Below, piece by piece: positions 1 through 64,000 of a stretch of DNA of 64,000 bases; positions within the stretch are counted from its first letter, which is position 1, and each line of letters begins with the position of its first letter. The DNA is taken from assembly GCA_002702575.1 (NCBI GenBank), contig PAAJ01000018.1, positions 209,328 to 273,327 on the forward strand, in the 5' to 3' direction. The translations under genes were made by a program, and so were the position numbers. Under the pieces are notes generated by a model. That model was not told where the DNA came from. It searched no databases and saw only the letters and a program-made list of their open reading frames with translations. The DNA is from Phycisphaerae bacterium (GTDB lineage: Bacteria; Planctomycetota; Phycisphaerae; Phycisphaerales; SM1A02).

Positions 1-1039
1 TCCTCACATGGCTCAACGAATCGAGTCCGTCCATCGCGGCCGCAGAGGACTCGTCGTCATGGATCACAATGTGGTGTCACCGCATGGATCCCACCTGTTG
101 TCCAGCTTCAATGCAGACTGGAACCTGTCTGTTCAGGAATTGGTCGCCACCGAATCCAACAAGAAACAGGAAGCCGTTTCGGGATTGCACCAGGCCTGTC
201 TCGAAGCCGGTCTTGACCGCGGATCGCTTGTGATCGGTTTCGGCGGTGGGATTACAGGTGACGTGTCTGGTTTCACGGCGGCGACATTTCTGCGTGGCAT
301 CTCGCTGGTTCTCATACCGACCACGCTCCTCGCAATGGTGGATGCAGCAGTCGGCGGCAAGACAGGCGTGAACCTTCCATTGCCCGGTGGACAGGGGTTG
401 GGAAAGAACCTGGCGGGGGCCTTCTGGCAACCTCAAGCAGTCTTGATCGATCCACTGGTCCTCAGCACACTCTCCGAACGAGATCTTCGGTGTGGTCTTG
501 CAGAGTGCATCAAGCATGGATTCATCGGTGATCCTGGACTCCTGGAACTGATTCATGAGAATCGCGATTCGATTCTGGCGGCGGATCCGCTTGCCATTAC
601 CGATCTCGTCGAACGAGCCTTGCGGGTCAAGATCGGTGTCATCGAGGAAGATGAGCGTGAAACCGGCGGGCGGGCTGCGTTGAACTTCGGCCACACCTTC
701 GGGCATGGGATGGAGTCCGTTGAACGACTGGAACTGAGACATGGCGAAGCGGTTGCGATCGGAATGATCGCAGCGACCCAATGTGCCTTCGAGCTGGGTC
801 GAGTAGGCCCGGAGATGGTTGATCAGGCTCGCGAGATCGTTCAATCCGTCGGTTTGCCGCACCAGTTACCCGAGCCCGTGGATGTTCACCAGCTGATGTC
901 CGCCATGCAATTCGACAAGAAGACGCTGGATGGCCATCTCAGGCTGGTCCTGCCAGGTGATCATGGTGTGGAGATCGTCACGGAGGTTCCCGCACAGGCG
1001 GTCGAATCAGCCTGGGCCGCGGTGGGGGCAAGCTGCTGA
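1..1039 (+). CDS. aroB: 3-dehydroquinate synthase (probably 5'-partial; first in-window ATG at 8)
   Basis: The frame is open to the window edge. Motifs GFGGGITGDVSGFTAATFLRGISLVLIPTTLLAMVDAAVGGKTGVN and HGEAVAIGM are typical of AroB. The N-terminus looks short relative to usual AroB proteins. Confidence 0.9.
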   Translation, partial: PHMAQRIESVHRGRRGLVVMDHNVVSPHGSHLLSSFNADWNLSVQELVATESNKKQEAVSGLHQACLEAGLDRGSLVIGFGGGITGDVSGFTAATFLRGISLVLIPTTLLAMVDAAVGGKTGVNLPLPGGQGLGKNLAGAFWQPQAVLIDPLVLSTLSERDLRCGLAECIKHGFIGDPGLLELIHENRDSILAADPLAITDLVERALRVKIGVIEEDERETGGRAALNFGHTFGHGMESVERLELRHGEAVAIGMIAATQCAFELGRVGPEMVDQAREIVQSVGLPHQLPEPVDVHQLMSAMQFDKKTLDGHLRLVLPGDHGVEIVTEVPAQAVESAWAAVGASC

Positions 1040-1107
1040 GCAGTGAACTGGTGGTTGTTCCAGCCCTTTCAAGCACACGGTGAAACGGGGCCGATAAGGG
1101 GGCATGG

Positions 1108-2337
1108 ATGTGCCTCGATCAGGGCACCTTCCCGGGAATCGATGCCACCGTGCGAACCATCGCGATCGTGAATCAGAAAGGCGGCTGTGGCAAGACGACC
1201 ACGGCCATCAACCTCGGAGCCGTCGCAGCGGCTCGAGGAATCCGTACGCTTGTTGTCGACATGGATCCCCAGGGCCACTGTGCGGCTGGATTGGGCGTTC
1301 CCATGGACGGCATCGAGGCGGGTGTGGTCGAGGCCATGCTGGCCAGTCAGCCAGATCCAGATGCCTTCAATCGGCTCTGGCCAGTTGGACGAAACCTGTC
1401 TTTGCTCCCCAGTACGATCATGCTCGCCTTGCAGGAATCATCCGAAGGTGAACTTTCAAGACTTGCGGACAGGGATCAGCGATTGGCGGGGGCGTTGCAG
1501 TGTCTTGCAACAGGCCATGATCTTTGCCTCATCGATTGTCCTCCCTCCATTGGTCTTCTGACCTTCAACGCCCTCCGGGCTGCCTCCGAGGCCATTGTCC
1601 CGGTCGAAACGGGTTATTTCGCACTTCAGGGGGCGCACCGCCAGCGACAGACCATCGAGGCCCTTGTCCACCGACTGAACAGACCCCTTGAGTGTCACAT
1701 GTTGCCAACCCTGCATGACCCGGGGTCCGCACTGGCAATCAAGATTCTCGCAACGCTGCGGCAGCACTTTGATGACGTCCTGATTCCTGTTCAGATTCGG
1801 GAGAACGAAGCCTTTCGAGTCGCTGCAAGCCTGGGACGTCCGGTCGTGGAGCATGCACCCGATTCCGATGCCAGACGAGACATCGAAATGCTTCTGGACT
1901 GGCTGCTGGCCCATGTCCCGCAACAGGAAGCGGCGTCGTCCATCGCGCCTGCATCTCAACCAAATTCACGCGTCGCGGAAATCGCCAAGCGAGTGGAATC
2001 CAATGAGTTGGCCACAAGTGAGCTGCCCGTTCCGGTCACCTTCGGTGTAGATGTCACCGATGCAGGCGTCCGATTCAGGCAACCGGGTGGTCCACAGCAG
2101 GTGATGGCGGTCTGCGGGGATTTCAACGGCTGGTCCATGTCTGCAACACCCATGGAATTCAATGCGGAAAAGCGACTGTTCGAAGCGACCATCCCCCTGC
2201 CACCAGGTGAGTATCGCTACCAGATCGCTGTGGATGGACGGATGCATCGGGACCCCTACAACGATTCCGAACAGTCTGATCCAGATCGTCCGGTCAGTCG
2301 TCTGGTTGTCGATTCTCCGGAGGCTCCCAGGCAATGA
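1108..2337 (+). CDS. ParA/MinD-family ATPase fused to a C-terminal CBM48 (AMPK-beta/isoamylase-N type) glucan-binding domain
   Basis: Deviant Walker A NQKGGCGKTT, A' box LVVDMDPQGH and Walker B LCLIDCPP. The C-terminal ~95 aa reads VMAVCGDFNGW...PLPPGEYRYQIAVDGRMHRDPYN, which resembles CBM48. Confidence 0.85.
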   Translation: MCLDQGTFPGIDATVRTIAIVNQKGGCGKTTTAINLGAVAAARGIRTLVVDMDPQGHCAAGLGVPMDGIEAGVVEAMLASQPDPDAFNRLWPVGRNLSLLPSTIMLALQESSEGELSRLADRDQRLAGALQCLATGHDLCLIDCPPSIGLLTFNALRAASEAIVPVETGYFALQGAHRQRQTIEALVHRLNRPLECHMLPTLHDPGSALAIKILATLRQHFDDVLIPVQIRENEAFRVAASLGRPVVEHAPDSDARRDIEMLLDWLLAHVPQQEAASSIAPASQPNSRVAEIAKRVESNELATSELPVPVTFGVDVTDAGVRFRQPGGPQQVMAVCGDFNGWSMSATPMEFNAEKRLFEATIPLPPGEYRYQIAVDGRMHRDPYNDSEQSDPDRPVSRLVVDSPEAPRQ

Positions 2338-3626
2338 GTCGATTGCGCGATGACATCGAGCAATTGACTGCAAGGCTGACAACAGCCGTCGACGCCAAGC
2401 CTGATCGACCCAGCGTGTGTGTACTGCTCATGGGCCATCTCCCTGTCCGTGCCGGACTTTGGAGACTGCCTGCCGCAAGGCGGCTTCTGCCCGATTGTGA
2501 GCAGATCCTCGTTGTTCGATGCGAGGGAGAAGAGGTGTTCCTCGAGTGCATCGGTCGTTTCGACATGGTCCTCTCGGACACCCCGGATCTCTTCGATCAG
2601 CTGCCCTCCAAGACAACGGTCGTCATCGTTCCAGAGTCCTCGACGACTGCAGACGACATCAAGGCATTCGATCCGGATTCGATCGCACTCGTGACTGCTG
2701 GTGACCAGGCAGCGACCGCCGGTGCGTATCGCATGCTCAAGAGCATGGATCTTCCAGATGGCCAGGTCGTTGATCTGGTGATCGCGGGAAGCGAGGGCGT
2801 GTCGGTCGAGGAGACGGCATCGCGGCTGCAGGAAACCGTGAGCAGGCATCTTGAGCTGACCATGAACCTCAAGGGTGAGATTCCCAGAATTGAGGCGGAT
2901 ACCGGACTGACCCAATCCACCGTGATGAAGCTGCCTGAAGGTGGTCTTCAAGCGATTGTTCGACGAGTCCGCAGAGGGATTAGGCAAACGAGCAGTGCAC
3001 GGACGGCCTCAGATCGTCTGATGTCTTCCGGAGACCTCGATCAGGCCTCGGCCATGTCGTCCTTGCCAGCATCGATGCCTCTGGAGGTCGAGCAGGACAT
3101 CCCGTCGAGCCATGATGAGGAACCCTGCGCCCGTCTTTCGCCGGTCGCGCCAGTGCCGCAATGGTCCTCTGCCGCTCCGCAGGCCGTCACCATGGCAGAA
3201 GAAGACGAACGTCATCCCGAGAAACGTACCCCGCGATCAGCCGCTGAAGATCATGTCTCCGATGCTGCAGCCGAGCTGTGTGCGCATGTGCCCGGTCTTC
3301 GCAAGTTGCCGGTTCAATGTCCCGATCATGAAGCCATCGAGTTGGCCATTGATGAAACGGGCAGCCTGCATCTCGTGACACGTTGCGAAGACGTGTTGCA
3401 TGTACCGGCCGTACTTGCGTGGATCGTGCGTCATCACACGCTGCTGGAGATGGCATTGCCTGATACCTGCTTCGGGCAGACAGCGGAGCCCGCCGTCCAC
3501 GTGTTGAGTGAAGATCTCGATGTCCTGTGTGGCCTGAGGCATTCGTCGTGGCAGCCACATCTGCTGGTACGGGTGGACCAGCAGGGACCCGCCGGCTGGA
3601 CCAGCGTTCCGCTGGGCAGCGACTGA
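2334..3626 (+). CDS. hypothetical protein, possible P-loop-less MinD/ParA-like fold with acidic/Ser-rich linker
   Basis: 430-aa ORF whose start overlaps the ParA stop (ATGA at 2334-2337). VCVLLMGHLPVRAG sits where a Walker A would be. LVTAGDQAATAGAYRMLKSM resembles the MinD/FlhG family. No confident family assignment. Confidence 0.6.
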   Translation: MSRLRDDIEQLTARLTTAVDAKPDRPSVCVLLMGHLPVRAGLWRLPAARRLLPDCEQILVVRCEGEEVFLECIGRFDMVLSDTPDLFDQLPSKTTVVIVPESSTTADDIKAFDPDSIALVTAGDQAATAGAYRMLKSMDLPDGQVVDLVIAGSEGVSVEETASRLQETVSRHLELTMNLKGEIPRIEADTGLTQSTVMKLPEGGLQAIVRRVRRGIRQTSSARTASDRLMSSGDLDQASAMSSLPASMPLEVEQDIPSSHDEEPCARLSPVAPVPQWSSAAPQAVTMAEEDERHPEKRTPRSAAEDHVSDAAAELCAHVPGLRKLPVQCPDHEAIELAIDETGSLHLVTRCEDVLHVPAVLAWIVRHHTLLEMALPDTCFGQTAEPAVHVLSEDLDVLCGLRHSSWQPHLLVRVDQQGPAGWTSVPLGSD

Positions 3627-3698
3627 CGAATCCGGCTTCTGGATGGCCAAATGGCCCACTGAATTGCCTACAGGTCTTCTGACCGTTACCGTCTCGAA

Positions 3699-4196
3699 AT
3701 GGCGACAACCAGGAAAATCAGCGAATCAGCCATGGCCGGTGCCATGGGTCGCACCTATTCGCCCATGCGGGCCAATCGCATGGCCAACAGGTGGTTGGGT
3801 CTCGTCGTGGCCTTGGTAGGTCTTGCATTGATCGGGGTCGCCTCCAGCTTGACCCCGGCTGAGGAAGGTATTGGTACCCACAAGTCTCTGGGTCTGCCGG
3901 AGTGCAACTGGATTGCGACGATGGACCTGCCGTGTCCAACCTGTGGGATGACAACCGCCTTCAGTCACACCGTACGGGGCAACTGGCTGGAAGCGATGCA
4001 GGCACAACCCCTTGGGCTGGTATTCTGCATTGTCGCCGCCATGGCGGTGCTTGGTGGACTGTGGACATTGCTGACAGGCGCCTCGGTCGGCTCACTCGTC
4101 GCAACCGTTTGGAATCGATGGTGGGTCTGGGGTCTGATCGTCCTGGCCTTGCTGGCCTGGGTATGGAAAGTGCTCTCGCACATTGGAGTCTTCTGA
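3699..4196 (+). CDS. DUF2752-like integral membrane protein
   Basis: Several hydrophobic helices and the CPTCGMTTAF motif characteristic of DUF2752. Confidence 0.6.
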   Translation: MATTRKISESAMAGAMGRTYSPMRANRMANRWLGLVVALVGLALIGVASSLTPAEEGIGTHKSLGLPECNWIATMDLPCPTCGMTTAFSHTVRGNWLEAMQAQPLGLVFCIVAAMAVLGGLWTLLTGASVGSLVATVWNRWWVWGLIVLALLAWVWKVLSHIGVF

Positions 4197-4900
4197 TGAG
4201 GATGATCACTCGAATGCTGTTGTGCCTGATGGCAGCCATGTCAGTGGTTGCGGCTGGTGGCTGCGCAATCGGTTTTCTCGGCGCGGGTCTCGCTCAGAAC
4301 TTCGAGTACCAGAAACTGATCGAAGTCCTGCCTCGATATGAGGGTCTGGAACATCGCACGGTTGCCGTGATTGTTGATGCTGATCTGGCCACGTTGTATG
4401 AGTATCCGACACTCTGTGACACGGTTGCAGCAGGTGTCACGAAGAAGCTCGGCGACAAGATCTCCGGCATTCGTCTTCTGTCCCAGCGCTATATCCGGAA
4501 CTGGCAGTTCGCCACACCTCAGTGGAATGCACTGCCCTATGGCGATATCGCCCGTCAGCTCAATGTCGACAGGGTGGTCTTGATCGACATCCAGGAGTTT
4601 CGACTGCACCCACGCGGCAATCGCTGGATGTGGGATGGTGAATGCGTGGCGATGGTGGGCATCATCGAGCGTGACAACATCGAGCCCGACGAACTTGCAG
4701 AGAACTTCCAGGTCACTGCACGGTTTCCAAAGTTGAAGGAGCTGGACAGGCAGGGCGCTTCGGAAGAAGCCATCAAGACCGGCCTGTATGTAGAGTTCAT
4801 CAAGCGTGTAGCCTGGTTGTTCTACCCGCATCTGCAACCGAAGTATCCGGATCAATACAAGCCAGACCTGGATCGCGACAATACCGATATCGAGATCTGA
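4196..4900 (+). CDS. putative lipoprotein (paralog A)
   Basis: The internal ATG at 4196 overlaps the upstream stop (TGATG). Signal peptide MRMITRMLLCLMAAMSVVAAGGC. The longer ORF from 3902 overlaps the DUF2752 gene and is rejected. Confidence 0.6.
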   Translation: MRMITRMLLCLMAAMSVVAAGGCAIGFLGAGLAQNFEYQKLIEVLPRYEGLEHRTVAVIVDADLATLYEYPTLCDTVAAGVTKKLGDKISGIRLLSQRYIRNWQFATPQWNALPYGDIARQLNVDRVVLIDIQEFRLHPRGNRWMWDGECVAMVGIIERDNIEPDELAENFQVTARFPKLKELDRQGASEEAIKTGLYVEFIKRVAWLFYPHLQPKYPDQYKPDLDRDNTDIEI

Positions 4901-4904
4901 TCAG

Positions 4905-5579
4905 ATGCCTATTCGCCCCGTCAACGTGATGCTTTCGCTTGCAGCATTGGGATCCGTTCTGATGAGTGGATGTAATGTCGCCAGTACGGTCGCCTACATC
5001 ACGACACCCAATCCTGTGATGGAAGCGCAGTATGAACTCAAGAACGAATCCACGGTCATCTTCGTCGATGATCGAAGGAGTCAAATCAGTCCAGTCAGAC
5101 TGAGACGGACGATTGGCGATGTCGCCAGTGAAGGGCTGCTCGAGGAAGAGGTGGTCAGCGATGTGATCTCACCGAGGGATGCCACCGCAGCAGCCCGTCA
5201 ATTGGACAGGGGTGCCAAGCCAGCCGCCATCAGTACCGTCGGCAGGATGGTCGGAGCCGATCAGGTGATCTACGTCGAGGTGATCCAGTTCAATCTGACA
5301 TCATCGGATGGCTACACGCCGGATCCTTATGCATCCTGTCGTGTTCGTGTGGTTGATCTTGTCGAGAAGAAACGCAAGTTCCCGGATCCGGAGGAATCGC
5401 CCGCTCATTTCGTCGAAGTCAGGCTTCCCGGGGAGCGTTCGCTTTCCATGAATGAATCGAGAGTTCGTCAGGAGCTTGGAGAGCGACTGGCAACGGAAAC
5501 GGGTCTGCAGATCGCACGACTGTTCTACGATCACGAAGTGGCCGCGATCGGGGCCAATCTGCTGTATCGAGACAAGTAG
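4905..5579 (+). CDS. putative lipoprotein (paralog B of 4196-4900)
   Basis: Signal/lipobox LAALGSVLMSGC. It shares blocks with the upstream lipoprotein: TVIFVDD/TVAVIVDAD, ADQVIYVEVIQF/VDRVVLIDIQEF and IARLFYDHE/VAWLFYPH. Confidence 0.6.
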   Translation: MPIRPVNVMLSLAALGSVLMSGCNVASTVAYITTPNPVMEAQYELKNESTVIFVDDRRSQISPVRLRRTIGDVASEGLLEEEVVSDVISPRDATAAARQLDRGAKPAAISTVGRMVGADQVIYVEVIQFNLTSSDGYTPDPYASCRVRVVDLVEKKRKFPDPEESPAHFVEVRLPGERSLSMNESRVRQELGERLATETGLQIARLFYDHEVAAIGANLLYRDK

Positions 5580-5590
5580 CGGACGTTCTC

Positions 5591-6718
5591 ATGTCGATGA
5601 CCGACTCCAGCCAGCCCATGGTGCTGCATCTTCACGATTTCGATACCTGCCCGGCACTCCTTGAGGATGTTCGTGAGATGCGTCCGCGGGATCTCTTCAT
5701 CTCCGTAGGCGATCCTGCTGCGTCGAGTGGCCCGGTGCTCTCGCCAGCTCGCAATCGAATGTTCTCCAGCGGAGACAACGGTCTGGTGAGGTTGTTGAAG
5801 CATCTCGATTCGCGGTCAGCTCGAGTTGGATGCATTCATGCGTGGGGAATGCGGAGCACGTCCATGCTGCTTCGAGCGCCGGAAGGCATCCGGCTCATCT
5901 CGACGATCGATGGTTATCGATCCGATGTCCCCGAGGCGAAGACGGTGGCGACCGTACTGCGAACAGGTCGCGTTGATTCCCTTCTAGGTTCCTGTGCGAC
6001 CCAGCGAGCCGTGGCCGACTGTCTCGGCGATGTCGTCCGCCGTACAGGGCAGGAACAGGTCGTCTGCCCGGTACTTGATCCGGATCGCATCGCCTGCCGG
6101 GATGACGATCTGAGAGCTCGATGGGGTGCCGAAAGCGGATCACTTGTCATGGGTGTGGTGGGTCGTCCGATGAACACATTGAATCTCATGGATCAATGCG
6201 GTCTCGCGGTCCGGTGCAGTCTTCTTGGTCGTCATGTTGTCATGCTCGTATCGTCGAATGCACAAAGGCGAGGAGATCTCGTCCGATGGCTGGAGGATGC
6301 CTGTCCGGAAGTCCAGCTTGTCTTCGATGATGTCATCGAGCGAACCCATGAAGTCGCCAGTTCACTTGATGTCGCCATTGCGCCTGCTGCAGTTGGTTAC
6401 AGGACACGAATCTGTGACGTTGGACCGATCATGACCATGTTGGCAGCAGGTCGTCCAGTCATTCTGGGAGACGGCCATCCCGCTGCTGAATATGCGGATC
6501 GTGAAGATCTCCTCCGGATCGGTCAATCCCATGATCAGCATGAATCGACTCGTTGGCTCATGGATCGCCTGGACAGCGGATCAGGTCAGGCGGAACGAGA
6601 TCGTGCGAAGCGTCGTTACGAGCATTTTCGTACGGTGCTGCTCAGTTCATACCCACAAGCAATGGAGGGGGCGTGTCACGATTCGAGTGGTTCGAGCAGA
6701 TCCATGGCCGCATCGTGA
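5591..6718 (+). CDS. divergent glycosyltransferase family 1-like protein
   Basis: 375-aa ORF 11 nt after the preceding gene. The C-terminal half follows the GT-B pattern (LVMGVVGR..., MLAAGRPVILGD), but the usual E-x7-E signature is not evident. Confidence 0.45.
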   Translation: MSMTDSSQPMVLHLHDFDTCPALLEDVREMRPRDLFISVGDPAASSGPVLSPARNRMFSSGDNGLVRLLKHLDSRSARVGCIHAWGMRSTSMLLRAPEGIRLISTIDGYRSDVPEAKTVATVLRTGRVDSLLGSCATQRAVADCLGDVVRRTGQEQVVCPVLDPDRIACRDDDLRARWGAESGSLVMGVVGRPMNTLNLMDQCGLAVRCSLLGRHVVMLVSSNAQRRGDLVRWLEDACPEVQLVFDDVIERTHEVASSLDVAIAPAAVGYRTRICDVGPIMTMLAAGRPVILGDGHPAAEYADREDLLRIGQSHDQHESTRWLMDRLDSGSGQAERDRAKRRYEHFRTVLLSSYPQAMEGACHDSSGSSRSMAAS

Positions 6719-7764
6719 TAGATGGATTTCAGAAGTGATTCTGGAATTGAATGGCCCTTGAGATTCGGTGAATCCAGTGGGCCGTACCGTTCTGGTTCGA
6801 CCATCATCAGATCCGGATCGGCAATCGGCGAAGGGCCGTCATAGTCGGATTCGAAGAGCGTTCGCAGGGCCCAGTAGCGGCTGGCGTAGAGATCCCACGC
6901 TTCCTCAGGTGATGTCGCCTGAGGAGGCATGTCCGGATTGTCTTCGACCGGAGGCGCGAAGTGTTCGTCCCGCGTCACGATATCGGAGCCGAAGAGAATC
7001 CTTCCCTTCCATCTTTGAAGAAAGTCGATGAAGACGTCCCGTGGATGTTTGCTCAATTCCCTGACAACCCATTTCGTTGCCGAAGTATCAAGGTAAAGAT
7101 TGTCATGGCGTTCAAGGAGACCATCAAGCATCGGAAGATTTTCCGGCCAGCCACCCATGTGTGCGGCAATCCACGGCTGCGAATAGGTGTCGAGTGCTGC
7201 TTCAAGTGATTCGTACTGTTCGAGCTTGGTTCCATAGAAACTTGAATCCGAATATCGCGTCTTGAACCATGTGTCCGGATCAGCGATATGGGTCATGAAC
7301 ATCATGCCAAGTTCACTGGCAACATCCATGACGGCTCTGCGTTCCGGGTGCGAGAGATCCAGCAGAAGACGGTCGCCTGATTCCTCTCCATAGTCACGGC
7401 CACGGGGGGCTGCCCAGAACTTGACGATTCGTGAGCCGAGACGATGAAACTCCCGGATTCGTTCCTGGTAGCCCTTGCCATGGGCGTACTTCCGATCCGG
7501 ATTGCCGAATTCAGGTGTGGCGATGAAACGAATGCGATCACCCATGATCTGCCGGACCGTCTCGACTTCCGGCAGTGGAGTCATGCTGTAGGTGAGCGTG
7601 ATACCGTATGCGGCAGCGATCTCTCGATAGCATCTCACGGCATCCGTTCCGTGGATATGGGAGTGGACATCAATGATCGGGGCCGGAGGGTGCCAGTTCT
7701 TCGGCAGCTCATGAAAGTCCAGATCGAGCAGATTGGCGGCATGGCGAGGAGTTGATTCGGGCAT
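6676..7764 (-). CDS. metal-dependent amidohydrolase (TIM-barrel)
   Basis: IIDVHSHIHG (HxH) near the N-terminus, then MFMTHIAD and LFGSDIV. Start set at the MPESTPRH ATG (7764). The upstream part of the 599-aa ORF runs antisense to the GT4 gene. Confidence 0.8.
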   Translation of the reverse strand: MPESTPRHAANLLDLDFHELPKNWHPPAPIIDVHSHIHGTDAVRCYREIAAAYGITLTYSMTPLPEVETVRQIMGDRIRFIATPEFGNPDRKYAHGKGYQERIREFHRLGSRIVKFWAAPRGRDYGEESGDRLLLDLSHPERRAVMDVASELGMMFMTHIADPDTWFKTRYSDSSFYGTKLEQYESLEAALDTYSQPWIAAHMGGWPENLPMLDGLLERHDNLYLDTSATKWVVRELSKHPRDVFIDFLQRWKGRILFGSDIVTRDEHFAPPVEDNPDMPPQATSPEEAWDLYASRYWALRTLFESDYDGPSPIADPDLMMVEPERYGPLDSPNLKGHSIPESLLKSIYHDAAMDLLEPLES

Positions 7765-7773
7765 GGTTCGGGA

Positions 7774-8886
7774 ATGATAGGGCAGCCCAATAAGCCGGAT
7801 GTGGTTCTTGTGCATGACTGGTTGGTCGGTGTGCGAGGTGCCGAGCGTGTTCTGGATCGATTCGCTCGAATCTGGGGTCCTACGGACCTCTACAGTCTGG
7901 TTCATGACGGACGCCCATTGACACCTGCCATCGACGCCTGCGACTTCCATTTGTCTCCGATGCAACACATGCCCGGCGGTGCCGGCTCGCTGCGTCGGTG
8001 GTACCTCCCGATGCTGCCGGCAATGATTGAACGATTGAAGATTCGATCGTGTGATCTCGTGCTCTCGGACAGTTCCTCTGTCGCGAAGGCCATACGGCCT
8101 CCCGAAGGCGTGCCTCATCTGTGCTATTGCCATTCGCCTGCACGATACATCTGGGAGCAAACATCGGATTACGCGACTGGTTCGATGGGAAAACTCCGTG
8201 TCGCTGGTTTGCGGGCCGTTCGTGGTCGATTTCAGAAATGGGATCGAAAAACCACACGCAGAGTCGATCGAATCCTGGCCAACAGTCGGCACATCGCAAA
8301 GCGGATCGAGCGATGTTGGGACCGCGAAGCCAAGGTGGTCTACCCTCCGGTTCGAACTCGAGAGTTCACTCCTGATTCGAATACGGACCGCGAGAACTGG
8401 TTTCTGGTCGTCGGCGCGCTCGAGCCGTACAAACGAACGGACCTCGCCATCGAGGCGGCTGTTCGGGGTGGCCATCAGCTGAAGGTCGTCGGTGGTGGCA
8501 GTCAGCTGGAATCACTGCAACGTGATCCGCCCCAGGGTGTCGAGTTTCTTGGCCGAATTCCCGACGATGAGCTGCTGTCGCTCTACCGTCGAGCGAAGGC
8601 CTTGCTGTTTCCTCAGGAAGAGGACTTCGGCATCGTTGCGGTTGAGGCCCAGTCATGTGGCTGCCCCGTGATCGCCTTGGCGAGGGGTGGTGCGATGGAG
8701 ATCGTGCGGGAGGATACCGGGTTGTTCGTCGGGGATCAGACAGCGAACGCATTTGCGGATGCGATGACGGAAGCGACTCGATGGTCGATTCAATCCGATG
8801 CCTGTCGTGAGAATGCCGAGCGTTTTTCGTGCGAGGTCTTCGACCAGGCCATGCAGGATGAAGTGAATCAGATGATCGGTACCTGA
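7774..8886 (+). CDS. glycosyltransferase family 4 (GT-B)
   Basis: VVLVHDWLVGVRGAERV at the N-terminus and the EDFGIVAVEAQSCGCPVIA motif. Divergent from the amidohydrolase gene. Confidence 0.8.
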   Translation: MIGQPNKPDVVLVHDWLVGVRGAERVLDRFARIWGPTDLYSLVHDGRPLTPAIDACDFHLSPMQHMPGGAGSLRRWYLPMLPAMIERLKIRSCDLVLSDSSSVAKAIRPPEGVPHLCYCHSPARYIWEQTSDYATGSMGKLRVAGLRAVRGRFQKWDRKTTRRVDRILANSRHIAKRIERCWDREAKVVYPPVRTREFTPDSNTDRENWFLVVGALEPYKRTDLAIEAAVRGGHQLKVVGGGSQLESLQRDPPQGVEFLGRIPDDELLSLYRRAKALLFPQEEDFGIVAVEAQSCGCPVIALARGGAMEIVREDTGLFVGDQTANAFADAMTEATRWSIQSDACRENAERFSCEVFDQAMQDEVNQMIGT

Positions 8887-8896
8887 TTGCAGGGCT

Positions 8897-9496
8897 TCAG
8901 TTGACGGACCGTCTCGAACGGTGAGCGCCGTTTCCGTTCACGTGTCCATTTCCGTTCGTGTGCCCGTTTCCATTCGAATGTCCATTCCCGTTGGAATGGC
9001 CGTTCGCTCGGAGGCTTCCGTTTCCATTGACCAGCTGTTCACAGGCTTCCAGGTCTTCCATGACCCGTCCGCTGAGAACCTGCCCGATGTAGATCCGGCA
9101 ATCCGATTCCATGGCGAGGTGTCCAACGAGTTCGCAATCGAGGAAGTACCGACATCGTTCAAGAATCGGTGACCCTGTGACATCCGTCATGCATTGAAGT
9201 CCGACGAAGGGATCTTCAACACGATTGGGGTCCTGTGTGAAGCGTCGTTGGATGACCCGGTCGTCGGTCCGGATCGAACAGATGGCAAAGTGTCGACTGT
9301 CCCGAATGACGGGTTCGATGGCCGTGCCTCTCGGGATCGCGACACTGACAAGCATGGGCACCTGGCTGCATTGCTGCACCCATCGAGTCATGAATCCGGC
9401 ACGCAGATCATCCGCCTGTGAAGTCATCAGGAACGATCCCTGAGGCAGTGCCTCAGCGATCGATGGATCGATATGACCGAATTCTGTTGAATCCAT
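8897..9496 (-). CDS. flavin reductase-like (FMN-binding split-barrel) protein with Asn/Gly/His repeat tail
   Basis: The core resembles the flavin reductase domain (MLVSVAIPRG...HFAICSI...FLDCELV). The C-terminus is NGHSNGNGHSNGNGHTNGNGHVNGNG. Start chosen at MDSTEF (9496); MTSQADD is an alternative. Confidence 0.65.
   Translation of the reverse strand: MDSTEFGHIDPSIAEALPQGSFLMTSQADDLRAGFMTRWVQQCSQVPMLVSVAIPRGTAIEPVIRDSRHFAICSIRTDDRVIQRRFTQDPNRVEDPFVGLQCMTDVTGSPILERCRYFLDCELVGHLAMESDCRIYIGQVLSGRVMEDLEACEQLVNGNGSLRANGHSNGNGHSNGNGHTNGNGHVNGNGAHRSRRSVN
8925..9010 (-). repeat. imperfect 18-bp tandem repeat encoding (NGHxNG)n
   Basis: Visible iterations gtgtccatttccgttc / gtgtgcccgtttccattc / gaatgtccattcccgttg / gaatggccgttcgc on the plus strand. 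Confidence 0.6.
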
Positions 9497-9799
9497 GATG
9501 CGTAATCTCGATATGAACTTCCTGCGATGTCCGCATGTCGAGCGTGACAGGCGACAGTTCAGTCTGCGCCAGAATTTGAGAAGTGCCTCGAGTGATTCTC
9601 GACTCCACGACAAGTCTTTCCAGATCCTGCTCACAGACCGATAAAGAGCAGATTGAGATCGCATACAGGGCACTTGGGAGGCATCTCGTTGTCCCAATCG
9701 AGTGTTGAGGCACAGGTGAACTGGTTGAATTCGAAAAAATCGCTCATGGAGCGATAACCACACGATTCTTGGGGCCTTCAAGCTGAATGGTGGATTTGG

Positions 9800-9857
9800 G
9801 TGGGGTGGAGATGGGGGGATAGGGCTGAAATGTGTTGCAAAGTGGGGCGTCGTGGGG
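9800..9857 (+). promoter_or_regulatory. GTGGG(G) direct repeats, candidate MraZ operator
   Basis: GTGGG at 9842-9846 and 9852-9856, with an exact 10-bp period. Further GTGGG/GTGGA copies at 9800-9809. The E. coli MraZ operator consists of GTGGG repeats with 5-nt spacers. Confidence 0.45.
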
Positions 9858-9863
9858 TAATCT
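9835..9863 (+). promoter_or_regulatory. candidate sigma70-type promoter of mraZ (-35 TTGCAA, 17-nt spacer, -10 TAATCT)
   Basis: TTGCAA at 9835-9840 and TAATCT at 9858-9863. The spacer holds two GTGGGG repeats. The promoter lies about 145 nt upstream of the mraZ GTG. Confidence 0.4.
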
Positions 9864-10007
9864 CCCGGGCAGTTGAGTAGCAGGTGTCGGAATCAACTTC
9901 CGGCTGGGCGAGACCCACTCGCCCGATTGGGATGGCCCAGGAATTGGCAGTCTGCCAAGGGCCGAGCCGGGGGTCGCCTGCTACAGGCCAGGGTGAGGAC
10001 CTGATGC

Positions 10008-10481
10008 GTGTTGTTCACAGGCGAGTACGAGCACACGATCGACGCGAAGCATCGCGTAGCCATCCCTTCCGAGATCAGATCTCGGTTGGATCCGAAGCTG
10101 CATGGCTCGGCGTTCTACCTTGCGCCAGGGACAGATGCCTCGTTATGGCTCTGGCCGGAAAAGACCTTCGAAATGCTGGCTTCGACTTCGGAGCAGTCAC
10201 TGCTTCCCGACGAGGATCTGGCCGAATTCGAAGAGCTGCTCTACAGCCAATCCTCATGGGTGGAACCGGACAAGTCGGGTCGGATCAGAATTCCGGAACG
10301 GCTTCTGAAGCTCGCCCATTTGGATTCAAGCGTCGTCATCCTCGGCGTCAAGGACCACCTCGAGTTGCGGGATCCTGCAGCCTGGGCGGCCAGACGAGAC
10401 GAGAAACTGGCAAAGCAGGCAGAAATCGTCCTTCGAGCACGACGCGCTCAGGCGCGTCAACGAGGGCATGGAGGTGAGTAA
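10008..10481 (+). CDS. mraZ: transcriptional regulator MraZ
   Basis: GTG start. N-terminus is LFTGEYEHTIDAKHRVAIPSEIR, and a second SpoVT/AbrB-like half reads VEPDKSGRIRIPERL, the typical duplicated MraZ architecture. Confidence 0.9.
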   Translation: MLFTGEYEHTIDAKHRVAIPSEIRSRLDPKLHGSAFYLAPGTDASLWLWPEKTFEMLASTSEQSLLPDEDLAEFEELLYSQSSWVEPDKSGRIRIPERLLKLAHLDSSVVILGVKDHLELRDPAAWAARRDEKLAKQAEIVLRARRAQARQRGHGGE

Positions 10482-10860
10482 GCCGTCGAGATGACGGATT
10501 GACATTGCACGGCTGGATTCGGGTGTGTTCCTGGTGGATCAGGCTTCGGCAAGGAGGCCAAGCATGATGACCGCACCACCGGGCCACGGAAGGCTCGAGG
10601 CATCGTAGACCCAGGCCAGGTCGCCAAGTCCCACCGGCGACCTTGCACGCCGCCAGGGCACGTCCCGAATCATGAAGCATGCAGGCCATGGACGGCCTGC
10701 ACAAACCGGCAGGTATTCCCCCTCAACGACACGGACGTCGTTGTGGCCCTGCCAACCTCCCGGTCTTCGGGATTCTGCATGACCGTCTCTGAAAGGACGC
10801 GGCCATGCTTCCTCAACGAGGCCGCCGGACCGTCCGGTCCCGGCCTACCCCTTCCCGGTT

Positions 10861-10896
10861 CGTGGCGTGTCCCACCACACGTCACGAACTTTTTTT
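10861..10896 (+). terminator. rho-independent terminator (plus-strand orientation)
   Basis: 10-bp stem CGTGGCGTGT / ACACGTCACG (one G-U pair), loop CCCACC, then AAC and T7. On the minus strand no U-tract follows the stem. Confidence 0.7.
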
Positions 10897-10913
10897 ACTG
10901 GTCGGTTCAGACG

Positions 10914-11129
10914 TCAGCTGCCGGCTGGCCGAATCTTGCCCAGCACGGTCGGGTTTTCAGAGGCGATTTGATCCGCCACTTCCCGCCTGTGCACTTCCAC
11001 ATCACGTGGGAAGTTCAGGGCCAATCGGACTCGATCGCCTTTGACAGAAGCAACCCGTACCACCCCTATGGGGTTGGCTGGATCGCCTATGACAACCTCT
11101 TCACCTTCTCTTCGCGTAATCACCAGCAT
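10914..11129 (-). CDS. csrA: carbon storage regulator CsrA
   Basis: MLVITRREGEEVVIGD...VRLALNFPRDVEVHRREV is the canonical CsrA core. GGAGG lies 8 nt upstream of the ATG. Confidence 0.9.
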   Translation of the reverse strand: MLVITRREGEEVVIGDPANPIGVVRVASVKGDRVRLALNFPRDVEVHRREVADQIASENPTVLGKIRPAGS

Positions 11130-11291
11130 CGATAGGACCTCCTGCCCTGATCAGAGGATGCTGCAAACCCGGGGCAGCATTGCCCCGGTCCACCAATGTG
11201 CAGGGTACACGACAAAGGCCCTCAGCCCAACCCCTTGGATCAAGAGATCTGGCCAGGGATCGGCATCCAACTGGTTGTCCGATAAGAGCTT

Positions 11292-11325
11292 GGAAAAAGG
11301 GGTAGAGAGGCCTTCAGGCCTCTTC
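11292..11325 (-). terminator. weak hairpin plus T5 downstream of the nfu-like gene
   Basis: On the minus strand AGAGGCC-UGAA-GGCCUCU overlaps the stop codon and is followed by CTACCCCTTTTT. The T-run is offset from the stem, so confidence is low. Confidence 0.3.
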
Positions 11326-11574
11326 TGCGGTGACCGAAGCGAAGCCGGGAACGTATTCCCGGAGGTTTCTTTCGATCAGCGACTGGAGTGTCATCGCTCT
11401 GGATGGGCAGCTGACACAGGCCCCCTGAAAGCGAATCTTGACGTTTCCAGCCTCGTCAACTGATACCAGCTCAATATCACCGCCATCCTCCTGGATGACC
11501 GGTCGCATGGCATCAAGGACCCGTTCAACTTCAGATTGGATGGGGCTCTTCGTCATGGTTGGTTCATCGTTCAT
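11314..11574 (-). CDS. NifU C-terminal domain (Nfu-type) Fe-S assembly protein
   Basis: VERVLDAMRPVIQEDGGDIELVSVDEAGNVKIRFQGACVSCPSRAMTLQ contains the CxxC motif. The start is uncertain (11574 or 11556). Confidence 0.8.
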   Translation of the reverse strand: MNDEPTMTKSPIQSEVERVLDAMRPVIQEDGGDIELVSVDEAGNVKIRFQGACVSCPSRAMTLQSLIERNLREYVPGFASVTAEEA

Positions 11575-11652
11575 GGGGTAGTGATCAAAGTCGCGTCGTC
11601 GTGGTTCTGGGTCATGGCTTGACCCAACAGCTTCAAGAGTACCATAGCTCAC

Positions 11653-13104
11653 ATGCACAGTCCCATTCTTCCCTCATTGATTCTCTGCCTGACCGGAATG
11701 CTGATCGGGTGTGGGAAGCCTGTCACGGACCCCGTATCAACTCTGGCTGATCCCGGAACACACAGCAGTCGGCATCGCCAGAGCCTGGACATGATCCGGA
11801 CCAGTCCTGATCGCACAAGCCCTGATGGAACAGATGCCCTGCAGGGCCTCATCTACAGGCCTGGTTATGCAGATGATGTTCGACTGGATGGGATCGAGAT
11901 CCTTCTAGAGTCCAATCGAGAACGCCTCATCAGGACGACGCGTCAGCGGTTGTCACGGACTGAAGATCCTCAGTGGCTCGAAGCATATTGCGACTGGATC
12001 TCAAAACAGGATTGGTCGGAGCCAGACGAAAAGAAGTCCATCAACGAGGCACTTGTGAGCAGTTGGGGCGTCTGGTGGCCAGTCTGGACCAAAGAGGAGA
12101 CGCGACCGGAGTACCAGGCGCTCGTGGAGATCAACGGCGAAGACGAGGTGATTCCACTGGTCTTCGAGATCTTCACTGAGAGCAACAAAGCATCCCAACA
12201 GGGTCTCAGGAATCGTTGTTGGGAACTGCTCCATCGACTCGGAAAGCGGGGCGAACTGATTGAACTTGTCCGAGCCACGACGGATGAATCCGGCAATGCC
12301 ATGATGGTTGACTTGAAAGCAGCTGCAGATGATTTCGGAACCGTTCCATACAACCGTGAAGAAATCCTCTGGCTTCGAAAACTGAGACAACCAGAACGTC
12401 AGGCCTTCTGGGACGAGGCCCGGGAAGCCGTTCGTGATGTCCCCCAATCTCGTCGCCCGGATATGGAGATTCGGGATCTTGCCGTCGTCGTCGCTGCAAG
12501 CAAGCATCGTCCGGAACTTCTGGTCATGTCGAAGGACGATCTGTACGAGCAGGTCGATTCCCAGACCCGAAATCTCAAGCACTACTACGAATCCGAGCCG
12601 GGCCTGCCCACGGATGGCAATCGTCGCGAACGTCTTCGGACGCATCGTTCACTGCTGACGTGGGGTGATCTGGCTGCCATCAGCATCGCCCTGGAAGCGC
12701 TTTCGCATGCTCCCATTCGATCTCATCTATTCGATTACGCCGATCGCGACTGTGATGACAAGGGGACCGAGTACGGAGGCATCATCCAGCTGGATGAACA
12801 GGGGCGATTCGAACTCAGGGAGTTTCTGCCCAAGATTCGTCACAACGACCGGCGTTTCAATGCATCGCAGCAGATGTTCGACGCCGGCTACACCGCCATC
12901 TATCACATGCATTTTCATGCCCAGAGATATGGCAACTCCAGACACGCCGGCCCCGGGCTTGGAGATCTGAACTATGCAGACAACACCCGGACCAACAACC
13001 TGGTCTTCACGTTTGTCGACGAAGACACGTTGAATGTGGACTTCTATCGGCATGACAAGGTCATCGTGGATCTGGGAACCATCACTCGGCCCGGCTCCGG
13101 TTGA
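11653..13104 (+). CDS. hypothetical lipoprotein with C-terminal His-rich (HMHFH) domain
   Basis: Signal/lipobox LCLTGMLIGC. 483-aa ORF with no confident family. Confidence 0.65.
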   Translation: MHSPILPSLILCLTGMLIGCGKPVTDPVSTLADPGTHSSRHRQSLDMIRTSPDRTSPDGTDALQGLIYRPGYADDVRLDGIEILLESNRERLIRTTRQRLSRTEDPQWLEAYCDWISKQDWSEPDEKKSINEALVSSWGVWWPVWTKEETRPEYQALVEINGEDEVIPLVFEIFTESNKASQQGLRNRCWELLHRLGKRGELIELVRATTDESGNAMMVDLKAAADDFGTVPYNREEILWLRKLRQPERQAFWDEAREAVRDVPQSRRPDMEIRDLAVVVAASKHRPELLVMSKDDLYEQVDSQTRNLKHYYESEPGLPTDGNRRERLRTHRSLLTWGDLAAISIALEALSHAPIRSHLFDYADRDCDDKGTEYGGIIQLDEQGRFELREFLPKIRHNDRRFNASQQMFDAGYTAIYHMHFHAQRYGNSRHAGPGLGDLNYADNTRTNNLVFTFVDEDTLNVDFYRHDKVIVDLGTITRPGSG

Positions 13105-13110
13105 ATCAGA

Positions 13111-14475
13111 ATGACCGTCTGGCCATTGCTGCTGGTCGCCGCGGTCCTTGCGGTGGATTCGGGTCTTGGCCTCTCGGTCTGGCCCAGTGATCAGTCCCTG
13201 TTGATTCTCCTTGTTGCGACCATCCCCATGCTCGTGGTGGTCATCATGACCTGGTCGAGATGTGTGTTCATCGCTCGCCAGGTTCAGGCGGGCCGACTTC
13301 AGTCTTTGCCGGAAGCAGCGTTGATCCTGAAGGTCGCAAGATGGCTCCTTGTGATCAACGCGCTCTTCGTGATCGTGATGACGGACTGGTTGGCGGTTGT
13401 TCGCAATCAGATGGGGAACGCTGTTCTTCTGGACGAGCTTGTGGTGCTGATGCCCGTCCTTGCGGGCATGTTCATGCTCGGTCTGGCCTGGTTCCCGGTA
13501 GAACACGCGCTCGCGAAACGACAAGGTGATCGAATGAAAGGGCGGTTGGATTACGCCTGGTCCCAGTTCTCGATCCACTGTCTGCTCGTTCTCACACCCG
13601 CTCTCGTCATCCTGGCCATCATGGAATGTGTCGAAGGCATCCGCATGCCGGGATGGAAGGGGCTCGGACTCCAGTTGGTGACGGGTGCTCTGGTGGTGGT
13701 GTTGTTCCTTGGCATGCCGCTGATCGTTCGATTGATCCTGGCCGTGAAACCTCTGGAACATGGTCCACTCCGGGAACGTCTTGACCAGGTCTGCGTACGT
13801 CATGGTGTCGGTGTTCGCGACATTCTTCTCTGGAGAACAGGCGGCGTCATGTTGAATGCCGCCGTCGTCGGGCTCATGGGCGTCTGTCGCTATGTCCTGC
13901 TGACCGATACGCTTGTCCGGGTGCTTCCGGATGAGCAGTCCGAAGCAGTCATGGCACACGAGATTGGTCATGTACGTCTGCGTCACATGCCCTGGCTCTT
14001 TGGCGTCATCGTGTCTCTGGTGCTTCTGGTCGAGGCCATCCTGTCACCTTTGGGCACAATCAACCAGTTCGGAGGTCTTGTGCATCTTGGGATTCTGCTG
14101 GGCGTGGTCTGGGGCGGGCTTGGCTGGGTATCCCGCCGATTCGAACAGCAGGCGGATACCTTCGCAGTCCTTCATTTCACAGGCCAGTCCGAAGAGGCCG
14201 GGCAATCCGGAGTGCCCCTCGAAGCGATCGCCCATGTCGTGGGTGCGCTCCGGGCGGTCGCCTGGATGAATGGAGACGTTGGTCAGCGATCCAGCTGGAG
14301 ACACGGATCAATTGCATACCGTTGCAGCAACCTCGAGAAACTCGCTGGATGCGCCCCGGGGAAGCTGCCGATCGATACAGTTGTGGGCAGGATCAAGCTG
14401 ACGACCGTCATTGTGGGTGTCGTGGGTCTGGCCGCCTTGATCGCGATGTCCAATGGAATGGGTCATGATGTCTGA
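13111..14475 (+). CDS. M48-family zinc metallopeptidase, integral membrane
   Basis: Multiple TM helices, an HEXXH motif (AVMAHEIGHVRLRH) and a downstream FEQQADTFA. Confidence 0.8.
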   Translation: MTVWPLLLVAAVLAVDSGLGLSVWPSDQSLLILLVATIPMLVVVIMTWSRCVFIARQVQAGRLQSLPEAALILKVARWLLVINALFVIVMTDWLAVVRNQMGNAVLLDELVVLMPVLAGMFMLGLAWFPVEHALAKRQGDRMKGRLDYAWSQFSIHCLLVLTPALVILAIMECVEGIRMPGWKGLGLQLVTGALVVVLFLGMPLIVRLILAVKPLEHGPLRERLDQVCVRHGVGVRDILLWRTGGVMLNAAVVGLMGVCRYVLLTDTLVRVLPDEQSEAVMAHEIGHVRLRHMPWLFGVIVSLVLLVEAILSPLGTINQFGGLVHLGILLGVVWGGLGWVSRRFEQQADTFAVLHFTGQSEEAGQSGVPLEAIAHVVGALRAVAWMNGDVGQRSSWRHGSIAYRCSNLEKLAGCAPGKLPIDTVVGRIKLTTVIVGVVGLAALIAMSNGMGHDV

Positions 14476-15283
14476 TCGATTGCCGATGCTCAGATGGATG
14501 CAGGGGACGGGCAACCGTTTCGCAATCGCCGATCAGGCGGACCTTCAGGATCGGGACCCGTCAGAACTGGCTCGGTTGCTGGCAGCCCACCCGCATCGTC
14601 CCGATGGACTGCTTGTTCTTGCACCCGATGCAACGACATCGGATGTAGCCATGCGAATCTTCAACTCGGACGGTTCAGAAGCCCGGATGTGCGGCAATGG
14701 ACTTCGATGTGTCGTCTACGACCAGGTTCGACGGGGTCTTGTGGGAGCGGGGCCAGCCCGAATCCGGGTCGGTGATCATGTTCTTGAGGGACGTGTCCAG
14801 AGTGTTTCCGGTCAGGAAGCACTCGTGTGCACGACCATGCCCGTGCCCACAATCGTCCGGACCGAGGGGCTGCTTCAAGTTGAACTTGGCAACATGCATG
14901 TGATCGTGATGCATGACCAGTTGCCGTCCGAGGAGTCCTGGCGATACCAGGTGGGCAAGCTTCATGAGCAAGGTCTGAATGATGTGAATTTGCATGCCGT
15001 TCAGATTCTGTCGGAGGACACCATCGCGATGTCTTCTTGGGAACGTGGTGTCGGGCCGACGCTCGCGTGTGCTTCCGGGGCAACTGCTGCGGTCTCGGGT
15101 CTTGCCAGCATGAACAGGATCCACGACAGTGTCCTCGTGAAACAACCAGGTGGGGAACTGCGGGTGCATTGGCAAGGTGATGGCGCTCAGCCGACCAACT
15201 CGGGCATGGTGGGCGACCTCGATGAGGATGAGCAGGGACCGTCCGGGAACAACATGAGGCAACGGCACTGTGAACAGACTTGA
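14465..15283 (+). CDS. dapF: diaminopimelate epimerase
   Basis: GTGNRFAIAD, MCGNGLRCV and LACASGATAA provide the two catalytic Cys contexts. The start is ambiguous (14453, 14465 or 14468), and each option overlaps the M48 gene end. Confidence 0.85.
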   Translation: MMSDRLPMLRWMQGTGNRFAIADQADLQDRDPSELARLLAAHPHRPDGLLVLAPDATTSDVAMRIFNSDGSEARMCGNGLRCVVYDQVRRGLVGAGPARIRVGDHVLEGRVQSVSGQEALVCTTMPVPTIVRTEGLLQVELGNMHVIVMHDQLPSEESWRYQVGKLHEQGLNDVNLHAVQILSEDTIAMSSWERGVGPTLACASGATAAVSGLASMNRIHDSVLVKQPGGELRVHWQGDGAQPTNSGMVGDLDEDEQGPSGNNMRQRHCEQT

Positions 15284-16355
15284 ACTTCCACAGGTACGGG
15301 TCAGTGGCTCACCGATGACCATGGGTGAGCAGTTGGGGGAGTCGCTCCGGGACATGGCTCGTGGGCTGGTTGCGCTCCGATTGAAGAACGCATCGGACTA
15401 TCTGGCGGAACGTCGTATCGAAGGCGGTCTGGATCTGTATCGAAGAGTCGGCACTGCCTGCCTGGAACATCTCGAACGGTGGGATCCCATCGGCCATGCA
15501 GAGCTGGCGGGTACGGCAAGGGGTGCCGGGATTCCGCTGATCGATCTCTACTCGGCGGTCAATCTCACGGATATCCGAGACGTCTCATCGATCGGTGTCA
15601 TCGAAGGATCCCATGATGAGGGTTGTACGGCTTTCATGGCACCCGTTCAGCAGGAGACGCCCCTCCTGGTTGGACAGACCTGGGATCTGAATGCCGGTGA
15701 TCTTGAATTCGTCGTTGCCGTTCATCGTGTCCCCGATGATGGTCCGGAGACCTGGAGCGTGACGGTTGCCGGCGCACCAACGCTCATTGGGATGAATGAA
15801 CACGGACTTTGGGTCGGTACGACAAACATCAAGGTTCGTGGGGCGCGTCCAGGCGTCGGATACATGGATATTCAGCATCGTGTCATTCGTGAACGAAGTC
15901 ATGATGCTGCCGTGAAGCTGGCCATGGATGCGCCGCGGGCAGCCGCCCACACCTACTGGTATGCCGACGAATCCGGTGGGACGGAACTGGAATGTTCCGC
16001 AGACCGCGCCGTGAGAAGACCTCTTGGCAGCGTTCCATTGATCCAGACGAATCATTGCCTCGATGATGATCATGTCGTTCAGGAAGGCGAGCCGCCACAG
16101 CCCAGCAGTCGCGCAAGACTCTCCCGGGCCACGGCACTCCTGGCCAGCGGCTCGGTAGACGCGGCTCGAGCACGGGACATCATGGCCGATCGATCTGATG
16201 GCGTGCTGTCCATCAACCGGTTGCCGGAGGATGGCGAACCGACGACCACCAACGCCTGCACGATCGGTGTACCCCAGAACCGGGCGTTCGAGGCATGTCG
16301 GGGGAGTGCGGATCGCGGTGAGTGGGTGACGCTCGCCTTTGAACGAGCTTCCTGA
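15270..16355 (+). CDS. C45-family peptidase / acyl-CoA:6-APA acyltransferase-like Ntn hydrolase
   Basis: The EGCTAFMAP nucleophile context and GQTWDL motif. Confidence 0.65.
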   Translation: MNRLELPQVRVSGSPMTMGEQLGESLRDMARGLVALRLKNASDYLAERRIEGGLDLYRRVGTACLEHLERWDPIGHAELAGTARGAGIPLIDLYSAVNLTDIRDVSSIGVIEGSHDEGCTAFMAPVQQETPLLVGQTWDLNAGDLEFVVAVHRVPDDGPETWSVTVAGAPTLIGMNEHGLWVGTTNIKVRGARPGVGYMDIQHRVIRERSHDAAVKLAMDAPRAAAHTYWYADESGGTELECSADRAVRRPLGSVPLIQTNHCLDDDHVVQEGEPPQPSSRARLSRATALLASGSVDAARARDIMADRSDGVLSINRLPEDGEPTTTNACTIGVPQNRAFEACRGSADRGEWVTLAFERAS

Positions 16356-16402
16356 GACTCTCCGACGCCTCACCCGCCTTCAGCGAATACAATCCGTCAT
16401 CC

Positions 16403-17836
16403 ATGAATACACGTTCCTCCATCCAGGGGCTCCATCCAGCCATCGCGACACCTGAGGTCGAGGCGGCGATCGACGCTGTGATCGCTGGCATCGACCAGGC
16501 CCAGTCCAAGCTCACCGGCGTTCGATCTCCGGATCCAGACAAGCAGGCGGCGGCCGCCGCCACGATTCAGACCTATGGGGAAGCCCGGGGCAGGGGGCTC
16601 TGGTATCCATTGATGGGCTCTGGTCTGGGCAGGGGTGCCCTCGTCGAGCTGACGGATGGCTCCGTGAAGTACGACTTCATCACCGGAATCGGAGTCCATG
16701 CCTTCGGCCATGGAGATCTGGACATCATCCGCACGGCCATCATGGCTGCGACCGGCGATGTGGTGATGCAGGGGAATCTTCAATGCAATGAAGACGCTGC
16801 GGCGTTCTCCGAGGCGTTGCTCTCAGGGGCGGCTGATGGAGGTGAACGGAAACTGGCCCATTGCTTCCTCACCAACTCCGGGGCCTTGGCAAATGAAAAC
16901 GCCTTGAAGATCTGCATGCAGAAGACGGGAGGTGCGCCCCGTGTGCTCACGTTCGAGCATTGCTTCGCAGGTCGTACCACGACGATGGCTCAGGTTGGTG
17001 ACAGTGCCGGCGCTCGACAGGGGCTGGCCTTGAATCTCGAGGTCGAGCATCTCCCGTATTTCGATCCAGCCGATCCCGAGGGCTCGACTTCGCGTGCTGT
17101 TGAGCAATTGGAACAGGCGATTCGCCGCTACCCGTGTCAACATGCGTGTCTGGCGTTGGAACCACTCCAGGGTGAAGGTGGCTTCAATGTCGCCCCCCGA
17201 TCGTTCTTCCAGCCCCTGATGGAACGTGCCCGGGCAGCCGGTATTCCCATCTGGTTCGACGAGGTTCAGAGTTTCGGACGAACGGAAGCCATGTATCGAT
17301 ACCAGTGGCTCGATCTCGAACCCGACGTGGTCACGGTCGGCAAGATGTCCCAGGTCTGTGCAACGCTCTACACGCCGGACATGAATCCAAATCCTGGCCT
17401 GCTGAGTGCGACGTTCATCGGCTCGACGGCATCGCTGCGGGTCGGCCGACGGATGTTGGAACGACTCCAGGCGGAGGGTGCCTACGGTGAGGATGGTCGT
17501 CACGCTCGATTGCATCAGGCCTTCCGTCGATTCGCCCGTCAGCTGGTCGAATCGAATCCAGAACATTTTCCGTCGCCTCATGATCCCGGAAGGCCAGCGA
17601 GTCCAGACGAAGTCATCGGCGGTGCCGGCGGCATGATGCGACTGACTCCCTATGGTGGTGATGCGACGAGAATCAAGCCACTGCTCATGAGAATGCTGGA
17701 TGCCGGTGTCATCGCCTTCTCATGTGGACACGGTCCGGTTCATCTCCGATTCCTGCCGCCCATGGGAGTCCTGACCGAATCCGACATCGAATCCGTTCTT
17801 GGAATCGTGGGTGATGTCCTTGAGGAGGATGCCTGA
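16403..17836 (+). CDS. class-III PLP aminotransferase (candidate succinylornithine transaminase)
   Basis: FLTNSGALANENALKI, WFDEVQSFGRT and VTVGKMSQV. Located directly upstream of astA/astD. Confidence 0.8.
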   Translation: MNTRSSIQGLHPAIATPEVEAAIDAVIAGIDQAQSKLTGVRSPDPDKQAAAAATIQTYGEARGRGLWYPLMGSGLGRGALVELTDGSVKYDFITGIGVHAFGHGDLDIIRTAIMAATGDVVMQGNLQCNEDAAAFSEALLSGAADGGERKLAHCFLTNSGALANENALKICMQKTGGAPRVLTFEHCFAGRTTTMAQVGDSAGARQGLALNLEVEHLPYFDPADPEGSTSRAVEQLEQAIRRYPCQHACLALEPLQGEGGFNVAPRSFFQPLMERARAAGIPIWFDEVQSFGRTEAMYRYQWLDLEPDVVTVGKMSQVCATLYTPDMNPNPGLLSATFIGSTASLRVGRRMLERLQAEGAYGEDGRHARLHQAFRRFARQLVESNPEHFPSPHDPGRPASPDEVIGGAGGMMRLTPYGGDATRIKPLLMRMLDAGVIAFSCGHGPVHLRFLPPMGVLTESDIESVLGIVGDVLEEDA

Positions 17837-18900
17837 TGTTCCTGGTACGCAGTGCGATGACGGATGATCATGATGCGCTGCTTCGTCTTGCGAAGACGGT
17901 GCACTCCAACAATCTCCCGAGCGAAACCTTGCCGCTTCGTGATTTGCTTGTGAAATCAAGACGGAGTTTTCTCGGCAAGATTCCTCCTCGGGATCGTCAG
18001 TACGTGTTTTCCGTCGTCGAACCCGAATCGGGCAAGGTCGTGGGGACCTCCAGCCTCATTGCTGGCAAGGGAACCGAGGCGTTGCCTCGTCTTGTTCTGA
18101 AGGTCCGAAAGCGGGAACACTACAGTCGTGATCTCCAGACCGGTCATGTCCAGATCACGCTGCAACTCTGCCAAGACACCTCCGCATCGACCGAGGTTGG
18201 GGGACTTGTTCTCTCTTCGGCATACCGTGGCACGTCCGATCGTCTGGGCTCACTGCTCAGTAAGGTTCGTTTCAGTTTCATCGGCATGCATCCCGGGGAC
18301 TTTGCCGATCGGATCATCGGCGAGATCATGGGAACGTTGACGCCCGATGGGCGGACGATGCTCTGGGATCATCTTGGCCGACGCTTCATCAACCTGTCCT
18401 ATCAGGAGGCGGATGCCTTCAGCAGGACATCGAAAGAGTTCATTACATCGCTCTTCCCGGACATCGAGATCTACGCCTCGCTTCTTCCTGCTGAAGCCCG
18501 TCGTCTCATCGGTCATGTCAGTCCGGCTGCAATCCCGGCCCAGCGCATGCTCGAAAGACTCGGTTTCCAGCACAACGATGAAGTCGATCCCTTTGATGGG
18601 GGGCCCTATCTCGAGGCTGTTCGAGACGAGATTCCACTGGTGCGAACAACGACATCGGCTTCATTCGCTGGCACGATCGAGGAGTCTTCCTCCTTGCCTG
18701 CAGCGATCGTATGTGTTCACGAAGGTGCGGATTTCCGTGCGGTTCGATGCGCTTACCAGGCCGAAGGTGATCAGATTCATCTTCCGGAAGCTGCCGTCAA
18801 GGCGCTTCGTCTCAAGCCCGGTCACTCACTCCACTACACCCCACAGCCCAAGTTTGAAGCCGTCGCCGATCCGTCCTCACAGGAATCGGTAGCTTCATGA
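17836..18900 (+). CDS. astA: arginine N-succinyltransferase
   Basis: End-to-end resemblance to AstA (YVFSVVEPESGKVVGTS..., DPFDGGPYLEA). TGATG overlap with the upstream gene. Confidence 0.85.
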   Translation: MFLVRSAMTDDHDALLRLAKTVHSNNLPSETLPLRDLLVKSRRSFLGKIPPRDRQYVFSVVEPESGKVVGTSSLIAGKGTEALPRLVLKVRKREHYSRDLQTGHVQITLQLCQDTSASTEVGGLVLSSAYRGTSDRLGSLLSKVRFSFIGMHPGDFADRIIGEIMGTLTPDGRTMLWDHLGRRFINLSYQEADAFSRTSKEFITSLFPDIEIYASLLPAEARRLIGHVSPAAIPAQRMLERLGFQHNDEVDPFDGGPYLEAVRDEIPLVRTTTSASFAGTIEESSSLPAAIVCVHEGADFRAVRCAYQAEGDQIHLPEAAVKALRLKPGHSLHYTPQPKFEAVADPSSQESVAS

Positions 18901-20414
18901 GTCCATCGCAACCACTGCCAGCAAATGATGTCATCGATGGTGTTTCATGTCCGATCAGCGGGGATGATCTGATTTCGACGGATCCGGCCAGTCCCACCTC
19001 GGTGATCTGGTCGGGATCACCAAGCTCGAAGCATGTTGATGCGGCGGTTGAAGCAGCCAGAAACGCGTTCGGCGGCTGGTCGTCACTCTCCATGGAAGCT
19101 CGAGCACAACATCTCATCCGATGGGGTGAAGTCACGAAGGCCCATGCTGATGAACTCGCTGATCTGATCGCCCGGGAGGTCGGCAAGCCGGCTGCTGAGG
19201 CAAGGATCGAAGCGAACGCGCTCAGTGGGAAGGTGGCACTGACCCTTGAGGACGCGGTTGCCGGTCGTATTCGGGACTGGACGGCGGAAGCCGGTGCCGG
19301 ACGGACGGGGCGTTGCCGCTACAGACCTCATGGTGTCATGGCGGTGATCGGTCCCTTCAATTTTCCTGCTCATCTTCCAAACGGTCAGTTCGTACCAGCC
19401 ATGTTGGCGGGCAACACCGTTGTGTTCAAGCCTTCCGAGCTGGCGCCAGCCGTCGGTCAGAGACTGGGTGAACTCATGCAGGAAGCGGGGCTGCCTCCAG
19501 GCGTCTTCAATGTGATCCAGGGTCGCAGCGAAGAGTCCAGACAACTGTGTACGCACAAGGATGTCAACGGGATTCTCTTCACGGGATCCTGGCCAGTTGG
19601 CCGAAGCATCCTTGAGCAGAATCTGGATACGCCTGGCCGCATCGTTGCATTGGAACTCGGAGGCAACAATCCCGCCATCGTGCATGAGGATGCCGATCTT
19701 CGACTTGCCGTCATTGAATGCGCTCGAGCAGCCTTCGCCACCACGGGCCAACGGTGTACGTGTACCCGGCGAATTCTGGTTCACGAACGGGTTGCCGATG
19801 AGTTCCTCAGCGCCCTGTGCACGACGGCAACCACGCTTCTGGTCGGGGCTCATGATGATCCAGTCGCACCGTTCATGGGTCCGCTCATCACCGAGGCAGC
19901 AAGAACCCGTGTGCTTGATTCACAGAGAGCGATCGTGTCTCAGGGGGGTCGATCTCTGGTGCCCGCTGTCGAACTCCCGCGAGATGGCTGGTTCCTGTCT
20001 GCAGGCATCATCGAGGTCGACGGTTTTCAGCTTGATCAGGACGAGGAAATCTTCGGACCACTTGTCCAGGTGTCGACCGTGTCCTCGATCGACGAGGCGA
20101 TCCAACAAGCCGGTCAGACCCGATACGGTCTGGCCGCATCGGTCTTCACGCAGGATGAGAAGATCTTCGATCACTGCTTCGCCGGGATCTCGACGGGATG
20201 TCTGAACTGGAACGTTGGAACAGCAGGTGCCTCCAGCCGACTGCCGTTCGGTGGAGTCGGCCGAAGTGGAAATCACCGGCCTGCGGCAGCACTCGCAATC
20301 GATTCATGCGCCTATCCGGTTGCCAGTCTGCTGCAACCAGGCCCGGAGATTCCCATCCCGGCAGGCATGACCTGGAAAGATGAATGGTTGCCGTCCGCGG
20401 CCGATCAAGATTGA
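18897..20414 (+). CDS. astD: succinylglutamate-semialdehyde dehydrogenase (aldehyde dehydrogenase family)
   Basis: VVFKPSELAP, LELGGNNPAIV and TTGQRCTCTRR motifs. ATGA overlap with astA. Confidence 0.85.
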   Translation: MSPSQPLPANDVIDGVSCPISGDDLISTDPASPTSVIWSGSPSSKHVDAAVEAARNAFGGWSSLSMEARAQHLIRWGEVTKAHADELADLIAREVGKPAAEARIEANALSGKVALTLEDAVAGRIRDWTAEAGAGRTGRCRYRPHGVMAVIGPFNFPAHLPNGQFVPAMLAGNTVVFKPSELAPAVGQRLGELMQEAGLPPGVFNVIQGRSEESRQLCTHKDVNGILFTGSWPVGRSILEQNLDTPGRIVALELGGNNPAIVHEDADLRLAVIECARAAFATTGQRCTCTRRILVHERVADEFLSALCTTATTLLVGAHDDPVAPFMGPLITEAARTRVLDSQRAIVSQGGRSLVPAVELPRDGWFLSAGIIEVDGFQLDQDEEIFGPLVQVSTVSSIDEAIQQAGQTRYGLAASVFTQDEKIFDHCFAGISTGCLNWNVGTAGASSRLPFGGVGRSGNHRPAAALAIDSCAYPVASLLQPGPEIPIPAGMTWKDEWLPSAADQD

Positions 20415-21469
20415 AAGCATCATCCGTGACGACCCGTGGATCTCGACAGGATGAAGGCAAGAACGGTCTCCCCCTGGGAGCGCGTCGCCATCAAGTGGTT
20501 CACGAAATCGAACTTGGTTTTCGTCGAGCGTGTCATGGCCAGGAGCCTGGACCGGTCGTGCTGGCCGTCAGTGGTGGCCGGGATTCGCTGGCGTTGCTCA
20601 TCGCGTCGGCTGTGCTTCGGGATCACGATGACTTCGCGATCCTGCCAAGAGTCGTTCATGTCCATCACCATCTGAGGCCTGAGGCGGATGACGAGGCGGA
20701 TCATGTTCTGAAGGTTGCAGCCATGTTGGACATTCCGGCGGAAGTCCGGAATCTCGAGCTTTCTGATGGGACGCCTGATGAAGCACGCCGCCTTCGGTAT
20801 GAAGCCCTTGTGGCCGGCGCCGTGGATTGTCGCTCAGGCCTTGTCGCAACGGGTCATCATGCAGAGGACCAGCTCGAAACGATCCTGGCCGCCCTCGGTC
20901 GGGGGGCAGGGCCCGGAGGCCTCGCCGGGATGCCGAGATCGAGGGGACTCTCTGATGGCGTATCCCTCATCCGACCGTTGCTCGGTATCTGTCGAAATGA
21001 TGCTGCGGATCTTTGCCGTGCAGCCGACATCAGATGGTGTGATGATCCGGGTAATGCGAATCCGGATACCCAGCGCGGTCGACTTCGACGTGATGTTCTT
21101 CCGGTGCTCGAGGAGATGTGGCCGGGAGTCGCTTCGCGTGTCGCGGCGACCGCCGATCTTCAGGCGATTGCAGCCACTGCGATGGATGGGCTCGTCGGAT
21201 CGGTGTTCGGCCCAATGGATCGAATGGAGTGGGTCCGACAGGATCTCCGTGATCTGCCGACTCCCGTGATCGCAAGTGGTCTGCGTCGAGCCATTCTTTC
21301 CAAGGAAGTGGTTGCCGTGGATGACCTGTCTCATGTCACGATCTTCTCCGCTTCCGAAGCGGTGGGGGATCATCGCCAGCACCAACGTTGTTTTGAAGTC
21401 GGATCGGGCAGCCGAATCATCGTGAATGCCCGCCATGTTCGAATTGAAACTCCTGAAGGAGACTCCTGA
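20384..21469 (+). CDS. tilS: tRNA(Ile)-lysidine synthetase
   Basis: PP-loop VLAVSGGRDSLALL and a downstream GHHAEDQLET. The start is uncertain: the ATG at 20384 overlaps astD by 31 nt, and an alternative GTG lies at 20495. Confidence 0.8.
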   Translation: MVAVRGRSRLKASSVTTRGSRQDEGKNGLPLGARRHQVVHEIELGFRRACHGQEPGPVVLAVSGGRDSLALLIASAVLRDHDDFAILPRVVHVHHHLRPEADDEADHVLKVAAMLDIPAEVRNLELSDGTPDEARRLRYEALVAGAVDCRSGLVATGHHAEDQLETILAALGRGAGPGGLAGMPRSRGLSDGVSLIRPLLGICRNDAADLCRAADIRWCDDPGNANPDTQRGRLRRDVLPVLEEMWPGVASRVAATADLQAIAATAMDGLVGSVFGPMDRMEWVRQDLRDLPTPVIASGLRRAILSKEVVAVDDLSHVTIFSASEAVGDHRQHQRCFEVGSGSRIIVNARHVRIETPEGDS

Positions 21470-21837
21470 TGAATGTCGTTCTTGTAGGACATTGCACACC
21501 CGACGCCTTCATGTTGAAGTCCATGGTGGACAGAGTGCTGCCAGGCAGCGAGATTCATGTGAGCAACGATGATGATTCACTCTCAGCACATGGTGCTGAT
21601 GAATCCATCTGGCTGGTGAACAGAATCCTCGATGGCGCTTTTTCAGTTGGTCAATCAGGCCTGGAACTCATTCAGTCCCGAATCGAAGCGCAGCCTGGTG
21701 CAAGGGTTGCTCTGATTTCGGATCTTGAGGAACACCAACGCACTGCGGAATCACTCGGTGCCAAGCCGGGCTTTGGCAAGAAGGGTCTCTATGACGAAGT
21801 TTCTGCGGAGCGTCTTCGAACGCTGGCGGCCGACTGA
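21469..21837 (+). CDS. hypothetical 122-aa protein
   Basis: ORF whose start overlaps the tilS stop (TGATG). No recognisable motif. Confidence 0.45.
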   Translation: MNVVLVGHCTPDAFMLKSMVDRVLPGSEIHVSNDDDSLSAHGADESIWLVNRILDGAFSVGQSGLELIQSRIEAQPGARVALISDLEEHQRTAESLGAKPGFGKKGLYDEVSAERLRTLAAD

Positions 21838-21842
21838 GACGG

Positions 21843-23246
21843 TCAGGGACCGATCCGTTCGCAGCCGTTCATGAACGGCTGCAGGGCTTCGGGGACCGCG
21901 ATGCTGCCATCTGGCTGCTGATGCATCTCCAGAATCGGAATCAGGATCCGCGGGCTGGCGACAACGGTGTTGTTCAGGGAATGACAGAAGACGGTCTTGC
22001 CGTTTTCGTCGCGGTAGCGAAGGTTCAATCGTCGACATTGGAAGTCATACAGGCGTGAGGCGGAGTGGGTTTCTCCGAATTCGCCCATGGGTATGCCGCT
22101 CGAGTCCTCTTCACCACGACCTGGAATCCAGCATTCGATGTCGATCATGTCTGCATTCTTGGTTCCGAGATCACCCGTGCAGCACTGAAGCAGTCGGTAG
22201 GGCAACGCCAGTGATTGGAGCAGTCCCTCGACAATTCCGATCATCGCCTGGTGATGCGATCTGCTGGTCTGTTCATCAGCCTTGTCGATGATGATCTGTT
22301 CAACCTTGTCGAACTGGTGAATTCGATACAGGCCGGCCGTGTCCTTGCCAGCGGCACCGGCTTCTCTGCGGAAGCAGGTCGACACCGTGGCGTACTTCAT
22401 CGGAAGCTGGTCGGCTTCGACAATCTCATCGGCATGGAGGCTCATCAATCCGACTTCACCGGTTCCGGTCAGATAGAGGTCCTGCCCCGGTCCGGGCGTA
22501 CTGTCAGCGTCGATGTGATAGGTCTGCTCGATTCCGCCAGGGAAGAAGCCTGTGCCCACCATGGCCTTTTCACGGACGAGTACGGGAACAGAGGTTGCCC
22601 GAAAACCATGTTCCTGGGTGATGTGATGCATGCCCATCGCCAGGATGGCCTGATGCAGTTGCATGCCGTGACCGGTGAGGATGTAACTTCGAGATCCGGC
22701 GACCTTGACGCCGCGTTCGAAGTCGACGAGCCCCAGGTCATGCACCAGTTCGAGATGTGTTCTGGGTCGGAAGCCCCGGTTCTCCTCGAACGACTTGTTC
22801 CAGTCCCAGTCATCAGGCGCCCACCGGCGGATTTCGACATTGTCATCAGCATTGGTGCCGCGTGGGACATCCGGATCCGGAGGCTGGGGAATCTTCAGTT
22901 GGATCTGCTGCCATTCCGGCTCGATCGAGACAAGTGAATCATCCAGTTCCTGAATCTGCTGCTTGAGTGCGGCAGGTCGCGCTTCGAGTCCAGCGATTTC
23001 GGCCTCAAGGGCCGCGACCTTGGATTCGTCTGCTGACTTCAGCTGACCCTTGAGCTTGCCGATCATGGGTCCCGTTTCCTTGCCGATCTTCTTCTGCTCG
23101 GCCCGGAGCGTCTCCTGTTGCTGAAGCAGTTCCCGACGTTGCTGGTCCAGTTCCAGGAGTCGCGGAATATCCACATCGACACCCTTGGCGGCGGCGCCCT
23201 GGATGAACAGGTCAGGATGCTCTCGGAGTTGCTTGAGGTCGATCAT
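21843..23246 (-). CDS. serS: seryl-tRNA synthetase
   Basis: Starts MIDLKQLREHPDLF, followed by a coiled-coil arm and a class II core (FRREAG..., YRIHQFDKVE). The longer ORF to 23456 overlaps nadK. Confidence 0.9.
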   Translation of the reverse strand: MIDLKQLREHPDLFIQGAAAKGVDVDIPRLLELDQQRRELLQQQETLRAEQKKIGKETGPMIGKLKGQLKSADESKVAALEAEIAGLEARPAALKQQIQELDDSLVSIEPEWQQIQLKIPQPPDPDVPRGTNADDNVEIRRWAPDDWDWNKSFEENRGFRPRTHLELVHDLGLVDFERGVKVAGSRSYILTGHGMQLHQAILAMGMHHITQEHGFRATSVPVLVREKAMVGTGFFPGGIEQTYHIDADSTPGPGQDLYLTGTGEVGLMSLHADEIVEADQLPMKYATVSTCFRREAGAAGKDTAGLYRIHQFDKVEQIIIDKADEQTSRSHHQAMIGIVEGLLQSLALPYRLLQCCTGDLGTKNADMIDIECWIPGRGEEDSSGIPMGEFGETHSASRLYDFQCRRLNLRYRDENGKTVFCHSLNNTVVASPRILIPILEMHQQPDGSIAVPEALQPFMNGCERIGP

Positions 23247-23265
23247 GCGTCCGACATGGTATCGG

Positions 23266-24153
23266 TCATGAGGACTCCACGTCACTTCCACGGGGGGGTG
23301 CTGCCCAGCCGAGCTTGTCGTGGAGGATCCGCAAGAAGGGGTGTCCCGGGCACGCGACGAATCCCATGAGGGTCGGATAGCGGGAGAAGGCGACTCGATC
23401 ATTGCGGCGAAGAGGGATGTGGCATTGGCCATCCAGGACCAGTGAAGTGCCGACATTCACCTCTTCGAGGACCACTTCGAGGGTGGATTGCCCATGGAGC
23501 GCACAGGGTCGGAATGCGAGCGATTGTGCGGCCAGTGGTGTGAAGATGATGGCATCCAGCCTGGGATCCACGATCGGGCCTCCGGAGGAGGCGTTGTGTC
23601 CGGTCGAACCGGTGGGTGTTGCGATCACCAGCCCGTCTCCCGAGAGCTTGGGCCCTTCCTGGCCATCGATCGAGGTGGACATCTGGATCATTCGGAACGG
23701 TTCACCGGCCGTGATCAGGCCATCATTCATGGCTCGGTGGGTCATGGTGTCGCCACCATCAGCGGGTTCGATTCGAACTTCCATGAGCATGCGGTGTTCG
23801 AGTGTCCTGTCGGATCCCAATACCGTCCGGGCGTGCTTCTTGAAACTTGCAGGGCTGAAGGGTGCGAGAAATCCCAGTCGACCGCAGTTGACGCCGATCA
23901 TGGGGATCGAGTGATCGACCAGTCGTCGAGCCTGGGCGATCATGGTTCCGTCACCGCCAATCACGATGGCAACATCGGGCTTGGGATCAGATGGGATGGG
24001 TTCCGAATCCTCCAGCGAACCGCTGACGCAGGGAATCTGCAGTTCTTCCAGTACGTGTTCAATCTGACGTGAAGCCTCCACGGCTTCCGGCCTGGACGGA
24101 TCAGCAAGAAGCACTGTATGGGTCACGCGCTGGATGGTTGGGCTGCTGTCCAT
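23266..24153 (-). CDS. nadK: NAD+ kinase
   Basis: VIGGDGTMIAQARR, GVNCGRLGFL and ATPTGSTGHNAS motifs. Confidence 0.85.
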   Translation of the reverse strand: MDSSPTIQRVTHTVLLADPSRPEAVEASRQIEHVLEELQIPCVSGSLEDSEPIPSDPKPDVAIVIGGDGTMIAQARRLVDHSIPMIGVNCGRLGFLAPFSPASFKKHARTVLGSDRTLEHRMLMEVRIEPADGGDTMTHRAMNDGLITAGEPFRMIQMSTSIDGQEGPKLSGDGLVIATPTGSTGHNASSGGPIVDPRLDAIIFTPLAAQSLAFRPCALHGQSTLEVVLEEVNVGTSLVLDGQCHIPLRRNDRVAFSRYPTLMGFVACPGHPFLRILHDKLGWAAPPRGSDVESS

Positions 24154-24161
24154 CTTCTGTC

Positions 24162-25109
24162 CTATCCAACAAGTCCCTTGGTGAGACGCATGAATGCTGT
24201 TTCAAGATTGATCTCGGCAGGATGGAACGACTTGACCCGGAATCCCTGTGCCACCAGACGACTGGCCAACTCGGAAACTGGGGTGGCGGAATCACTGTCG
24301 AGGAGAACTTCCAGGATGACTTCGCCTCGTTCCCGTGCGAGCTCGACACGCTTCACCCCCGGGACCTTCATGAGCATGCGACCAGCCTCCTTGACACGGT
24401 CTTCCACACTGATCTGGACCAGTTGGCCGACATTCGCCTTTTCCATGATCTCGTCGACGCTTCCGGAGAACAGGAGCTTTCCCTGTTCGATGATGCCAAC
24501 CATGTTGCAGAGCTCTGCAAGCTCATGAAGGATGTGGGAACTGATCAGAATGGTCTTGCCCATCCGCCTCAGCTCCTTCAGGAGTTCCCGGATTTCGACT
24601 CGAGCTCTCGGGTCGAGCCCGGAAGCGGGTTCGTCCAGCAGGAGAACCTTGGGATCGTGCAGCAGGACTCTGGCAATCGACAGCCGTTGACTCATGCCGC
24701 GGCTGAGACTGCTGACTTCTGCATTCGCCTTGTAGTTCAGATCAGTCAGGTCCAGAACGTCCGCAACGACCTTCCGTCGACGTTGGCCATGGATGTCGTA
24801 GCAGGCCGCGAAGAAATCAAGGTATTCCGTCACGACCATGTCGTCATAGGCGCCCATGAAATCCGGGACATAGCCGATCACCGGTCTGATGTGCGGGTTC
24901 TGATAGCCCACCACGTTGCCATCGATGCGGGCTTCGCCCCATGTCGGCTTCAGGAGGGTCGCCAGGATCTTGATCGTGGTGGTCTTGCCGGCACCGTTGG
25001 GTCCGATGAAACCGAAGCAGGCGCCTTCCTCGATCTCGAGGTTGAGATTGTCCAGCGCGATGAGCTCGCCGTACTTCTTGGTCAGGTTGACTGTTTCGAT
25101 GATGGCCAT
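24162..25109 (-). CDS. ABC transporter ATP-binding protein
   Basis: Walker A GPNGAGKTTTIKIL, signature LSRGMSQR and Walker B LLLDEP. Confidence 0.9.
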   Translation of the reverse strand: MAIIETVNLTKKYGELIALDNLNLEIEEGACFGFIGPNGAGKTTTIKILATLLKPTWGEARIDGNVVGYQNPHIRPVIGYVPDFMGAYDDMVVTEYLDFFAACYDIHGQRRRKVVADVLDLTDLNYKANAEVSSLSRGMSQRLSIARVLLHDPKVLLLDEPASGLDPRARVEIRELLKELRRMGKTILISSHILHELAELCNMVGIIEQGKLLFSGSVDEIMEKANVGQLVQISVEDRVKEAGRMLMKVPGVKRVELARERGEVILEVLLDSDSATPVSELASRLVAQGFRVKSFHPAEINLETAFMRLTKGLVG

Positions 25110-25136
25110 GTCAGGAATCCATGAAGCGTATACGGT

Positions 25137-27575
25137 TCAGCGTCCTGCTGCGGAAGACCCCGTTTTACCGGGCGGATCCTGCAGGGGCAGGATCCATCGG
25201 ACCATTGCCAGCCCCTCACTCTTCTCGATGTCCTCTCCATTGATCCGCAGGGGAAGGGGCACCTGGCTTTCAGGCAGGAAGCCAGTGACCAGGATGACCG
25301 GTTGACTGAACCACGATGAGAGGTCCAGTTCACGACCGATGGATCGACTCGTGATGGCATGATTGACGTCGCGGGTCTTTCCAGCCGGTCGAATCCAGCG
25401 TGGGGGTTCCAGCTGGTGATAGACGCTCAACGCTTCCAGCGCTCGCCTTCGTTCACCGGCATTCATGGGGTTGGAGATCGATCCGATCTGATTTCGATGA
25501 TCCGAGTACTTGGCCTTGAAGGATCGCTGCAGAGTCGACGTGTCATCCAGCTTGAGGGAATCGAGCATCAATGAGCCACCTTCGGGCAGATCGTCACTCA
25601 GTGCCCAGTGCCACCCGGTCCGTTCCATGCGGCCTGAATCGTCCGGTTCAATCCACGATGTGATCTCGCCATCGATCGATTCCGGTGATCGGGGCATGGC
25701 GTGCTGTTGATCCACGAAGATGATCTGGACATCCTCGAGCAACCCGGGGAGTTTGCTGATGATCGAACCTCTGAGGCTTGTAGCCTGGCCATCACGATCC
25801 CGAACAACATGGATGGGCCTCTGGGGATCCATTCGGAGAAGATCGCCCCAGCTCGTGCCGGCAATCGGTCCTCGCCAGTCGATTTGAAGGGGCGTCGTCG
25901 TCGATCGACTTGGTATCACCAGTCTGTTGAGTCCACCCGTCGTGTCCACGGTGGTCTGTCTTGGATCTGGAAATCCGCTCAATCTGTTCTCACTCGGCTC
26001 CCATGGCAGAATGAGATCGCTGCCATCTCCCTCGATCACCAGTTCGTGATCGGTATAACCAGGCGTGAACAGTGACAGCCAGCTGATGGCTCGTTGCTGA
26101 TCCTGCCCGTGGACGGAATCGATGACGGTCAGATGCCTTGCATGAACAGCCGATTCACGGGACGAGGCGACGATCACCCAGGCGATCACACTGAATATGA
26201 CGGTGGCGCAGAAGAAGATGAACCAGGACAGGTGCAATCTGCGTTGCGACTTGAGAATGGCCCAGCTCACTGGAATGGCGAGCAGCCAATAGGCGATGAA
26301 CAGGAAGAAGGCCGTCAGAAGACCACCGCCCACTTGCTCGATGTCATCGGTCTCGCTCATGATGAGACCGTCATCGACGATTCTCAGTTCCGGTCCTGTC
26401 CGGACCAGTCTTTCCTGTTCACGCAGATCCTTCATCGATCTGGAGAGCGGCGTATCGCTTCGACGGCCGAGGAGACGATTCCAGAAGACATCCGGCTCGG
26501 GAACATGTTCGATGGTGGGGGGATCTTCGACGCCACGTTTCACGGCAGCAGCACGAAGTGACGGTGAGGCGAGATCGACTCCGACGAGACTGAGGTGTCC
26601 ACGGCCGACAGGTCTTTGAACCGCAACGGTGCCGACGTTGCCGAGGGTCCATGCCGCCGTCCAGCCTTCCGACGAGGGTGCGACATCGAATGTGCCATCA
26701 TCATCTCGGAAGACATAGGCCGGCATCGAACCTGCAGGTGCAATCTGCGGAGAACGTTTGGTCAGATCACGGAGCACCGACATGATCGGGACCGTTTCAT
26801 TGATGACAGGCGACCCTGGCATCAGCGATCCCAGCGGACCGTTCTCGCCGGCTCCAAGGCTCCAGGGGTTGCCTGCCTGGGGGAGGATGATCGCGAGATG
26901 ACCACCGCGTTCCATCCATTCAATCAGAGCGGCTTCCTGGGCCGGTGACAATTCGACTTCGGCATTGGTCCAGACGAGGGTGTCAAATGGCCGCAGTCCA
27001 GGCCAGCTGTCGGGAAGGTTGGCAGACACGGCAACCATCCCAAGGGCCGTCGGCTCTGAATGGGCGGATACGTTCTCGACCGTTTCCGACGACTTCTCGT
27101 AGAACTCCAGTCCGGCTGTTCGTGTTCCCACGACACCGATCAAACCGGTATCGCGTGGAATCAGCCGTGGTGAGGCGACAATCGGAGTGAACTGGTAGAC
27201 GCCCAGGTCTCTTTCCGGGCGACCATCCTTGAATTCACGGACACGGATCAATCCCTGTGTTTCCAGACTCGCATCCGGTGGCAGTGGAACGTACAGCCAT
27301 GTCGATTGAGGCTGCCCCGGAGACAAGGCCAGCTGTCTTCCATACGAGATCACATCGCCATCCGTTGTCTCATGGTCCCATTGGACCCAGACGGATGCAT
27401 CCGTTGCCAGTCGGCTTGTCAGTTCGACTTCGATGCCGGTGATTTCGCCGGGTCGAAAAACGTTGCCCGTTCCGTACTGGAGCAGCCGGATATCCAGTGG
27501 GTCCTGAGCATGCGCGGTCAATGGCCCGAGCAGCAGGCAGAGGAGTATCCAGAGAAGGGTGTTCGGCGATCTCAC
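25137..27575 (-). CDS. large hypothetical secreted/membrane protein (812 aa)
   Basis: Signal peptide MRSPNTLLWILLCLLLGPLTAHA and central TM helices (LLTAFFLFIAYWLLAIPVSWAIL, FIFFCATVIFSVIAWVIV). It ends 27 nt upstream of the ABC ATPase gene. Confidence 0.65.
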   Translation of the reverse strand: MRSPNTLLWILLCLLLGPLTAHAQDPLDIRLLQYGTGNVFRPGEITGIEVELTSRLATDASVWVQWDHETTDGDVISYGRQLALSPGQPQSTWLYVPLPPDASLETQGLIRVREFKDGRPERDLGVYQFTPIVASPRLIPRDTGLIGVVGTRTAGLEFYEKSSETVENVSAHSEPTALGMVAVSANLPDSWPGLRPFDTLVWTNAEVELSPAQEAALIEWMERGGHLAIILPQAGNPWSLGAGENGPLGSLMPGSPVINETVPIMSVLRDLTKRSPQIAPAGSMPAYVFRDDDGTFDVAPSSEGWTAAWTLGNVGTVAVQRPVGRGHLSLVGVDLASPSLRAAAVKRGVEDPPTIEHVPEPDVFWNRLLGRRSDTPLSRSMKDLREQERLVRTGPELRIVDDGLIMSETDDIEQVGGGLLTAFFLFIAYWLLAIPVSWAILKSQRRLHLSWFIFFCATVIFSVIAWVIVASSRESAVHARHLTVIDSVHGQDQQRAISWLSLFTPGYTDHELVIEGDGSDLILPWEPSENRLSGFPDPRQTTVDTTGGLNRLVIPSRSTTTPLQIDWRGPIAGTSWGDLLRMDPQRPIHVVRDRDGQATSLRGSIISKLPGLLEDVQIIFVDQQHAMPRSPESIDGEITSWIEPDDSGRMERTGWHWALSDDLPEGGSLMLDSLKLDDTSTLQRSFKAKYSDHRNQIGSISNPMNAGERRRALEALSVYHQLEPPRWIRPAGKTRDVNHAITSRSIGRELDLSSWFSQPVILVTGFLPESQVPLPLRINGEDIEKSEGLAMVRWILPLQDPPGKTGSSAAGR

Positions 27576-27607
27576 GACAACATGGTACGAAGGACCAGCA
27601 GGAAGGA

Positions 27608-29008
27608 TCAGCTGGAAAGCGCCCCGAATGCTTCAACCATGGCCGCATGGCTCCTGACGCCATGTCGGAAGCGTGCAATGGAGAATTCCTCGTTGGGGGA
27701 GTGGACCCGGTCACTGTCGAGACCGAAGCCGACGAGAAGGGAATCGATCCCCAGAATGGACTGGAACGAACCGACGATCGGGAGCGAGCCACCACTGCCG
27801 ATCAGCACGGCATCGTTTTCGAATACCTGATTCATGGCTTGACGCGCCGACTGAAGCCAGGGTGAATCGGTTGCGACACAGATGCCCGGGTTGCATCCAA
27901 ATTCTTCAAACTCCCACCGGCATCCTTCCGGGGTCCGCGCTTCCAGGAACGCTTTCAATGCATCCATGATGACTCGGGGGTCCTGATTGGGAACCATGCG
28001 ACAACTGATCTTGCACGAAGCATGTGCGGCAATGACCGTCTTGGCGCCGGGCCCGGTGTATCCAGCCCAGATGCCATTGATGTCGCAGCTGGGTCTCGCC
28101 CAGACGCGTTCGAGGACGGAATGGGAGGCTTCTCCCATCGATGTCTTCAGGCCCGCCGTCTCCAGGAATCCGGCTTCATCGAAATTCAGTCCCTTCCACT
28201 CCGAAAGCAGGGCTTCGTCGACATCCACGTCGTCGTAGAAGCCATCGATCTGAACTCGACCATGGTCGTCATGCAGCTGGGAGACGATTCGAGTCAGTGC
28301 ATTGATGGGATTGACCACGGCGCCACCGTAGACACCGGAGTGCAGATCGTGTGATGGACCATGCAGGGTTGCCTGGAGATAGATGATGCCACGAAGTCGC
28401 GTGGTGATTGCGGGTGTATCCGGCGTCCACATCCCTGTGTCACTGATGACGCAGACGGCAGACTCGAGTTCCTTGGCGTGTTCATGAAGGAAAGGTTCGA
28501 GGCTGTCGCTTCCGCTCTCCTCTTCACCTTCAAGCAGGATTCTGACCGGTGCTGGTACCGAACCCGTGACTGCTTTCCATGCACGAAAGGCCTCGATGAA
28601 CATCATCAGCTGACCCTTGTCGTCAGCGGCTCCACGGGCAACGATCTTCGGACCTTCTTCGCCATCGACCCGGACAGGTTCGAATGGTGGTGAGTCCCAC
28701 AGCTCGAGTGGATCGGCCGGTTGAACGTCATAGTGTCCGTAGTAGAGGATGTGTGGACCTGTCCCGGGACCATCGTCATGGGCGACGACCATCGGTTGTC
28801 CAGGTGTGGTGTGAACCGTCGTGTCCATGTCGAGCTCCGAGAGGAGATCGCCAGCGAACTGGGCGGCTCTGCGAGTGTCTTCGTCATGTGCTGGATCAGT
28901 GCCGACGCTGGGTATGCGCAGGAAGTCTTCGACTCGTTGTAGTGACTCTTCGAGGTGTTCGTCGATCCAGTTCAGTACGTCTTGAAGCGTGTTGGTCATG
29001 CCGTTCAA
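27608..29008 (-). CDS. M20-family metallopeptidase/dipeptidase
   Basis: YYGHYDVQPA, RGAADDKGQ and LLEGEEESGS motifs. Confidence 0.85.
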   Translation of the reverse strand: MNGMTNTLQDVLNWIDEHLEESLQRVEDFLRIPSVGTDPAHDEDTRRAAQFAGDLLSELDMDTTVHTTPGQPMVVAHDDGPGTGPHILYYGHYDVQPADPLELWDSPPFEPVRVDGEEGPKIVARGAADDKGQLMMFIEAFRAWKAVTGSVPAPVRILLEGEEESGSDSLEPFLHEHAKELESAVCVISDTGMWTPDTPAITTRLRGIIYLQATLHGPSHDLHSGVYGGAVVNPINALTRIVSQLHDDHGRVQIDGFYDDVDVDEALLSEWKGLNFDEAGFLETAGLKTSMGEASHSVLERVWARPSCDINGIWAGYTGPGAKTVIAAHASCKISCRMVPNQDPRVIMDALKAFLEARTPEGCRWEFEEFGCNPGICVATDSPWLQSARQAMNQVFENDAVLIGSGGSLPIVGSFQSILGIDSLLVGFGLDSDRVHSPNEEFSIARFRHGVRSHAAMVEAFGALSS

Positions 29009-29036
29009 ACTCCCTTGAGGAGATGCAGGCTAGCGT

Positions 29037-30173
29037 CTAATGGAACGGAAGGCACTCCGGCATGTCCGACTCCTCGGCTTCCTTGACGCAGATCACCTCG
29101 CCATCCCGCACGGCCATGACAAGCGGGGGGGTCATGATCCAGTTGATTCCTGTGGGCAGTTCCGCCAAACGACAGTCCAGACACGGGTTGTCCAGGAGTC
29201 CATCTGCGGTAAAGCCATCTGCTGTCTCGGGAACTGCCACGAGGGTTGTCGGGACTGGAGAACCGAATCCGAACTGGAACTCGAGAAGCATCTGGCAGTG
29301 ATCGCAGGTTCGACTGTAGTAGATGAGGTACTGCTCGCCCTGATCAAGATCGGGGGGCAGGCCACGTGTGTACTGCACGAGGTCGATGTCGTACACGTTC
29401 TTGCCGACCCAGTCACTGGGATCCAGTTCGTACCAGTCCCGGGGAGGTCTTGCCGACTGCTGTGCCACTTGTGGTGGCGAGGTCGTCTCCCCACTGGTGG
29501 GTTCTGGACGTTCGACTGTGTCACCGAAGACTTCCGGAGCCTCTTCAGCGGATCCGACGAGACCGACCGGGTTCTCGAGTGTCGAGTTGACGATCGTGGG
29601 TCTGTCGAGAACCCATACGAACGCGATGGTGGAAGCGACCAGGAACATGAAGGATGCCTGGGCCAATCCAAGACGAAGCGTTCCTTCCACAGTCAGCTGC
29701 GCCGGCTTGATGGCAATGACCAGGATCAGCAGGACAAGATCAATTGCGAGCATGACCCATGGGGGGGGCGAGAAGCTGCCGAGACATCCGCAATTCGTGA
29801 GATTGCCTGCGATCAACTCGTTGACGAGAACGAGAACAAATGCAGTCAACATCAATACGGACATCAGTCTGGCAAGCTTCGGAACGAAGAGCATGATCGC
29901 GATGGCGGCGATTTCGATTCCAAGCAGAATCGCAAGACTGATCTTGAGATCCAGGCCGATTCCATGAAGGATTGCCCTGAACTGCTTGGGCATGAGAGAG
30001 GGATCGCGGGAAGCGAACTTCAGCAGGACGCCCGCGAGGATCCACGCGGGGACCACGATTCTCACCAGAACCAGACCGAAGAGGTCGAGGCTGTTGCGAT
30101 CAGATCTGTCTTGTACGGCTTCTGCCATGGTGTGTCTTCCAGTGTGATGGTCTTCTCTGGATCCAACGAACAA
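29037..30173 (-). CDS. MauE/DoxX-like membrane domain fused to thioredoxin-like CxxC domain
   Basis: N-terminal TM bundle containing NCGCLGSFSPPPW. The C-terminal soluble part contains YYSRTCDHCQ. Confidence 0.6.
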   Translation of the reverse strand: MFVGSREDHHTGRHTMAEAVQDRSDRNSLDLFGLVLVRIVVPAWILAGVLLKFASRDPSLMPKQFRAILHGIGLDLKISLAILLGIEIAAIAIMLFVPKLARLMSVLMLTAFVLVLVNELIAGNLTNCGCLGSFSPPPWVMLAIDLVLLILVIAIKPAQLTVEGTLRLGLAQASFMFLVASTIAFVWVLDRPTIVNSTLENPVGLVGSAEEAPEVFGDTVERPEPTSGETTSPPQVAQQSARPPRDWYELDPSDWVGKNVYDIDLVQYTRGLPPDLDQGEQYLIYYSRTCDHCQMLLEFQFGFGSPVPTTLVAVPETADGFTADGLLDNPCLDCRLAELPTGINWIMTPPLVMAVRDGEVICVKEAEESDMPECLPFH

Positions 30174-30202
30174 GCGGCGTCTCTATTGTGCTGAAAGTGA
30201 CA

Positions 30203-30805
30203 TCAGCGATCCACGATCCCGCTTTCGATCAGTTCACAGAGATGGTGGATGACCACCTGGTGGGCATCCTGGATGGTCGCCGATCTGTCCGCATCGATGA
30301 CCAGTGAATGGTCGCAGGCGGCCAGGGCGGGCCCGCCGTCTCGGCCCAGAAGCCCCATCGTCGTGATCCCCATCGTCCTGGCGGCGTCCAGAACGCGGAG
30401 GATGTTCTGGCTCTTGCCGGATGTACTCATGACCAGAAGCACGTCACCCTGCCGACCGAGACCCTGGAGGGGGCGCTCGAAGATGGTCTCATAGCCGAAA
30501 TCATTGGCGATGCAGGTCATGGCTGTTGGGTCGGAGACCAGCGAGATCGAGCGAATCGGCGGCCTGTTTCGTTCGTAGCGACCGATCAGTTCTTCCGTGA
30601 GATGCAGAGCCTGTGCTGCTGAACCCCCGTTCCCTGCGGTGAACAGGGTTCCGCCGCTGACCAGCGAGCTCACGATGACTTCACCCAGCCGCATCACATC
30701 CGGGAGCTGGTTCTCCAGGTTGGAGAGTGTCTTGATGGTGACCTGGAGCTGGCTTCGCAACTGCTCGAGCATGGGGGCTGGGATAGGGCTGGAGGAGTTG
30801 GTCAT
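30203..30805 (-). CDS. gmhA: D-sedoheptulose-7-phosphate isomerase (SIS domain)
   Basis: FTAGNGGSAAQALHLTEEL and LVMSTSGKSQNIL. Confidence 0.85.
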   Translation of the reverse strand: MTNSSSPIPAPMLEQLRSQLQVTIKTLSNLENQLPDVMRLGEVIVSSLVSGGTLFTAGNGGSAAQALHLTEELIGRYERNRPPIRSISLVSDPTAMTCIANDFGYETIFERPLQGLGRQGDVLLVMSTSGKSQNILRVLDAARTMGITTMGLLGRDGGPALAACDHSLVIDADRSATIQDAHQVVIHHLCELIESGIVDR

Positions 30806-30928
30806 TCGTCGTCCTGTTCAGTCGCCGGAAGGCGGATAGGAGGCTCCAAGTGGAGTATAGGTCCCTTGCCCGGCCCAGGGGCGTGGGAGGGCCCCGCCTG
30901 CTAGACTTCGTCGTTCGTAATGGAGTGA

Positions 30929-32419
30929 TTGATCATGCGACAGATCCTGATGATGATCATCGTGGCGAGCGGAGTCCTGATGGCTTCACCCCGTCTGATG
31001 GCGAATTCGGAAGCCACCAGCAATCTGGTGGACCAGCTCAATGAGGACGGCACCGTCCGCGGTGAACCATTGGCCAAGGCCTACCGTGTTCTCTTTGATG
31101 CCTATCTCGAGATCACGCCACCCCCTCAGCCAGTCGGGCGATCGTTCAATCAGGGCAACATCTGGCCCGGTATGTCGGGGTGGGACGAGGTCGCTCGATG
31201 GGCCAGCGCCAACAAGGCGATGGTGGATGCCATCATCAAGGCTTCCGAGCGAACTTTCATTGCACTGCCCTACGGCGTCGATCAGGTACCGCCGTCCTAT
31301 GTTGAATCAGGTCTCTGCGTCAACATCGTCATCAATGACGGTCAGCCCATTGTCGACTTCAGATACTTCGAGGCGCTGGACACGATCAGTGCCCTGGCGA
31401 CTGCCGAGATCTACCGTCGCTTCGAGACGGGTGACATCGATGGTGCCCTGGATCTGCTGAATGCAAAGCTGTTCGTTCTCAGGATGTTCTGTGACCGGCA
31501 GTTCATGCAGGAGAAGACGCATACGTTCGAGCTGCTCACGGAATCGCTTTCGAATGCAAGAGACATGTACTGGACGTACATGGATCGAATCAGTGCTGAG
31601 CAGTTCCGGGAAATCTCTCTGCGTCAGCTCCCGTACCTTCGCCCGGATCGGGCCAGGCTGCTGATTCCAGAAGCCGACAGACTGGTAGCGGAAGCTGTTC
31701 TCGAGGAAGTCTTCGACACGGAGACGGGTGATCCGATTCCGGATCGTTTCGTCGATGTCTTCTCCAGGATGCAGTCCAACGGCGAGCCGCTGACCAGATT
31801 GGGGGCAGCCGCCCGCTGGCGTTCGATCGCCGGAAGGCATGCCAGTCATCTGGCATCCAAGGAACGTCTTGAACTCATCTACGATGACTGGTGGAGGCGA
31901 TGGCGCATTCGCAATCGTCAGCTCGCCGAGCTGGAATCGACCCAGTTCGATGATGCGAACCCCATGCGATATGCCGCTGTGCTCATTTCAGTTGAGAATA
32001 TCCAGGAGCTCTTCGATATCCGTAACCGGCTTCGCGTCGCGGTGTATGGAACGGCCATCTCAGCAGGGCTCTGTGGTTTTCACAGGCGATTCGGCGAGTA
32101 TCCGAATGATCAGTCGACCTCCGCTCAGCGTCTGTACGGATCCGAGATTACGAGACAGATCGACAAGGATCCCTACAACTACCTCGAAAAGGTCGATGTC
32201 CTCGGTCCGTTTCATTACCGCAAGCTTGATAAGAAGACGCTTCTCGTAGTCCGAGGTGATCGCCTCTGGCTTGAGGCGGGCGAAGGGCTCCTCTACAGCA
32301 TGGGGCCTGATGAACAGGACGACCGAGGTGAGGAGCACGCCGAGCTGGGAGATGATGCGGACATCATCATCTGGCCTCCAATCAAGGCCCTGCTCCGCAA
32401 GAACGGTTTCATGAACTAG
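30929..32419 (+). CDS. hypothetical secreted protein (496 aa)
   Basis: N-terminal signal MIMRQILMMIIVASGVLMASPRLMA. No recognised family. Confidence 0.6.
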   Translation: MIMRQILMMIIVASGVLMASPRLMANSEATSNLVDQLNEDGTVRGEPLAKAYRVLFDAYLEITPPPQPVGRSFNQGNIWPGMSGWDEVARWASANKAMVDAIIKASERTFIALPYGVDQVPPSYVESGLCVNIVINDGQPIVDFRYFEALDTISALATAEIYRRFETGDIDGALDLLNAKLFVLRMFCDRQFMQEKTHTFELLTESLSNARDMYWTYMDRISAEQFREISLRQLPYLRPDRARLLIPEADRLVAEAVLEEVFDTETGDPIPDRFVDVFSRMQSNGEPLTRLGAAARWRSIAGRHASHLASKERLELIYDDWWRRWRIRNRQLAELESTQFDDANPMRYAAVLISVENIQELFDIRNRLRVAVYGTAISAGLCGFHRRFGEYPNDQSTSAQRLYGSEITRQIDKDPYNYLEKVDVLGPFHYRKLDKKTLLVVRGDRLWLEAGEGLLYSMGPDEQDDRGEEHAELGDDADIIIWPPIKALLRKNGFMN

Positions 32420-32441
32420 CTGACCAACGGGAGCAGCTGCA

Positions 32442-33413
32442 ATGTCGGATGTTGAACAGGTTGTCATCATTGGCAGTGGTCCCGCTGGTTGGACGGCTGC
32501 CATCTACGCTTCTCGAGCCCAGCTCAATCCCATCTGCTACGTCGGTGTTCCCAGACAGGATCCAGCGCCTGTTCTGCCCGGTGGCCAGCTCATGCTGACA
32601 ACGGATGTCGAGAACTATCCGGGGTTTCCCGATGGTGTCGCGGGGCCTGAGATGATGAGCATGTTCCAGAAGCAGGCTGAACGCTTCGGAACCAGGGTTG
32701 TCGGCGAAGACATCGTCTCCTGTGACTTCTCCTCCCGACCCTTCGTCATGAAGACATCCTCCGGCAAGGAAGTTCATGCCAAGGCCGTCATCCTGGCGAC
32801 GGGGGCGACCGCAAACTGGATGGGTCTCGAGAACGAACTTCGTCTGGCCACGTCCGGCGGTGGTGTCAGCGCCTGTGCTGTCTGTGACGGTGCGCTTCCG
32901 ATGTTCCGCGATCAGCCGTTGGGTGTGGTCGGCGGTGGTGACAGTGCGATGGAGGAAGCGCATTACCTCACCAAGTTCGCATCGAAGGTCTACGTCATCC
33001 ATCGTCGTGACGAATTGCGTGCTTCCAAGACCATGCAGAAGAGATTTCTGGACGAACCCAATGCGGAGGTGGTCTGGAATTCCGTCGTCAATGATGTCAC
33101 TGGAGACAGCTCGATCACGGGCGTGGATCTCGAGAACATCGTCACGGGTGAAAAGTCGCATCTGGAATTGAAGGGGCTCTTCGTGGCTATCGGCCATACG
33201 CCAGCCACCGGTTTTCTCGAGGGAAGCGGCATCGAGCTCGACGACAAGAAGTACATCCGTCTGGCCGGACGGGGAAGTGAAACCAATATCGAAGGCGTCT
33301 TTGCGGCAGGTGATGTCGCGGACTCGGTGTATCGCCAGGCCATTACCGCAGCTGGGATGGGATGTCAGGCTGCACTTGATGCAGAGCGATGGTTGGCCGA
33401 GTCGGAATCATGA
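32442..33413 (+). CDS. trxB: thioredoxin-disulfide reductase
   Basis: VIIGSGPAGWTAAIYA, redox centre CAVCDG, GGGDSAMEEA and FAAGDV. Confidence 0.92.
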   Translation: MSDVEQVVIIGSGPAGWTAAIYASRAQLNPICYVGVPRQDPAPVLPGGQLMLTTDVENYPGFPDGVAGPEMMSMFQKQAERFGTRVVGEDIVSCDFSSRPFVMKTSSGKEVHAKAVILATGATANWMGLENELRLATSGGGVSACAVCDGALPMFRDQPLGVVGGGDSAMEEAHYLTKFASKVYVIHRRDELRASKTMQKRFLDEPNAEVVWNSVVNDVTGDSSITGVDLENIVTGEKSHLELKGLFVAIGHTPATGFLEGSGIELDDKKYIRLAGRGSETNIEGVFAAGDVADSVYRQAITAAGMGCQAALDAERWLAESES

Positions 33414-33502
33414 AACACTCTTGGTGACGCTGGCATGAGGCGTGTCGAATCATCGCCGGCGACCATATCCCGTCCAACGAAACGGGTAGAAGGAAACATA
33501 CG

Positions 33503-33907
33503 ATGATGAAGAAGCAGATTGTTCTTGGCGTTCTCGTGCTGTTTGCCCTGTTGATCACAGGCTGTGGTAATCCGGTGGACTCCGCCATCAATGCCATGAA
33601 TGCCGGTGCGGCCAAGGTTGAGAAGGCGATCGAATCCGGTGATCAGAATGCCTTCCTCGCAGGACTTCAGGACATGGCCAATGCGATGGGTGAACTGAAG
33701 CCGGCTGTTCAGTCGATTCCCGGCGACAAGCGTCCGGAAAACATGCGCAAGGCTCAGGACGCTGCCAAGGCATGGACGGCACTGGCGATGTCTCCGAAGT
33801 TCACCGAAATGGCCGAGAAGGTGAAGAACTCACCGCAGTCGCTTCAGCTCACTGAAATCATGCGTCAGATGCAGATCACCATGGAGCGGGACGGCAACCA
33901 GTTCTGA
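33503..33907 (+). CDS. small hypothetical lipoprotein
   Basis: Signal/lipobox LVLFALLITGC. 134-aa helical-looking protein. Confidence 0.6.
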   Translation: MMKKQIVLGVLVLFALLITGCGNPVDSAINAMNAGAAKVEKAIESGDQNAFLAGLQDMANAMGELKPAVQSIPGDKRPENMRKAQDAAKAWTALAMSPKFTEMAEKVKNSPQSLQLTEIMRQMQITMERDGNQF

Positions 33908-33932
33908 ATCCGGTCGCGATCGAAATCCCAGA

Positions 33933-33963
33933 AGCACGTGGCTTTGATGCCACGTGCTTTTTT
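33933..33963 (+). terminator. rho-independent terminator between convergent genes
   Basis: Perfect 10-bp stem AGCACGTGGC / GCCACGTGCT, loop TTTGAT, followed by T5. Confidence 0.75.
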
Positions 33964-35276
33964 CATTCCCCTGTAGACGGATCGTCGGGGGCCAGGCGGG
34001 TCATGATCCTCGCACCCACTGCATCGCCCCAGACATTGACCGTGGTACGGCACATGTCGAGAATCCGGTCCACTCCCAGGATGACGCCGATCGCCGCAAC
34101 TGGAAGGGCCAGGCCGGCCGATTCAAGGGAACCATTGACCGCGGCGATGACGATCACCATGGTGACCAGGCCTGCTGAAGGAATGCCGGCAGCACCCACG
34201 GCAGCCAGGGTTGCCGTGATGACCACGATGAGCAGTTCGGACATGCTCAGATCGATTCCGTACAGCTGGAACAGAAAGACGACAGCCACCGCTTCATAGA
34301 GCGCCGTGCCATCCATGTTGATGGTGGACCCGAGCGGCAGAACGAAATTGGATGCGCGTTTGGAGCAACCGGCTTCCAGTTCGGCCGTTTCCATGGTCAC
34401 GGGAAGCGTGGCGGAACTCGAATCCGTGCCGAACGCCGTGAGCAGGGCCGGCTTCATCTTGGACATGAAGCCGTAGGGATTGATGCCTGTGAACATCCAG
34501 AGAACCAGGGGGAGAACCACAAGCATGTGGAACAGCAGGCCGACAAACACCACGCCCATGTAACTGCCAAGCGGTCCGATCAGTTCTGCCATGCCGATCT
34601 TGCCGACCGTCCATGCAAGCAGGAAGAAGACACCGATGGGTGTCAGCCAGATGACCCACTGGATCAGGATCATGAGTCCCTCGAAGCCGGCGTCGAAGAA
34701 ATCCCGGGCAACCTGTGTTCTGGAACCACCTGCTGCAAGCGCGAGCCCGAGCATCATCGCGAACACGATGAGGCCAAGAGGGCGTCCAGCCGCCATTTCC
34801 TCGATGACATTGGAGGGGATGACCTGCTTGAGGATGTTGGTCCAGGCACCGCCCATGGACTGTCCTTCGACCTTGCCCTTGAGACCGGAATCACCCTGGA
34901 AGGCCGACTGGCCTTCCGCAATGACGGACATGCGGACATCTTCGGGAAGTTCACCTGGTTGAATCAGGGAGACGAGTGTGGTTCCGATGACCACGGCGAT
35001 CAGCATCGTGGCGAAGTAGTAGCCCAACGTCGCGATACCCAGTCGTCCAAGCTTCGAGGGATCACCGATTCGTGTGATGCCGGCTACGACACTGAAGAAG
35101 ATCAGTGGGATCACAAGAAGCTTCAGCGGTCGAATGAGCGTGAGATCGCCGGCGGTCTTGGTCCAATGGGATCCCGTGATGGGTTCTTCACATCCATACA
35201 GCAGGAACTGCCCGTAGAGGGCACCCAGGACCATGCCGAGCACGATGAGGAGCGTCAGAAGATTGGCCTTCTTCAT
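33963..35276 (-). CDS. dicarboxylate/amino acid:cation symporter (DAACS family)
   Basis: SSATLPVT, GTALYEAVAVVFL, AAGIPSAGLVTM and DRILDMCRTTVNVWGD motifs. Confidence 0.88.
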   Translation of the reverse strand: MKKANLLTLLIVLGMVLGALYGQFLLYGCEEPITGSHWTKTAGDLTLIRPLKLLVIPLIFFSVVAGITRIGDPSKLGRLGIATLGYYFATMLIAVVIGTTLVSLIQPGELPEDVRMSVIAEGQSAFQGDSGLKGKVEGQSMGGAWTNILKQVIPSNVIEEMAAGRPLGLIVFAMMLGLALAAGGSRTQVARDFFDAGFEGLMILIQWVIWLTPIGVFFLLAWTVGKIGMAELIGPLGSYMGVVFVGLLFHMLVVLPLVLWMFTGINPYGFMSKMKPALLTAFGTDSSSATLPVTMETAELEAGCSKRASNFVLPLGSTINMDGTALYEAVAVVFLFQLYGIDLSMSELLIVVITATLAAVGAAGIPSAGLVTMVIVIAAVNGSLESAGLALPVAAIGVILGVDRILDMCRTTVNVWGDAVGARIMTRLAPDDPSTGE

Positions 35277-35303
35277 GGCCAGAGCCTAACCGATCGAAGC
35301 TGA

Positions 35304-37085
35304 TCAGGCAGGTGCCTGTTCGATGACCTTCAGCTGCAGCTCGTCGAGCTGTGCGGAATCGACGGGGCCGGGGGCCTGGGACATCATGTCGGCACCGCTC
35401 TGCGTCTTGGGGAAGGCAATGACGTCTCGAATATTGTCCGTACCGGCCAGCAGCATCACCAGCCTGTCCAGGCCGAATGCAATGCCGCCATGGGGTGGTG
35501 CCCCGAACCGCAGGGCATCCAGCAGGAATCCGAACTTCGACTTGGCTTCTTCTTCAGAGAGGTTGAGCAGGCCGAATACGACCTTCTGGACATTCGGATC
35601 ATGGATACGCATCGATCCACCTCCGGCCTCTGAACCGTTGACGACGAAGTCGTAGCCATCCGAAAGACAGCGGCCGGGATCGGATTCCAGAATGTCCAGC
35701 TGATCGGCACGCGGTGCCGTGAACGGATGGTGCTCACTGGCCCAGCGTTGGTTGTCCTCGTCCCATTTGAACATGGGGAAGTCGACGACCCAGAGCGCTC
35801 TGTAGACACCGCTCGGGATGACGTCGAGATCAGCGGCGACCTGGAGGCGAACCGCGCCAAGCGACGTGTTGGCGATCGATCGCTTGTCCGCACCGAACAG
35901 GACGGCGTCTCCCGGTTCCAGTCCGAGGGACTTGATCAGATCATCAGCGATGTCACCAAGGAACTTGGCAATACCGGTTTCGAAGCCATTTTCGGTGTAC
36001 TTGACGGCCGGCAGGCCACCGGCACCATGTGTGCGAGCCAGTTCGGCGTAACCGTCTGTGATCTTGCGGGAGAACTTCTCCGCACCACCCGGTACACGGA
36101 TGGCCTTGACGACGCCATCCTCCTTGGACAATGCTTCGGTGAAGACCTTGAAGTCCGTGCGACCGGCGATCTCCGAGATGTCCTGCAATTCGAGGTCGAA
36201 ACGCAGATCGGGACGATCGGAACCGAAGCGATCCATGGCTTCAGACCATGGCATGCGGGGAATTTCGCCGAGATCATGGTCCAGCAGGCGTGAGAAGATC
36301 TCACGCATGAACCCTTCCATCAGTTCGAGCACATCGTCCCGTCGGACGAAGGACATCTCGAGGTCGATCTGGGTGAACTCGGCCTGACGATCAGCGCGGG
36401 GATCCTCATCCCGGAGGCACTTGCAGATCTGGAGATAGCGATCGCAACCGGACACCATCAGGATCTGCTTGAAGATCTGAGGACTTTGCGGCAGCGCATA
36501 CCACTCTCCAGGATAGATGCGGGATGGCACGATGAAATCGCGGGCGCCTTCCGGAGTGCTCTTGATCAGCAGTGGCGTCTCGATTTCAAGGAAACCATGC
36601 TTGTCGAAATACTCCCGAGTGATCCTTGCGGTGTCATGACGGATCCGCATGATCTCCTGCATTCGTGGGCGACGCAGATCGATGTATCGATAGGTCAGCC
36701 GGACTTCCTCGGAAATCTTCTCGGCCTCATGGTCATCCGGGAGAATCGGAGGATTGTCGGTCCGATTCAGAACCTCGAGTCCCTGGCCCATGACTTCGAT
36801 GTGACCAGTTGCCAGTTTCTCATTGGCCTTGCCTTCCCGCGGTCGGACAAGTCCTGAGATCGCAACGACATCCTCTCTTCTGAGGGATCGTGCATTGTCA
36901 ACGACATCGTCCGGACAGTCCTCCAGATCGAAGACGACCTGTGTGATGCCGCTCCGATCACGAAGGTCAATGAAGACGAGCCCCTTGCCCTGGTCACGGA
37001 AGGTGTTGACCCATCCAGCCAGTACAACGGATTCACCTGAATGGTCCTGTCGCAGGTCACCACAGCAATGCGTTCGTTTCATCAT
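35304..37085 (-). CDS. aspS: aspartyl-tRNA synthetase
   Basis: OB-fold N-terminus (GWVNTFRDQGKGLVFIDLRD) and class II motifs (QICKCLRDED, GGGSMRIH, GIAFGLDRL). Confidence 0.93.
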   Translation of the reverse strand: MMKRTHCCGDLRQDHSGESVVLAGWVNTFRDQGKGLVFIDLRDRSGITQVVFDLEDCPDDVVDNARSLRREDVVAISGLVRPREGKANEKLATGHIEVMGQGLEVLNRTDNPPILPDDHEAEKISEEVRLTYRYIDLRRPRMQEIMRIRHDTARITREYFDKHGFLEIETPLLIKSTPEGARDFIVPSRIYPGEWYALPQSPQIFKQILMVSGCDRYLQICKCLRDEDPRADRQAEFTQIDLEMSFVRRDDVLELMEGFMREIFSRLLDHDLGEIPRMPWSEAMDRFGSDRPDLRFDLELQDISEIAGRTDFKVFTEALSKEDGVVKAIRVPGGAEKFSRKITDGYAELARTHGAGGLPAVKYTENGFETGIAKFLGDIADDLIKSLGLEPGDAVLFGADKRSIANTSLGAVRLQVAADLDVIPSGVYRALWVVDFPMFKWDEDNQRWASEHHPFTAPRADQLDILESDPGRCLSDGYDFVVNGSEAGGGSMRIHDPNVQKVVFGLLNLSEEEAKSKFGFLLDALRFGAPPHGGIAFGLDRLVMLLAGTDNIRDVIAFPKTQSGADMMSQAPGPVDSAQLDELQLKVIEQAPA

Positions 37086-37216
37086 CGATCGGAGTCCTCA
37101 TGGGCCCAGTTGCCGGGAAAGCGGGCCATGGTAGCGGGGGGAGGCGTGCCGTACCCTCCTGGATCCGTACAATCCCTCCTGTCTCCACCAGCATGTGCCT
37201 CCAGGGCAAATTCCTC

Positions 37217-38341
37217 ATGACGACTTCACTGCTCTTTACAGCCTTCGAGCCCAGCGGGGAAACACTCGCATCACGAGTGATCGAGCGATTGCTTGCCAGC
37301 CACCCCGATCTCGATATCCATGCCTGGGGAGGCCCGAAAATGGCTCAGGCGGGGGCCCATCTGCATGCCAACACCGTCGACAAGGCTGCGATGGGGCTGG
37401 GCGCCTTGGCGCATGTTCAGAGAGTCCGGCGACTCCACCGGGAGATTCTCGACTGGTGTCAGGCCAATCAGCCGACCTGTCTGGTCCCGGTGGATTCACC
37501 CGCAGCGAACTTTCCACTCTGCAAGGCGTTGAAGCCGAAGGGCGTGAAAGTCGTGCACCTGGCGGCACCACAGTTGTGGGCCTGGGCTCCATGGCGTGCT
37601 CGCAAGCTTCGAAGATGTACTGACCAGGTTCTCTGCCTGCTTCCATTCGAGCCGGAGTGGTTCGCACGACGGAACATTCCAGCCCGATTCGTGGGTCACC
37701 CGGCGATCAATCGGGACCTGGATCCATCCGCCATGCAGGTCGCTGCCTCCGAACTGCCTCAAGGTGAGCGCAAGCTGCTGATGATGCCCGGATCACGCGA
37801 ACAGGAAATCACACGGAATATTCCACTGATGATCCAGTCGAAGCAGCTGCTGGAAAGAAACGGAAAATCCATCACGGCCGTGATGACCGCAGTTGATGAA
37901 GACAAGGCCGCACTGGTTCGACGTGTCCTGCCGGACTCCTGCGAGATCCAGGTCGTCGTGGGGCAGCGTGATGCCGCATTGGCGTGGTGTGATCTTGCCT
38001 TGGCCGTCTCCGGCACCGTCACCCTCGACATCATGAGACATCTCAAGCCGATGGTCGGCATGTTCCGGGTCGGACCGGTCGGCTGGCTTGGCGGCAAGAT
38101 TCTGTTGATCACACCTGATCGGCTTCTTCCCAACCTCATTGCGGGAAAGCGGATTGTTCCCGAGTTCGTGCCGTACTGGGGTGGACCCGAGCCGATTGCC
38201 TCAGCCGTTGGATCTCTTCTGGATTCCGAGCAGGCGCGCCATCAACAGCGTGATGCCATCGATGCCGCCTTGCGTCCATATCAGGGGCAGGACTTCTCTG
38301 GCAATGCGGCCGAAGCGATCATGGAAGTCGTTCATCGTTGA
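37217..38341 (+). CDS. lpxB: lipid-A-disaccharide synthase
   Basis: LLFTAFEPSGETLASRVIERL at the N-terminus, then DSPAANFPLCKALK and ALAVSGTVTLD. The start is uncertain (37217 or 37193). Confidence 0.8.
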   Translation: MTTSLLFTAFEPSGETLASRVIERLLASHPDLDIHAWGGPKMAQAGAHLHANTVDKAAMGLGALAHVQRVRRLHREILDWCQANQPTCLVPVDSPAANFPLCKALKPKGVKVVHLAAPQLWAWAPWRARKLRRCTDQVLCLLPFEPEWFARRNIPARFVGHPAINRDLDPSAMQVAASELPQGERKLLMMPGSREQEITRNIPLMIQSKQLLERNGKSITAVMTAVDEDKAALVRRVLPDSCEIQVVVGQRDAALAWCDLALAVSGTVTLDIMRHLKPMVGMFRVGPVGWLGGKILLITPDRLLPNLIAGKRIVPEFVPYWGGPEPIASAVGSLLDSEQARHQQRDAIDAALRPYQGQDFSGNAAEAIMEVVHR

Positions 38342-38346
38342 GCCAC

Positions 38347-39009
38347 TCAATAGTGGCCGACGGGATAGATTCGAAGCGTGCAGCATTGATGGCCGAGCCG
38401 ATCCACGATGGGAACGACTCGATTGAAAGGAGCCGAGATCGGCAGGCTCTTCTCGAGACATCTGTCCTGCCAGATGCCGAGATCGTGATCGGCAATCTCG
38501 GCGTTTGCCGTGAACAGCACAATCAGCAGGCCGGCATGCAGGATGCCACGATCCCGGCTCAGCTTCGCGATGTCGTCCTGGACGGTGGACAGAAGTTGTG
38601 AGGAGTAGCTTGCATTCGCCCCTTCTTCGGTGAATTGCGCGACCACCTTGACTTCGAGCCAGAAAGCATCTTCCAGAGCGACTGCGTGGTCATCTCTGAA
38701 CAAAGTCGCTGCAGCTTCGGGAATCTGCAGCGGTCTGTTGTCGGGAGTCAGCACGAGATCGCAGCGATCCCCCTGAGTTCGCCGTCGATGTCGCCTCGCG
38801 ACCGGATACCGGATTTCCCGGTGAACACCCAGGCCCGTCGCAGCCAGATCCTCGGCTAGCTGAACATGCAAATCGACTTCTTGCCGCACATCCAGGCCTG
38901 AGATGGCCTGTTCGGTCTTCAATCTCTGTTCTTCCCGGAGAAGACCGGTTTCCAGCGCATCGGCCAAGGTGGCGACACACCATCGGTGAATGGTCGGCTC
39001 GAAACTCAT
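38347..39009 (-). CDS. hypothetical protein with PD-(D/E)xK nuclease-like motif
   Basis: GDRCDLVL followed about 35 aa later by FWLEVKVV, i.e. a D...E-x-K arrangement. It starts 18 nt downstream of the AGCS transporter gene on the same strand. Confidence 0.5.
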   Translation of the reverse strand: MSFEPTIHRWCVATLADALETGLLREEQRLKTEQAISGLDVRQEVDLHVQLAEDLAATGLGVHREIRYPVARRHRRRTQGDRCDLVLTPDNRPLQIPEAAATLFRDDHAVALEDAFWLEVKVVAQFTEEGANASYSSQLLSTVQDDIAKLSRDRGILHAGLLIVLFTANAEIADHDLGIWQDRCLEKSLPISAPFNRVVPIVDRLGHQCCTLRIYPVGHY

Positions 39010-39027
39010 GACAACAGCATCATGCCT

Positions 39028-40848
39028 CTACTTGCCGGGCTTGATCTCGCCGGATTTCAGTCGTTTGAAGTAGCCATGCCATGCAGACATCGCTGTCGCA
39101 CCGAAGATGAGCATGATGGGAATGTTGACCCACAACATGAGACCGGTTCCGAGGTCGGACAGGTTTCCGATCTCCTTGGTCGTGGTCACGATGCCGGCCG
39201 TCGCCACGATGATGAGCAGGCAGTAGATGATCTTGTAGATGCCGACAGCCCATTCGCCGAGCAGGAAGACGATGCCCTGCTCGCCGTAGTAGGACCATGA
39301 GATCATCGTGCTGATGGCGAACAGCCAGGAAGCAATGAGGATCAGCCAGTTGCCGAAACCAGGGAACTGTCTGTTGATCGCATAGGCCGTGAGTGTTGCG
39401 CCCTTGTAGTCCTCGTAGATGATGGGGTCGACCAGAGTCGGGAGACCGCCCTCCGAAAGGGATGACCAATGGGCGACCTCGGCTTTGTCCGTCTTGATCT
39501 GATCCCACTTGATGTAGGACTTCTCATCCGCTTTTTCCGGGATGACGACCTTGCCGGTCATCACGACTCGATTCGAAGCGGTGGCTTCATTGGTGTCGCC
39601 GCCCTGTGCGATGGCGAAGACGTTGTCTCCATGCTTCCAGGCGCCGCCGAGTTCCTCACCACGTTCCGTGCGATCAGGCAATTCGGTGGTCCCGAAGATG
39701 AGCTCCGCGCCATCCACATTGAATGAGGTCGGTTCGCCAAGGGTCCAGTAGCGATGGGTGGTCCCATCGACGGTTTCTTCCTGAAGAGTGATCTTCGGTG
39801 CATCGGCGAAGATGCCGTCCGCGCCGGCTTCGCCCTCACCCCGGGTCAGTGCGCCCGTCGAGAGAATGACGAGGGCCGTCAAGGTGCAGACGATGATCGT
39901 ATCGATGAAGGGTTCGAGGCCTGCAACCACACCCTCGCTGACAGGCTCCTTGGTCTGCGCTGCCGAGTGAGCGATGGGGGAGGAACCCTGTCCGGATTCG
40001 CTCGAGAACAATGCACGCTTCATGCCCCACATGAGTGCAGTGCCCGCGGCACCACCGATGAAGGCGCCACCGGCTTCCGAAGAACTGAAGGCACTGCGGA
40101 AGATATCCCCGAAGACACCCGGAATGGCCTCGAGGTTGAACCCGAGTACGACGATGGCAATGACCACGTAGAGCACGCACATGAACGGAACGAGCACGCC
40201 GGCGACCGAGCCGATTCGCTTGATCCCGCCAATGATGACGAGGGCGACGACGATTGCCAGGACAAGGCCACTGACCCACTCTGGCAGGTTGGTGGCTTCA
40301 CGGGTGATGTCACCGACGCTCCATGCCTGGAACATGTTGCCGCCAGTGACTGCCGAGATCAGAAGGGTCAGACAGAAGAGCACGCCGATGAACTGGCCGA
40401 TGACGCCCAGTCCCCAGCGTTTCATGCCCTCTGCGACCACGAACATCGGACCGCCATGGGGATTGTCAGGATCCGTGGTATTCCGGAAGAGCATCGATTG
40501 GGTGACTTCGGTGCTCTTCAGTGCCATTCCGACGATTCCAACGATCCACATCCAGAAAACGGCACCTGGACCGCCGATCGCAATGGCGATGGCCACACCC
40601 GCGATGTTGCCAAGGCCGACCGTTGCGGACAAGGCGGCAGACAACGCCTGGAAGTGACTGATGGCACCAGGATCATCGGGGTTGTCGTATTTTCCCGTTG
40701 TGACCGCGACCCCGTGAGTCAGCGCGCGGTACTGGCTGAATCCACTCCAGAGCGTGAAGAGCACGCCGGTGCCCAGCAGGATGTAGAGCATCCAGTCGGT
40801 CCAGATGATGCCGTTGATGTCGCCGAGAAAGTCGTTGAATGCTTCCAT
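39028..40848 (-). CDS. alanine/glycine:cation symporter (AGCS) family transporter with large insertion
   Basis: GLGNIAGVAIAIAIGGPGAVFWMW and ESGQGSSPIAHSAAQT motifs. 606 aa. Confidence 0.88.
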   Translation of the reverse strand: MEAFNDFLGDINGIIWTDWMLYILLGTGVLFTLWSGFSQYRALTHGVAVTTGKYDNPDDPGAISHFQALSAALSATVGLGNIAGVAIAIAIGGPGAVFWMWIVGIVGMALKSTEVTQSMLFRNTTDPDNPHGGPMFVVAEGMKRWGLGVIGQFIGVLFCLTLLISAVTGGNMFQAWSVGDITREATNLPEWVSGLVLAIVVALVIIGGIKRIGSVAGVLVPFMCVLYVVIAIVVLGFNLEAIPGVFGDIFRSAFSSSEAGGAFIGGAAGTALMWGMKRALFSSESGQGSSPIAHSAAQTKEPVSEGVVAGLEPFIDTIIVCTLTALVILSTGALTRGEGEAGADGIFADAPKITLQEETVDGTTHRYWTLGEPTSFNVDGAELIFGTTELPDRTERGEELGGAWKHGDNVFAIAQGGDTNEATASNRVVMTGKVVIPEKADEKSYIKWDQIKTDKAEVAHWSSLSEGGLPTLVDPIIYEDYKGATLTAYAINRQFPGFGNWLILIASWLFAISTMISWSYYGEQGIVFLLGEWAVGIYKIIYCLLIIVATAGIVTTTKEIGNLSDLGTGLMLWVNIPIMLIFGATAMSAWHGYFKRLKSGEIKPGK

Positions 40849-40881
40849 GTGAACTCCATAGAGAACCGGGGTCGGTCACGT

Positions 40882-42642
40882 TCAGTGCATGATGCGGTAG
40901 GAGAGGTCATTGACATCTACCAGACCGATCTTGTCGAGCAGCACGATGACCACGAGGATCGGTGCCACGAATCGAATGAGGAACAGCCAGCAGCCTGTCC
41001 AGAAGCCCGAGAGATCGGAGAGTTCCGCCTGTCGAACACGTGCTGGCATGACCCAGCCCGCGTAGAGGGCAATGAGGAGGCCACCCAGTGGCAGCATCCA
41101 GTTGCTGGTGAGCAGGTCCATCGTGTCGAAGAAGGTCTGTCCGTAGCCTGGAAGCCAGGAGACCATCTTGAAGCCGGCACTGTTGGCGAAGGCGGTGATG
41201 ATTCCGAATCCGAAGATCGCTCCACCAAGAATCCAGCTTGCCTTGCTCCTCGACCAGTTGCGTGCATCGATGAGATACGACGCCACGACTTCCAGCAGGG
41301 AAATGGCGGAGGTCAGTGCCGCGAAGACCAGCAGGCCGAAGAAGATGATGCTCAGCAGCATCCCCAGTTCACCCATCTCGGCGAACGCGAGGGGCATGCT
41401 CATGAAGACGAGTCCCGGTCCACTGCTGGGGTCCTGGCCGTAGGAAAAGATGATCGGGAACATCATCATGCACGCCAGGATGGCGATCATCGTGTCGAGG
41501 CCGGCGATCGCGACGGATTGACTCATCAATCCACCGCTCTTGGAGCGTTGGTAGGAGCCATAGGTGATCATCGCTCCCATGCCGAGGGACAAAGTGAAGA
41601 AGGCATGTCCAAGCGCTTCAAGAACCCCTTTGGGTTCCAGGGCATTGGCATCCGGCTTGAAGACGAATGCGACGGCGTCACCGAAGCCGGGTTTGAAGAT
41701 TCCATAGACCACCAGAGTCAGAATGCAGAGCACCAGGAGCGGCATCAGAACTCGGCAGGTTCGTTCAATACCCGAGCTGACGCCGGTCGCGACCACCAGG
41801 ATCGAGATGAACATGAACAAGGCCGCCCAGAAGGTGCTCGTCCATCCATCCTGGAGGAGTCCTACGAAGACACTGGTGACCTGGTCCCTGATGTTGTTGC
41901 GTCTGTGAATCGTTTCTGCCGCATCTCTCACGGCCACGGGATCCATGGCCTGAACAGACGCCTCGGCTTTCTTCTTGATGCCGTCCTTGATCTCATCCAA
42001 AGGCGGTTCAGCTGAGGTCACCAGATCGATTGCGGCCGCCTTGTCCGGATGCTCCCGGATCGAATCGACATCCGCGCCTTCATCCATCGCATTCTTGGCA
42101 ACCGTCCAGTGTTCCCAGGTCATCGGTGGGAACTGCCTGCGCCAGTCACGCTCGGCACGATCCAGATCAAGCCGTGTCATGTCATCGACGATCAGCTGCT
42201 GCATCTCCGTACTGGATGCCGTTGATCGGTAGACGAGTGCGTCCTGTTCGGCTTTTTCGGCAATGGGTGTCGTGAAGCCCACGACGGACTTGACCGTGTA
42301 GTCCATGGCCCAACCGGCAACGACGACATAGAAGGAGAGGATGATGAAGCCGCTGATGACACCAAGCCAGCCCACGGCGCTCCAGGGCGTCCGGTCACCG
42401 GAGAGCTTCTTGAATGCCATGACGGGTTGAGCCTGGGCGGCACGACCGATCATGATTTCTGCGACGAGAATGGGCAGGCCCACCAGCACGATGCAGGCGA
42501 GGTAGATCAGGACAAAGAGGCCGCCACCGTTTTCACCCGTGATGTACGGAAACTTCCAGATGTTTCCAAGGCCGACAGCGGATCCTGCTGCAGCAAGAAT
42601 GAACCCGAATCGACTGCCCCATTGCGATCTATTTTGCGACAT
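40882..42642 (-). CDS. neurotransmitter:sodium symporter (NSS/SNF) family transporter with large insertion
   Basis: WGSRFGFILAAAGSAVGLGNIWKFPY is the NSS hallmark. Start set at MSQNRSQW (42642), with GGAGG 9 nt upstream. Confidence 0.88.
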   Translation of the reverse strand: MSQNRSQWGSRFGFILAAAGSAVGLGNIWKFPYITGENGGGLFVLIYLACIVLVGLPILVAEIMIGRAAQAQPVMAFKKLSGDRTPWSAVGWLGVISGFIILSFYVVVAGWAMDYTVKSVVGFTTPIAEKAEQDALVYRSTASSTEMQQLIVDDMTRLDLDRAERDWRRQFPPMTWEHWTVAKNAMDEGADVDSIREHPDKAAAIDLVTSAEPPLDEIKDGIKKKAEASVQAMDPVAVRDAAETIHRRNNIRDQVTSVFVGLLQDGWTSTFWAALFMFISILVVATGVSSGIERTCRVLMPLLVLCILTLVVYGIFKPGFGDAVAFVFKPDANALEPKGVLEALGHAFFTLSLGMGAMITYGSYQRSKSGGLMSQSVAIAGLDTMIAILACMMMFPIIFSYGQDPSSGPGLVFMSMPLAFAEMGELGMLLSIIFFGLLVFAALTSAISLLEVVASYLIDARNWSRSKASWILGGAIFGFGIITAFANSAGFKMVSWLPGYGQTFFDTMDLLTSNWMLPLGGLLIALYAGWVMPARVRQAELSDLSGFWTGCWLFLIRFVAPILVVIVLLDKIGLVDVNDLSYRIMH

Positions 42643-42757
42643 GTCCTGTTGGCCTCCAGATGTTCCTCTCCCGGAAACAGGCGGTCGCATCATAGCCCGA
42701 GACCCGGATCTCATGCAGTGCCCTCGACGATGCACCGTGACCCGATAGGATGCTTGA

Positions 42758-43750
42758 ATGAAGCCACCCTTCAGAATCAGAACGGATCTGCAGAGGGTCT
42801 CCGTGGATGGGTTCTCCTATCCACTTGGAGTGGAGATGGCACCGTCTCGGCCGTCTCGAGAAGGCTATTGCATGAGCTGGCTTGAAGGTGAAGGGGATGC
42901 CCCGGATACCTACACCTGTCTTGTGGTCGTTTCGCATGAACGGGTCAAGCCATTGCTTCGGGCATGCTTTGATCTGCTGCCCGATCAGGTGGCTGGAATC
43001 ATGGAAGTCGGTTCACGAGATGCCTTTCGTGCAGTGGATGTATTCCTCGGCTCCTCGACGGTTTGTCTCGATCGATTCCTGAACACGTGGGATCGTTATG
43101 AAGCCATCTTTCTGGAAGACGCCTCCCTTGCGGTCGGTGTCAACACGGAGTCTCCTTTCATGGAGATCTTCCTCGACCAGGACAAGCGATTGACGATCCA
43201 TGTGGAGCCGGAATCACGAGACCTGATCGAAGCCATGTTGACTCGGCAGGGGATCGAGGCATGCGACGAAGAACAGCTGGTCGTCTCGGAGTCCGAACTC
43301 GAACGGACGGTCGTCAGACCCATTCTTCAGGATGATCCATCCCTGCTTTGCGATGTCGATCAGCTGATCATGACCCTTCGTCATGACTGGGAGCTGCTTC
43401 TCAACGAGGATCCTGATCAGAATCTCGATGCTTCCGGGCGTGATCTCGGTCGAACGCTCTGGCATGCCATCGTGCTCCTTGAGCCACGGGTTGGCATGGC
43501 CCGATCCTCATCACACGCCATGGCCTGGGTGATCGGATCCAGCAGGAACGAAATCGAGACGTTGTTGCGTACCCGACTTGAAGAAGAGCCTCACTGGTCA
43601 TTCGGAGAGTTCTACACATTGGATCGAGTGGCCCTGGATGATCGCCCCGAGGCGCTGGTCGATCTGGATCCGAGACATCCGGTATCCGAAGTTCTCATGT
43701 TCGAGGTGGAAGCGGCTGATCCTGGCACAGGTGATCATGCAGATGGCTAG
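42758..43750 (+). CDS. hypothetical protein
   Basis: 330-aa acidic ORF with no motif recognised. The start is uncertain (42758, 42836 or 42872). Confidence 0.5.
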   Translation: MKPPFRIRTDLQRVSVDGFSYPLGVEMAPSRPSREGYCMSWLEGEGDAPDTYTCLVVVSHERVKPLLRACFDLLPDQVAGIMEVGSRDAFRAVDVFLGSSTVCLDRFLNTWDRYEAIFLEDASLAVGVNTESPFMEIFLDQDKRLTIHVEPESRDLIEAMLTRQGIEACDEEQLVVSESELERTVVRPILQDDPSLLCDVDQLIMTLRHDWELLLNEDPDQNLDASGRDLGRTLWHAIVLLEPRVGMARSSSHAMAWVIGSSRNEIETLLRTRLEEEPHWSFGEFYTLDRVALDDRPEALVDLDPRHPVSEVLMFEVEAADPGTGDHADG

Positions 43751-44201
43751 CACCTCCTCGGGACATGACGAGTGGTATCGCGATGGATTGCAGTTCGAAT
43801 GCACCCAATGCGGTAATTGCTGTACGGGCCCTCCGGGTGCCGTCTGGTTCACTGAAGAGGAAGCCGCCGAGATGGCCAGCCATCTCGGTCTGTCGGTGTC
43901 GGAGTTCAACAGCAAATGGGCTCGACGGCTGAAGGATGGATGGTCGTTGAAGGAGGTTCAAACCGTCCACGGATGGGATTGTGTTTTTCTGGACCGAACC
44001 AGCTTGCCCGGCAAGGCCATCTGCAGCCTCTACAACGCCCGTCCGATCCAATGTCGAACATGGCCCTTCTGGCCTGAGAACCTGGAATCACAGTCGGCCT
44101 GGGAGGATGCCAAGAAGCAGACGCCCTGTCCCGGCATGGGCCGTGGCGACCTGATTCCCATCGAACAGATCCGGATCAGCCGGGATACGGAAAACGGTTG
44201 A
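43737..44201 (+). CDS. YkgJ-family cysteine-cluster (CxxCxxCC) protein
   Basis: FECTQCGNCCTGPPG, plus downstream CSLYNARPIQCRTWPFWP. The internal ATG at 43737 overlaps the end of the upstream gene. Confidence 0.7.
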   Translation: MQMASTSSGHDEWYRDGLQFECTQCGNCCTGPPGAVWFTEEEAAEMASHLGLSVSEFNSKWARRLKDGWSLKEVQTVHGWDCVFLDRTSLPGKAICSLYNARPIQCRTWPFWPENLESQSAWEDAKKQTPCPGMGRGDLIPIEQIRISRDTENG

Positions 44202-44345
44202 GAGCCACCCGGAGGTGGATATTGGACGGTACGAATGTACTTCGGCGGCTCCTGGTCGCTACCCTGTGACGTCCGGTCTCCGGGATCAGTCCCGTGGACC
44301 AGCCGTCTCGATTTCACCGTGGTTCTGATTTCAAGTGAGTAACCC

Positions 44346-45542
44346 ATGTCTTCCCTGTTCTCCACCATGCGATCTACGCTGCTTGTTCTGTTTCTGGTCA
44401 TGACCGCCTGTGCCGTTTCCGTCCAGGCAGATGAAGCCAAGTCTGAAGCATCCTCGGATTCGGCCATCGCGGCCAAGTATGCCTATGTCCTCATGAAGAC
44501 CAATCAGGGTGACATCCTGCTTCGACTCAACGAGACGCTCGCGCCGATGACGACAGCCAACTTCCTCCAGTACGTGAAAGACGGCGCCTACGACGGAACC
44601 ATCTTTCATCGAGTCATCGATGGATTCATGATTCAGGGTGGCGGCTTCGATACGAACTACGAGAAGCGACCGACGCGTTCGCCCATCAGGAACGAGTGGA
44701 TCAATGGTCTCAAGAACCAGGAATACACGATCTCGATGGCTCGTCTTGGTGGCAATCCTGATTCAGCGACGAATCAGTTCTTCATCAATGTGCGTGACAA
44801 CGCCAACCTTGATCAGCCACAGCGTGACGGCGCAGCCTATGCGGTCTTTGGTCATGTGATCGCTGGCCAGAAGACGGTTGACACCATCAAGGCGACAGAA
44901 AAGGAACGACGGCAGGGTGCGTTCGTCGATTCGCCGAAGGATCCGATCATCATCGAAAAGGTGACGAAGGTCGATCTGGCCGAAGCAGAGAAGATTGTCG
45001 AGGCTCAGGGAGAATCGAAGTCCGTCTGCACTGCGGCCACGAAGAACGAAGAAGCCGCCATGGTCAATGCCAAACGAATTCAGGATGCCATGGAAGCCGC
45101 CAAGAAGAGACAGGAGAACGCTGCAATGCTGACACGTACGGATGTTGAACCGTCAGAACTCCCGGGTGTCAAGGTTGACCGTCCAGCCGACGGTGAGAAT
45201 GCGGGAATGAAGTGGTGGGTCCTTGAGAAGGGCGAGAAGGGTGGTGCCAAGCCATCCGGAATGCAGGACCAGGTCCTTGTTCACTATTCCGGCTACCTGC
45301 TCGACGGCAGCAAGTTCGACTCCTCAGTCGATCGTGGTCAGCCCATCAAGTTCCCTCTGGGTGGTGTCATCCAGGGGTGGTCGCTTGGTGTTGGCCAGAT
45401 GCAGGTCGGTGAGAAGAAGAAGCTCCTGATTCCAGCAGATCTGGCCTACGGCGCTCGTGGCCGTCCACCGGTCATTCCCCCGAATGCCACCCTCGTATTC
45501 GATGTGGAGCTCATCGACGTCATGCCGGCTCCCGGCCGCTGA
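44346..45542 (+). CDS. dual-domain peptidyl-prolyl isomerase (N-terminal cyclophilin, C-terminal FKBP), secreted
   Basis: Signal peptide. Cyclophilin block [36 protein letters not shown] block [18 protein letters not shown]...[12 protein letters not shown]...[10 protein letters not shown]. Confidence 0.88.
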
Positions 45543-45713
45543 GAACACCAGCGAATTCAGGGCCGAGCCCTCGGCAAGATCGCCACAGATGGCCTGCACG
45601 GAATCCAAATGTGATTCTGTGCGATCCTGTGCATTGATTGTGCGTGATACGGCCGATATAAATGAAGAGGAGCCAAACCCGTCCAACCGGGCAGGTTTGA
45701 TCGCTCTTGGAGG

Positions 45714-46361
45714 ATGAAGATCAGCCAGATGCCCGCCAGTCCATCGATTCTCAACGAGCCGGTACTCGTCCTCAACCGGGGATATACGGCACTACGGGTC
45801 ATTTCGGTGAGGCAGGCATTCGTCCTTCTGTTCAGGCAGATTGCCGAAGTGATCTCCGTCAATCAGGGTCGATACGAGACCTTCGACATCTCCTCATGGA
45901 TCGAAATCGCCGATCTCCAGAGACAATTCGAATGTGGTGATCATGACTGGATCCGGGCCGCCAGTCGATATGTAGCGGCGCCCCGCATCATCCGTTTGAC
46001 GAGTTCGAATCGTCAGCCGGACTTCCATGTCCGCCTCAATCGCAGAAACCTCTTTGCTCGAGACCGAAACCGGTGCCAGTATTGTGGAAAGAAGTTTTCA
46101 CTGGCCGAGTTGTCGATTGATCACGTTGTTCCGATTTCAAGAGGTGGAGCCAACACCTGGGACAACCTTGTCTGCGCCTGTATTCGATGCAACACCCGCA
46201 AGGGCAGTCGGACGCCCCGCGAGGCTGGATTGAATCTGATCACGAGCCCCCGGCAACCTCGTCACTGTCCTGATCGAGCGTTGTCTCTTCGCCGCAAGCA
46301 ATATGAAGAGTGGAAGGTATTCCTGAATGAAGCATACTGGACGGTCGAACTTCGAGATTGA
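45714..46361 (+). CDS. HNH endonuclease family protein
   Basis: CQYCGKKFSLAELSIDHVVPISRGGANTWDNLVCACIRCNTRKG. Confidence 0.8.
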   Translation: MKISQMPASPSILNEPVLVLNRGYTALRVISVRQAFVLLFRQIAEVISVNQGRYETFDISSWIEIADLQRQFECGDHDWIRAASRYVAAPRIIRLTSSNRQPDFHVRLNRRNLFARDRNRCQYCGKKFSLAELSIDHVVPISRGGANTWDNLVCACIRCNTRKGSRTPREAGLNLITSPRQPRHCPDRALSLRRKQYEEWKVFLNEAYWTVELRD

Positions 46362-46474
46362 ACTGATCTTTCGTCTGATGATGGCGGGTCTGCCGCTCGC
46401 TCCGTCAATTCGTTCGCCTAGGTATTGCTTTTCACGTCACATCTTCGATTGTCGTCAGGGTGCGCCCATGCAGT

Positions 46475-47254
46475 TCAAGGGTGCTGGTGGTCGTCCACGG
46501 CCTCGTCGGGGCTGAACTGGGCCGCTTCCTTCTCCAGCATCTCGATCGCCATGGTGATGTCGATCAGATGTTGCTGACCGAGCTCAACGGGCATGTCCGT
46601 GAGGGTTCTGGCGTGATCCAGATTGAACGGGCCCACGGCTGTTCGCCGGATCGACGTGCAGTAGCCACCGGTTCCGATCGCGGTGCCGAGATCGCGTGCC
46701 AGTGATCTGACATAGAACCCCTTGCCGCAGTGGATGTCGATCGTGGCCAATGGCCATTCGAAGGACACCAGCGAGATGTCATGGACCCGAACGGTTCGGG
46801 GAGGCAGGCTGTCGAGTTTGTCATCGCGAGCAAGGTGATAGGCGCGTTTGCCTCCGACCTTGATCGCACTGAATGCCGGTGGAGCCTGTTGGATGAAACC
46901 CTTGAAGTCTTCCAGTGCCTTCTCAACAACTTCACGAGTCGGAACCTCATCGATCTCGACTGGAATCGGTTCTCTTTCCAGATCATCGCTGGGACTGAAC
47001 GCAGAGAGATCGACGATGGTGCGATAGCGTTTGGACGCACCGACGATGCGGGACAGCAGTCGAGTTGCCGGCCTTCCGATGCCGATCACCAGGACACCTG
47101 TTGCGAGTGGATCGAGGGTGCCCGCATGCCCGCTCTTGGCGCCACCAGCGGTATCTCTCGCCAGTACGCGAATTCTCGCAAGGGCCTTCATCGAACTGAT
47201 GCCCGGAGACTTGTCGAGGACAAGAAAGCCAGTGATGGAATCGTCTTGATTCAA
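46475..47254 (-). CDS. truB: tRNA pseudouridine(55) synthase
   Basis: GFLVLDKSPGISS and GHAGTLDPLATGVLVIGIG. The ORF-track start at 47359 overlaps tRNA-Val. The start proposed here is the TTG at 47254, with AGGA 8 nt upstream. Confidence 0.8.
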   Translation of the reverse strand: MNQDDSITGFLVLDKSPGISSMKALARIRVLARDTAGGAKSGHAGTLDPLATGVLVIGIGRPATRLLSRIVGASKRYRTIVDLSAFSPSDDLEREPIPVEIDEVPTREVVEKALEDFKGFIQQAPPAFSAIKVGGKRAYHLARDDKLDSLPPRTVRVHDISLVSFEWPLATIDIHCGKGFYVRSLARDLGTAIGTGGYCTSIRRTAVGPFNLDHARTLTDMPVELGQQHLIDITMAIEMLEKEAAQFSPDEAVDDHQHP

Positions 47255-47326
47255 GGCGTGCGTCCTGAGAGGGACCTGATGTTCCAGGTGTGCAGTGATC
47301 TGAACAGGCAGGCACGTGGGAAGAAA

Positions 47327-47400
47327 TGGGCGATACAGGACTCGAACCTGTGACCTCACGGGTGTGATCCGTGCGCTCTAGCCAACTGAGCTAATCGCCC
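47327..47400 (-). tRNA. tRNA-Val (anticodon CAC)
   Basis: Manual cloverleaf: GGGCGAT-TA-GCTC-AGTTGGCTA-GAGC-G-CACGG-ATCACAC-CCGTG-AGGTC-ACAGG-TTCGAGT-CCTGT-ATCGCCC-A. CCA is not encoded. Confidence 0.9.
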
Positions 47401-47446
47401 AAAGCAACGGGTCAGTATATCGAAAATGGAAGGTTGAGCTGACCGG

Positions 47447-47755
47447 TCAGTCGGACGCGGGCTTCTCTTCGCTCTTGGCATGCATCGCATCGGCGGTTGA
47501 TCCAACATCCTCCGAGTGCCGTGCAACGGACTGATCGGAGAGCTTGGGGGAGGTCTGCGTGCCACCCTTGTCGATGTCGTCTTCGATGCCCTTGACGCCT
47601 TTCTTGAACTCCACGAGGCTTCGGCCGACATTACGGCCGACTTCAGGCAGCCTTCGGCCGAAGATGAGCAGACCGATCACGAGGATGATGATGACCTCGG
47701 TTGTGCCGATGCCTCCGAATGCAAGGATCGGGAAGATGGCCGTGGTAAGCGTCAT
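47447..47755 (-). CDS. tatA: twin-arginine translocase subunit TatA/E
   Basis: FGGIGTTEVIIILVIGLLIFGRRLPEVGRNVGRSLVEFKKG. Start at MTLTTAIFP. Confidence 0.85.
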   Translation of the reverse strand: MTLTTAIFPILAFGGIGTTEVIIILVIGLLIFGRRLPEVGRNVGRSLVEFKKGVKGIEDDIDKGGTQTSPKLSDQSVARHSEDVGSTADAMHAKSEEKPASD

Positions 47756-47911
47756 GGTGTCCTCCGTGGGGATATGACAAGCCATAGTCTATCGGTTTGA
47801 CCTCAGCTCAGCCTGAGAAGTCTTCAAACCTGTCGCCGAAAGGGGCGATAGACTGTCCTGAGGCTCCAATGGAGGGGGCTGAAGGGCACTTGAACCACGG
47901 AGGGACGCCGG

Positions 47912-49147
47912 ATGCATTGGCTGAAGTTTTTCATCGTTCTGATTACGCTCACGGGGTTGACCGCCTGTACTCAGGACAAGGTGGAGACCGGCGCAAACAT
48001 CGCTGCCAAGGATTATTCCCGTCCACTTCCCGAAGGCCGTCGAGCGTTGGTCAGGATCACGGATCCTGACAGGATGCCGGACCTGGAATCCGCCTGGAAG
48101 GGGCGTGACCTGTTCCTCCGGGATTCGATGGATGAGAGCATCAGCTGGTTCGACAAGGAATCGACTCTGGAGTGGTATCCGCACGAGGGAATCGATCATG
48201 CCAGAGCACGTGCTTCCGTCGTGGCCATGCGGGAGCTCATACTGGAGTCTTCCGATTCCGAGAGCTTCCAGAGGCAGCTGCTTGAACAATTCGATGTGTA
48301 TGAATCCATCGGTTGTGATGGTGACGGGACCGTCCTGTTCACGGGCTACTTTTCACCCGTCCTGGATGGAAAGACCCAGCCGACCGATGAGGATGACACG
48401 CCTCTGTATCTCCGGCCCAGTGATCTCGTGACGCATCCCAGTACTGGCGAGCCTCTGGGTCGCCTGCAGGCCGATGGCACGATGGCACCATGGCCGGGAC
48501 GTCGCGAGATCGAATCAGGTGATCTGTTCGATGGTACCGAGCTGGTCTGGGTCGAAGATCCTCTGACGGCGTACATCGCCCATGTCAACGGCTCCGCCAA
48601 AATCCGGATGGAAGACGGTACTCACATGTTCGTCGGTTATGACGGCAAGACGGACGGCGAGTACAAGGGGCTGGGCGTCTCTCTGGTCGAGTCGGGTCTT
48701 GCTGACCCGACCGAGTTGAGTCTTCCGACGGTCAGACGTCTCTACAAGCGGCATCCCGAACAGGTTTCCGAGTTGATTCTCGACAATGACTGCTATGTGT
48801 TCTTCCGGGAATACGACGGTGGAACGTGGCCATCCGGATCACTGGGCTTTCCGGTCACGACGGAGCGGACCGTAGCGACTGACAAATCCGTGTATCCCCG
48901 TGGTGGTGTCGTTCTTGTGGATACGACGACCAACACGTTCGGGGGATCCCGGCCGTTTACGCAGTTCATGCTCGATCAAGACACCGGCGGTGCCATCCGG
49001 GCGCCTGGACGTGCGGATCTGTACATGGGGACCGGATCGGCAGCGGAGATCCTCGCCGGCGGTCAGTATGCGGAAGGCAAGCTGTACTACTTCTTTCTGA
49101 AGCCCGACCAGGTCGCTTCCGTGAACGAGCGTTGGGTCAGCCCCTAG
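47912..49147 (+). CDS. mltA: membrane-bound lytic murein transglycosylase A (lipoprotein)
   Basis: Lipobox LTGLTAC, MltA-domain blocks, and the 3D domain DTGGAIRAPGRADLYMGTG. Confidence 0.85.
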   Translation: MHWLKFFIVLITLTGLTACTQDKVETGANIAAKDYSRPLPEGRRALVRITDPDRMPDLESAWKGRDLFLRDSMDESISWFDKESTLEWYPHEGIDHARARASVVAMRELILESSDSESFQRQLLEQFDVYESIGCDGDGTVLFTGYFSPVLDGKTQPTDEDDTPLYLRPSDLVTHPSTGEPLGRLQADGTMAPWPGRREIESGDLFDGTELVWVEDPLTAYIAHVNGSAKIRMEDGTHMFVGYDGKTDGEYKGLGVSLVESGLADPTELSLPTVRRLYKRHPEQVSELILDNDCYVFFREYDGGTWPSGSLGFPVTTERTVATDKSVYPRGGVVLVDTTTNTFGGSRPFTQFMLDQDTGGAIRAPGRADLYMGTGSAAEILAGGQYAEGKLYYFFLKPDQVASVNERWVSP

Positions 49148-49190
49148 TTGATGTGCGTTTTCGATCCAGTGACCGTTGAGCCTGCGCTCA

Positions 49191-49733
49191 TCAATCCAGT
49201 GTTGATCGTGCCGTTGAGGTCATGGGGTCCCATTGAAGTGAGCCCCACAGTGGCCACTCTCTTTGAACCTCGACCTGAGTCGGACTGCCGCCGTGGATGT
49301 GCATGAAATGCGATTCGTCGATGCGCACCATGATCTCTCCGCCGACGGCTCCGATGAGCCATGAGCCCATCAGAACGATGACGCAAGGCAGGATGAGGGA
49401 GTTGATCGAGAATGCAACCGGGGTCCTGTGGCCTCCGCATTCAAGGCAGATGTCTCCCCGGGTGCCCTTCATGGTGTGTCCGCAGTGACCGCATTCACCC
49501 CGCTTCATTCGATCCGCAGCCAGTCGACAGGCCCAGATATCCGGCATGGCCCACAGGGCGGTGACGGCGATCATTGGAATCATGAGAAGCAGCGTCAGCA
49601 TGAGGATCACGAACAGTGATCCGATGCCTGGTTGAACGACACCAAAACTGGAACGAATGAAGCAGTAGTCGAGAAAAGACCAGCTGATGACGACCAGCAG
49701 CACGGAGGCTCTGAGAAGAATGCCGGGACTCAT
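49191..49733 (-). CDS. hypothetical membrane protein with CxxC...CxxC zinc-ribbon loop
   Basis: The start at 49733 overlaps the UbiD-family stop (ATGA). TM helices flank RGECGHCGHTMKGTRGDICLECGGH. Confidence 0.5.
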   Translation of the reverse strand: MSPGILLRASVLLVVISWSFLDYCFIRSSFGVVQPGIGSLFVILMLTLLLMIPMIAVTALWAMPDIWACRLAADRMKRGECGHCGHTMKGTRGDICLECGGHRTPVAFSINSLILPCVIVLMGSWLIGAVGGEIMVRIDESHFMHIHGGSPTQVEVQREWPLWGSLQWDPMTSTARSTLD

Positions 49734-51772
49734 GGGGTTCGTTCGAGTCCGAACAGCTCGGGCTGCGATGCGATCTTGGCCAGAACCTCTGGATCCATCT
49801 TGATCGGGGGCGGCCATTTTCTGACAGGCTGGCCGTTGCGATCCTCGTGTTCGAGCTTGCTCGTCCCATCGAGTCCGAGACGGTGTTCCTGCCAGTGGAT
49901 ATCCCGGCCGGGATCCATGTTCGCAGCCAGATGAAAGAGGGTCATGTTCGCATCCTCGAGATCAACCGAGCCATCAACCGCCACGACGCACCCGGTCCAA
50001 TCGGCTTCGAGTTTCAGGACGGCATCGATCGTCGAGCTGGCCACACCGGACGTCTCTTCGGACTTCTCGATTCCCAGCAGAATGACACGACCCAGTCCCC
50101 AGTCCGGGATGTGATAGCGGTGATTCGAACCGCTCATGATGTTCTCGAGTGCAGGTTGCAACTCTTCCATGTTCGCTCTTGGCGGCACGCCTGCAGCGAC
50201 CCCTTGGACTTCTTCGCCGGGCCAGGCGGTCGTGGCATCGAAGCCGATCTTGTGTCCTGCGCCGAGTCTTGGAGAGGCGTGATCGAGAATGTCCAACGGT
50301 CCATTGACGACTTCGACGTCACGCTTGAAATCACAGTTGGATGCAATGGCACGGAGCACCGCCATGTCATCGTGAACATCGATTCCCTCTTCGACAACGA
50401 CGATCATCTTCGTCCAGGCCATCTGGCCAGCACCCCAGATCGAATGCATGAGTCGCCGTGCCTGCAACGCATAGCTCTTTCGAACTGAAACGAACACGCA
50501 GTTGTGGAAGCATCCGAAGAGCGGAAGGTGGTAATCGATGATGTCCGGAATCAGGATCTTGAGCAGTGGGAGGAAAATCCGTTCTGTCGCCTTCCCGAGG
50601 TAGTAGTCCTCCTGAGGCGGGATTCCCACAATCGTCGTCGGGTAGATTGCATTCCGACAGTGGGTCAATGCCGTCACTTCCAGTGTCGGATAGCGATCGG
50701 GCATGGAATACCAGCCCGTGTGGTCGCCGAACGGTCCTTCGATCACGGCGCCATCCCCCAATGGTTCATCCGAGTCCGGCTCCCAGCCGATGGTTCCGGC
50801 ATCGGTTCTGACGAAGCCCTCGATGACGATCTCCGCATTGGCCGGCACTCTCAGTGGGACGGTCTTCGCATTCACGAGCGGAATGCCCTTGCCGTTCAGG
50901 AAACCGGCCATCAAGAGTTCACTGATTCCCGGTGGCATCGGTGCCGTTGCGGCATATGGAAGGACCGATTCGCCACCAAAGCAGATGGCCACGGGCATCG
51001 GTTCTCCGATGGCCTTCCAGGACCGCCAGTGGGCTGCGCCGTCATGATGCAGGTGCCAGTGCATGGCAAGATGCGTGCCGTCGATCAGCTGGACTCGATA
51101 CATCCCGATGTTGTGCGAGGGTGGCTTCGACTTTCCACGGTCATCCGCATGGATCGTGTGGATTCCAGCAAAGGTGATGTAGCGCCCTCGGCCCTCGGCG
51201 GTACCTGCCTCTTCCGGTGTCACGGACCAGCCGACAGCTGAGGGATCTCCATCATGTGGCCAGCATTTGATGATCGGGAGTCGAGTGAGATCGACTTCTC
51301 CACGCGAGGCGAGTTTGACGACCTGTTGGCATCGCCCGTTGCGCTTGAGCTTCGGCGGTGCTTTCAGCAGCGGCTTGAATTCCCGCAGTTTGGCGATCGC
51401 ATCGAGAATGCCGCTGGGTGGCGTGGGCTGACTCAGTGTCGCAAGTTGTTCCGCGATTCCCGTGAAGCCCGTTTCATCATCACAGCCCAGTGCCTGCTCC
51501 ATGCGGCGGTATGAACCCAGCACGTTGATCGCGAGTGGAAAATCACATCCCTCGATGTTCTCGAACAGGAGTGCCTTGCCTCCGGTCTGGAACATGGCTG
51601 GATCAAACTGCAGTGCGGCACGACTTGGATTGGGTGATCTGGACTTGCTGTGCAGATCCGCGATGGCCGCCACTTCAAGCATGGGTGAAACAGGATGCGT
51701 CACCCGGAAAAGCTCTCCCTGGGCTTCTAGGGCTTGAATCATGTCCTGAAGTGTCTGGAAACCGTTGGGCAT
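49730..51772 (-). CDS. UbiD-family (prenyl-FMN dependent) decarboxylase
   Basis: NIGMYRVQL, HWHLHHDGAAHW and GPFGDHTGWYS. Start set at MPNGFQTLQDMIQALEAQGEL (51772). The longer 895-aa ORF runs antisense into the ABC gene. Confidence 0.85.
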   Translation of the reverse strand: MPNGFQTLQDMIQALEAQGELFRVTHPVSPMLEVAAIADLHSKSRSPNPSRAALQFDPAMFQTGGKALLFENIEGCDFPLAINVLGSYRRMEQALGCDDETGFTGIAEQLATLSQPTPPSGILDAIAKLREFKPLLKAPPKLKRNGRCQQVVKLASRGEVDLTRLPIIKCWPHDGDPSAVGWSVTPEEAGTAEGRGRYITFAGIHTIHADDRGKSKPPSHNIGMYRVQLIDGTHLAMHWHLHHDGAAHWRSWKAIGEPMPVAICFGGESVLPYAATAPMPPGISELLMAGFLNGKGIPLVNAKTVPLRVPANAEIVIEGFVRTDAGTIGWEPDSDEPLGDGAVIEGPFGDHTGWYSMPDRYPTLEVTALTHCRNAIYPTTIVGIPPQEDYYLGKATERIFLPLLKILIPDIIDYHLPLFGCFHNCVFVSVRKSYALQARRLMHSIWGAGQMAWTKMIVVVEEGIDVHDDMAVLRAIASNCDFKRDVEVVNGPLDILDHASPRLGAGHKIGFDATTAWPGEEVQGVAAGVPPRANMEELQPALENIMSGSNHRYHIPDWGLGRVILLGIEKSEETSGVASSTIDAVLKLEADWTGCVVAVDGSVDLEDANMTLFHLAANMDPGRDIHWQEHRLGLDGTSKLEHEDRNGQPVRKWPPPIKMDPEVLAKIASQPELFGLERTP

Positions 51773-51829
51773 GTGCAGCAGGATAGCCTTGGCAGGAATA
51801 CAAGATGCCTCCAACATGGATAAACTTTC

Positions 51830-52807
51830 ATGCTGATGTCCAGGAATGCAGTCATCAGCATCGATCATGTCCACAAGACCTTCAAGCGAAGGGTGCATGC
51901 ACTGCGCGGTGTCAGCATGCGAGTCCACGAGGGCGAGATCTTCGGTCTCCTCGGGCCAAATGGTGCGGGCAAATCCACGCTTGTGAAGATCCTCATGACC
52001 GTGATTCGTCCCGGTCGACTGGAAGGCACGATGCTTGGCAAGCCCGTCGGGCACAAGCCGACCCTTCGTCAGGTGGGCTATCTCCCCGAACATCACCGTT
52101 TTCCCGGATACCTCAAGGCCGCCCAGGTGCTTGATTACTTTGCCGCGTTGTCCGGTGTCCGACGCAGTCTTCGTCGTAAGAAGACGGATGAGATGCTTGA
52201 ACTGGTGGGCATGAGCGACTGGGCCCGACTCAGAATTTCCGGTTTTTCCAAAGGCATGCTGCAGCGAATCGGCATCGCTCAGGCGTTGATGAACGATCCG
52301 AAGGTTCTCCTTCTGGATGAACCTACTGACGGAGTGGATCCAGTGGGTCGCCGGGAGATCAGGGACCTGCTGCTCCGTCTGCGAGAACAGGGGCACACGA
52401 TCTTCATCAACAGCCATCTGCTGAGCGAGCTGGAGATGGTCTGTGACCGGGTCTCCATCATGGTCAAGGGAAGGGTGTCGATGGAAGGCACCATTGACGA
52501 CCTGACGTCGGCATCCAAGCGCTATGAAATCATCGTGCAGGGTGAAGCGCCGTCTTCAATCGCAGACAACAAGGATCTGACCATCGAGTCTCTCGGCGAC
52601 TCTTCGACGAAGCTGACACTCATGAGCTCGGAGGCGGAGGTGGTGCAGCCACTCATTGATCAGCTTCGATCGGCGAGCGTGGTCATCCGTTCCATCGAAC
52701 CTGTCAGAGAATCTCTTGAGGACCTCTTCATGAGGGCTGTCCAGGCAGCGGGTGACAGTACACCGGGTGCGGTGATGGGGAAGAAGTCGGGTGGTGGGCA
52801 GGCATGA
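51830..52807 (+). CDS. ABC transporter ATP-binding protein
   Basis: Walker A GPNGAGKSTLVKIL, signature FSKGMLQR and Walker B LLLDEP. Confidence 0.9.
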   Translation: MLMSRNAVISIDHVHKTFKRRVHALRGVSMRVHEGEIFGLLGPNGAGKSTLVKILMTVIRPGRLEGTMLGKPVGHKPTLRQVGYLPEHHRFPGYLKAAQVLDYFAALSGVRRSLRRKKTDEMLELVGMSDWARLRISGFSKGMLQRIGIAQALMNDPKVLLLDEPTDGVDPVGRREIRDLLLRLREQGHTIFINSHLLSELEMVCDRVSIMVKGRVSMEGTIDDLTSASKRYEIIVQGEAPSSIADNKDLTIESLGDSSTKLTLMSSEAEVVQPLIDQLRSASVVIRSIEPVRESLEDLFMRAVQAAGDSTPGAVMGKKSGGGQA

Positions 52808-54021
52808 CAGCCATCTTCGCCATCCTCGTGGATTCGTATCGAGCACTGAAGGCACAGAAGCTCTTCAAGACCGTTCTCGTTCTTTCGATGCTGGTCATCG
52901 TCGGCTACGCCTCCTTTGGATTCAACGACAAGGGCGTGTTCCTCTTCTTCGGTGCCATGCAGATCGAAACCGAGTATTTCAAGGCGGGTACACCGCTTGC
53001 CTCCACGCTCTACACCGGCATCTTCTCGGCCTTCATCGTCAGCCTCTGGCTGGGCTGGGTCGCCACGATTCTGGCTTTGATCTCGACCTCTTCGATCTAT
53101 CCGCAATTCCTTTCGGCCGGCTCCGTCGAGCTGGTGATGTCCAAGCCGATCAGGCGGACCACGATGTTCATCGCCAAGTACATCGGTGGACTGCTGTTCG
53201 TCATCCTTCAGGTCGGTCTCTTCTGTCTGGGAGCCTTTCTCGTCACGGGCTGGCGAATCGGTGAATGGAATCCGGCGATCTTCCTGGCGATTCCACTCGT
53301 GACCGTGTTCTTCAGTTATCTCTTCTGCGTCAACACGCTCGTCGGTGTCCTCACTCGATCGACGCTTGTCGCCCTGTTGTTCACCTTGTTGTTCTGGTTC
53401 CTCACGTTCAGTGTCCGGACGGCAGACGATGTCCTGAATACCTTCCAGTTTCAGGCCGAGGGCATGGTGGCGGTTCAGGAGCAGACTCTCGAGACCGCCA
53501 GAGCACAGCTTGTCGGTTTTCGGGATGAACTGGAATCCCTGGAGGAATCGGGTACGGAATCCGGTCGTGAGTACTACCAGTCCCAGATCAAGCGAATGGA
53601 AGTCATTGTTGAGGAAGATGAGGCACTTCTTCAGGGACGGCAGGATGCACTCGCTCAGTTGAGGCCCTGGGTCACGGTACTGGACGTGATTCGATGGCCC
53701 TTGCCGGAGACACAACGAACCATCGGCCTGCTGCAGCGTTGGGTCGATCAGGGCAAGAGTGTGACGATGAACGACATCCTGACAGGTCGATTCATCGAGG
53801 AGGAGCAGGAGCGTCTCGAAGCCGAGGAAGACACCTCGGCGGACATCGGCCGTGAACGTGGTGGATGGAAGGAACGCCGTCAGCAGCGACGGGAAGCCGA
53901 GAGCAGAATGATCGATCGTGAGGAGGATGTCTCCGCGGCCTCGATCATCGGTTGGTCGTTGCTCTTCGAGCTGGTGATCCTGATCCTCGCATGGTGGATC
54001 TTCGTGCGGCGTGACTACTGA
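52804..54021 (+). CDS. ABC-2-type permease-like membrane protein with charged coiled-coil insert
   Basis: ATGA overlap with the ATPase gene. Several TM helices and a long E/R/Q-rich segment before the last TM. Confidence 0.6.
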   Translation: MTAIFAILVDSYRALKAQKLFKTVLVLSMLVIVGYASFGFNDKGVFLFFGAMQIETEYFKAGTPLASTLYTGIFSAFIVSLWLGWVATILALISTSSIYPQFLSAGSVELVMSKPIRRTTMFIAKYIGGLLFVILQVGLFCLGAFLVTGWRIGEWNPAIFLAIPLVTVFFSYLFCVNTLVGVLTRSTLVALLFTLLFWFLTFSVRTADDVLNTFQFQAEGMVAVQEQTLETARAQLVGFRDELESLEESGTESGREYYQSQIKRMEVIVEEDEALLQGRQDALAQLRPWVTVLDVIRWPLPETQRTIGLLQRWVDQGKSVTMNDILTGRFIEEEQERLEAEEDTSADIGRERGGWKERRQQRREAESRMIDREEDVSAASIIGWSLLFELVILILAWWIFVRRDY

Positions 54022-54032
54022 AGTCGGATTCT

Positions 54033-54842
54033 TCAGCCTGAGGAAAGCGCTTCGCCTCGATCATGTGCAGCCTGGATGCCCTGGCGAATCGCACGATCAA
54101 CCTGATCATTGATCAACGACAAGATGGCGGCTTCCGTCGTCCCGCCGGGAGTGGCGACTGCTTTTCGCAACGCTCCGGGGGAAATGCCCGTGTCAGCAAG
54201 CAGTCTTCCCGTCCCGGCCATCGTCTCTGCAACCAGTTGTGCAGAGGCTTCAGGATCAATGCCGAGCTCGATGGCATGTGCCAGCATGGCTTCCGCGATG
54301 AATGCCAGATAGCCCGGACCGGAACCACTCAGGGCCGTGACGGCCCACAGGTTGGTTTCCGGCAGCAGCACGGTCTTGCCCAGTGTTCCGAAGACGGCCT
54401 TTGCAAAGGTCACATCATCATCAGTTGCTGTTTCGGAAGGCATCACGGCACACATGCCAGCATGAACTCGGACGGGGGCATTGGGCATCACGCAGATCAC
54501 GCGGGTGCCACTCCCCAATGCGGTTCGAATGGTGTCGCTGCCGATACCGGCCATGACGGAAACGACCAGGCGGTCCTGGGGTCCATGACCCAGCTGAGTG
54601 ACGGCTTCTGCAAACTGCTGAGGACGGACGGCGAGAATGAGCCGTTCACAGGTCGCCAGACCATCCGGTGATTCGATGAGTTGGATGCCCAGACCGGAGA
54701 GGCGATCCCTTCGTTGGGAATCTCGATCTGCAATGACCGTTCGAGCAGGATCGAGTACCCCTGCCTTGAGCGCTGCCGAGAGGATCATGGAGCCCATTTC
54801 TCCACATCCCACGAAGCCGACGAGTTGCGTTTCCTGAGTCAT
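54033..54842 (-). CDS. proC: pyrroline-5-carboxylate reductase
   Basis: VGFVGCGEMGSMI Rossmann N-terminus and TPGGTTEAAI. Confidence 0.88.
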   Translation of the reverse strand: MTQETQLVGFVGCGEMGSMILSAALKAGVLDPARTVIADRDSQRRDRLSGLGIQLIESPDGLATCERLILAVRPQQFAEAVTQLGHGPQDRLVVSVMAGIGSDTIRTALGSGTRVICVMPNAPVRVHAGMCAVMPSETATDDDVTFAKAVFGTLGKTVLLPETNLWAVTALSGSGPGYLAFIAEAMLAHAIELGIDPEASAQLVAETMAGTGRLLADTGISPGALRKAVATPGGTTEAAILSLINDQVDRAIRQGIQAAHDRGEALSSG

Positions 54843-54923
54843 TTTCGGTCCTCGTAATCAGGCGAATGGATGGATGCTCGTCATGGCACGGTACAATGGA
54901 TCGAGAAAACAGGTGTACTCAGA

Positions 54924-55892
54924 ATGACATCAGCCAGCACGACAGTCCTGCCCTTCGAGGAACCGGTTCGAGAACTGGAACGCCAGATCGAGTCACTGGA
55001 GGCGCGTCCCGACGCCGAGGACATGGCTGCGGAGATCACGAGCCTTCGTGCGAACAGGGACAGTCTTCTGCAGAAGATCTACGACAATCTCTCGGCGTGG
55101 GATGTCGTGAGAATCGCACGTCATCCCGGGCGTCCTCAGACTCCCGACTACATTCACATGATCTGCAGGGATTTCCGTGAGCTCCACGGAGATCGGCAGT
55201 ATGGAGATGATCGCAGCATCCTCACAGGGTTGGGTCGCATCGGCCCGTTCAAGGTTCTGATCGTTGGACATCAGAAGGGGCGAACGACCGAGGAACGCAT
55301 CGCGTGCAACTTCGGTTGTGCGCATCCGGAGGGCTACCGCAAAGCGTTGAAGAAGATGAAGCTGGCCGAGAAGTATGGTCTGCCCATCGTGACGCTCATC
55401 GATACGCCCGGAGCCTATCCAGGTGTGCAGGCTGAGGAACGTGGCCAGGCGGAAGCCATTGCGGTGAACCTCAGAGAGATGAGCCGGTTGAATACACCGA
55501 TTCTTTCGATCGTGATCGGTGAGGGCGGATCGGGGGGTGCGTTGGGAATCGGCGTGGGAGACCGCGTCGACATGATGCAGTATGCCTGGTACTCGGTGAT
55601 CAGCCCGGAAGGGTGTGCTGCGATTCTCTGGAAGGAAGCCAACGAGCGGACCAACTCCGCTGCGGCTGAATCACTCTGCCTGACCGCAAAGGACAACCTT
55701 TCCAATGGGCTCGTGGATCAGGTCGTGCCAGAGCCGGTGGGTGGCGCGCATCGGGATCAAACGGCGGCTGGCGAGGTCATGGAGCGGCACATCGTCGATC
55801 GTCTTCGTGAACTGACTCGATTCAACTCCCGGACACTCGTGGACCGTCGATATGAGAAGTTCAGGAACATCGGTGCCATTTCCAACTCCTGA
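54924..55892 (+). CDS. accA: acetyl-CoA carboxylase carboxyltransferase alpha subunit
   Basis: IDTPGAYPGVQAEERGQAEAIA and IVIGEGGSGGALGIG. Start at MTSASTT, with AGGTG 8 nt upstream. Confidence 0.9.
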   Translation: MTSASTTVLPFEEPVRELERQIESLEARPDAEDMAAEITSLRANRDSLLQKIYDNLSAWDVVRIARHPGRPQTPDYIHMICRDFRELHGDRQYGDDRSILTGLGRIGPFKVLIVGHQKGRTTEERIACNFGCAHPEGYRKALKKMKLAEKYGLPIVTLIDTPGAYPGVQAEERGQAEAIAVNLREMSRLNTPILSIVIGEGGSGGALGIGVGDRVDMMQYAWYSVISPEGCAAILWKEANERTNSAAAESLCLTAKDNLSNGLVDQVVPEPVGGAHRDQTAAGEVMERHIVDRLRELTRFNSRTLVDRRYEKFRNIGAISNS

Positions 55893-55946
55893 AGCGGTCT
55901 CTGGGACCTCCAAGGGCCGATGATCCTGGCCGTCGGGGCCTGTTCA

Positions 55947-55975
55947 TTGACGCGGGAGGCCATCACAAGTAAATT
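55947..55975 (+). promoter_or_regulatory. candidate sigma70-type promoter (-35 TTGACG, 17 nt, -10 TAAATT)
   Basis: Hexamers read directly from the sequence, about 90 nt upstream of the DksA-like gene. No experimental support. Confidence 0.3.
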
Positions 55976-56062
55976 GCCCCGTTCCCTTGTCGACGTCAAT
56001 GACCCTTGGTGGTCTATAAGTGTTGATATGACATCATCTTAGGGCGCAACGGCGTATCCAGA

Positions 56063-57007
56063 GTGGCCAAGAAGAAGACCAGCAGCAAGAAAGCAACAAA
56101 GAAGGCCAGGACCACGTCCCGGTCAACAGGTGGTCGTGCAACCACCAAGAAGTCTGCTTCCAAGAAGAAGGCCACTGCCAAGAAGGCTCCAGCCAAGAAG
56201 AAGTCTGCTTCCAAGAAGAAGACCACTGCCAAGAAGGCTCCCGCCAAGAAGAAGGCTCCCGCCAAGAAGAAGGCTCCAGTCAAGAAGAAAGCCACCGCCA
56301 AGAAGGCTGCGACCAAGAAGGCTGTGAGCAAGAAGGCTGCAACCAAGAAGGCTGCAACCAAGAAGGCTGCGACCAAGAAGGCTGGAAGCAAGAAAGCGGC
56401 TTCCAAGAAGGCGAGTGCCAAGAAATCAGGTGAGGATGCGCCGGTCCGACGTCGACGTCGGCAGACGGTCGTTGAAGCCGTCCTGGCTTCCGAAACGGAT
56501 GCTCGAGGATTCGTGATCGTCAACGGTCGCAAGATCCGCCGAATCTCCGCGGAACCCGCCAAGAAGACTCGCAAGAGATCGACTGCGGCCGATGATGCTG
56601 CGAAGCTCAAGAAGGCTGCGGACAGCAAGCCGGTCAAGACCAAGTTGAGCAAGCAGGAACTGGATCAATTCAAGGCGCTTCTGATCTCCAAACGTCGCGA
56701 ATTGCTCGCAGCAGTTGATTCGATGGAGTTCGAAGCCCTTCGTTCTGATGATGGTGACACCTCGAGTATGCCGATTCACATGGCTGATGTCGGCTCCGAT
56801 GTCTATGAACAGGATCTGATGCTGGGCATGGCGGCCAGTGAACGTCAGAGAATCCGAGATATCGATGAAGCGCTTCAGCGAATTGCCGACGGTACCTATG
56901 GTGTCTGCGCGCTGACTCGCAAGGCCATTTCGAAGAAGCGGCTGAATGCAAAGCCGTGGGCAAAGTACACCATCGATGCTGCTCGGAAGATCGAGCGAGG
57001 CTTGTGA
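56063..57007 (+). CDS. DksA/TraR-family protein with N-terminal Lys/Ala-rich histone-H1-like repeat domain
   Basis: GTG start. About 120 aa of KKA/KKAP repeats, then [14 protein letters not shown]...[40 protein letters not shown], which aligns to the DksA coiled-coil tip and C4 region. Confidence 0.8.
56153..56424 (+). repeat. in-frame tandem repeats (51 bp x2, then 15-18 bp units x about 12)
   Basis: 56153-56203 and 56204-56254 differ at 2 positions. These are followed by aaggctcccgccaagaag and gctgcaaccaagaag type units. Confidence 0.8.
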
Positions 57008-57684
57008 GTGCCGAGCGTTGTGCCAACCGGACATGGGCTTCGCCGAGATGCTGGGCGATTCTGCTGCTGGTGGTCGTCGTTGGTCTGAGTCTCGACTTGT
57101 GGACCAAATCATGGGCCTTTGAACACGTGGCTGGTCAGCCCGTCGTGATTTCGCGGCAAGCGCTTCTCGACAATCCTTCCTACAACCCGATTCCGTTTCA
57201 TGAGGGTCAGGTTTTCATCCCCGGACGAATGCTGAACTTTCATCTGGTTCTCAATTCGGGAGCGGTCTTCGGAATCGGCAGTGAACAACGTGGATTCTTC
57301 ATCGTGTTCACGGTTGTGGCCGTCATGGTTGCGATCTACATCTTCGGATGGCAGACCAGGCCCAGAAGTACTCTGGCTCATGTCGGGATCGGCCTCGTCC
57401 TCGCCGGTGCACTGGGAAACCTCTGGGACCGTCTGGCGCTCGGTCGCGTGCGGGATTTCCTCCATATGTTTCCCGACAGGCACCTGCCCTTCGGGCTCAA
57501 CTGGTTCGGTGGGGGGTCCGAGGTCTTTCCCTGGGTCTTCAACATCGCTGATGTGCTCTTGCTCCTTGGAATGGCGGTCCTGCTGGTCCATCTGCACTTC
57601 TCTGATCAGCAGCAACGATCTGATCAGTCCAAGGCGGATCCAGTGGAGGCAGGAGAGGGTTCTGAAGGCTCCAAGCCCTCCTGA
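57004..57684 (+). CDS. lspA: lipoprotein signal peptidase II
   Basis: LDLWTKSWAF, NSGAVFGIG, NLWDRLALGRVRDF and FNIADV. The GTG start overlaps the upstream stop (GTGA). Confidence 0.85.
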   Translation: MSAERCANRTWASPRCWAILLLVVVVGLSLDLWTKSWAFEHVAGQPVVISRQALLDNPSYNPIPFHEGQVFIPGRMLNFHLVLNSGAVFGIGSEQRGFFIVFTVVAVMVAIYIFGWQTRPRSTLAHVGIGLVLAGALGNLWDRLALGRVRDFLHMFPDRHLPFGLNWFGGGSEVFPWVFNIADVLLLLGMAVLLVHLHFSDQQQRSDQSKADPVEAGEGSEGSKPS

Positions 57685-57741
57685 GGCCCGGATGCTACGC
57701 ATGGCATGGCGAATGAACTCTTCCTACAATGGCCCTTCTCT

Positions 57742-57829
57742 GGACAGGTGTCCGAGCGGCTGAAGGAGCGGCACTGGAAATGCCGTGTACGGGTTTCCCG
57801 TACCGTGGGTTCGAATCCCACCCTGTCCG
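57742..57829 (+). tRNA. tRNA-Ser (anticodon GGA)
   Basis: Acceptor GGACAGG/CCTGTCC, anticodon arm CGGCA-CTGGAAA-TGCCG, long variable arm and T-arm GTGGG-TTCGAAT-CCCAC. Confidence 0.9.
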
Positions 57830-57873
57830 CTTCAGGCGTCCCTCAATTGGAGGGGCGTCTTCCAGATGATTCG

Positions 57874-57948
57874 CGGGCTGTAGCGCAGCTTGGTTAGCGC
57901 GCTTGACTGGGGGTCAAGAGGTCGACGGTTCGAATCCGTCCAGCCCGA
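57874..57948 (+). tRNA. tRNA-Pro (anticodon GGG)
   Basis: CGGGCTG-TA-GCGC-AGCTTGGTTA-GCGC-G-CTTGA-CTGGGGG-TCAAG-AGGTC-GACGG-TTCGAAT-CCGTC-CAGCCCG-A. Confidence 0.9.
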
Positions 57949-57978
57949 TTCGGCTCGGTCCCGGTGGCCGAGCCGAAT
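57948..57978 (+). other. 11-bp perfect inverted repeat immediately 3' of tRNA-Pro
   Basis: ATTCGGCTCGG / CCGAGCCGAAT with a 9-nt loop. No U-tract follows. It lies between convergent transcription units. Confidence 0.4.
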
Positions 57979-58008
57979 GTCCATCGGGACCGCGGATCGC
58001 CCATGGCT

Positions 58009-58926
58009 TCAGTCACCGGTGTTTCCGCCACAGATGACGATTGCCACATGCGATTTTGTCCAGCGGGTTCTGGTCTGCTGGTAGGCCGCCACCGCAACGC
58101 CAGCGGCGCCTTCGATCGACATGCCATGTTGTTTCACGAGGGAGACGGCATTCATGATCTCGGTTTCATCCACCAGCACCCAGTCATCCACATGGTCCCT
58201 GCAGAGCTCGAACGTGATGGCACCCGGTTCGACGCCACCGGCTGTCGCGTCACTCAATGTCGGGCTGCACTCCACATCGATGATCTGACCGGCTTCGATG
58301 CATCTCAGCATCGCAGGTGATCGAGTGGGGAGACATCCAATGATCTGGATGTCGGGCCACCGGGACTTGAGTGCAGCAGCCATTCCCGAGATCAGGCCAC
58401 CTCCTCCAACGGCGACGAACACGGCATCGAGGTGATCAATCTGTCGAGTCAGTTCAGTGCCCACGGTTCCCTGCCCTGCAACGACAGCCGGGTCGTTGTA
58501 GGGAGAGATGAAGCATCGTCCAGTTTCAGCGGCCATCCTACGAGCCTGTGTTTCGGCCTCCATGCAGTCATCGCCATGGATTTCAACGGTGAGACCCATT
58601 GATTCGAGTCTGGCTTTCTTGCTTTGGGTGATGGTTCCGGGTGCATAGATCAGGACATCGTCAATGGCCGTCTTCCCAGCTGCCCATGCGACTGCCAAGG
58701 CATGATTTCCGGTGGAAGCGGCCACAAGTCCCCGACTGGGGGAAGTCTGGTCCGTCTGGAGCAGACGATTCAGCGCGCCTCGTGCCTTGAAGGACCCGGT
58801 GTGCTGCTGGTTCTCAAGCTTGAGCTGGACATCGTTGCCAAGCCAGGGTGCCTGCTTCACTGCCGTCTGGACGACATGAGGTCGCAATCGGATGTCGGCT
58901 TGTTCGACCTGGTCCTTGAGGTCCAT
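58009..58926 (-). CDS. PLP-dependent threonine/serine dehydratase family enzyme
   Basis: HTGSFKARGALN contains the PLP lysine, and GGGGLISG is present. The ATG at 58926 has AGGAG 6 nt upstream. The longer alternative starts at 58965. Confidence 0.8.
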   Translation of the reverse strand: MDLKDQVEQADIRLRPHVVQTAVKQAPWLGNDVQLKLENQQHTGSFKARGALNRLLQTDQTSPSRGLVAASTGNHALAVAWAAGKTAIDDVLIYAPGTITQSKKARLESMGLTVEIHGDDCMEAETQARRMAAETGRCFISPYNDPAVVAGQGTVGTELTRQIDHLDAVFVAVGGGGLISGMAAALKSRWPDIQIIGCLPTRSPAMLRCIEAGQIIDVECSPTLSDATAGGVEPGAITFELCRDHVDDWVLVDETEIMNAVSLVKQHGMSIEGAAGVAVAAYQQTRTRWTKSHVAIVICGGNTGD

Positions 58927-58999
58927 CGAAGGCTCCTGAAGCCTTTGATCGACAGGTCGGATCAAGGCCTTTTTTCTTTCCTACCGGTACAGTACACGC

Positions 59000-59641
59000 A
59001 TGACTGACCATGGCCACGACAACCTCACGATACTGGACCATCCGCTGATTCAGGACAAGATGGCAAGGCTGCGTGATGAGTCGACCTCACATGAGGATTT
59101 CAGGCGATTGATCGGTCAGGTCGCCGGGCTGATGACCTTCCAGGCCAGTCGAGATCTGCCGATCGTCTCCTCGACTGTTCGAACACCACTGGAGGAAGTC
59201 GAAGCGACTCGTCTCTCCGCACCAGTGACGCTCGTGCCAATTCTCAGAGCAGGACTTGGCATGGTCGAGGGCATCATTGCACTGATGCCCGAAGCCAATG
59301 TCGGACACATCGGTCTCTATCGTGATGAGAGCACGCTTGAGCCTGTGACCTATTACTGCAAGTTGCCTGCGATGATCGCGGAGGGGCCTGTGTTTCTCGT
59401 CGATCCAATGCTCGCAACGGGTGGTTCGGCGATTGCTGCGACCGAGGTCCTGCAGACCCATGGGTGCCGGGACATTCGACTGATCTGTCTGGTGGCGGCA
59501 CCTGAGGGCGTTCGGGCGATGGCCGAGGCCCATCCCGGAGTTCGAATATTCGTCGCGGCGCTCGATCGTGAACTGAATGACGTCGGTTTCATCGTTCCCG
59601 GTCTCGGGGATGCCGGTGACCGCATCTTCGGTACCCGTTGA
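59000..59641 (+). CDS. upp: uracil phosphoribosyltransferase
   Basis: ILDHPLIQDKMARLRD, VPILRAGLGM and LVDPMLATGGSA. Confidence 0.9.
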   Translation: MTDHGHDNLTILDHPLIQDKMARLRDESTSHEDFRRLIGQVAGLMTFQASRDLPIVSSTVRTPLEEVEATRLSAPVTLVPILRAGLGMVEGIIALMPEANVGHIGLYRDESTLEPVTYYCKLPAMIAEGPVFLVDPMLATGGSAIAATEVLQTHGCRDIRLICLVAAPEGVRAMAEAHPGVRIFVAALDRELNDVGFIVPGLGDAGDRIFGTR

Positions 59642-59670
59642 GTACGTGTGGTGAGGCATTCCGCACACTG

Positions 59671-59698
59671 AGGGCATGACAGCCCTCGTTTCCTTCCA
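59671..59698 (+). terminator. weak hairpin plus T/C-rich tail after upp
   Basis: GAGGGC-ATGACA-GCCCTC followed by GTTTCCTTCC. The stem is short, so confidence is low. Confidence 0.3.
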
Positions 59699-59851
59699 AG
59701 ATTGCTGATTTGAGTGTTGTCAGACGAGGTGAGCAGGCTATTTTCACTATGTCGGGGGGATGGCTGAGGGCGGCCGGGCGTATCGCGTTCTACCGAAGCC
59801 ATTCGAAATGAACCAGATGCCATTGTCGGCCAGGAAAAGGACCGGGTTCGC

Positions 59852-60877
59852 ATGAAGCTCATCATCAACGTTGCAATCGTGTTCGCTGTCAGTGCGGGGG
59901 TCGCTTCTGCGAGCAGCCAGACTCGACTTGGATGTGATTCGGATATCAATGCTGATGCGCTGGTGGATGTCAGTGATGTGCTCGACATCGTCTCCGCATG
60001 GGGTACGAACGATCACGATACGGATGGTGACGGCAATTGTGGCGTCCATGAGATTCTGCAGGTTCTCGAAGAGTTCGGGCGGACCTGTCATCCATTCACC
60101 AATGACGTGACGGTGACGATGGACTACGACGATGGAGTCGCCATCGTGATGGGAAGTGGTCTGGCGGACCATCCCATGGGGCCCTTCGACGGTTCGGAAG
60201 GCTGCTTCAATCCCAATACACCCACGGCGCAGAATTTCACGTGGTACATCCCGCTCAACCCTGTCGTCACCAATCAACCTTCAGTCGATCTCATGAACAC
60301 TCTGGGAGCAGTCGGTGTCTGTACGAATGGCGTCTCTCTTTACAACCCGTATGACGGTGGCATGACCGATGCTCCAAGTACGATTTGTTTCGACGAGTAC
60401 AACGCGCATCCGTCACCAGATGGTTCCTATCACTATCACCAGGCTTCTGACTGGGCATACGAATTGGACAATGCGGGTCATTCGATCCTGATGGGATACG
60501 AGTTCGATGGTTTTCCCGTGTATGGGCCGTATGAGAGCCCCGGGGTCTTTGCCAAGGATCTGACCGGTGAGATGGCCCTGGATGAATGCAATGGCCACTA
60601 TGACGAAGTCCGAGGTTGGCATTACCACGCCATTTCATTCGAACTTGATGTGAATGGTTTTCCCTGGGTTGCCGGTTGTTACCGGGGTGACCCAGATCCG
60701 CGGAATTTCACAGGTGGTGGTGGCGGTGGTCCACCCGGTGGTGGGTGTGACGGCTGTGCTCAGAACATGATTCCACCACCCGTCTGTTTCTGTGTTCATA
60801 CGACCCCGGGCTACGCGTATTGCTGTACGGACTGGGATTCAACCTGTCAGGCCTATGCGGATCAATTCTGCCCGTAA
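59852..60877 (+). CDS. secreted YHYH-domain protein with dockerin-like N-terminal repeats and Cys-rich tail
   Basis: Signal peptide. DINADALVDVSDVLDIVSAWG and DTDGDGNCGVHEILQVL repeats. GSYHYHQ, DGFPVYGP, CNGHYD and GWHYHA motifs. Gly/Pro hinge followed by 7 Cys in the last ~45 aa. Confidence 0.75.
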   Translation: MKLIINVAIVFAVSAGVASASSQTRLGCDSDINADALVDVSDVLDIVSAWGTNDHDTDGDGNCGVHEILQVLEEFGRTCHPFTNDVTVTMDYDDGVAIVMGSGLADHPMGPFDGSEGCFNPNTPTAQNFTWYIPLNPVVTNQPSVDLMNTLGAVGVCTNGVSLYNPYDGGMTDAPSTICFDEYNAHPSPDGSYHYHQASDWAYELDNAGHSILMGYEFDGFPVYGPYESPGVFAKDLTGEMALDECNGHYDEVRGWHYHAISFELDVNGFPWVAGCYRGDPDPRNFTGGGGGGPPGGGCDGCAQNMIPPPVCFCVHTTPGYAYCCTDWDSTCQAYADQFCP

Positions 60878-60932
60878 AAAATCCTGTACGGACTGCTTGA
60901 AAGTCAGGTGCTTTGACAGGACACTCACTTCC

Positions 60933-61526
60933 ATGTCCTCCAGAATGCTCGCCATTTCCGTACTCCTCTCCGTTTGCACGATGCTGGGCTGTTCCAGTAC
61001 TCCAGCTTCAACATCCGTTGGAACGAGAGCAGTGAATCCTGATCTGAAGAAGGCGCTCCAGGGTCAGCCCGGTGAGGTTGCCGTCCTGATCTTCGCCAGT
61101 CCCGACTGCCCCATTTCCAATGCGCTGGCTCCCGAGTATCAGCGCGTTCATGAGCAGCTCCTGGAAGGTGGGGGGCGCATGTACCTTGTTCACGCTCGAG
61201 GTGATGTGACCCGATCAGCTGCTGAGAAGCATGCCGAGGCCTACAAACTTCAGATGGAAGTCCTGTTGGATCCGCAGCAGTATCTGGTTCAGAAGATGGA
61301 TGCAACGGTCACGCCCGAAGCGGTGGTTCTTCTCTTCAAGGATGATGGCAGCTGGAAGAAAATCTACCAGGGCAAGATCAACGATCTCTACGCATCCCTC
61401 GGCAATCGTCGAGATCATCCCACGCAGTTCTGGCTGCGAGATGCGATTGATGCATCATTCAGAGGTGAGGCGGTCGAGATCGCCTATCGGGCGCCGCTGG
61501 GTTGCTATATCGAGCGGATTCGTTGA
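60933..61526 (+). CDS. thioredoxin-fold (redoxin-like) lipoprotein
   Basis: Lipobox CTMLGC. VAVLIFASPDCPISNALAPEY has a single Cys where CxxC usually sits. VTPEAVVL is also present. Confidence 0.65.
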   Translation: MSSRMLAISVLLSVCTMLGCSSTPASTSVGTRAVNPDLKKALQGQPGEVAVLIFASPDCPISNALAPEYQRVHEQLLEGGGRMYLVHARGDVTRSAAEKHAEAYKLQMEVLLDPQQYLVQKMDATVTPEAVVLLFKDDGSWKKIYQGKINDLYASLGNRRDHPTQFWLRDAIDASFRGEAVEIAYRAPLGCYIERIR

Positions 61527-62818
61527 GTGCGCTTCTGCTGATTCTGTTTCAGCAGTTGCCCGCAGGCACAATCGCGCCGACCTGGCATGGTGATATTCGT
61601 GAGATCCTCGCAGGTCATTGCATGGCCTGTCATCACGAGGAGGGATCCGGTCCCTTCTCGCTCCAGACAATCGAGAATGTCCGTTCAAGGGCGACCTTCA
61701 TCGAAACCGTGATCAAGCAGGGCATCATGCCGCCATGGCTACCGTCATCGAAGGCCACACCTCTGGAGAATCATCGCGGTCTGTCGCAGCAGGAACAGGA
61801 ACTCTTTTCCCGGTGGATCAAGGCCGGTATGCCCGCAGGATCTCCGGATGAGTTCCGGATGCAATCGCCTTCCCGGCTTCAAATGGATCCGCCCGACATC
61901 GAGTTGAAGATGCCGGCGCCGTGGCCGATTCCTGCGGAGGGCAGTCAGAACTGGGGTCGAGTCACGCGGGACAAGCGGTCATTCGTTCTTCCGCTGAACA
62001 ACAATCGAACACTCAGAATCCGCAGTATCCGCCATCGGAGTCACGTGCCGAAGGCCGTTCATGCCGTGACATTCCTCGCCGATACGACCGGTTCGGGTCG
62101 CTATCTCGATGACCAGGACAATGGACCCGGGTACTACATGGCGGGTGATGTCCGGGATACGCCAAGTGGTGATCTGGGGGGAGTGGGTGTCGGCGCACGA
62201 CATCTTGTCCTGCCGGATGGCTATCACTGGTCGATCCAGCCAGAATCGGATCTGTTGATGCAGGTCAATTTTCGCCCCACTGGACGCATCGAGTTTCTTG
62301 ATGAGGAGATCCATCTCTGGGAGACGGATCAATCCGACAGTCGCCCCCTGCGAACACTCTCGATGATGGTGCGCAGAGTGGACGTGCCGGCTGGCAAATC
62401 CGTGACGATTCAGGATTCCCGCAAGCTGCCGGTTGATGTCGATCTGGTCGGCTTCACGCCTCGAGCCAATGGAATCGTGACTCGACTGGATCTCAAGGCC
62501 AGGCTGCCGGATGGTGAGGAACGAGTCCTGCTGCAGATTCCCGAGCATGATCCTCACTGGATCCAGACCTGGCTCCTGGAGAATCCCATGAGGCTTCCTG
62601 CTGGGACCATCCTGAGCGGCTCATGGACCTTGGCCAATACGGAGGAGAATCCAAGGAATCCATTTCTGCCGCTGGATCGATACGTGGCGGCTCGTCGCAG
62701 TGGCGTGCTGTCCATTCTCCTCCATGCCGCAGCCTGCGATCCCGATCAGGATGCCGTGCTTCTTGAATGGCAGCGGAAGCAGGCGGCGATTCCGATGAAA
62801 CCCATCGACTCCAGATGA
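61502..62818 (+). CDS. hypothetical protein with N-terminal c-type heme motif (CxxCH)
   Basis: HGDIREILAGHCMACHHEEGSGPFSL...IMPPWLP. The start is uncertain: TTG at 61502, or TTG at 61523 overlapping the upstream stop. Confidence 0.6.
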   Translation: MLYRADSLSALLLILFQQLPAGTIAPTWHGDIREILAGHCMACHHEEGSGPFSLQTIENVRSRATFIETVIKQGIMPPWLPSSKATPLENHRGLSQQEQELFSRWIKAGMPAGSPDEFRMQSPSRLQMDPPDIELKMPAPWPIPAEGSQNWGRVTRDKRSFVLPLNNNRTLRIRSIRHRSHVPKAVHAVTFLADTTGSGRYLDDQDNGPGYYMAGDVRDTPSGDLGGVGVGARHLVLPDGYHWSIQPESDLLMQVNFRPTGRIEFLDEEIHLWETDQSDSRPLRTLSMMVRRVDVPAGKSVTIQDSRKLPVDVDLVGFTPRANGIVTRLDLKARLPDGEERVLLQIPEHDPHWIQTWLLENPMRLPAGTILSGSWTLANTEENPRNPFLPLDRYVAARRSGVLSILLHAAACDPDQDAVLLEWQRKQAAIPMKPIDSR

Positions 62819-62932
62819 TGTTCCAGGCGAAGGCCAGTTGCATGGCTTGATCCATGCCGTGATTCTGCGATAGGCTGAACCCGGCATGGAACGACGTGAT
62901 TCCATCTGCCGCACCCCTTCAATGCTGCACTC

Positions 62933-63499
62933 TTGAGGAAAGATGACATGACTCGCCTATTCGCCCTCGCGCTCAGTGGACTTCTCGGTTTGGTCGTTCT
63001 TGGAACGGGTTGCTCGGTGACACCGGACACGATCGAGGGTCGAAACAATCTCATGGCGGATGCAGAGGAGGCGATGAGCCGGTTTCGTGAGATGGATCCC
63101 CGTACGGAATCCTTCTTCAGGAACGCGTATGCGTATGTCGTCTTCCCGAAGATCACCATGGGTGGCGCTGGTATCGCCGGTGCCTATGGACGTGGCGTCG
63201 TCTTCCGGGACGGCATGCAGGATGGATTTGCCGATGTGACACAGGGGAGTCTGGGCGCCCAGTTGGGCGGCATGTCCTGGTCAGAGATCATGTTCTTCGA
63301 GAACCGCTGGACTTTCGACAAGTTCAGAAGCAATCAGTTCGCGGCCTCGGCCAACGCTTCCTGGGCAGGGCCCAACGAAGGTGGCACGAATACCCTCAAC
63401 TACAGTGGTGGCGTCATGATCTTCACGATGGACACCAAGGGATTCGCGGTCACGGCAGCGGTTGGCGCACAGCAGTTCAACTACGAAGCCACTCGCTGA
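62933..63499 (+). CDS. SYLF (Ysc84/DUF500) domain lipoprotein
   Basis: Lipobox LGTGC. YVVFPKITMGGAGIAGAYGRGVVF is typical of SYLF domains. Confidence 0.7.
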   Translation: MRKDDMTRLFALALSGLLGLVVLGTGCSVTPDTIEGRNNLMADAEEAMSRFREMDPRTESFFRNAYAYVVFPKITMGGAGIAGAYGRGVVFRDGMQDGFADVTQGSLGAQLGGMSWSEIMFFENRWTFDKFRSNQFAASANASWAGPNEGGTNTLNYSGGVMIFTMDTKGFAVTAAVGAQQFNYEATR

Positions 63500-63874
63500 T
63501 TCGCTTCGGATCAGAAATTCGCCATCACGACAATGACAAGAGCAAAGGCGGCTGCCACGGCACGGCGGGCCCAACGTTCGAATCGCATTCTCTATCCCTT
63601 CCAGGTCACCGATTTTCCAGGTCGGTGATCTCTTTCTCTTCCTTCAACATAGCTCCGGATCGGGGAGATCCAAATCGCAGACAGCGTATCGCGGGCTGAA
63701 GGCATCGGTTTCTTCCACAATCTGCTCCCATCTGGGTGCCTCGGTGCTTCAGTTGGCAATCGACTGTCGGTTTCTGGCTCTATTATCGGGGTCATCAGAC
63801 CCGGAGGACGGTCCCGGGCCGGCCGGCTGACCGTCCTTTCGACCCGGCTCAGCATCCATCTCAGGAGGATCCAC

Positions 63875-64000
63875 GTGCTGCCTGCAAGACTATCCATCAT
63901 CGTGATGCTGCTCATGACCAGTCCGGTCGCGGCCAGGCCACTCGACCCGGGCTCGTTCGATGAGCGTCCCCTGAGTCGAATCGCCTTTGGTTCCTGTGCA
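63875..64000 (+). CDS. 5' fragment of a secreted PhoD-like phosphatase (runs off the window)
   Basis: AGGAGG lies 6 nt upstream of the GTG at 63875. A signal-like LSIIVMLLMTSPVAA is followed by RIAFGSCA, as in PhoD-type N-termini. Only 42 codons are visible. Confidence 0.45.
   Translation, partial: MLPARLSIIVMLLMTSPVAARPLDPGSFDERPLSRIAFGSCA

Follow-up and report, generated by a model that had tools for sequence, protein, structure and literature searches.

ParA/MinD ATPases place chromosomes, plasmids, carboxysomes, chemoreceptor arrays and division sites in bacteria. In the cases described, the cargo is recognized by a separate adaptor, and the ATPase acts on the nucleoid or on the membrane. 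Glycogen is the commonest bacterial carbon store, and we know of no system that positions or partitions it. Here, we analyzed a 64,000-nucleotide stretch of Phycisphaerae bacterium DNA (the window) in which an ATPase of the ParA/Soj class is fused to a carbohydrate-binding module. An ATPase that carries its own AMPK-type glycogen-binding module throughout a phylum is a concrete, testable candidate for glycogen positioning, and we regard the fusion family as a new, uncharacterized variant of the ParA/MinD positioning systems. The cell biology of the phylum, Planctomycetota, is poorly understood, since its members lack FtsZ and divide in an unusual manner. A previous sequence-only reading of this DNA knew of no characterized example of such a protein; our literature searches on ParA/MinD proteins with CBM48, AMPK1_CBM, glycogen or Planctomycetes agree with this, as no paper on the architecture was found.

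The fusion gene occupies positions 1108–2337 on the + strand, which also carries aroB and the partner gene described below, and encodes 409 amino acids. Its product has an exact database match, P0001 ("hypothetical protein CMJ29_08440, Phycisphaerae bacterium"). The earlier proposal that a ParA-type ATPase and a CBM48 domain share this single open reading frame was verified, as were the motifs on which it was based (NQKGGCGKTTTAINL, LVVDMDPQG, CLIDCPPS and VMAVCGDFNGWS...PPGEYRYQIAVDGRMHRDPYN). Pfam searches placed both domains above curated cut-offs (AAA_31 and CbiA for one, AMPK1_CBM and CBM_48 for the other), and the AlphaFold2 model shows a ParA fold and an all-beta C-terminal domain, each modeled with confidence, although the inter-domain geometry is uncertain (pTM 0.63). 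The linker between them, previously estimated at about 45 residues, is modeled as disordered over about 40 (aa 271–310; nt 1918–2037), its pLDDT staying under 50 apart from a helix predicted at residues 288–298. A short linker helix, NSRVAEIAKRVES (aa 286–298; nt 1963–2001), is indicated by both conservation and the model; its residues R288, E291 and R295 are invariant among 16 diverse homologues. Among homologues, the linker spans anything from 45 to 250 aa, and where the CBM has been lost the helix motif is still found, at the end of the protein. These analyses confirm that the protein consists of a Soj/ParA-class ATPase with intact catalytic residues, a disordered linker and a domain of the CBM48/AMPK-beta type that is modeled as a beta-sandwich.

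An ATPase of the ParA/MinD class carries the deviant Walker A xKGGxxGK[ST] with its signature lysine, the Mg/water-coordinating aspartates and the ParA/Soj fold, and all of these were found. The ATPase domain (aa 16–270; nt 1153–1917) was assigned by phmmer against the PDB, by Foldseek and by Pfam. Its best sequence matches include Myxococcus xanthus ParA (8RAY, E 3.8e-40) and Thermus thermophilus Soj (1WCV, E 1.4e-35), the model aligns with 8RAY at TM(target) 0.89 and rmsd 2.3 (Foldseek E 3.8e-22), and the protein scores 134.3 bits against AAA_31 (aa 16–195, E 5.7e-39) and 60.6 bits against CbiA. The fold and the deviant Walker A core are shared with chromosomal ParA/Soj (8RAY; 1WCV/2BEK) at 36–38% identity. 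In contrast to those proteins, the fusion adds the linker helix and the C-terminal CBM48, and its Walker A, KGGCGKT (nt 1177–1197, within NQKGGCGKTT at aa 22–31), contains a cysteine, which is present in 82 of 85 relatives. The signature residue K24 is kept in 84/85 relatives, the remaining one being cut N-terminally by a contig end, and K29, D53 and D143 are kept in all 85. The claim that this is a complete deviant Walker-A ATPase therefore holds across the family, and because the signature lysine, the catalytic lysine and both aspartates are kept, ATP-dependent sandwich dimerization is expected.

MinD, FlhG and FleN belong to the same ATPase superfamily as the fusion. MinD ends in an amphipathic membrane-targeting helix, whereas the fusion has none and its C-terminus is modeled as a beta-sandwich domain. 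The MinD model TIGR01968 scores 36.2 bits on the fusion (cut-off 212.9), and neither min genes (MinC/MinE) nor a flagellar context were found near it.

If the Brownian ratchet that had been suggested worked on the nucleoid, the ATPase domain of the fusion would have to bind DNA. BsSoj R189 and R218 are the non-specific DNA-binding arginines, with R238 as the M. xanthus equivalent. In M. xanthus ParA, the substitution R238E abolishes DNA binding (PMC12462528). When the window protein is aligned to 8RAY, which requires no gaps, the two Soj/ParA arginine positions are occupied by G206 and A235. Both positions are basic in 48 of 85 relatives and neither is basic in 27, the window protein among them. 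Since both arginines are missing, a nucleoid-based ratchet is doubtful for the window protein itself.

The C-terminal domain (aa 311–401; nt 2038–2310) was identified as a CBM48/AMPK-beta-type domain, a predicted beta-sandwich, with a degenerate sugar site by Pfam, by a match to 1Z0N and by the AlphaFold2 model. AMPK1_CBM matches aa 326–389 with 35.0 bits (curated cut-off 26.8), and CBM_48 matches aa 333–379 with 26.1 bits (curated cut-off 22.4). In a sequence search against solved structures, the AMPK beta CBM (1Z0N, 2F15) is the best match, with E 1.1e-5 for the beta-1 domain 1Z0N. The model shows eight beta-strands at aa 313–401 with pLDDT 91–94; the Foldseek matches of the whole model were occupied by ParA proteins. 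A profile of the family's C-domains matches the AMPK beta-1 and beta-2 CBMs over their full length (E ~1e-13), followed by SEX4/LSF1, GlgB and pullulanases, and AMPK1_CBM is matched in 23/23 family members. These searches confirm the assignment of the C-domain to the CBM48/AMPK-beta modules.

Glycogen binding by such a module depends on a small set of contacts. In rat AMPK beta-1, these are W100, K126, W133, L146 and T148, and each single mutation markedly lowers glycogen binding (PMC2642990). The window protein keeps only one of the five, W342 at the W100 position; K126, W133, L146 and T148 are replaced by Q372, M379, P392 and R394, respectively, and the G-x-x-N tail is absent. The earlier statement that the domain follows the CBM48 pattern almost motif for motif is thus correct for the fold-defining elements (FNxWS, PxGxYxY, VDG and DP) but not for the sugar contacts. 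The family as a whole differs from the window protein in this respect. Among 79 fusions, the W100 position is Trp in 78, K126 is Arg or Lys in 73 and W133 is Trp in 70, and the AMPK-like G-x-x-N tail is kept across the family. Canonical members keep the W100, K/R126 and W133 equivalents together with the tail, and the family has FNNWS, GxxxYK/R, VDGxW and GxxNN motifs in common with the AMPK beta CBM, which sits on a kinase scaffold subunit, whereas the fusion CBM is attached to an ATPase. Because these contact residues are kept family-wide, we infer with good reason that the family binds alpha-glucans. The residue pattern fits the proposed glycogen tether at the level of the family but does not support it for the window protein, in which four of the five contacts are substituted.

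The domain has nevertheless not been released from constraint. Between the C-domains of the window protein and its relative L011, 31 of 91 codons carry synonymous changes only and 28 carry amino-acid changes, and this codon comparison shows that the CBM-like domain of the window clade is still under purifying selection. The window copy belongs to a derived marine Phycisphaerae branch in which other residues stand at both DNA-binding arginine positions and at four of the five documented contacts to sugar, and its target is uncertain. Most likely, binding by its C-domain has been weakened or retargeted, with the same ATP switch operating with the partner described below. The originally proposed model is a better fit for relatives in which the DNA-binding residues and the sugar site are both retained; many of these lack an adjacent partner.

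In McdA-McdB and similar systems, a ParA-type ATPase is found beside a partner from a small family, with a conserved peptide at its N-terminus and a long disordered stretch. The same arrangement is seen here. A gene for a 430-aa partner (nt 2334–3626) overlaps the stop codon of the fusion in an ATGA and is translationally coupled to it; homologues lie directly downstream of the fusion in distant loci (E 2e-34 and 5e-33). Across 87 related loci, a partner homologue is adjacent to the fusion in 56, often overlapping the fusion's stop codon. This conserved, coupled gene contradicts the description of the system as adaptor-free. McdA is among the fold matches of the fusion model. However, McdA-McdB uses a separate adaptor, while in the fusion the presumed cargo- or surface-binding module is covalently attached to the ATPase. 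No Pfam or NCBIfam model matches the partner, which by these models shows no sequence similarity to any family yet described; it is on this basis that it is set apart from McdB. Its family comprises 1,519 representative clusters at 50% identity and is thus a large protein family that has no existing model or annotation.

The partner begins with a conserved peptide (aa 1–16), which reads MSRLRDDIEQLTARL here and DPFDELAAMFLT in relatives, with DPFDELAxMFLT as the family motif. Its AlphaFold2 model then shows an alpha/beta domain lacking a P-loop (aa ~25–215; nt 2406–2978), a disordered region (aa 218–312) and a C-terminal alpha/beta domain (aa 313–430; nt 3270–3623). The best Foldseek matches of the N-domain model are FlhG/FleN/MinD (E 1.5e-5, TM(target) 0.45), with FlhG/FleN closest; the partner differs from them in having no Walker A, the position being occupied by GHLPVRAG. 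By this one match of modest TM, the N-domain looks like a P-loop-less MinD/FlhG-like fold. A profile-profile comparison of the partner with the ParA domain was negative (hhalign, probability 0.5%), which leaves a single Foldseek result behind the interpretation of the partner as a pseudo-MinD. The partner's C-domain had no match among PDB sequences even at E 10.

A genuine fusion is expected to recur in independent assemblies. Both domains are present in one open reading frame in 81 of 87 related loci, PF16561 is carried by all of the best 120 database matches, and 15 contigs encode the identical fusion protein. The single-frame fusions and the repeated identical protein rule out a frameshift or an artefact of assembly, and the fusion reported earlier is real and conserved. 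Relatives occur in at least 587 GTDB species-level genomes, and 75 of 80 fetched loci carry Planctomycetota lineage labels. Four lineages retain the ParA domain and the partner but no longer have the CBM, and because of this the CBM is, judging from these gene complements, not essential to the core module. The survey of the fusion and its downstream neighbor (81/87 and 56/87 loci) points to a vertically conserved two-domain protein which, with its partner, would form a two-protein module widespread in Planctomycetota. The family also offers a natural variant series, whose members differ in whether they have the DNA-binding residues, an intact sugar site, the partner and the CBM.

The explanation that we tentatively prefer, at somewhat less than even confidence, is that the Soj/ParA ATPase, dimerizing on ATP, forms an ATP-switched module with the CBM48 domain and the partner. 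ATP binding would yield a sandwich dimer and so place two CBM modules on one particle. With two CBMs per ATP dimer, binding to a polyvalent surface would be strong only in the ATP state; for canonical members, this surface would be an alpha-glucan or a glycogen granule. The partner would dock through its conserved N-terminal peptide, the linker helix of the fusion, or both, and once docked would trigger or gate ATP hydrolysis and so reset the switch. In relatives that have the DNA-binding residues of Soj, the module could anchor glycogen to the nucleoid or spread it along its length. That the family is a hitherto unrecognized storage-granule positioning system built on an ATPase with its own glucan module is unlikely in our estimate. 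In such a system, DNA-binding members would ratchet or tether granules on the nucleoid without an adaptor, and window-like members, having lost DNA binding and always with the P-loop-less MinD-like partner, would use the glucan surface or a partner scaffold as their matrix. If this were true, the ParA/MinD switch would have a third type of surface to work on, the glucan surface or partner scaffold, beyond nucleoid and membrane.

The C-domain could instead be a protein-protein docking module that plays no part in carbohydrate binding, at least in the window branch, with the ParA-partner pair positioning or assembling a protein cargo unrelated to glycogen, such as a complex for division or for the envelope. 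We consider this somewhat unlikely. It would account for a domain that is constrained despite the loss of four sugar contacts in the window clade, for the disappearance of the CBM from four lineages that retain the partner, and for the lack of a glycogen gene context: Pfam found no glgA/B/C/P/X-type domains among ~50 proteins of the 64-kb window, and when the neighbors of the fusion at 87 loci were clustered, no gene of glycogen or alpha-glucan metabolism proved to be conserved. The same observations count against the explanation that we prefer. The AMPK CBM also contacts the kinase domain (PMC4650587), and Planctomycetes lack FtsZ and have a division machinery that is unknown (PMC5147048). 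However, the retention of the full set of glucan-contact residues in 70 to 78 of 79 members would be difficult to account for if the domain bound no sugar, each of the closest solved relatives binds alpha-glucans, and the link to division is limited to the MraZ gene ~8 kb away in Phycisphaerae. The AMPK CBM is also an allosteric glycogen sensor and not only a localizer (PMC2642990, PMC4650587), and the fusion's domain resembles the AMPK beta type more than it does the CBM48s linked to enzymes. The CBM might accordingly serve as a regulatory input and not as a tether, whereby glucan alters the ATPase or its dimerization and couples carbon storage to the ParA-partner switch; the flexible linker would let the CBM reach the ATPase in cis. 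Such a sensor is improbable, given that the AlphaFold2 model gives no sign of a CBM-ATPase contact, that a linker of such variable length is more in keeping with a tether than with a fixed allosteric contact, and that the sugar site of the window protein is degenerate.

In BcsQ, a ParA/MinD ATPase is linked to a polysaccharide process, and CBP_BcsQ aligns to the fusion at full length (58.8 bits). A BcsQ-like role, with the ATPase localizing a glucan synthase complex and the CBM gripping the nascent polymer, would also agree with the BcsQ structures among the fold matches and with a GT4 glycosyltransferase gene ~5 kb downstream of the fusion. It is nonetheless very improbable: the GT4 gene is conserved in only ~6 loci, TIGR03371 (BcsQ) reaches 88.3 bits where its cut-off is 157.85, identity to BcsQ is 23–24% compared with 36–38% to ParA/Soj, no bcs genes were found in the window, and CBM48 is specific to alpha-glucans, not cellulose. 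Finally, the fusion could be a plain chromosome-partitioning ParA, or an artefact. Its closest solved structures are chromosomal ParA/Soj, and many homologues are named "chromosome partitioning protein" by JGI; the best 120 homologues of a relative with the DNA-binding residues are metagenome or MAG proteins called either this or "AAA family ATPase". Chromosomal ParA/Soj has a ParB partner and a parS context, whereas the fusion has neither. No ParB gene was found in the window, where the neighbors of the fusion are aroB and the unrelated 430-aa protein, or at any of the 87 loci; the GERRxRA ParB box II motif was likewise absent from both; and NCBIfam ParA_partition scores 103 bits (cut-off 180). 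Together with the missing DNA-binding arginines and the recurrence of the fusion in independent assemblies, these results have already largely refuted a reading that we find scarcely credible.

The aroB gene (3-dehydroquinate synthase; nt 8–1039; Pfam DHQ_synthase and DHQS_C) precedes the fusion, and 35 of the 87 loci contain a homologue, directly upstream of the fusion in most. The two genes may share an operon. A scan of nt 900–4000 turned up neither promoter-like nor terminator-like sites, which is weak evidence for an operon because the promoters of planctomycetes may depart from the sigma-70 consensus. Neighbor clusters at the 87 loci contained only aroB, the partner and housekeeping genes, the last being PurE-, HldE- and LpxK-like genes and an ABC ATPase as read by eye rather than by profile search. 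In Phycisphaerae, MraZ lies ~8 kb from the locus. Membership in a defense system was considered and rejected, as no PADLOC model matched the fusion or the partner at E ≤ 0.001. The true start of the fusion gene may be the GTG at nt 1150 (codon 15) instead of the ATG at 1108, because most homologues begin at MRTIAIVNQKGG (MRTIAIV); residues 1–12 of the longer form have pLDDT below 50 in the AlphaFold2 model.

The ORF at window positions 1108-2337 (+) encodes 409 aa and contains all of the motifs from which the sequence-only reading proposed a ParA/MinD ATPase fused to a CBM48 domain. Pfam matched both domains: AAA_31 (aa 16-195, 134.3 bits) and CbiA (60.6 bits) for the ATPase, and, above their curated cut-offs, AMPK1_CBM (aa 326-389, 35.0 bits; cut-off 26.8) and CBM_48 (aa 333-379, 26.1 bits; cut-off 22.4). 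All NCBIfam equivalogs scored below cut-off (ParA_partition 103 vs 180, BcsQ 88 vs 158, MinD 36 vs 213), which places the protein in the ParA/MinD superfamily but in none of its named subfamilies. By sequence search, the nearest solved structures are M. xanthus ParA (8RAY, E 3.8e-40) and then T. thermophilus Soj for the N-domain, and the AMPK beta-1 CBM (1Z0N, E 1.1e-5) for the C-domain. An AlphaFold2 model based on 16 homologues (mean pLDDT 80.5) shows a confident ParA domain, for which Foldseek gives TM(target) 0.87-0.90 to 8RAY and Soj, and a confident all-beta C-domain (aa 311-400, pLDDT 91-94); the linker (aa 275-310) is disordered, with a single short helix at 288-298. Since most homologues start at MRTIAIVNQKGG, the true start of the gene may be a GTG at nt 1150. 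Two cysteines lie near the nucleotide site and might act as a pair sensitive to redox state or metal: C27, within the Walker A motif KGGCGKT (1177-1197), replaces the Val of ParA/Soj in 82 of 85 family members, and C58 (1279-1281), after the DMDPQxH motif ('HCA'), is invariant in a 16-sequence alignment.

The concern that the fusion could be peculiar to this assembly was dispelled by a survey of related genomes, in which it is real and widespread. A single ORF carries both domains in 81 of the 87 loci compared; of the other six, L027 and L065 are truncated at contig ends, and the CBM is genuinely absent from L031, L045, L056 and L059. These four retain the ParA domain, linker helix motif and partner gene, and are natural 'CBM-deletion' variants useful for comparison. 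PF16561 and ParA domains occur together in 120/120 best hits, down to ~43% identity, and a GTDB scan of one genome per species confirmed relatives in at least 587 species genomes (587 of the 600 pattern matches listed). Planctomycetota labels were found on 75 of the 80 fetched loci, spanning Phycisphaerae, Sedimentisphaerales, Tepidisphaerales, Pirellulales, Isosphaeraceae and Planctomycetales. The record identical to the window protein is 'hypothetical protein CMJ29_08440 [Phycisphaerae bacterium]'; relatives are labelled 'AAA family ATPase', 'chromosome partitioning protein' or 'hypothetical protein'. The domain architecture is already visible in precomputed Pfam annotations, and our literature search for a ParA plus CBM48/glycogen-binding architecture found neither a description nor an experiment, in line with the earlier statement that no characterised example was known. 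The novelty lies in the covalent joining of a CBM48 to a positioning ATPase of the ParA/MinD type and in a new partner family; the window copy is an atypical member.

In AMPK, W100, K126, W133, L146 and T148 touch the bound carbohydrate, and glycogen binding falls markedly when any one of them is mutated (PMC2642990); W99 of beta-2 is a key residue (PMC4650587). Corresponding positions were taken from a HMMER alignment to human AMPK beta-1, in which chain numbering equals native numbering. Across 79 fusion proteins, the W100 position is Trp in 78, the K126 position is Arg in 72, Lys in 1 and Gln in 5, and the W133 position is Trp in 70; the C-terminal strand 'NPFGExNSVVEV' parallels AMPK 'SQLGTVNNIIQV'. 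A profile of the family C-domain matches the AMPK beta-1 and beta-2 CBMs over the whole domain (E ~1e-13), followed by LSF1/SEX4, GlgB, pullulanases and SIP2, all alpha-glucan binders. These contact residues and profile matches suggest that the family as a whole is functional in alpha-glucan binding. The small clade that includes the window protein is the exception. The window protein pairs W342 with W100, Q372 with K126 and M379 with W133, its clade having Gln and Met at the latter two positions (Ser at W133 in the L005/L008/L009 branch), and the clade tail 'SDPDRPVSRLVV' places Pro, Asp and Arg at L146, G147 and T148 and has no Asn. The clade's CBM is still constrained, evolving faster than the ATPase without decay: relative to the related locus L011, 31 of 91 CBM codons differ synonymously only and 28 change the amino acid, against 125 and 43 of 255 in the ParA domain.

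Non-specific DNA binding by M. xanthus ParA is abolished by R238E (PMC12462528). With 8RAY chain numbering calibrated on Y81/E82 (offset 19), R238 is chain R219, which lies opposite A235 of the window protein in an ungapped HMMER alignment. The other Soj arginine, which we take to be R189 of BsSoj, has its equivalent opposite G206 in the HMMER alignment to 8RAY. Replacement of both arginines makes a Brownian ratchet on the nucleoid doubtful for this protein. Among 85 family members scored, both positions are basic in 48 ('YD[IV]RTK', 'NFNTKLKEA'; adjacent partner present in 19, absent in 29), neither is basic in 27, including the window protein (partner adjacent in 26; L027 ends at the contig end), and 10 are mixed (adjacent partner in 9). 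The window protein has no MinD-type C-terminal membrane helix.

The system had also been proposed to be adaptor-free, which is contradicted here: a dedicated partner gene (2334-3626 (+), 430 aa) overlaps the fusion stop codon by ATGA, and an iterative search places the partner directly downstream of the fusion in 56/87 loci. It has no match in Pfam or NCBIfam, and the proteins encoded at this place in distant loci are its homologues (E 2e-34 and 5e-33). An exhaustive profile search yielded 1,519 representative clusters, of which 771 have E <= 1e-30; the sequences are mostly full-length (400-550 aa). In the partner model, a helix at the N-terminus is followed by an alpha/beta domain (aa ~25-215, with block-mean pLDDT values mostly of 82-96); aa 218-312 are disordered, and a second alpha/beta domain (aa 313-430) makes up the C-terminus. 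By fold, the N-domain is most similar to FlhG and FleN, ATPases of the MinD type (E 1.5e-5, probability 1.0, TM(target) ~0.45), then to MinD, ParA and MipZ. A conserved G-H/N-L-P-V motif occupies the Walker A position, which precludes a canonical P-loop NTPase; profile-profile comparison with the ParA domain was negative, and the partner is therefore only tentatively read as a pseudo-MinD. A short motif is conserved at its extreme N-terminus (DPFDELAxMFLT in most representatives, RDDIEQLTARLT in the window's clade). This layout is similar to that of ParB-type partners with N-terminal ATPase-docking peptides, although theirs are basic and the partner motif is acidic and hydrophobic (PMC12462528).

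The fusion linker varies from ~45 to 250 aa among homologues. Its helix motif, S/G-R-x-x-E-x-x-x-R (aa 287-295 of the window protein), does not vary among 16 diverse homologues, the window's type included. Because this motif persists at the C-terminus of 4/4 CBM-less variants, it is part of the ParA-partner core, with the CBM as an accessory targeting module. Upstream, aroB (8-1039 (+) in the window) is present in 35/87 loci, directly adjacent in most of those, and no promoter-like or terminator-like sites were found between the aroB, fusion and partner genes. Downstream, four small genes at 3699-6718 (+) may extend the conserved neighbourhood past the two-gene module: a Pfam DUF2752 gene (3699-4196 (+)) and three ORFs without Pfam hits (4205-4900, 4905-5579 and 5591-6718, all +), two of which have signal ends of a lipoprotein-like 'GC' type. 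This set is found again in the related Phycisphaerae loci L001 and L005 and, in part, in L007.

On the best-supported reading, the fusion is a ParA/MinD-type switch that dimerises under the control of ATP, has a built-in binding module and works with a dedicated partner. Two CBMs would be displayed by the ATP-bound dimer of canonical members, which would thereby bind polyvalent glycogen through avidity; members that also keep the DNA-binding residues might tether granules to the nucleoid or distribute them on it. We regard the window protein as a derived member in which the known determinants of both kinds of binding are lost, and the catalytic core, linker helix, CBM fold and partner are kept. 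Glucan binding is supported for the family by the sugar-site residues kept across it, but not for the window clade, where K126, W133, L146 and T148 are substituted, and for the window protein we rank retargeted or weakened C-domain binding above genuine glycogen tethering.

Other roles can be considered for the fusion. The C-domain could be a purely protein-docking module, or the protein an AMPK-like glycogen sensor. No glycogen or alpha-glucan metabolism gene was found among ~50 proteins scanned with Pfam across the 64-kb window, neighbour clustering across loci gave no conserved glycogen gene near the fusion, and the CBM is the sole link to glucan. A BcsQ-like role in polysaccharide synthesis is disfavoured by the sub-threshold BcsQ score. 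Chromosome partitioning, the label that some sources give to relatives, is contradicted by the missing DNA-binding residues and by the lack of any ParB gene or ParB box II motif in the window or any of the 87 loci. Neither fusion nor partner matched a PADLOC defence model.

Several other features of the window were observed. A 599-aa ORF (6676-8475 (-)) overlaps a GT4 glycosyltransferase gene (7774-8886 (+)), where public gene calls on identical sequence conflict (minus-strand gene 424 or 362 aa, glycosyltransferase 233 or 370 aa, in L001 vs L002), so at least one is wrong. Three consecutive genes, for a class-III aminotransferase, arginine N-succinyltransferase (AstA) and aldehyde dehydrogenase (16403-20414 (+)), resemble a cluster for arginine catabolism by the arginine succinyltransferase (AST) route. 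Cyclophilin-type and FKBP-type peptidyl-prolyl isomerase domains share one 398-aa protein (44346-45542 (+)), and a stand-alone 215-aa HNH endonuclease gene (45714-46361 (+)) amid housekeeping genes may be a mobile-element remnant. A UbiD-family decarboxylase (49730-52417 (-)) is, at 895 aa, much longer than typical UbiD, with ~225 aa before its UbiD_N domain and two UbiD_C matches.
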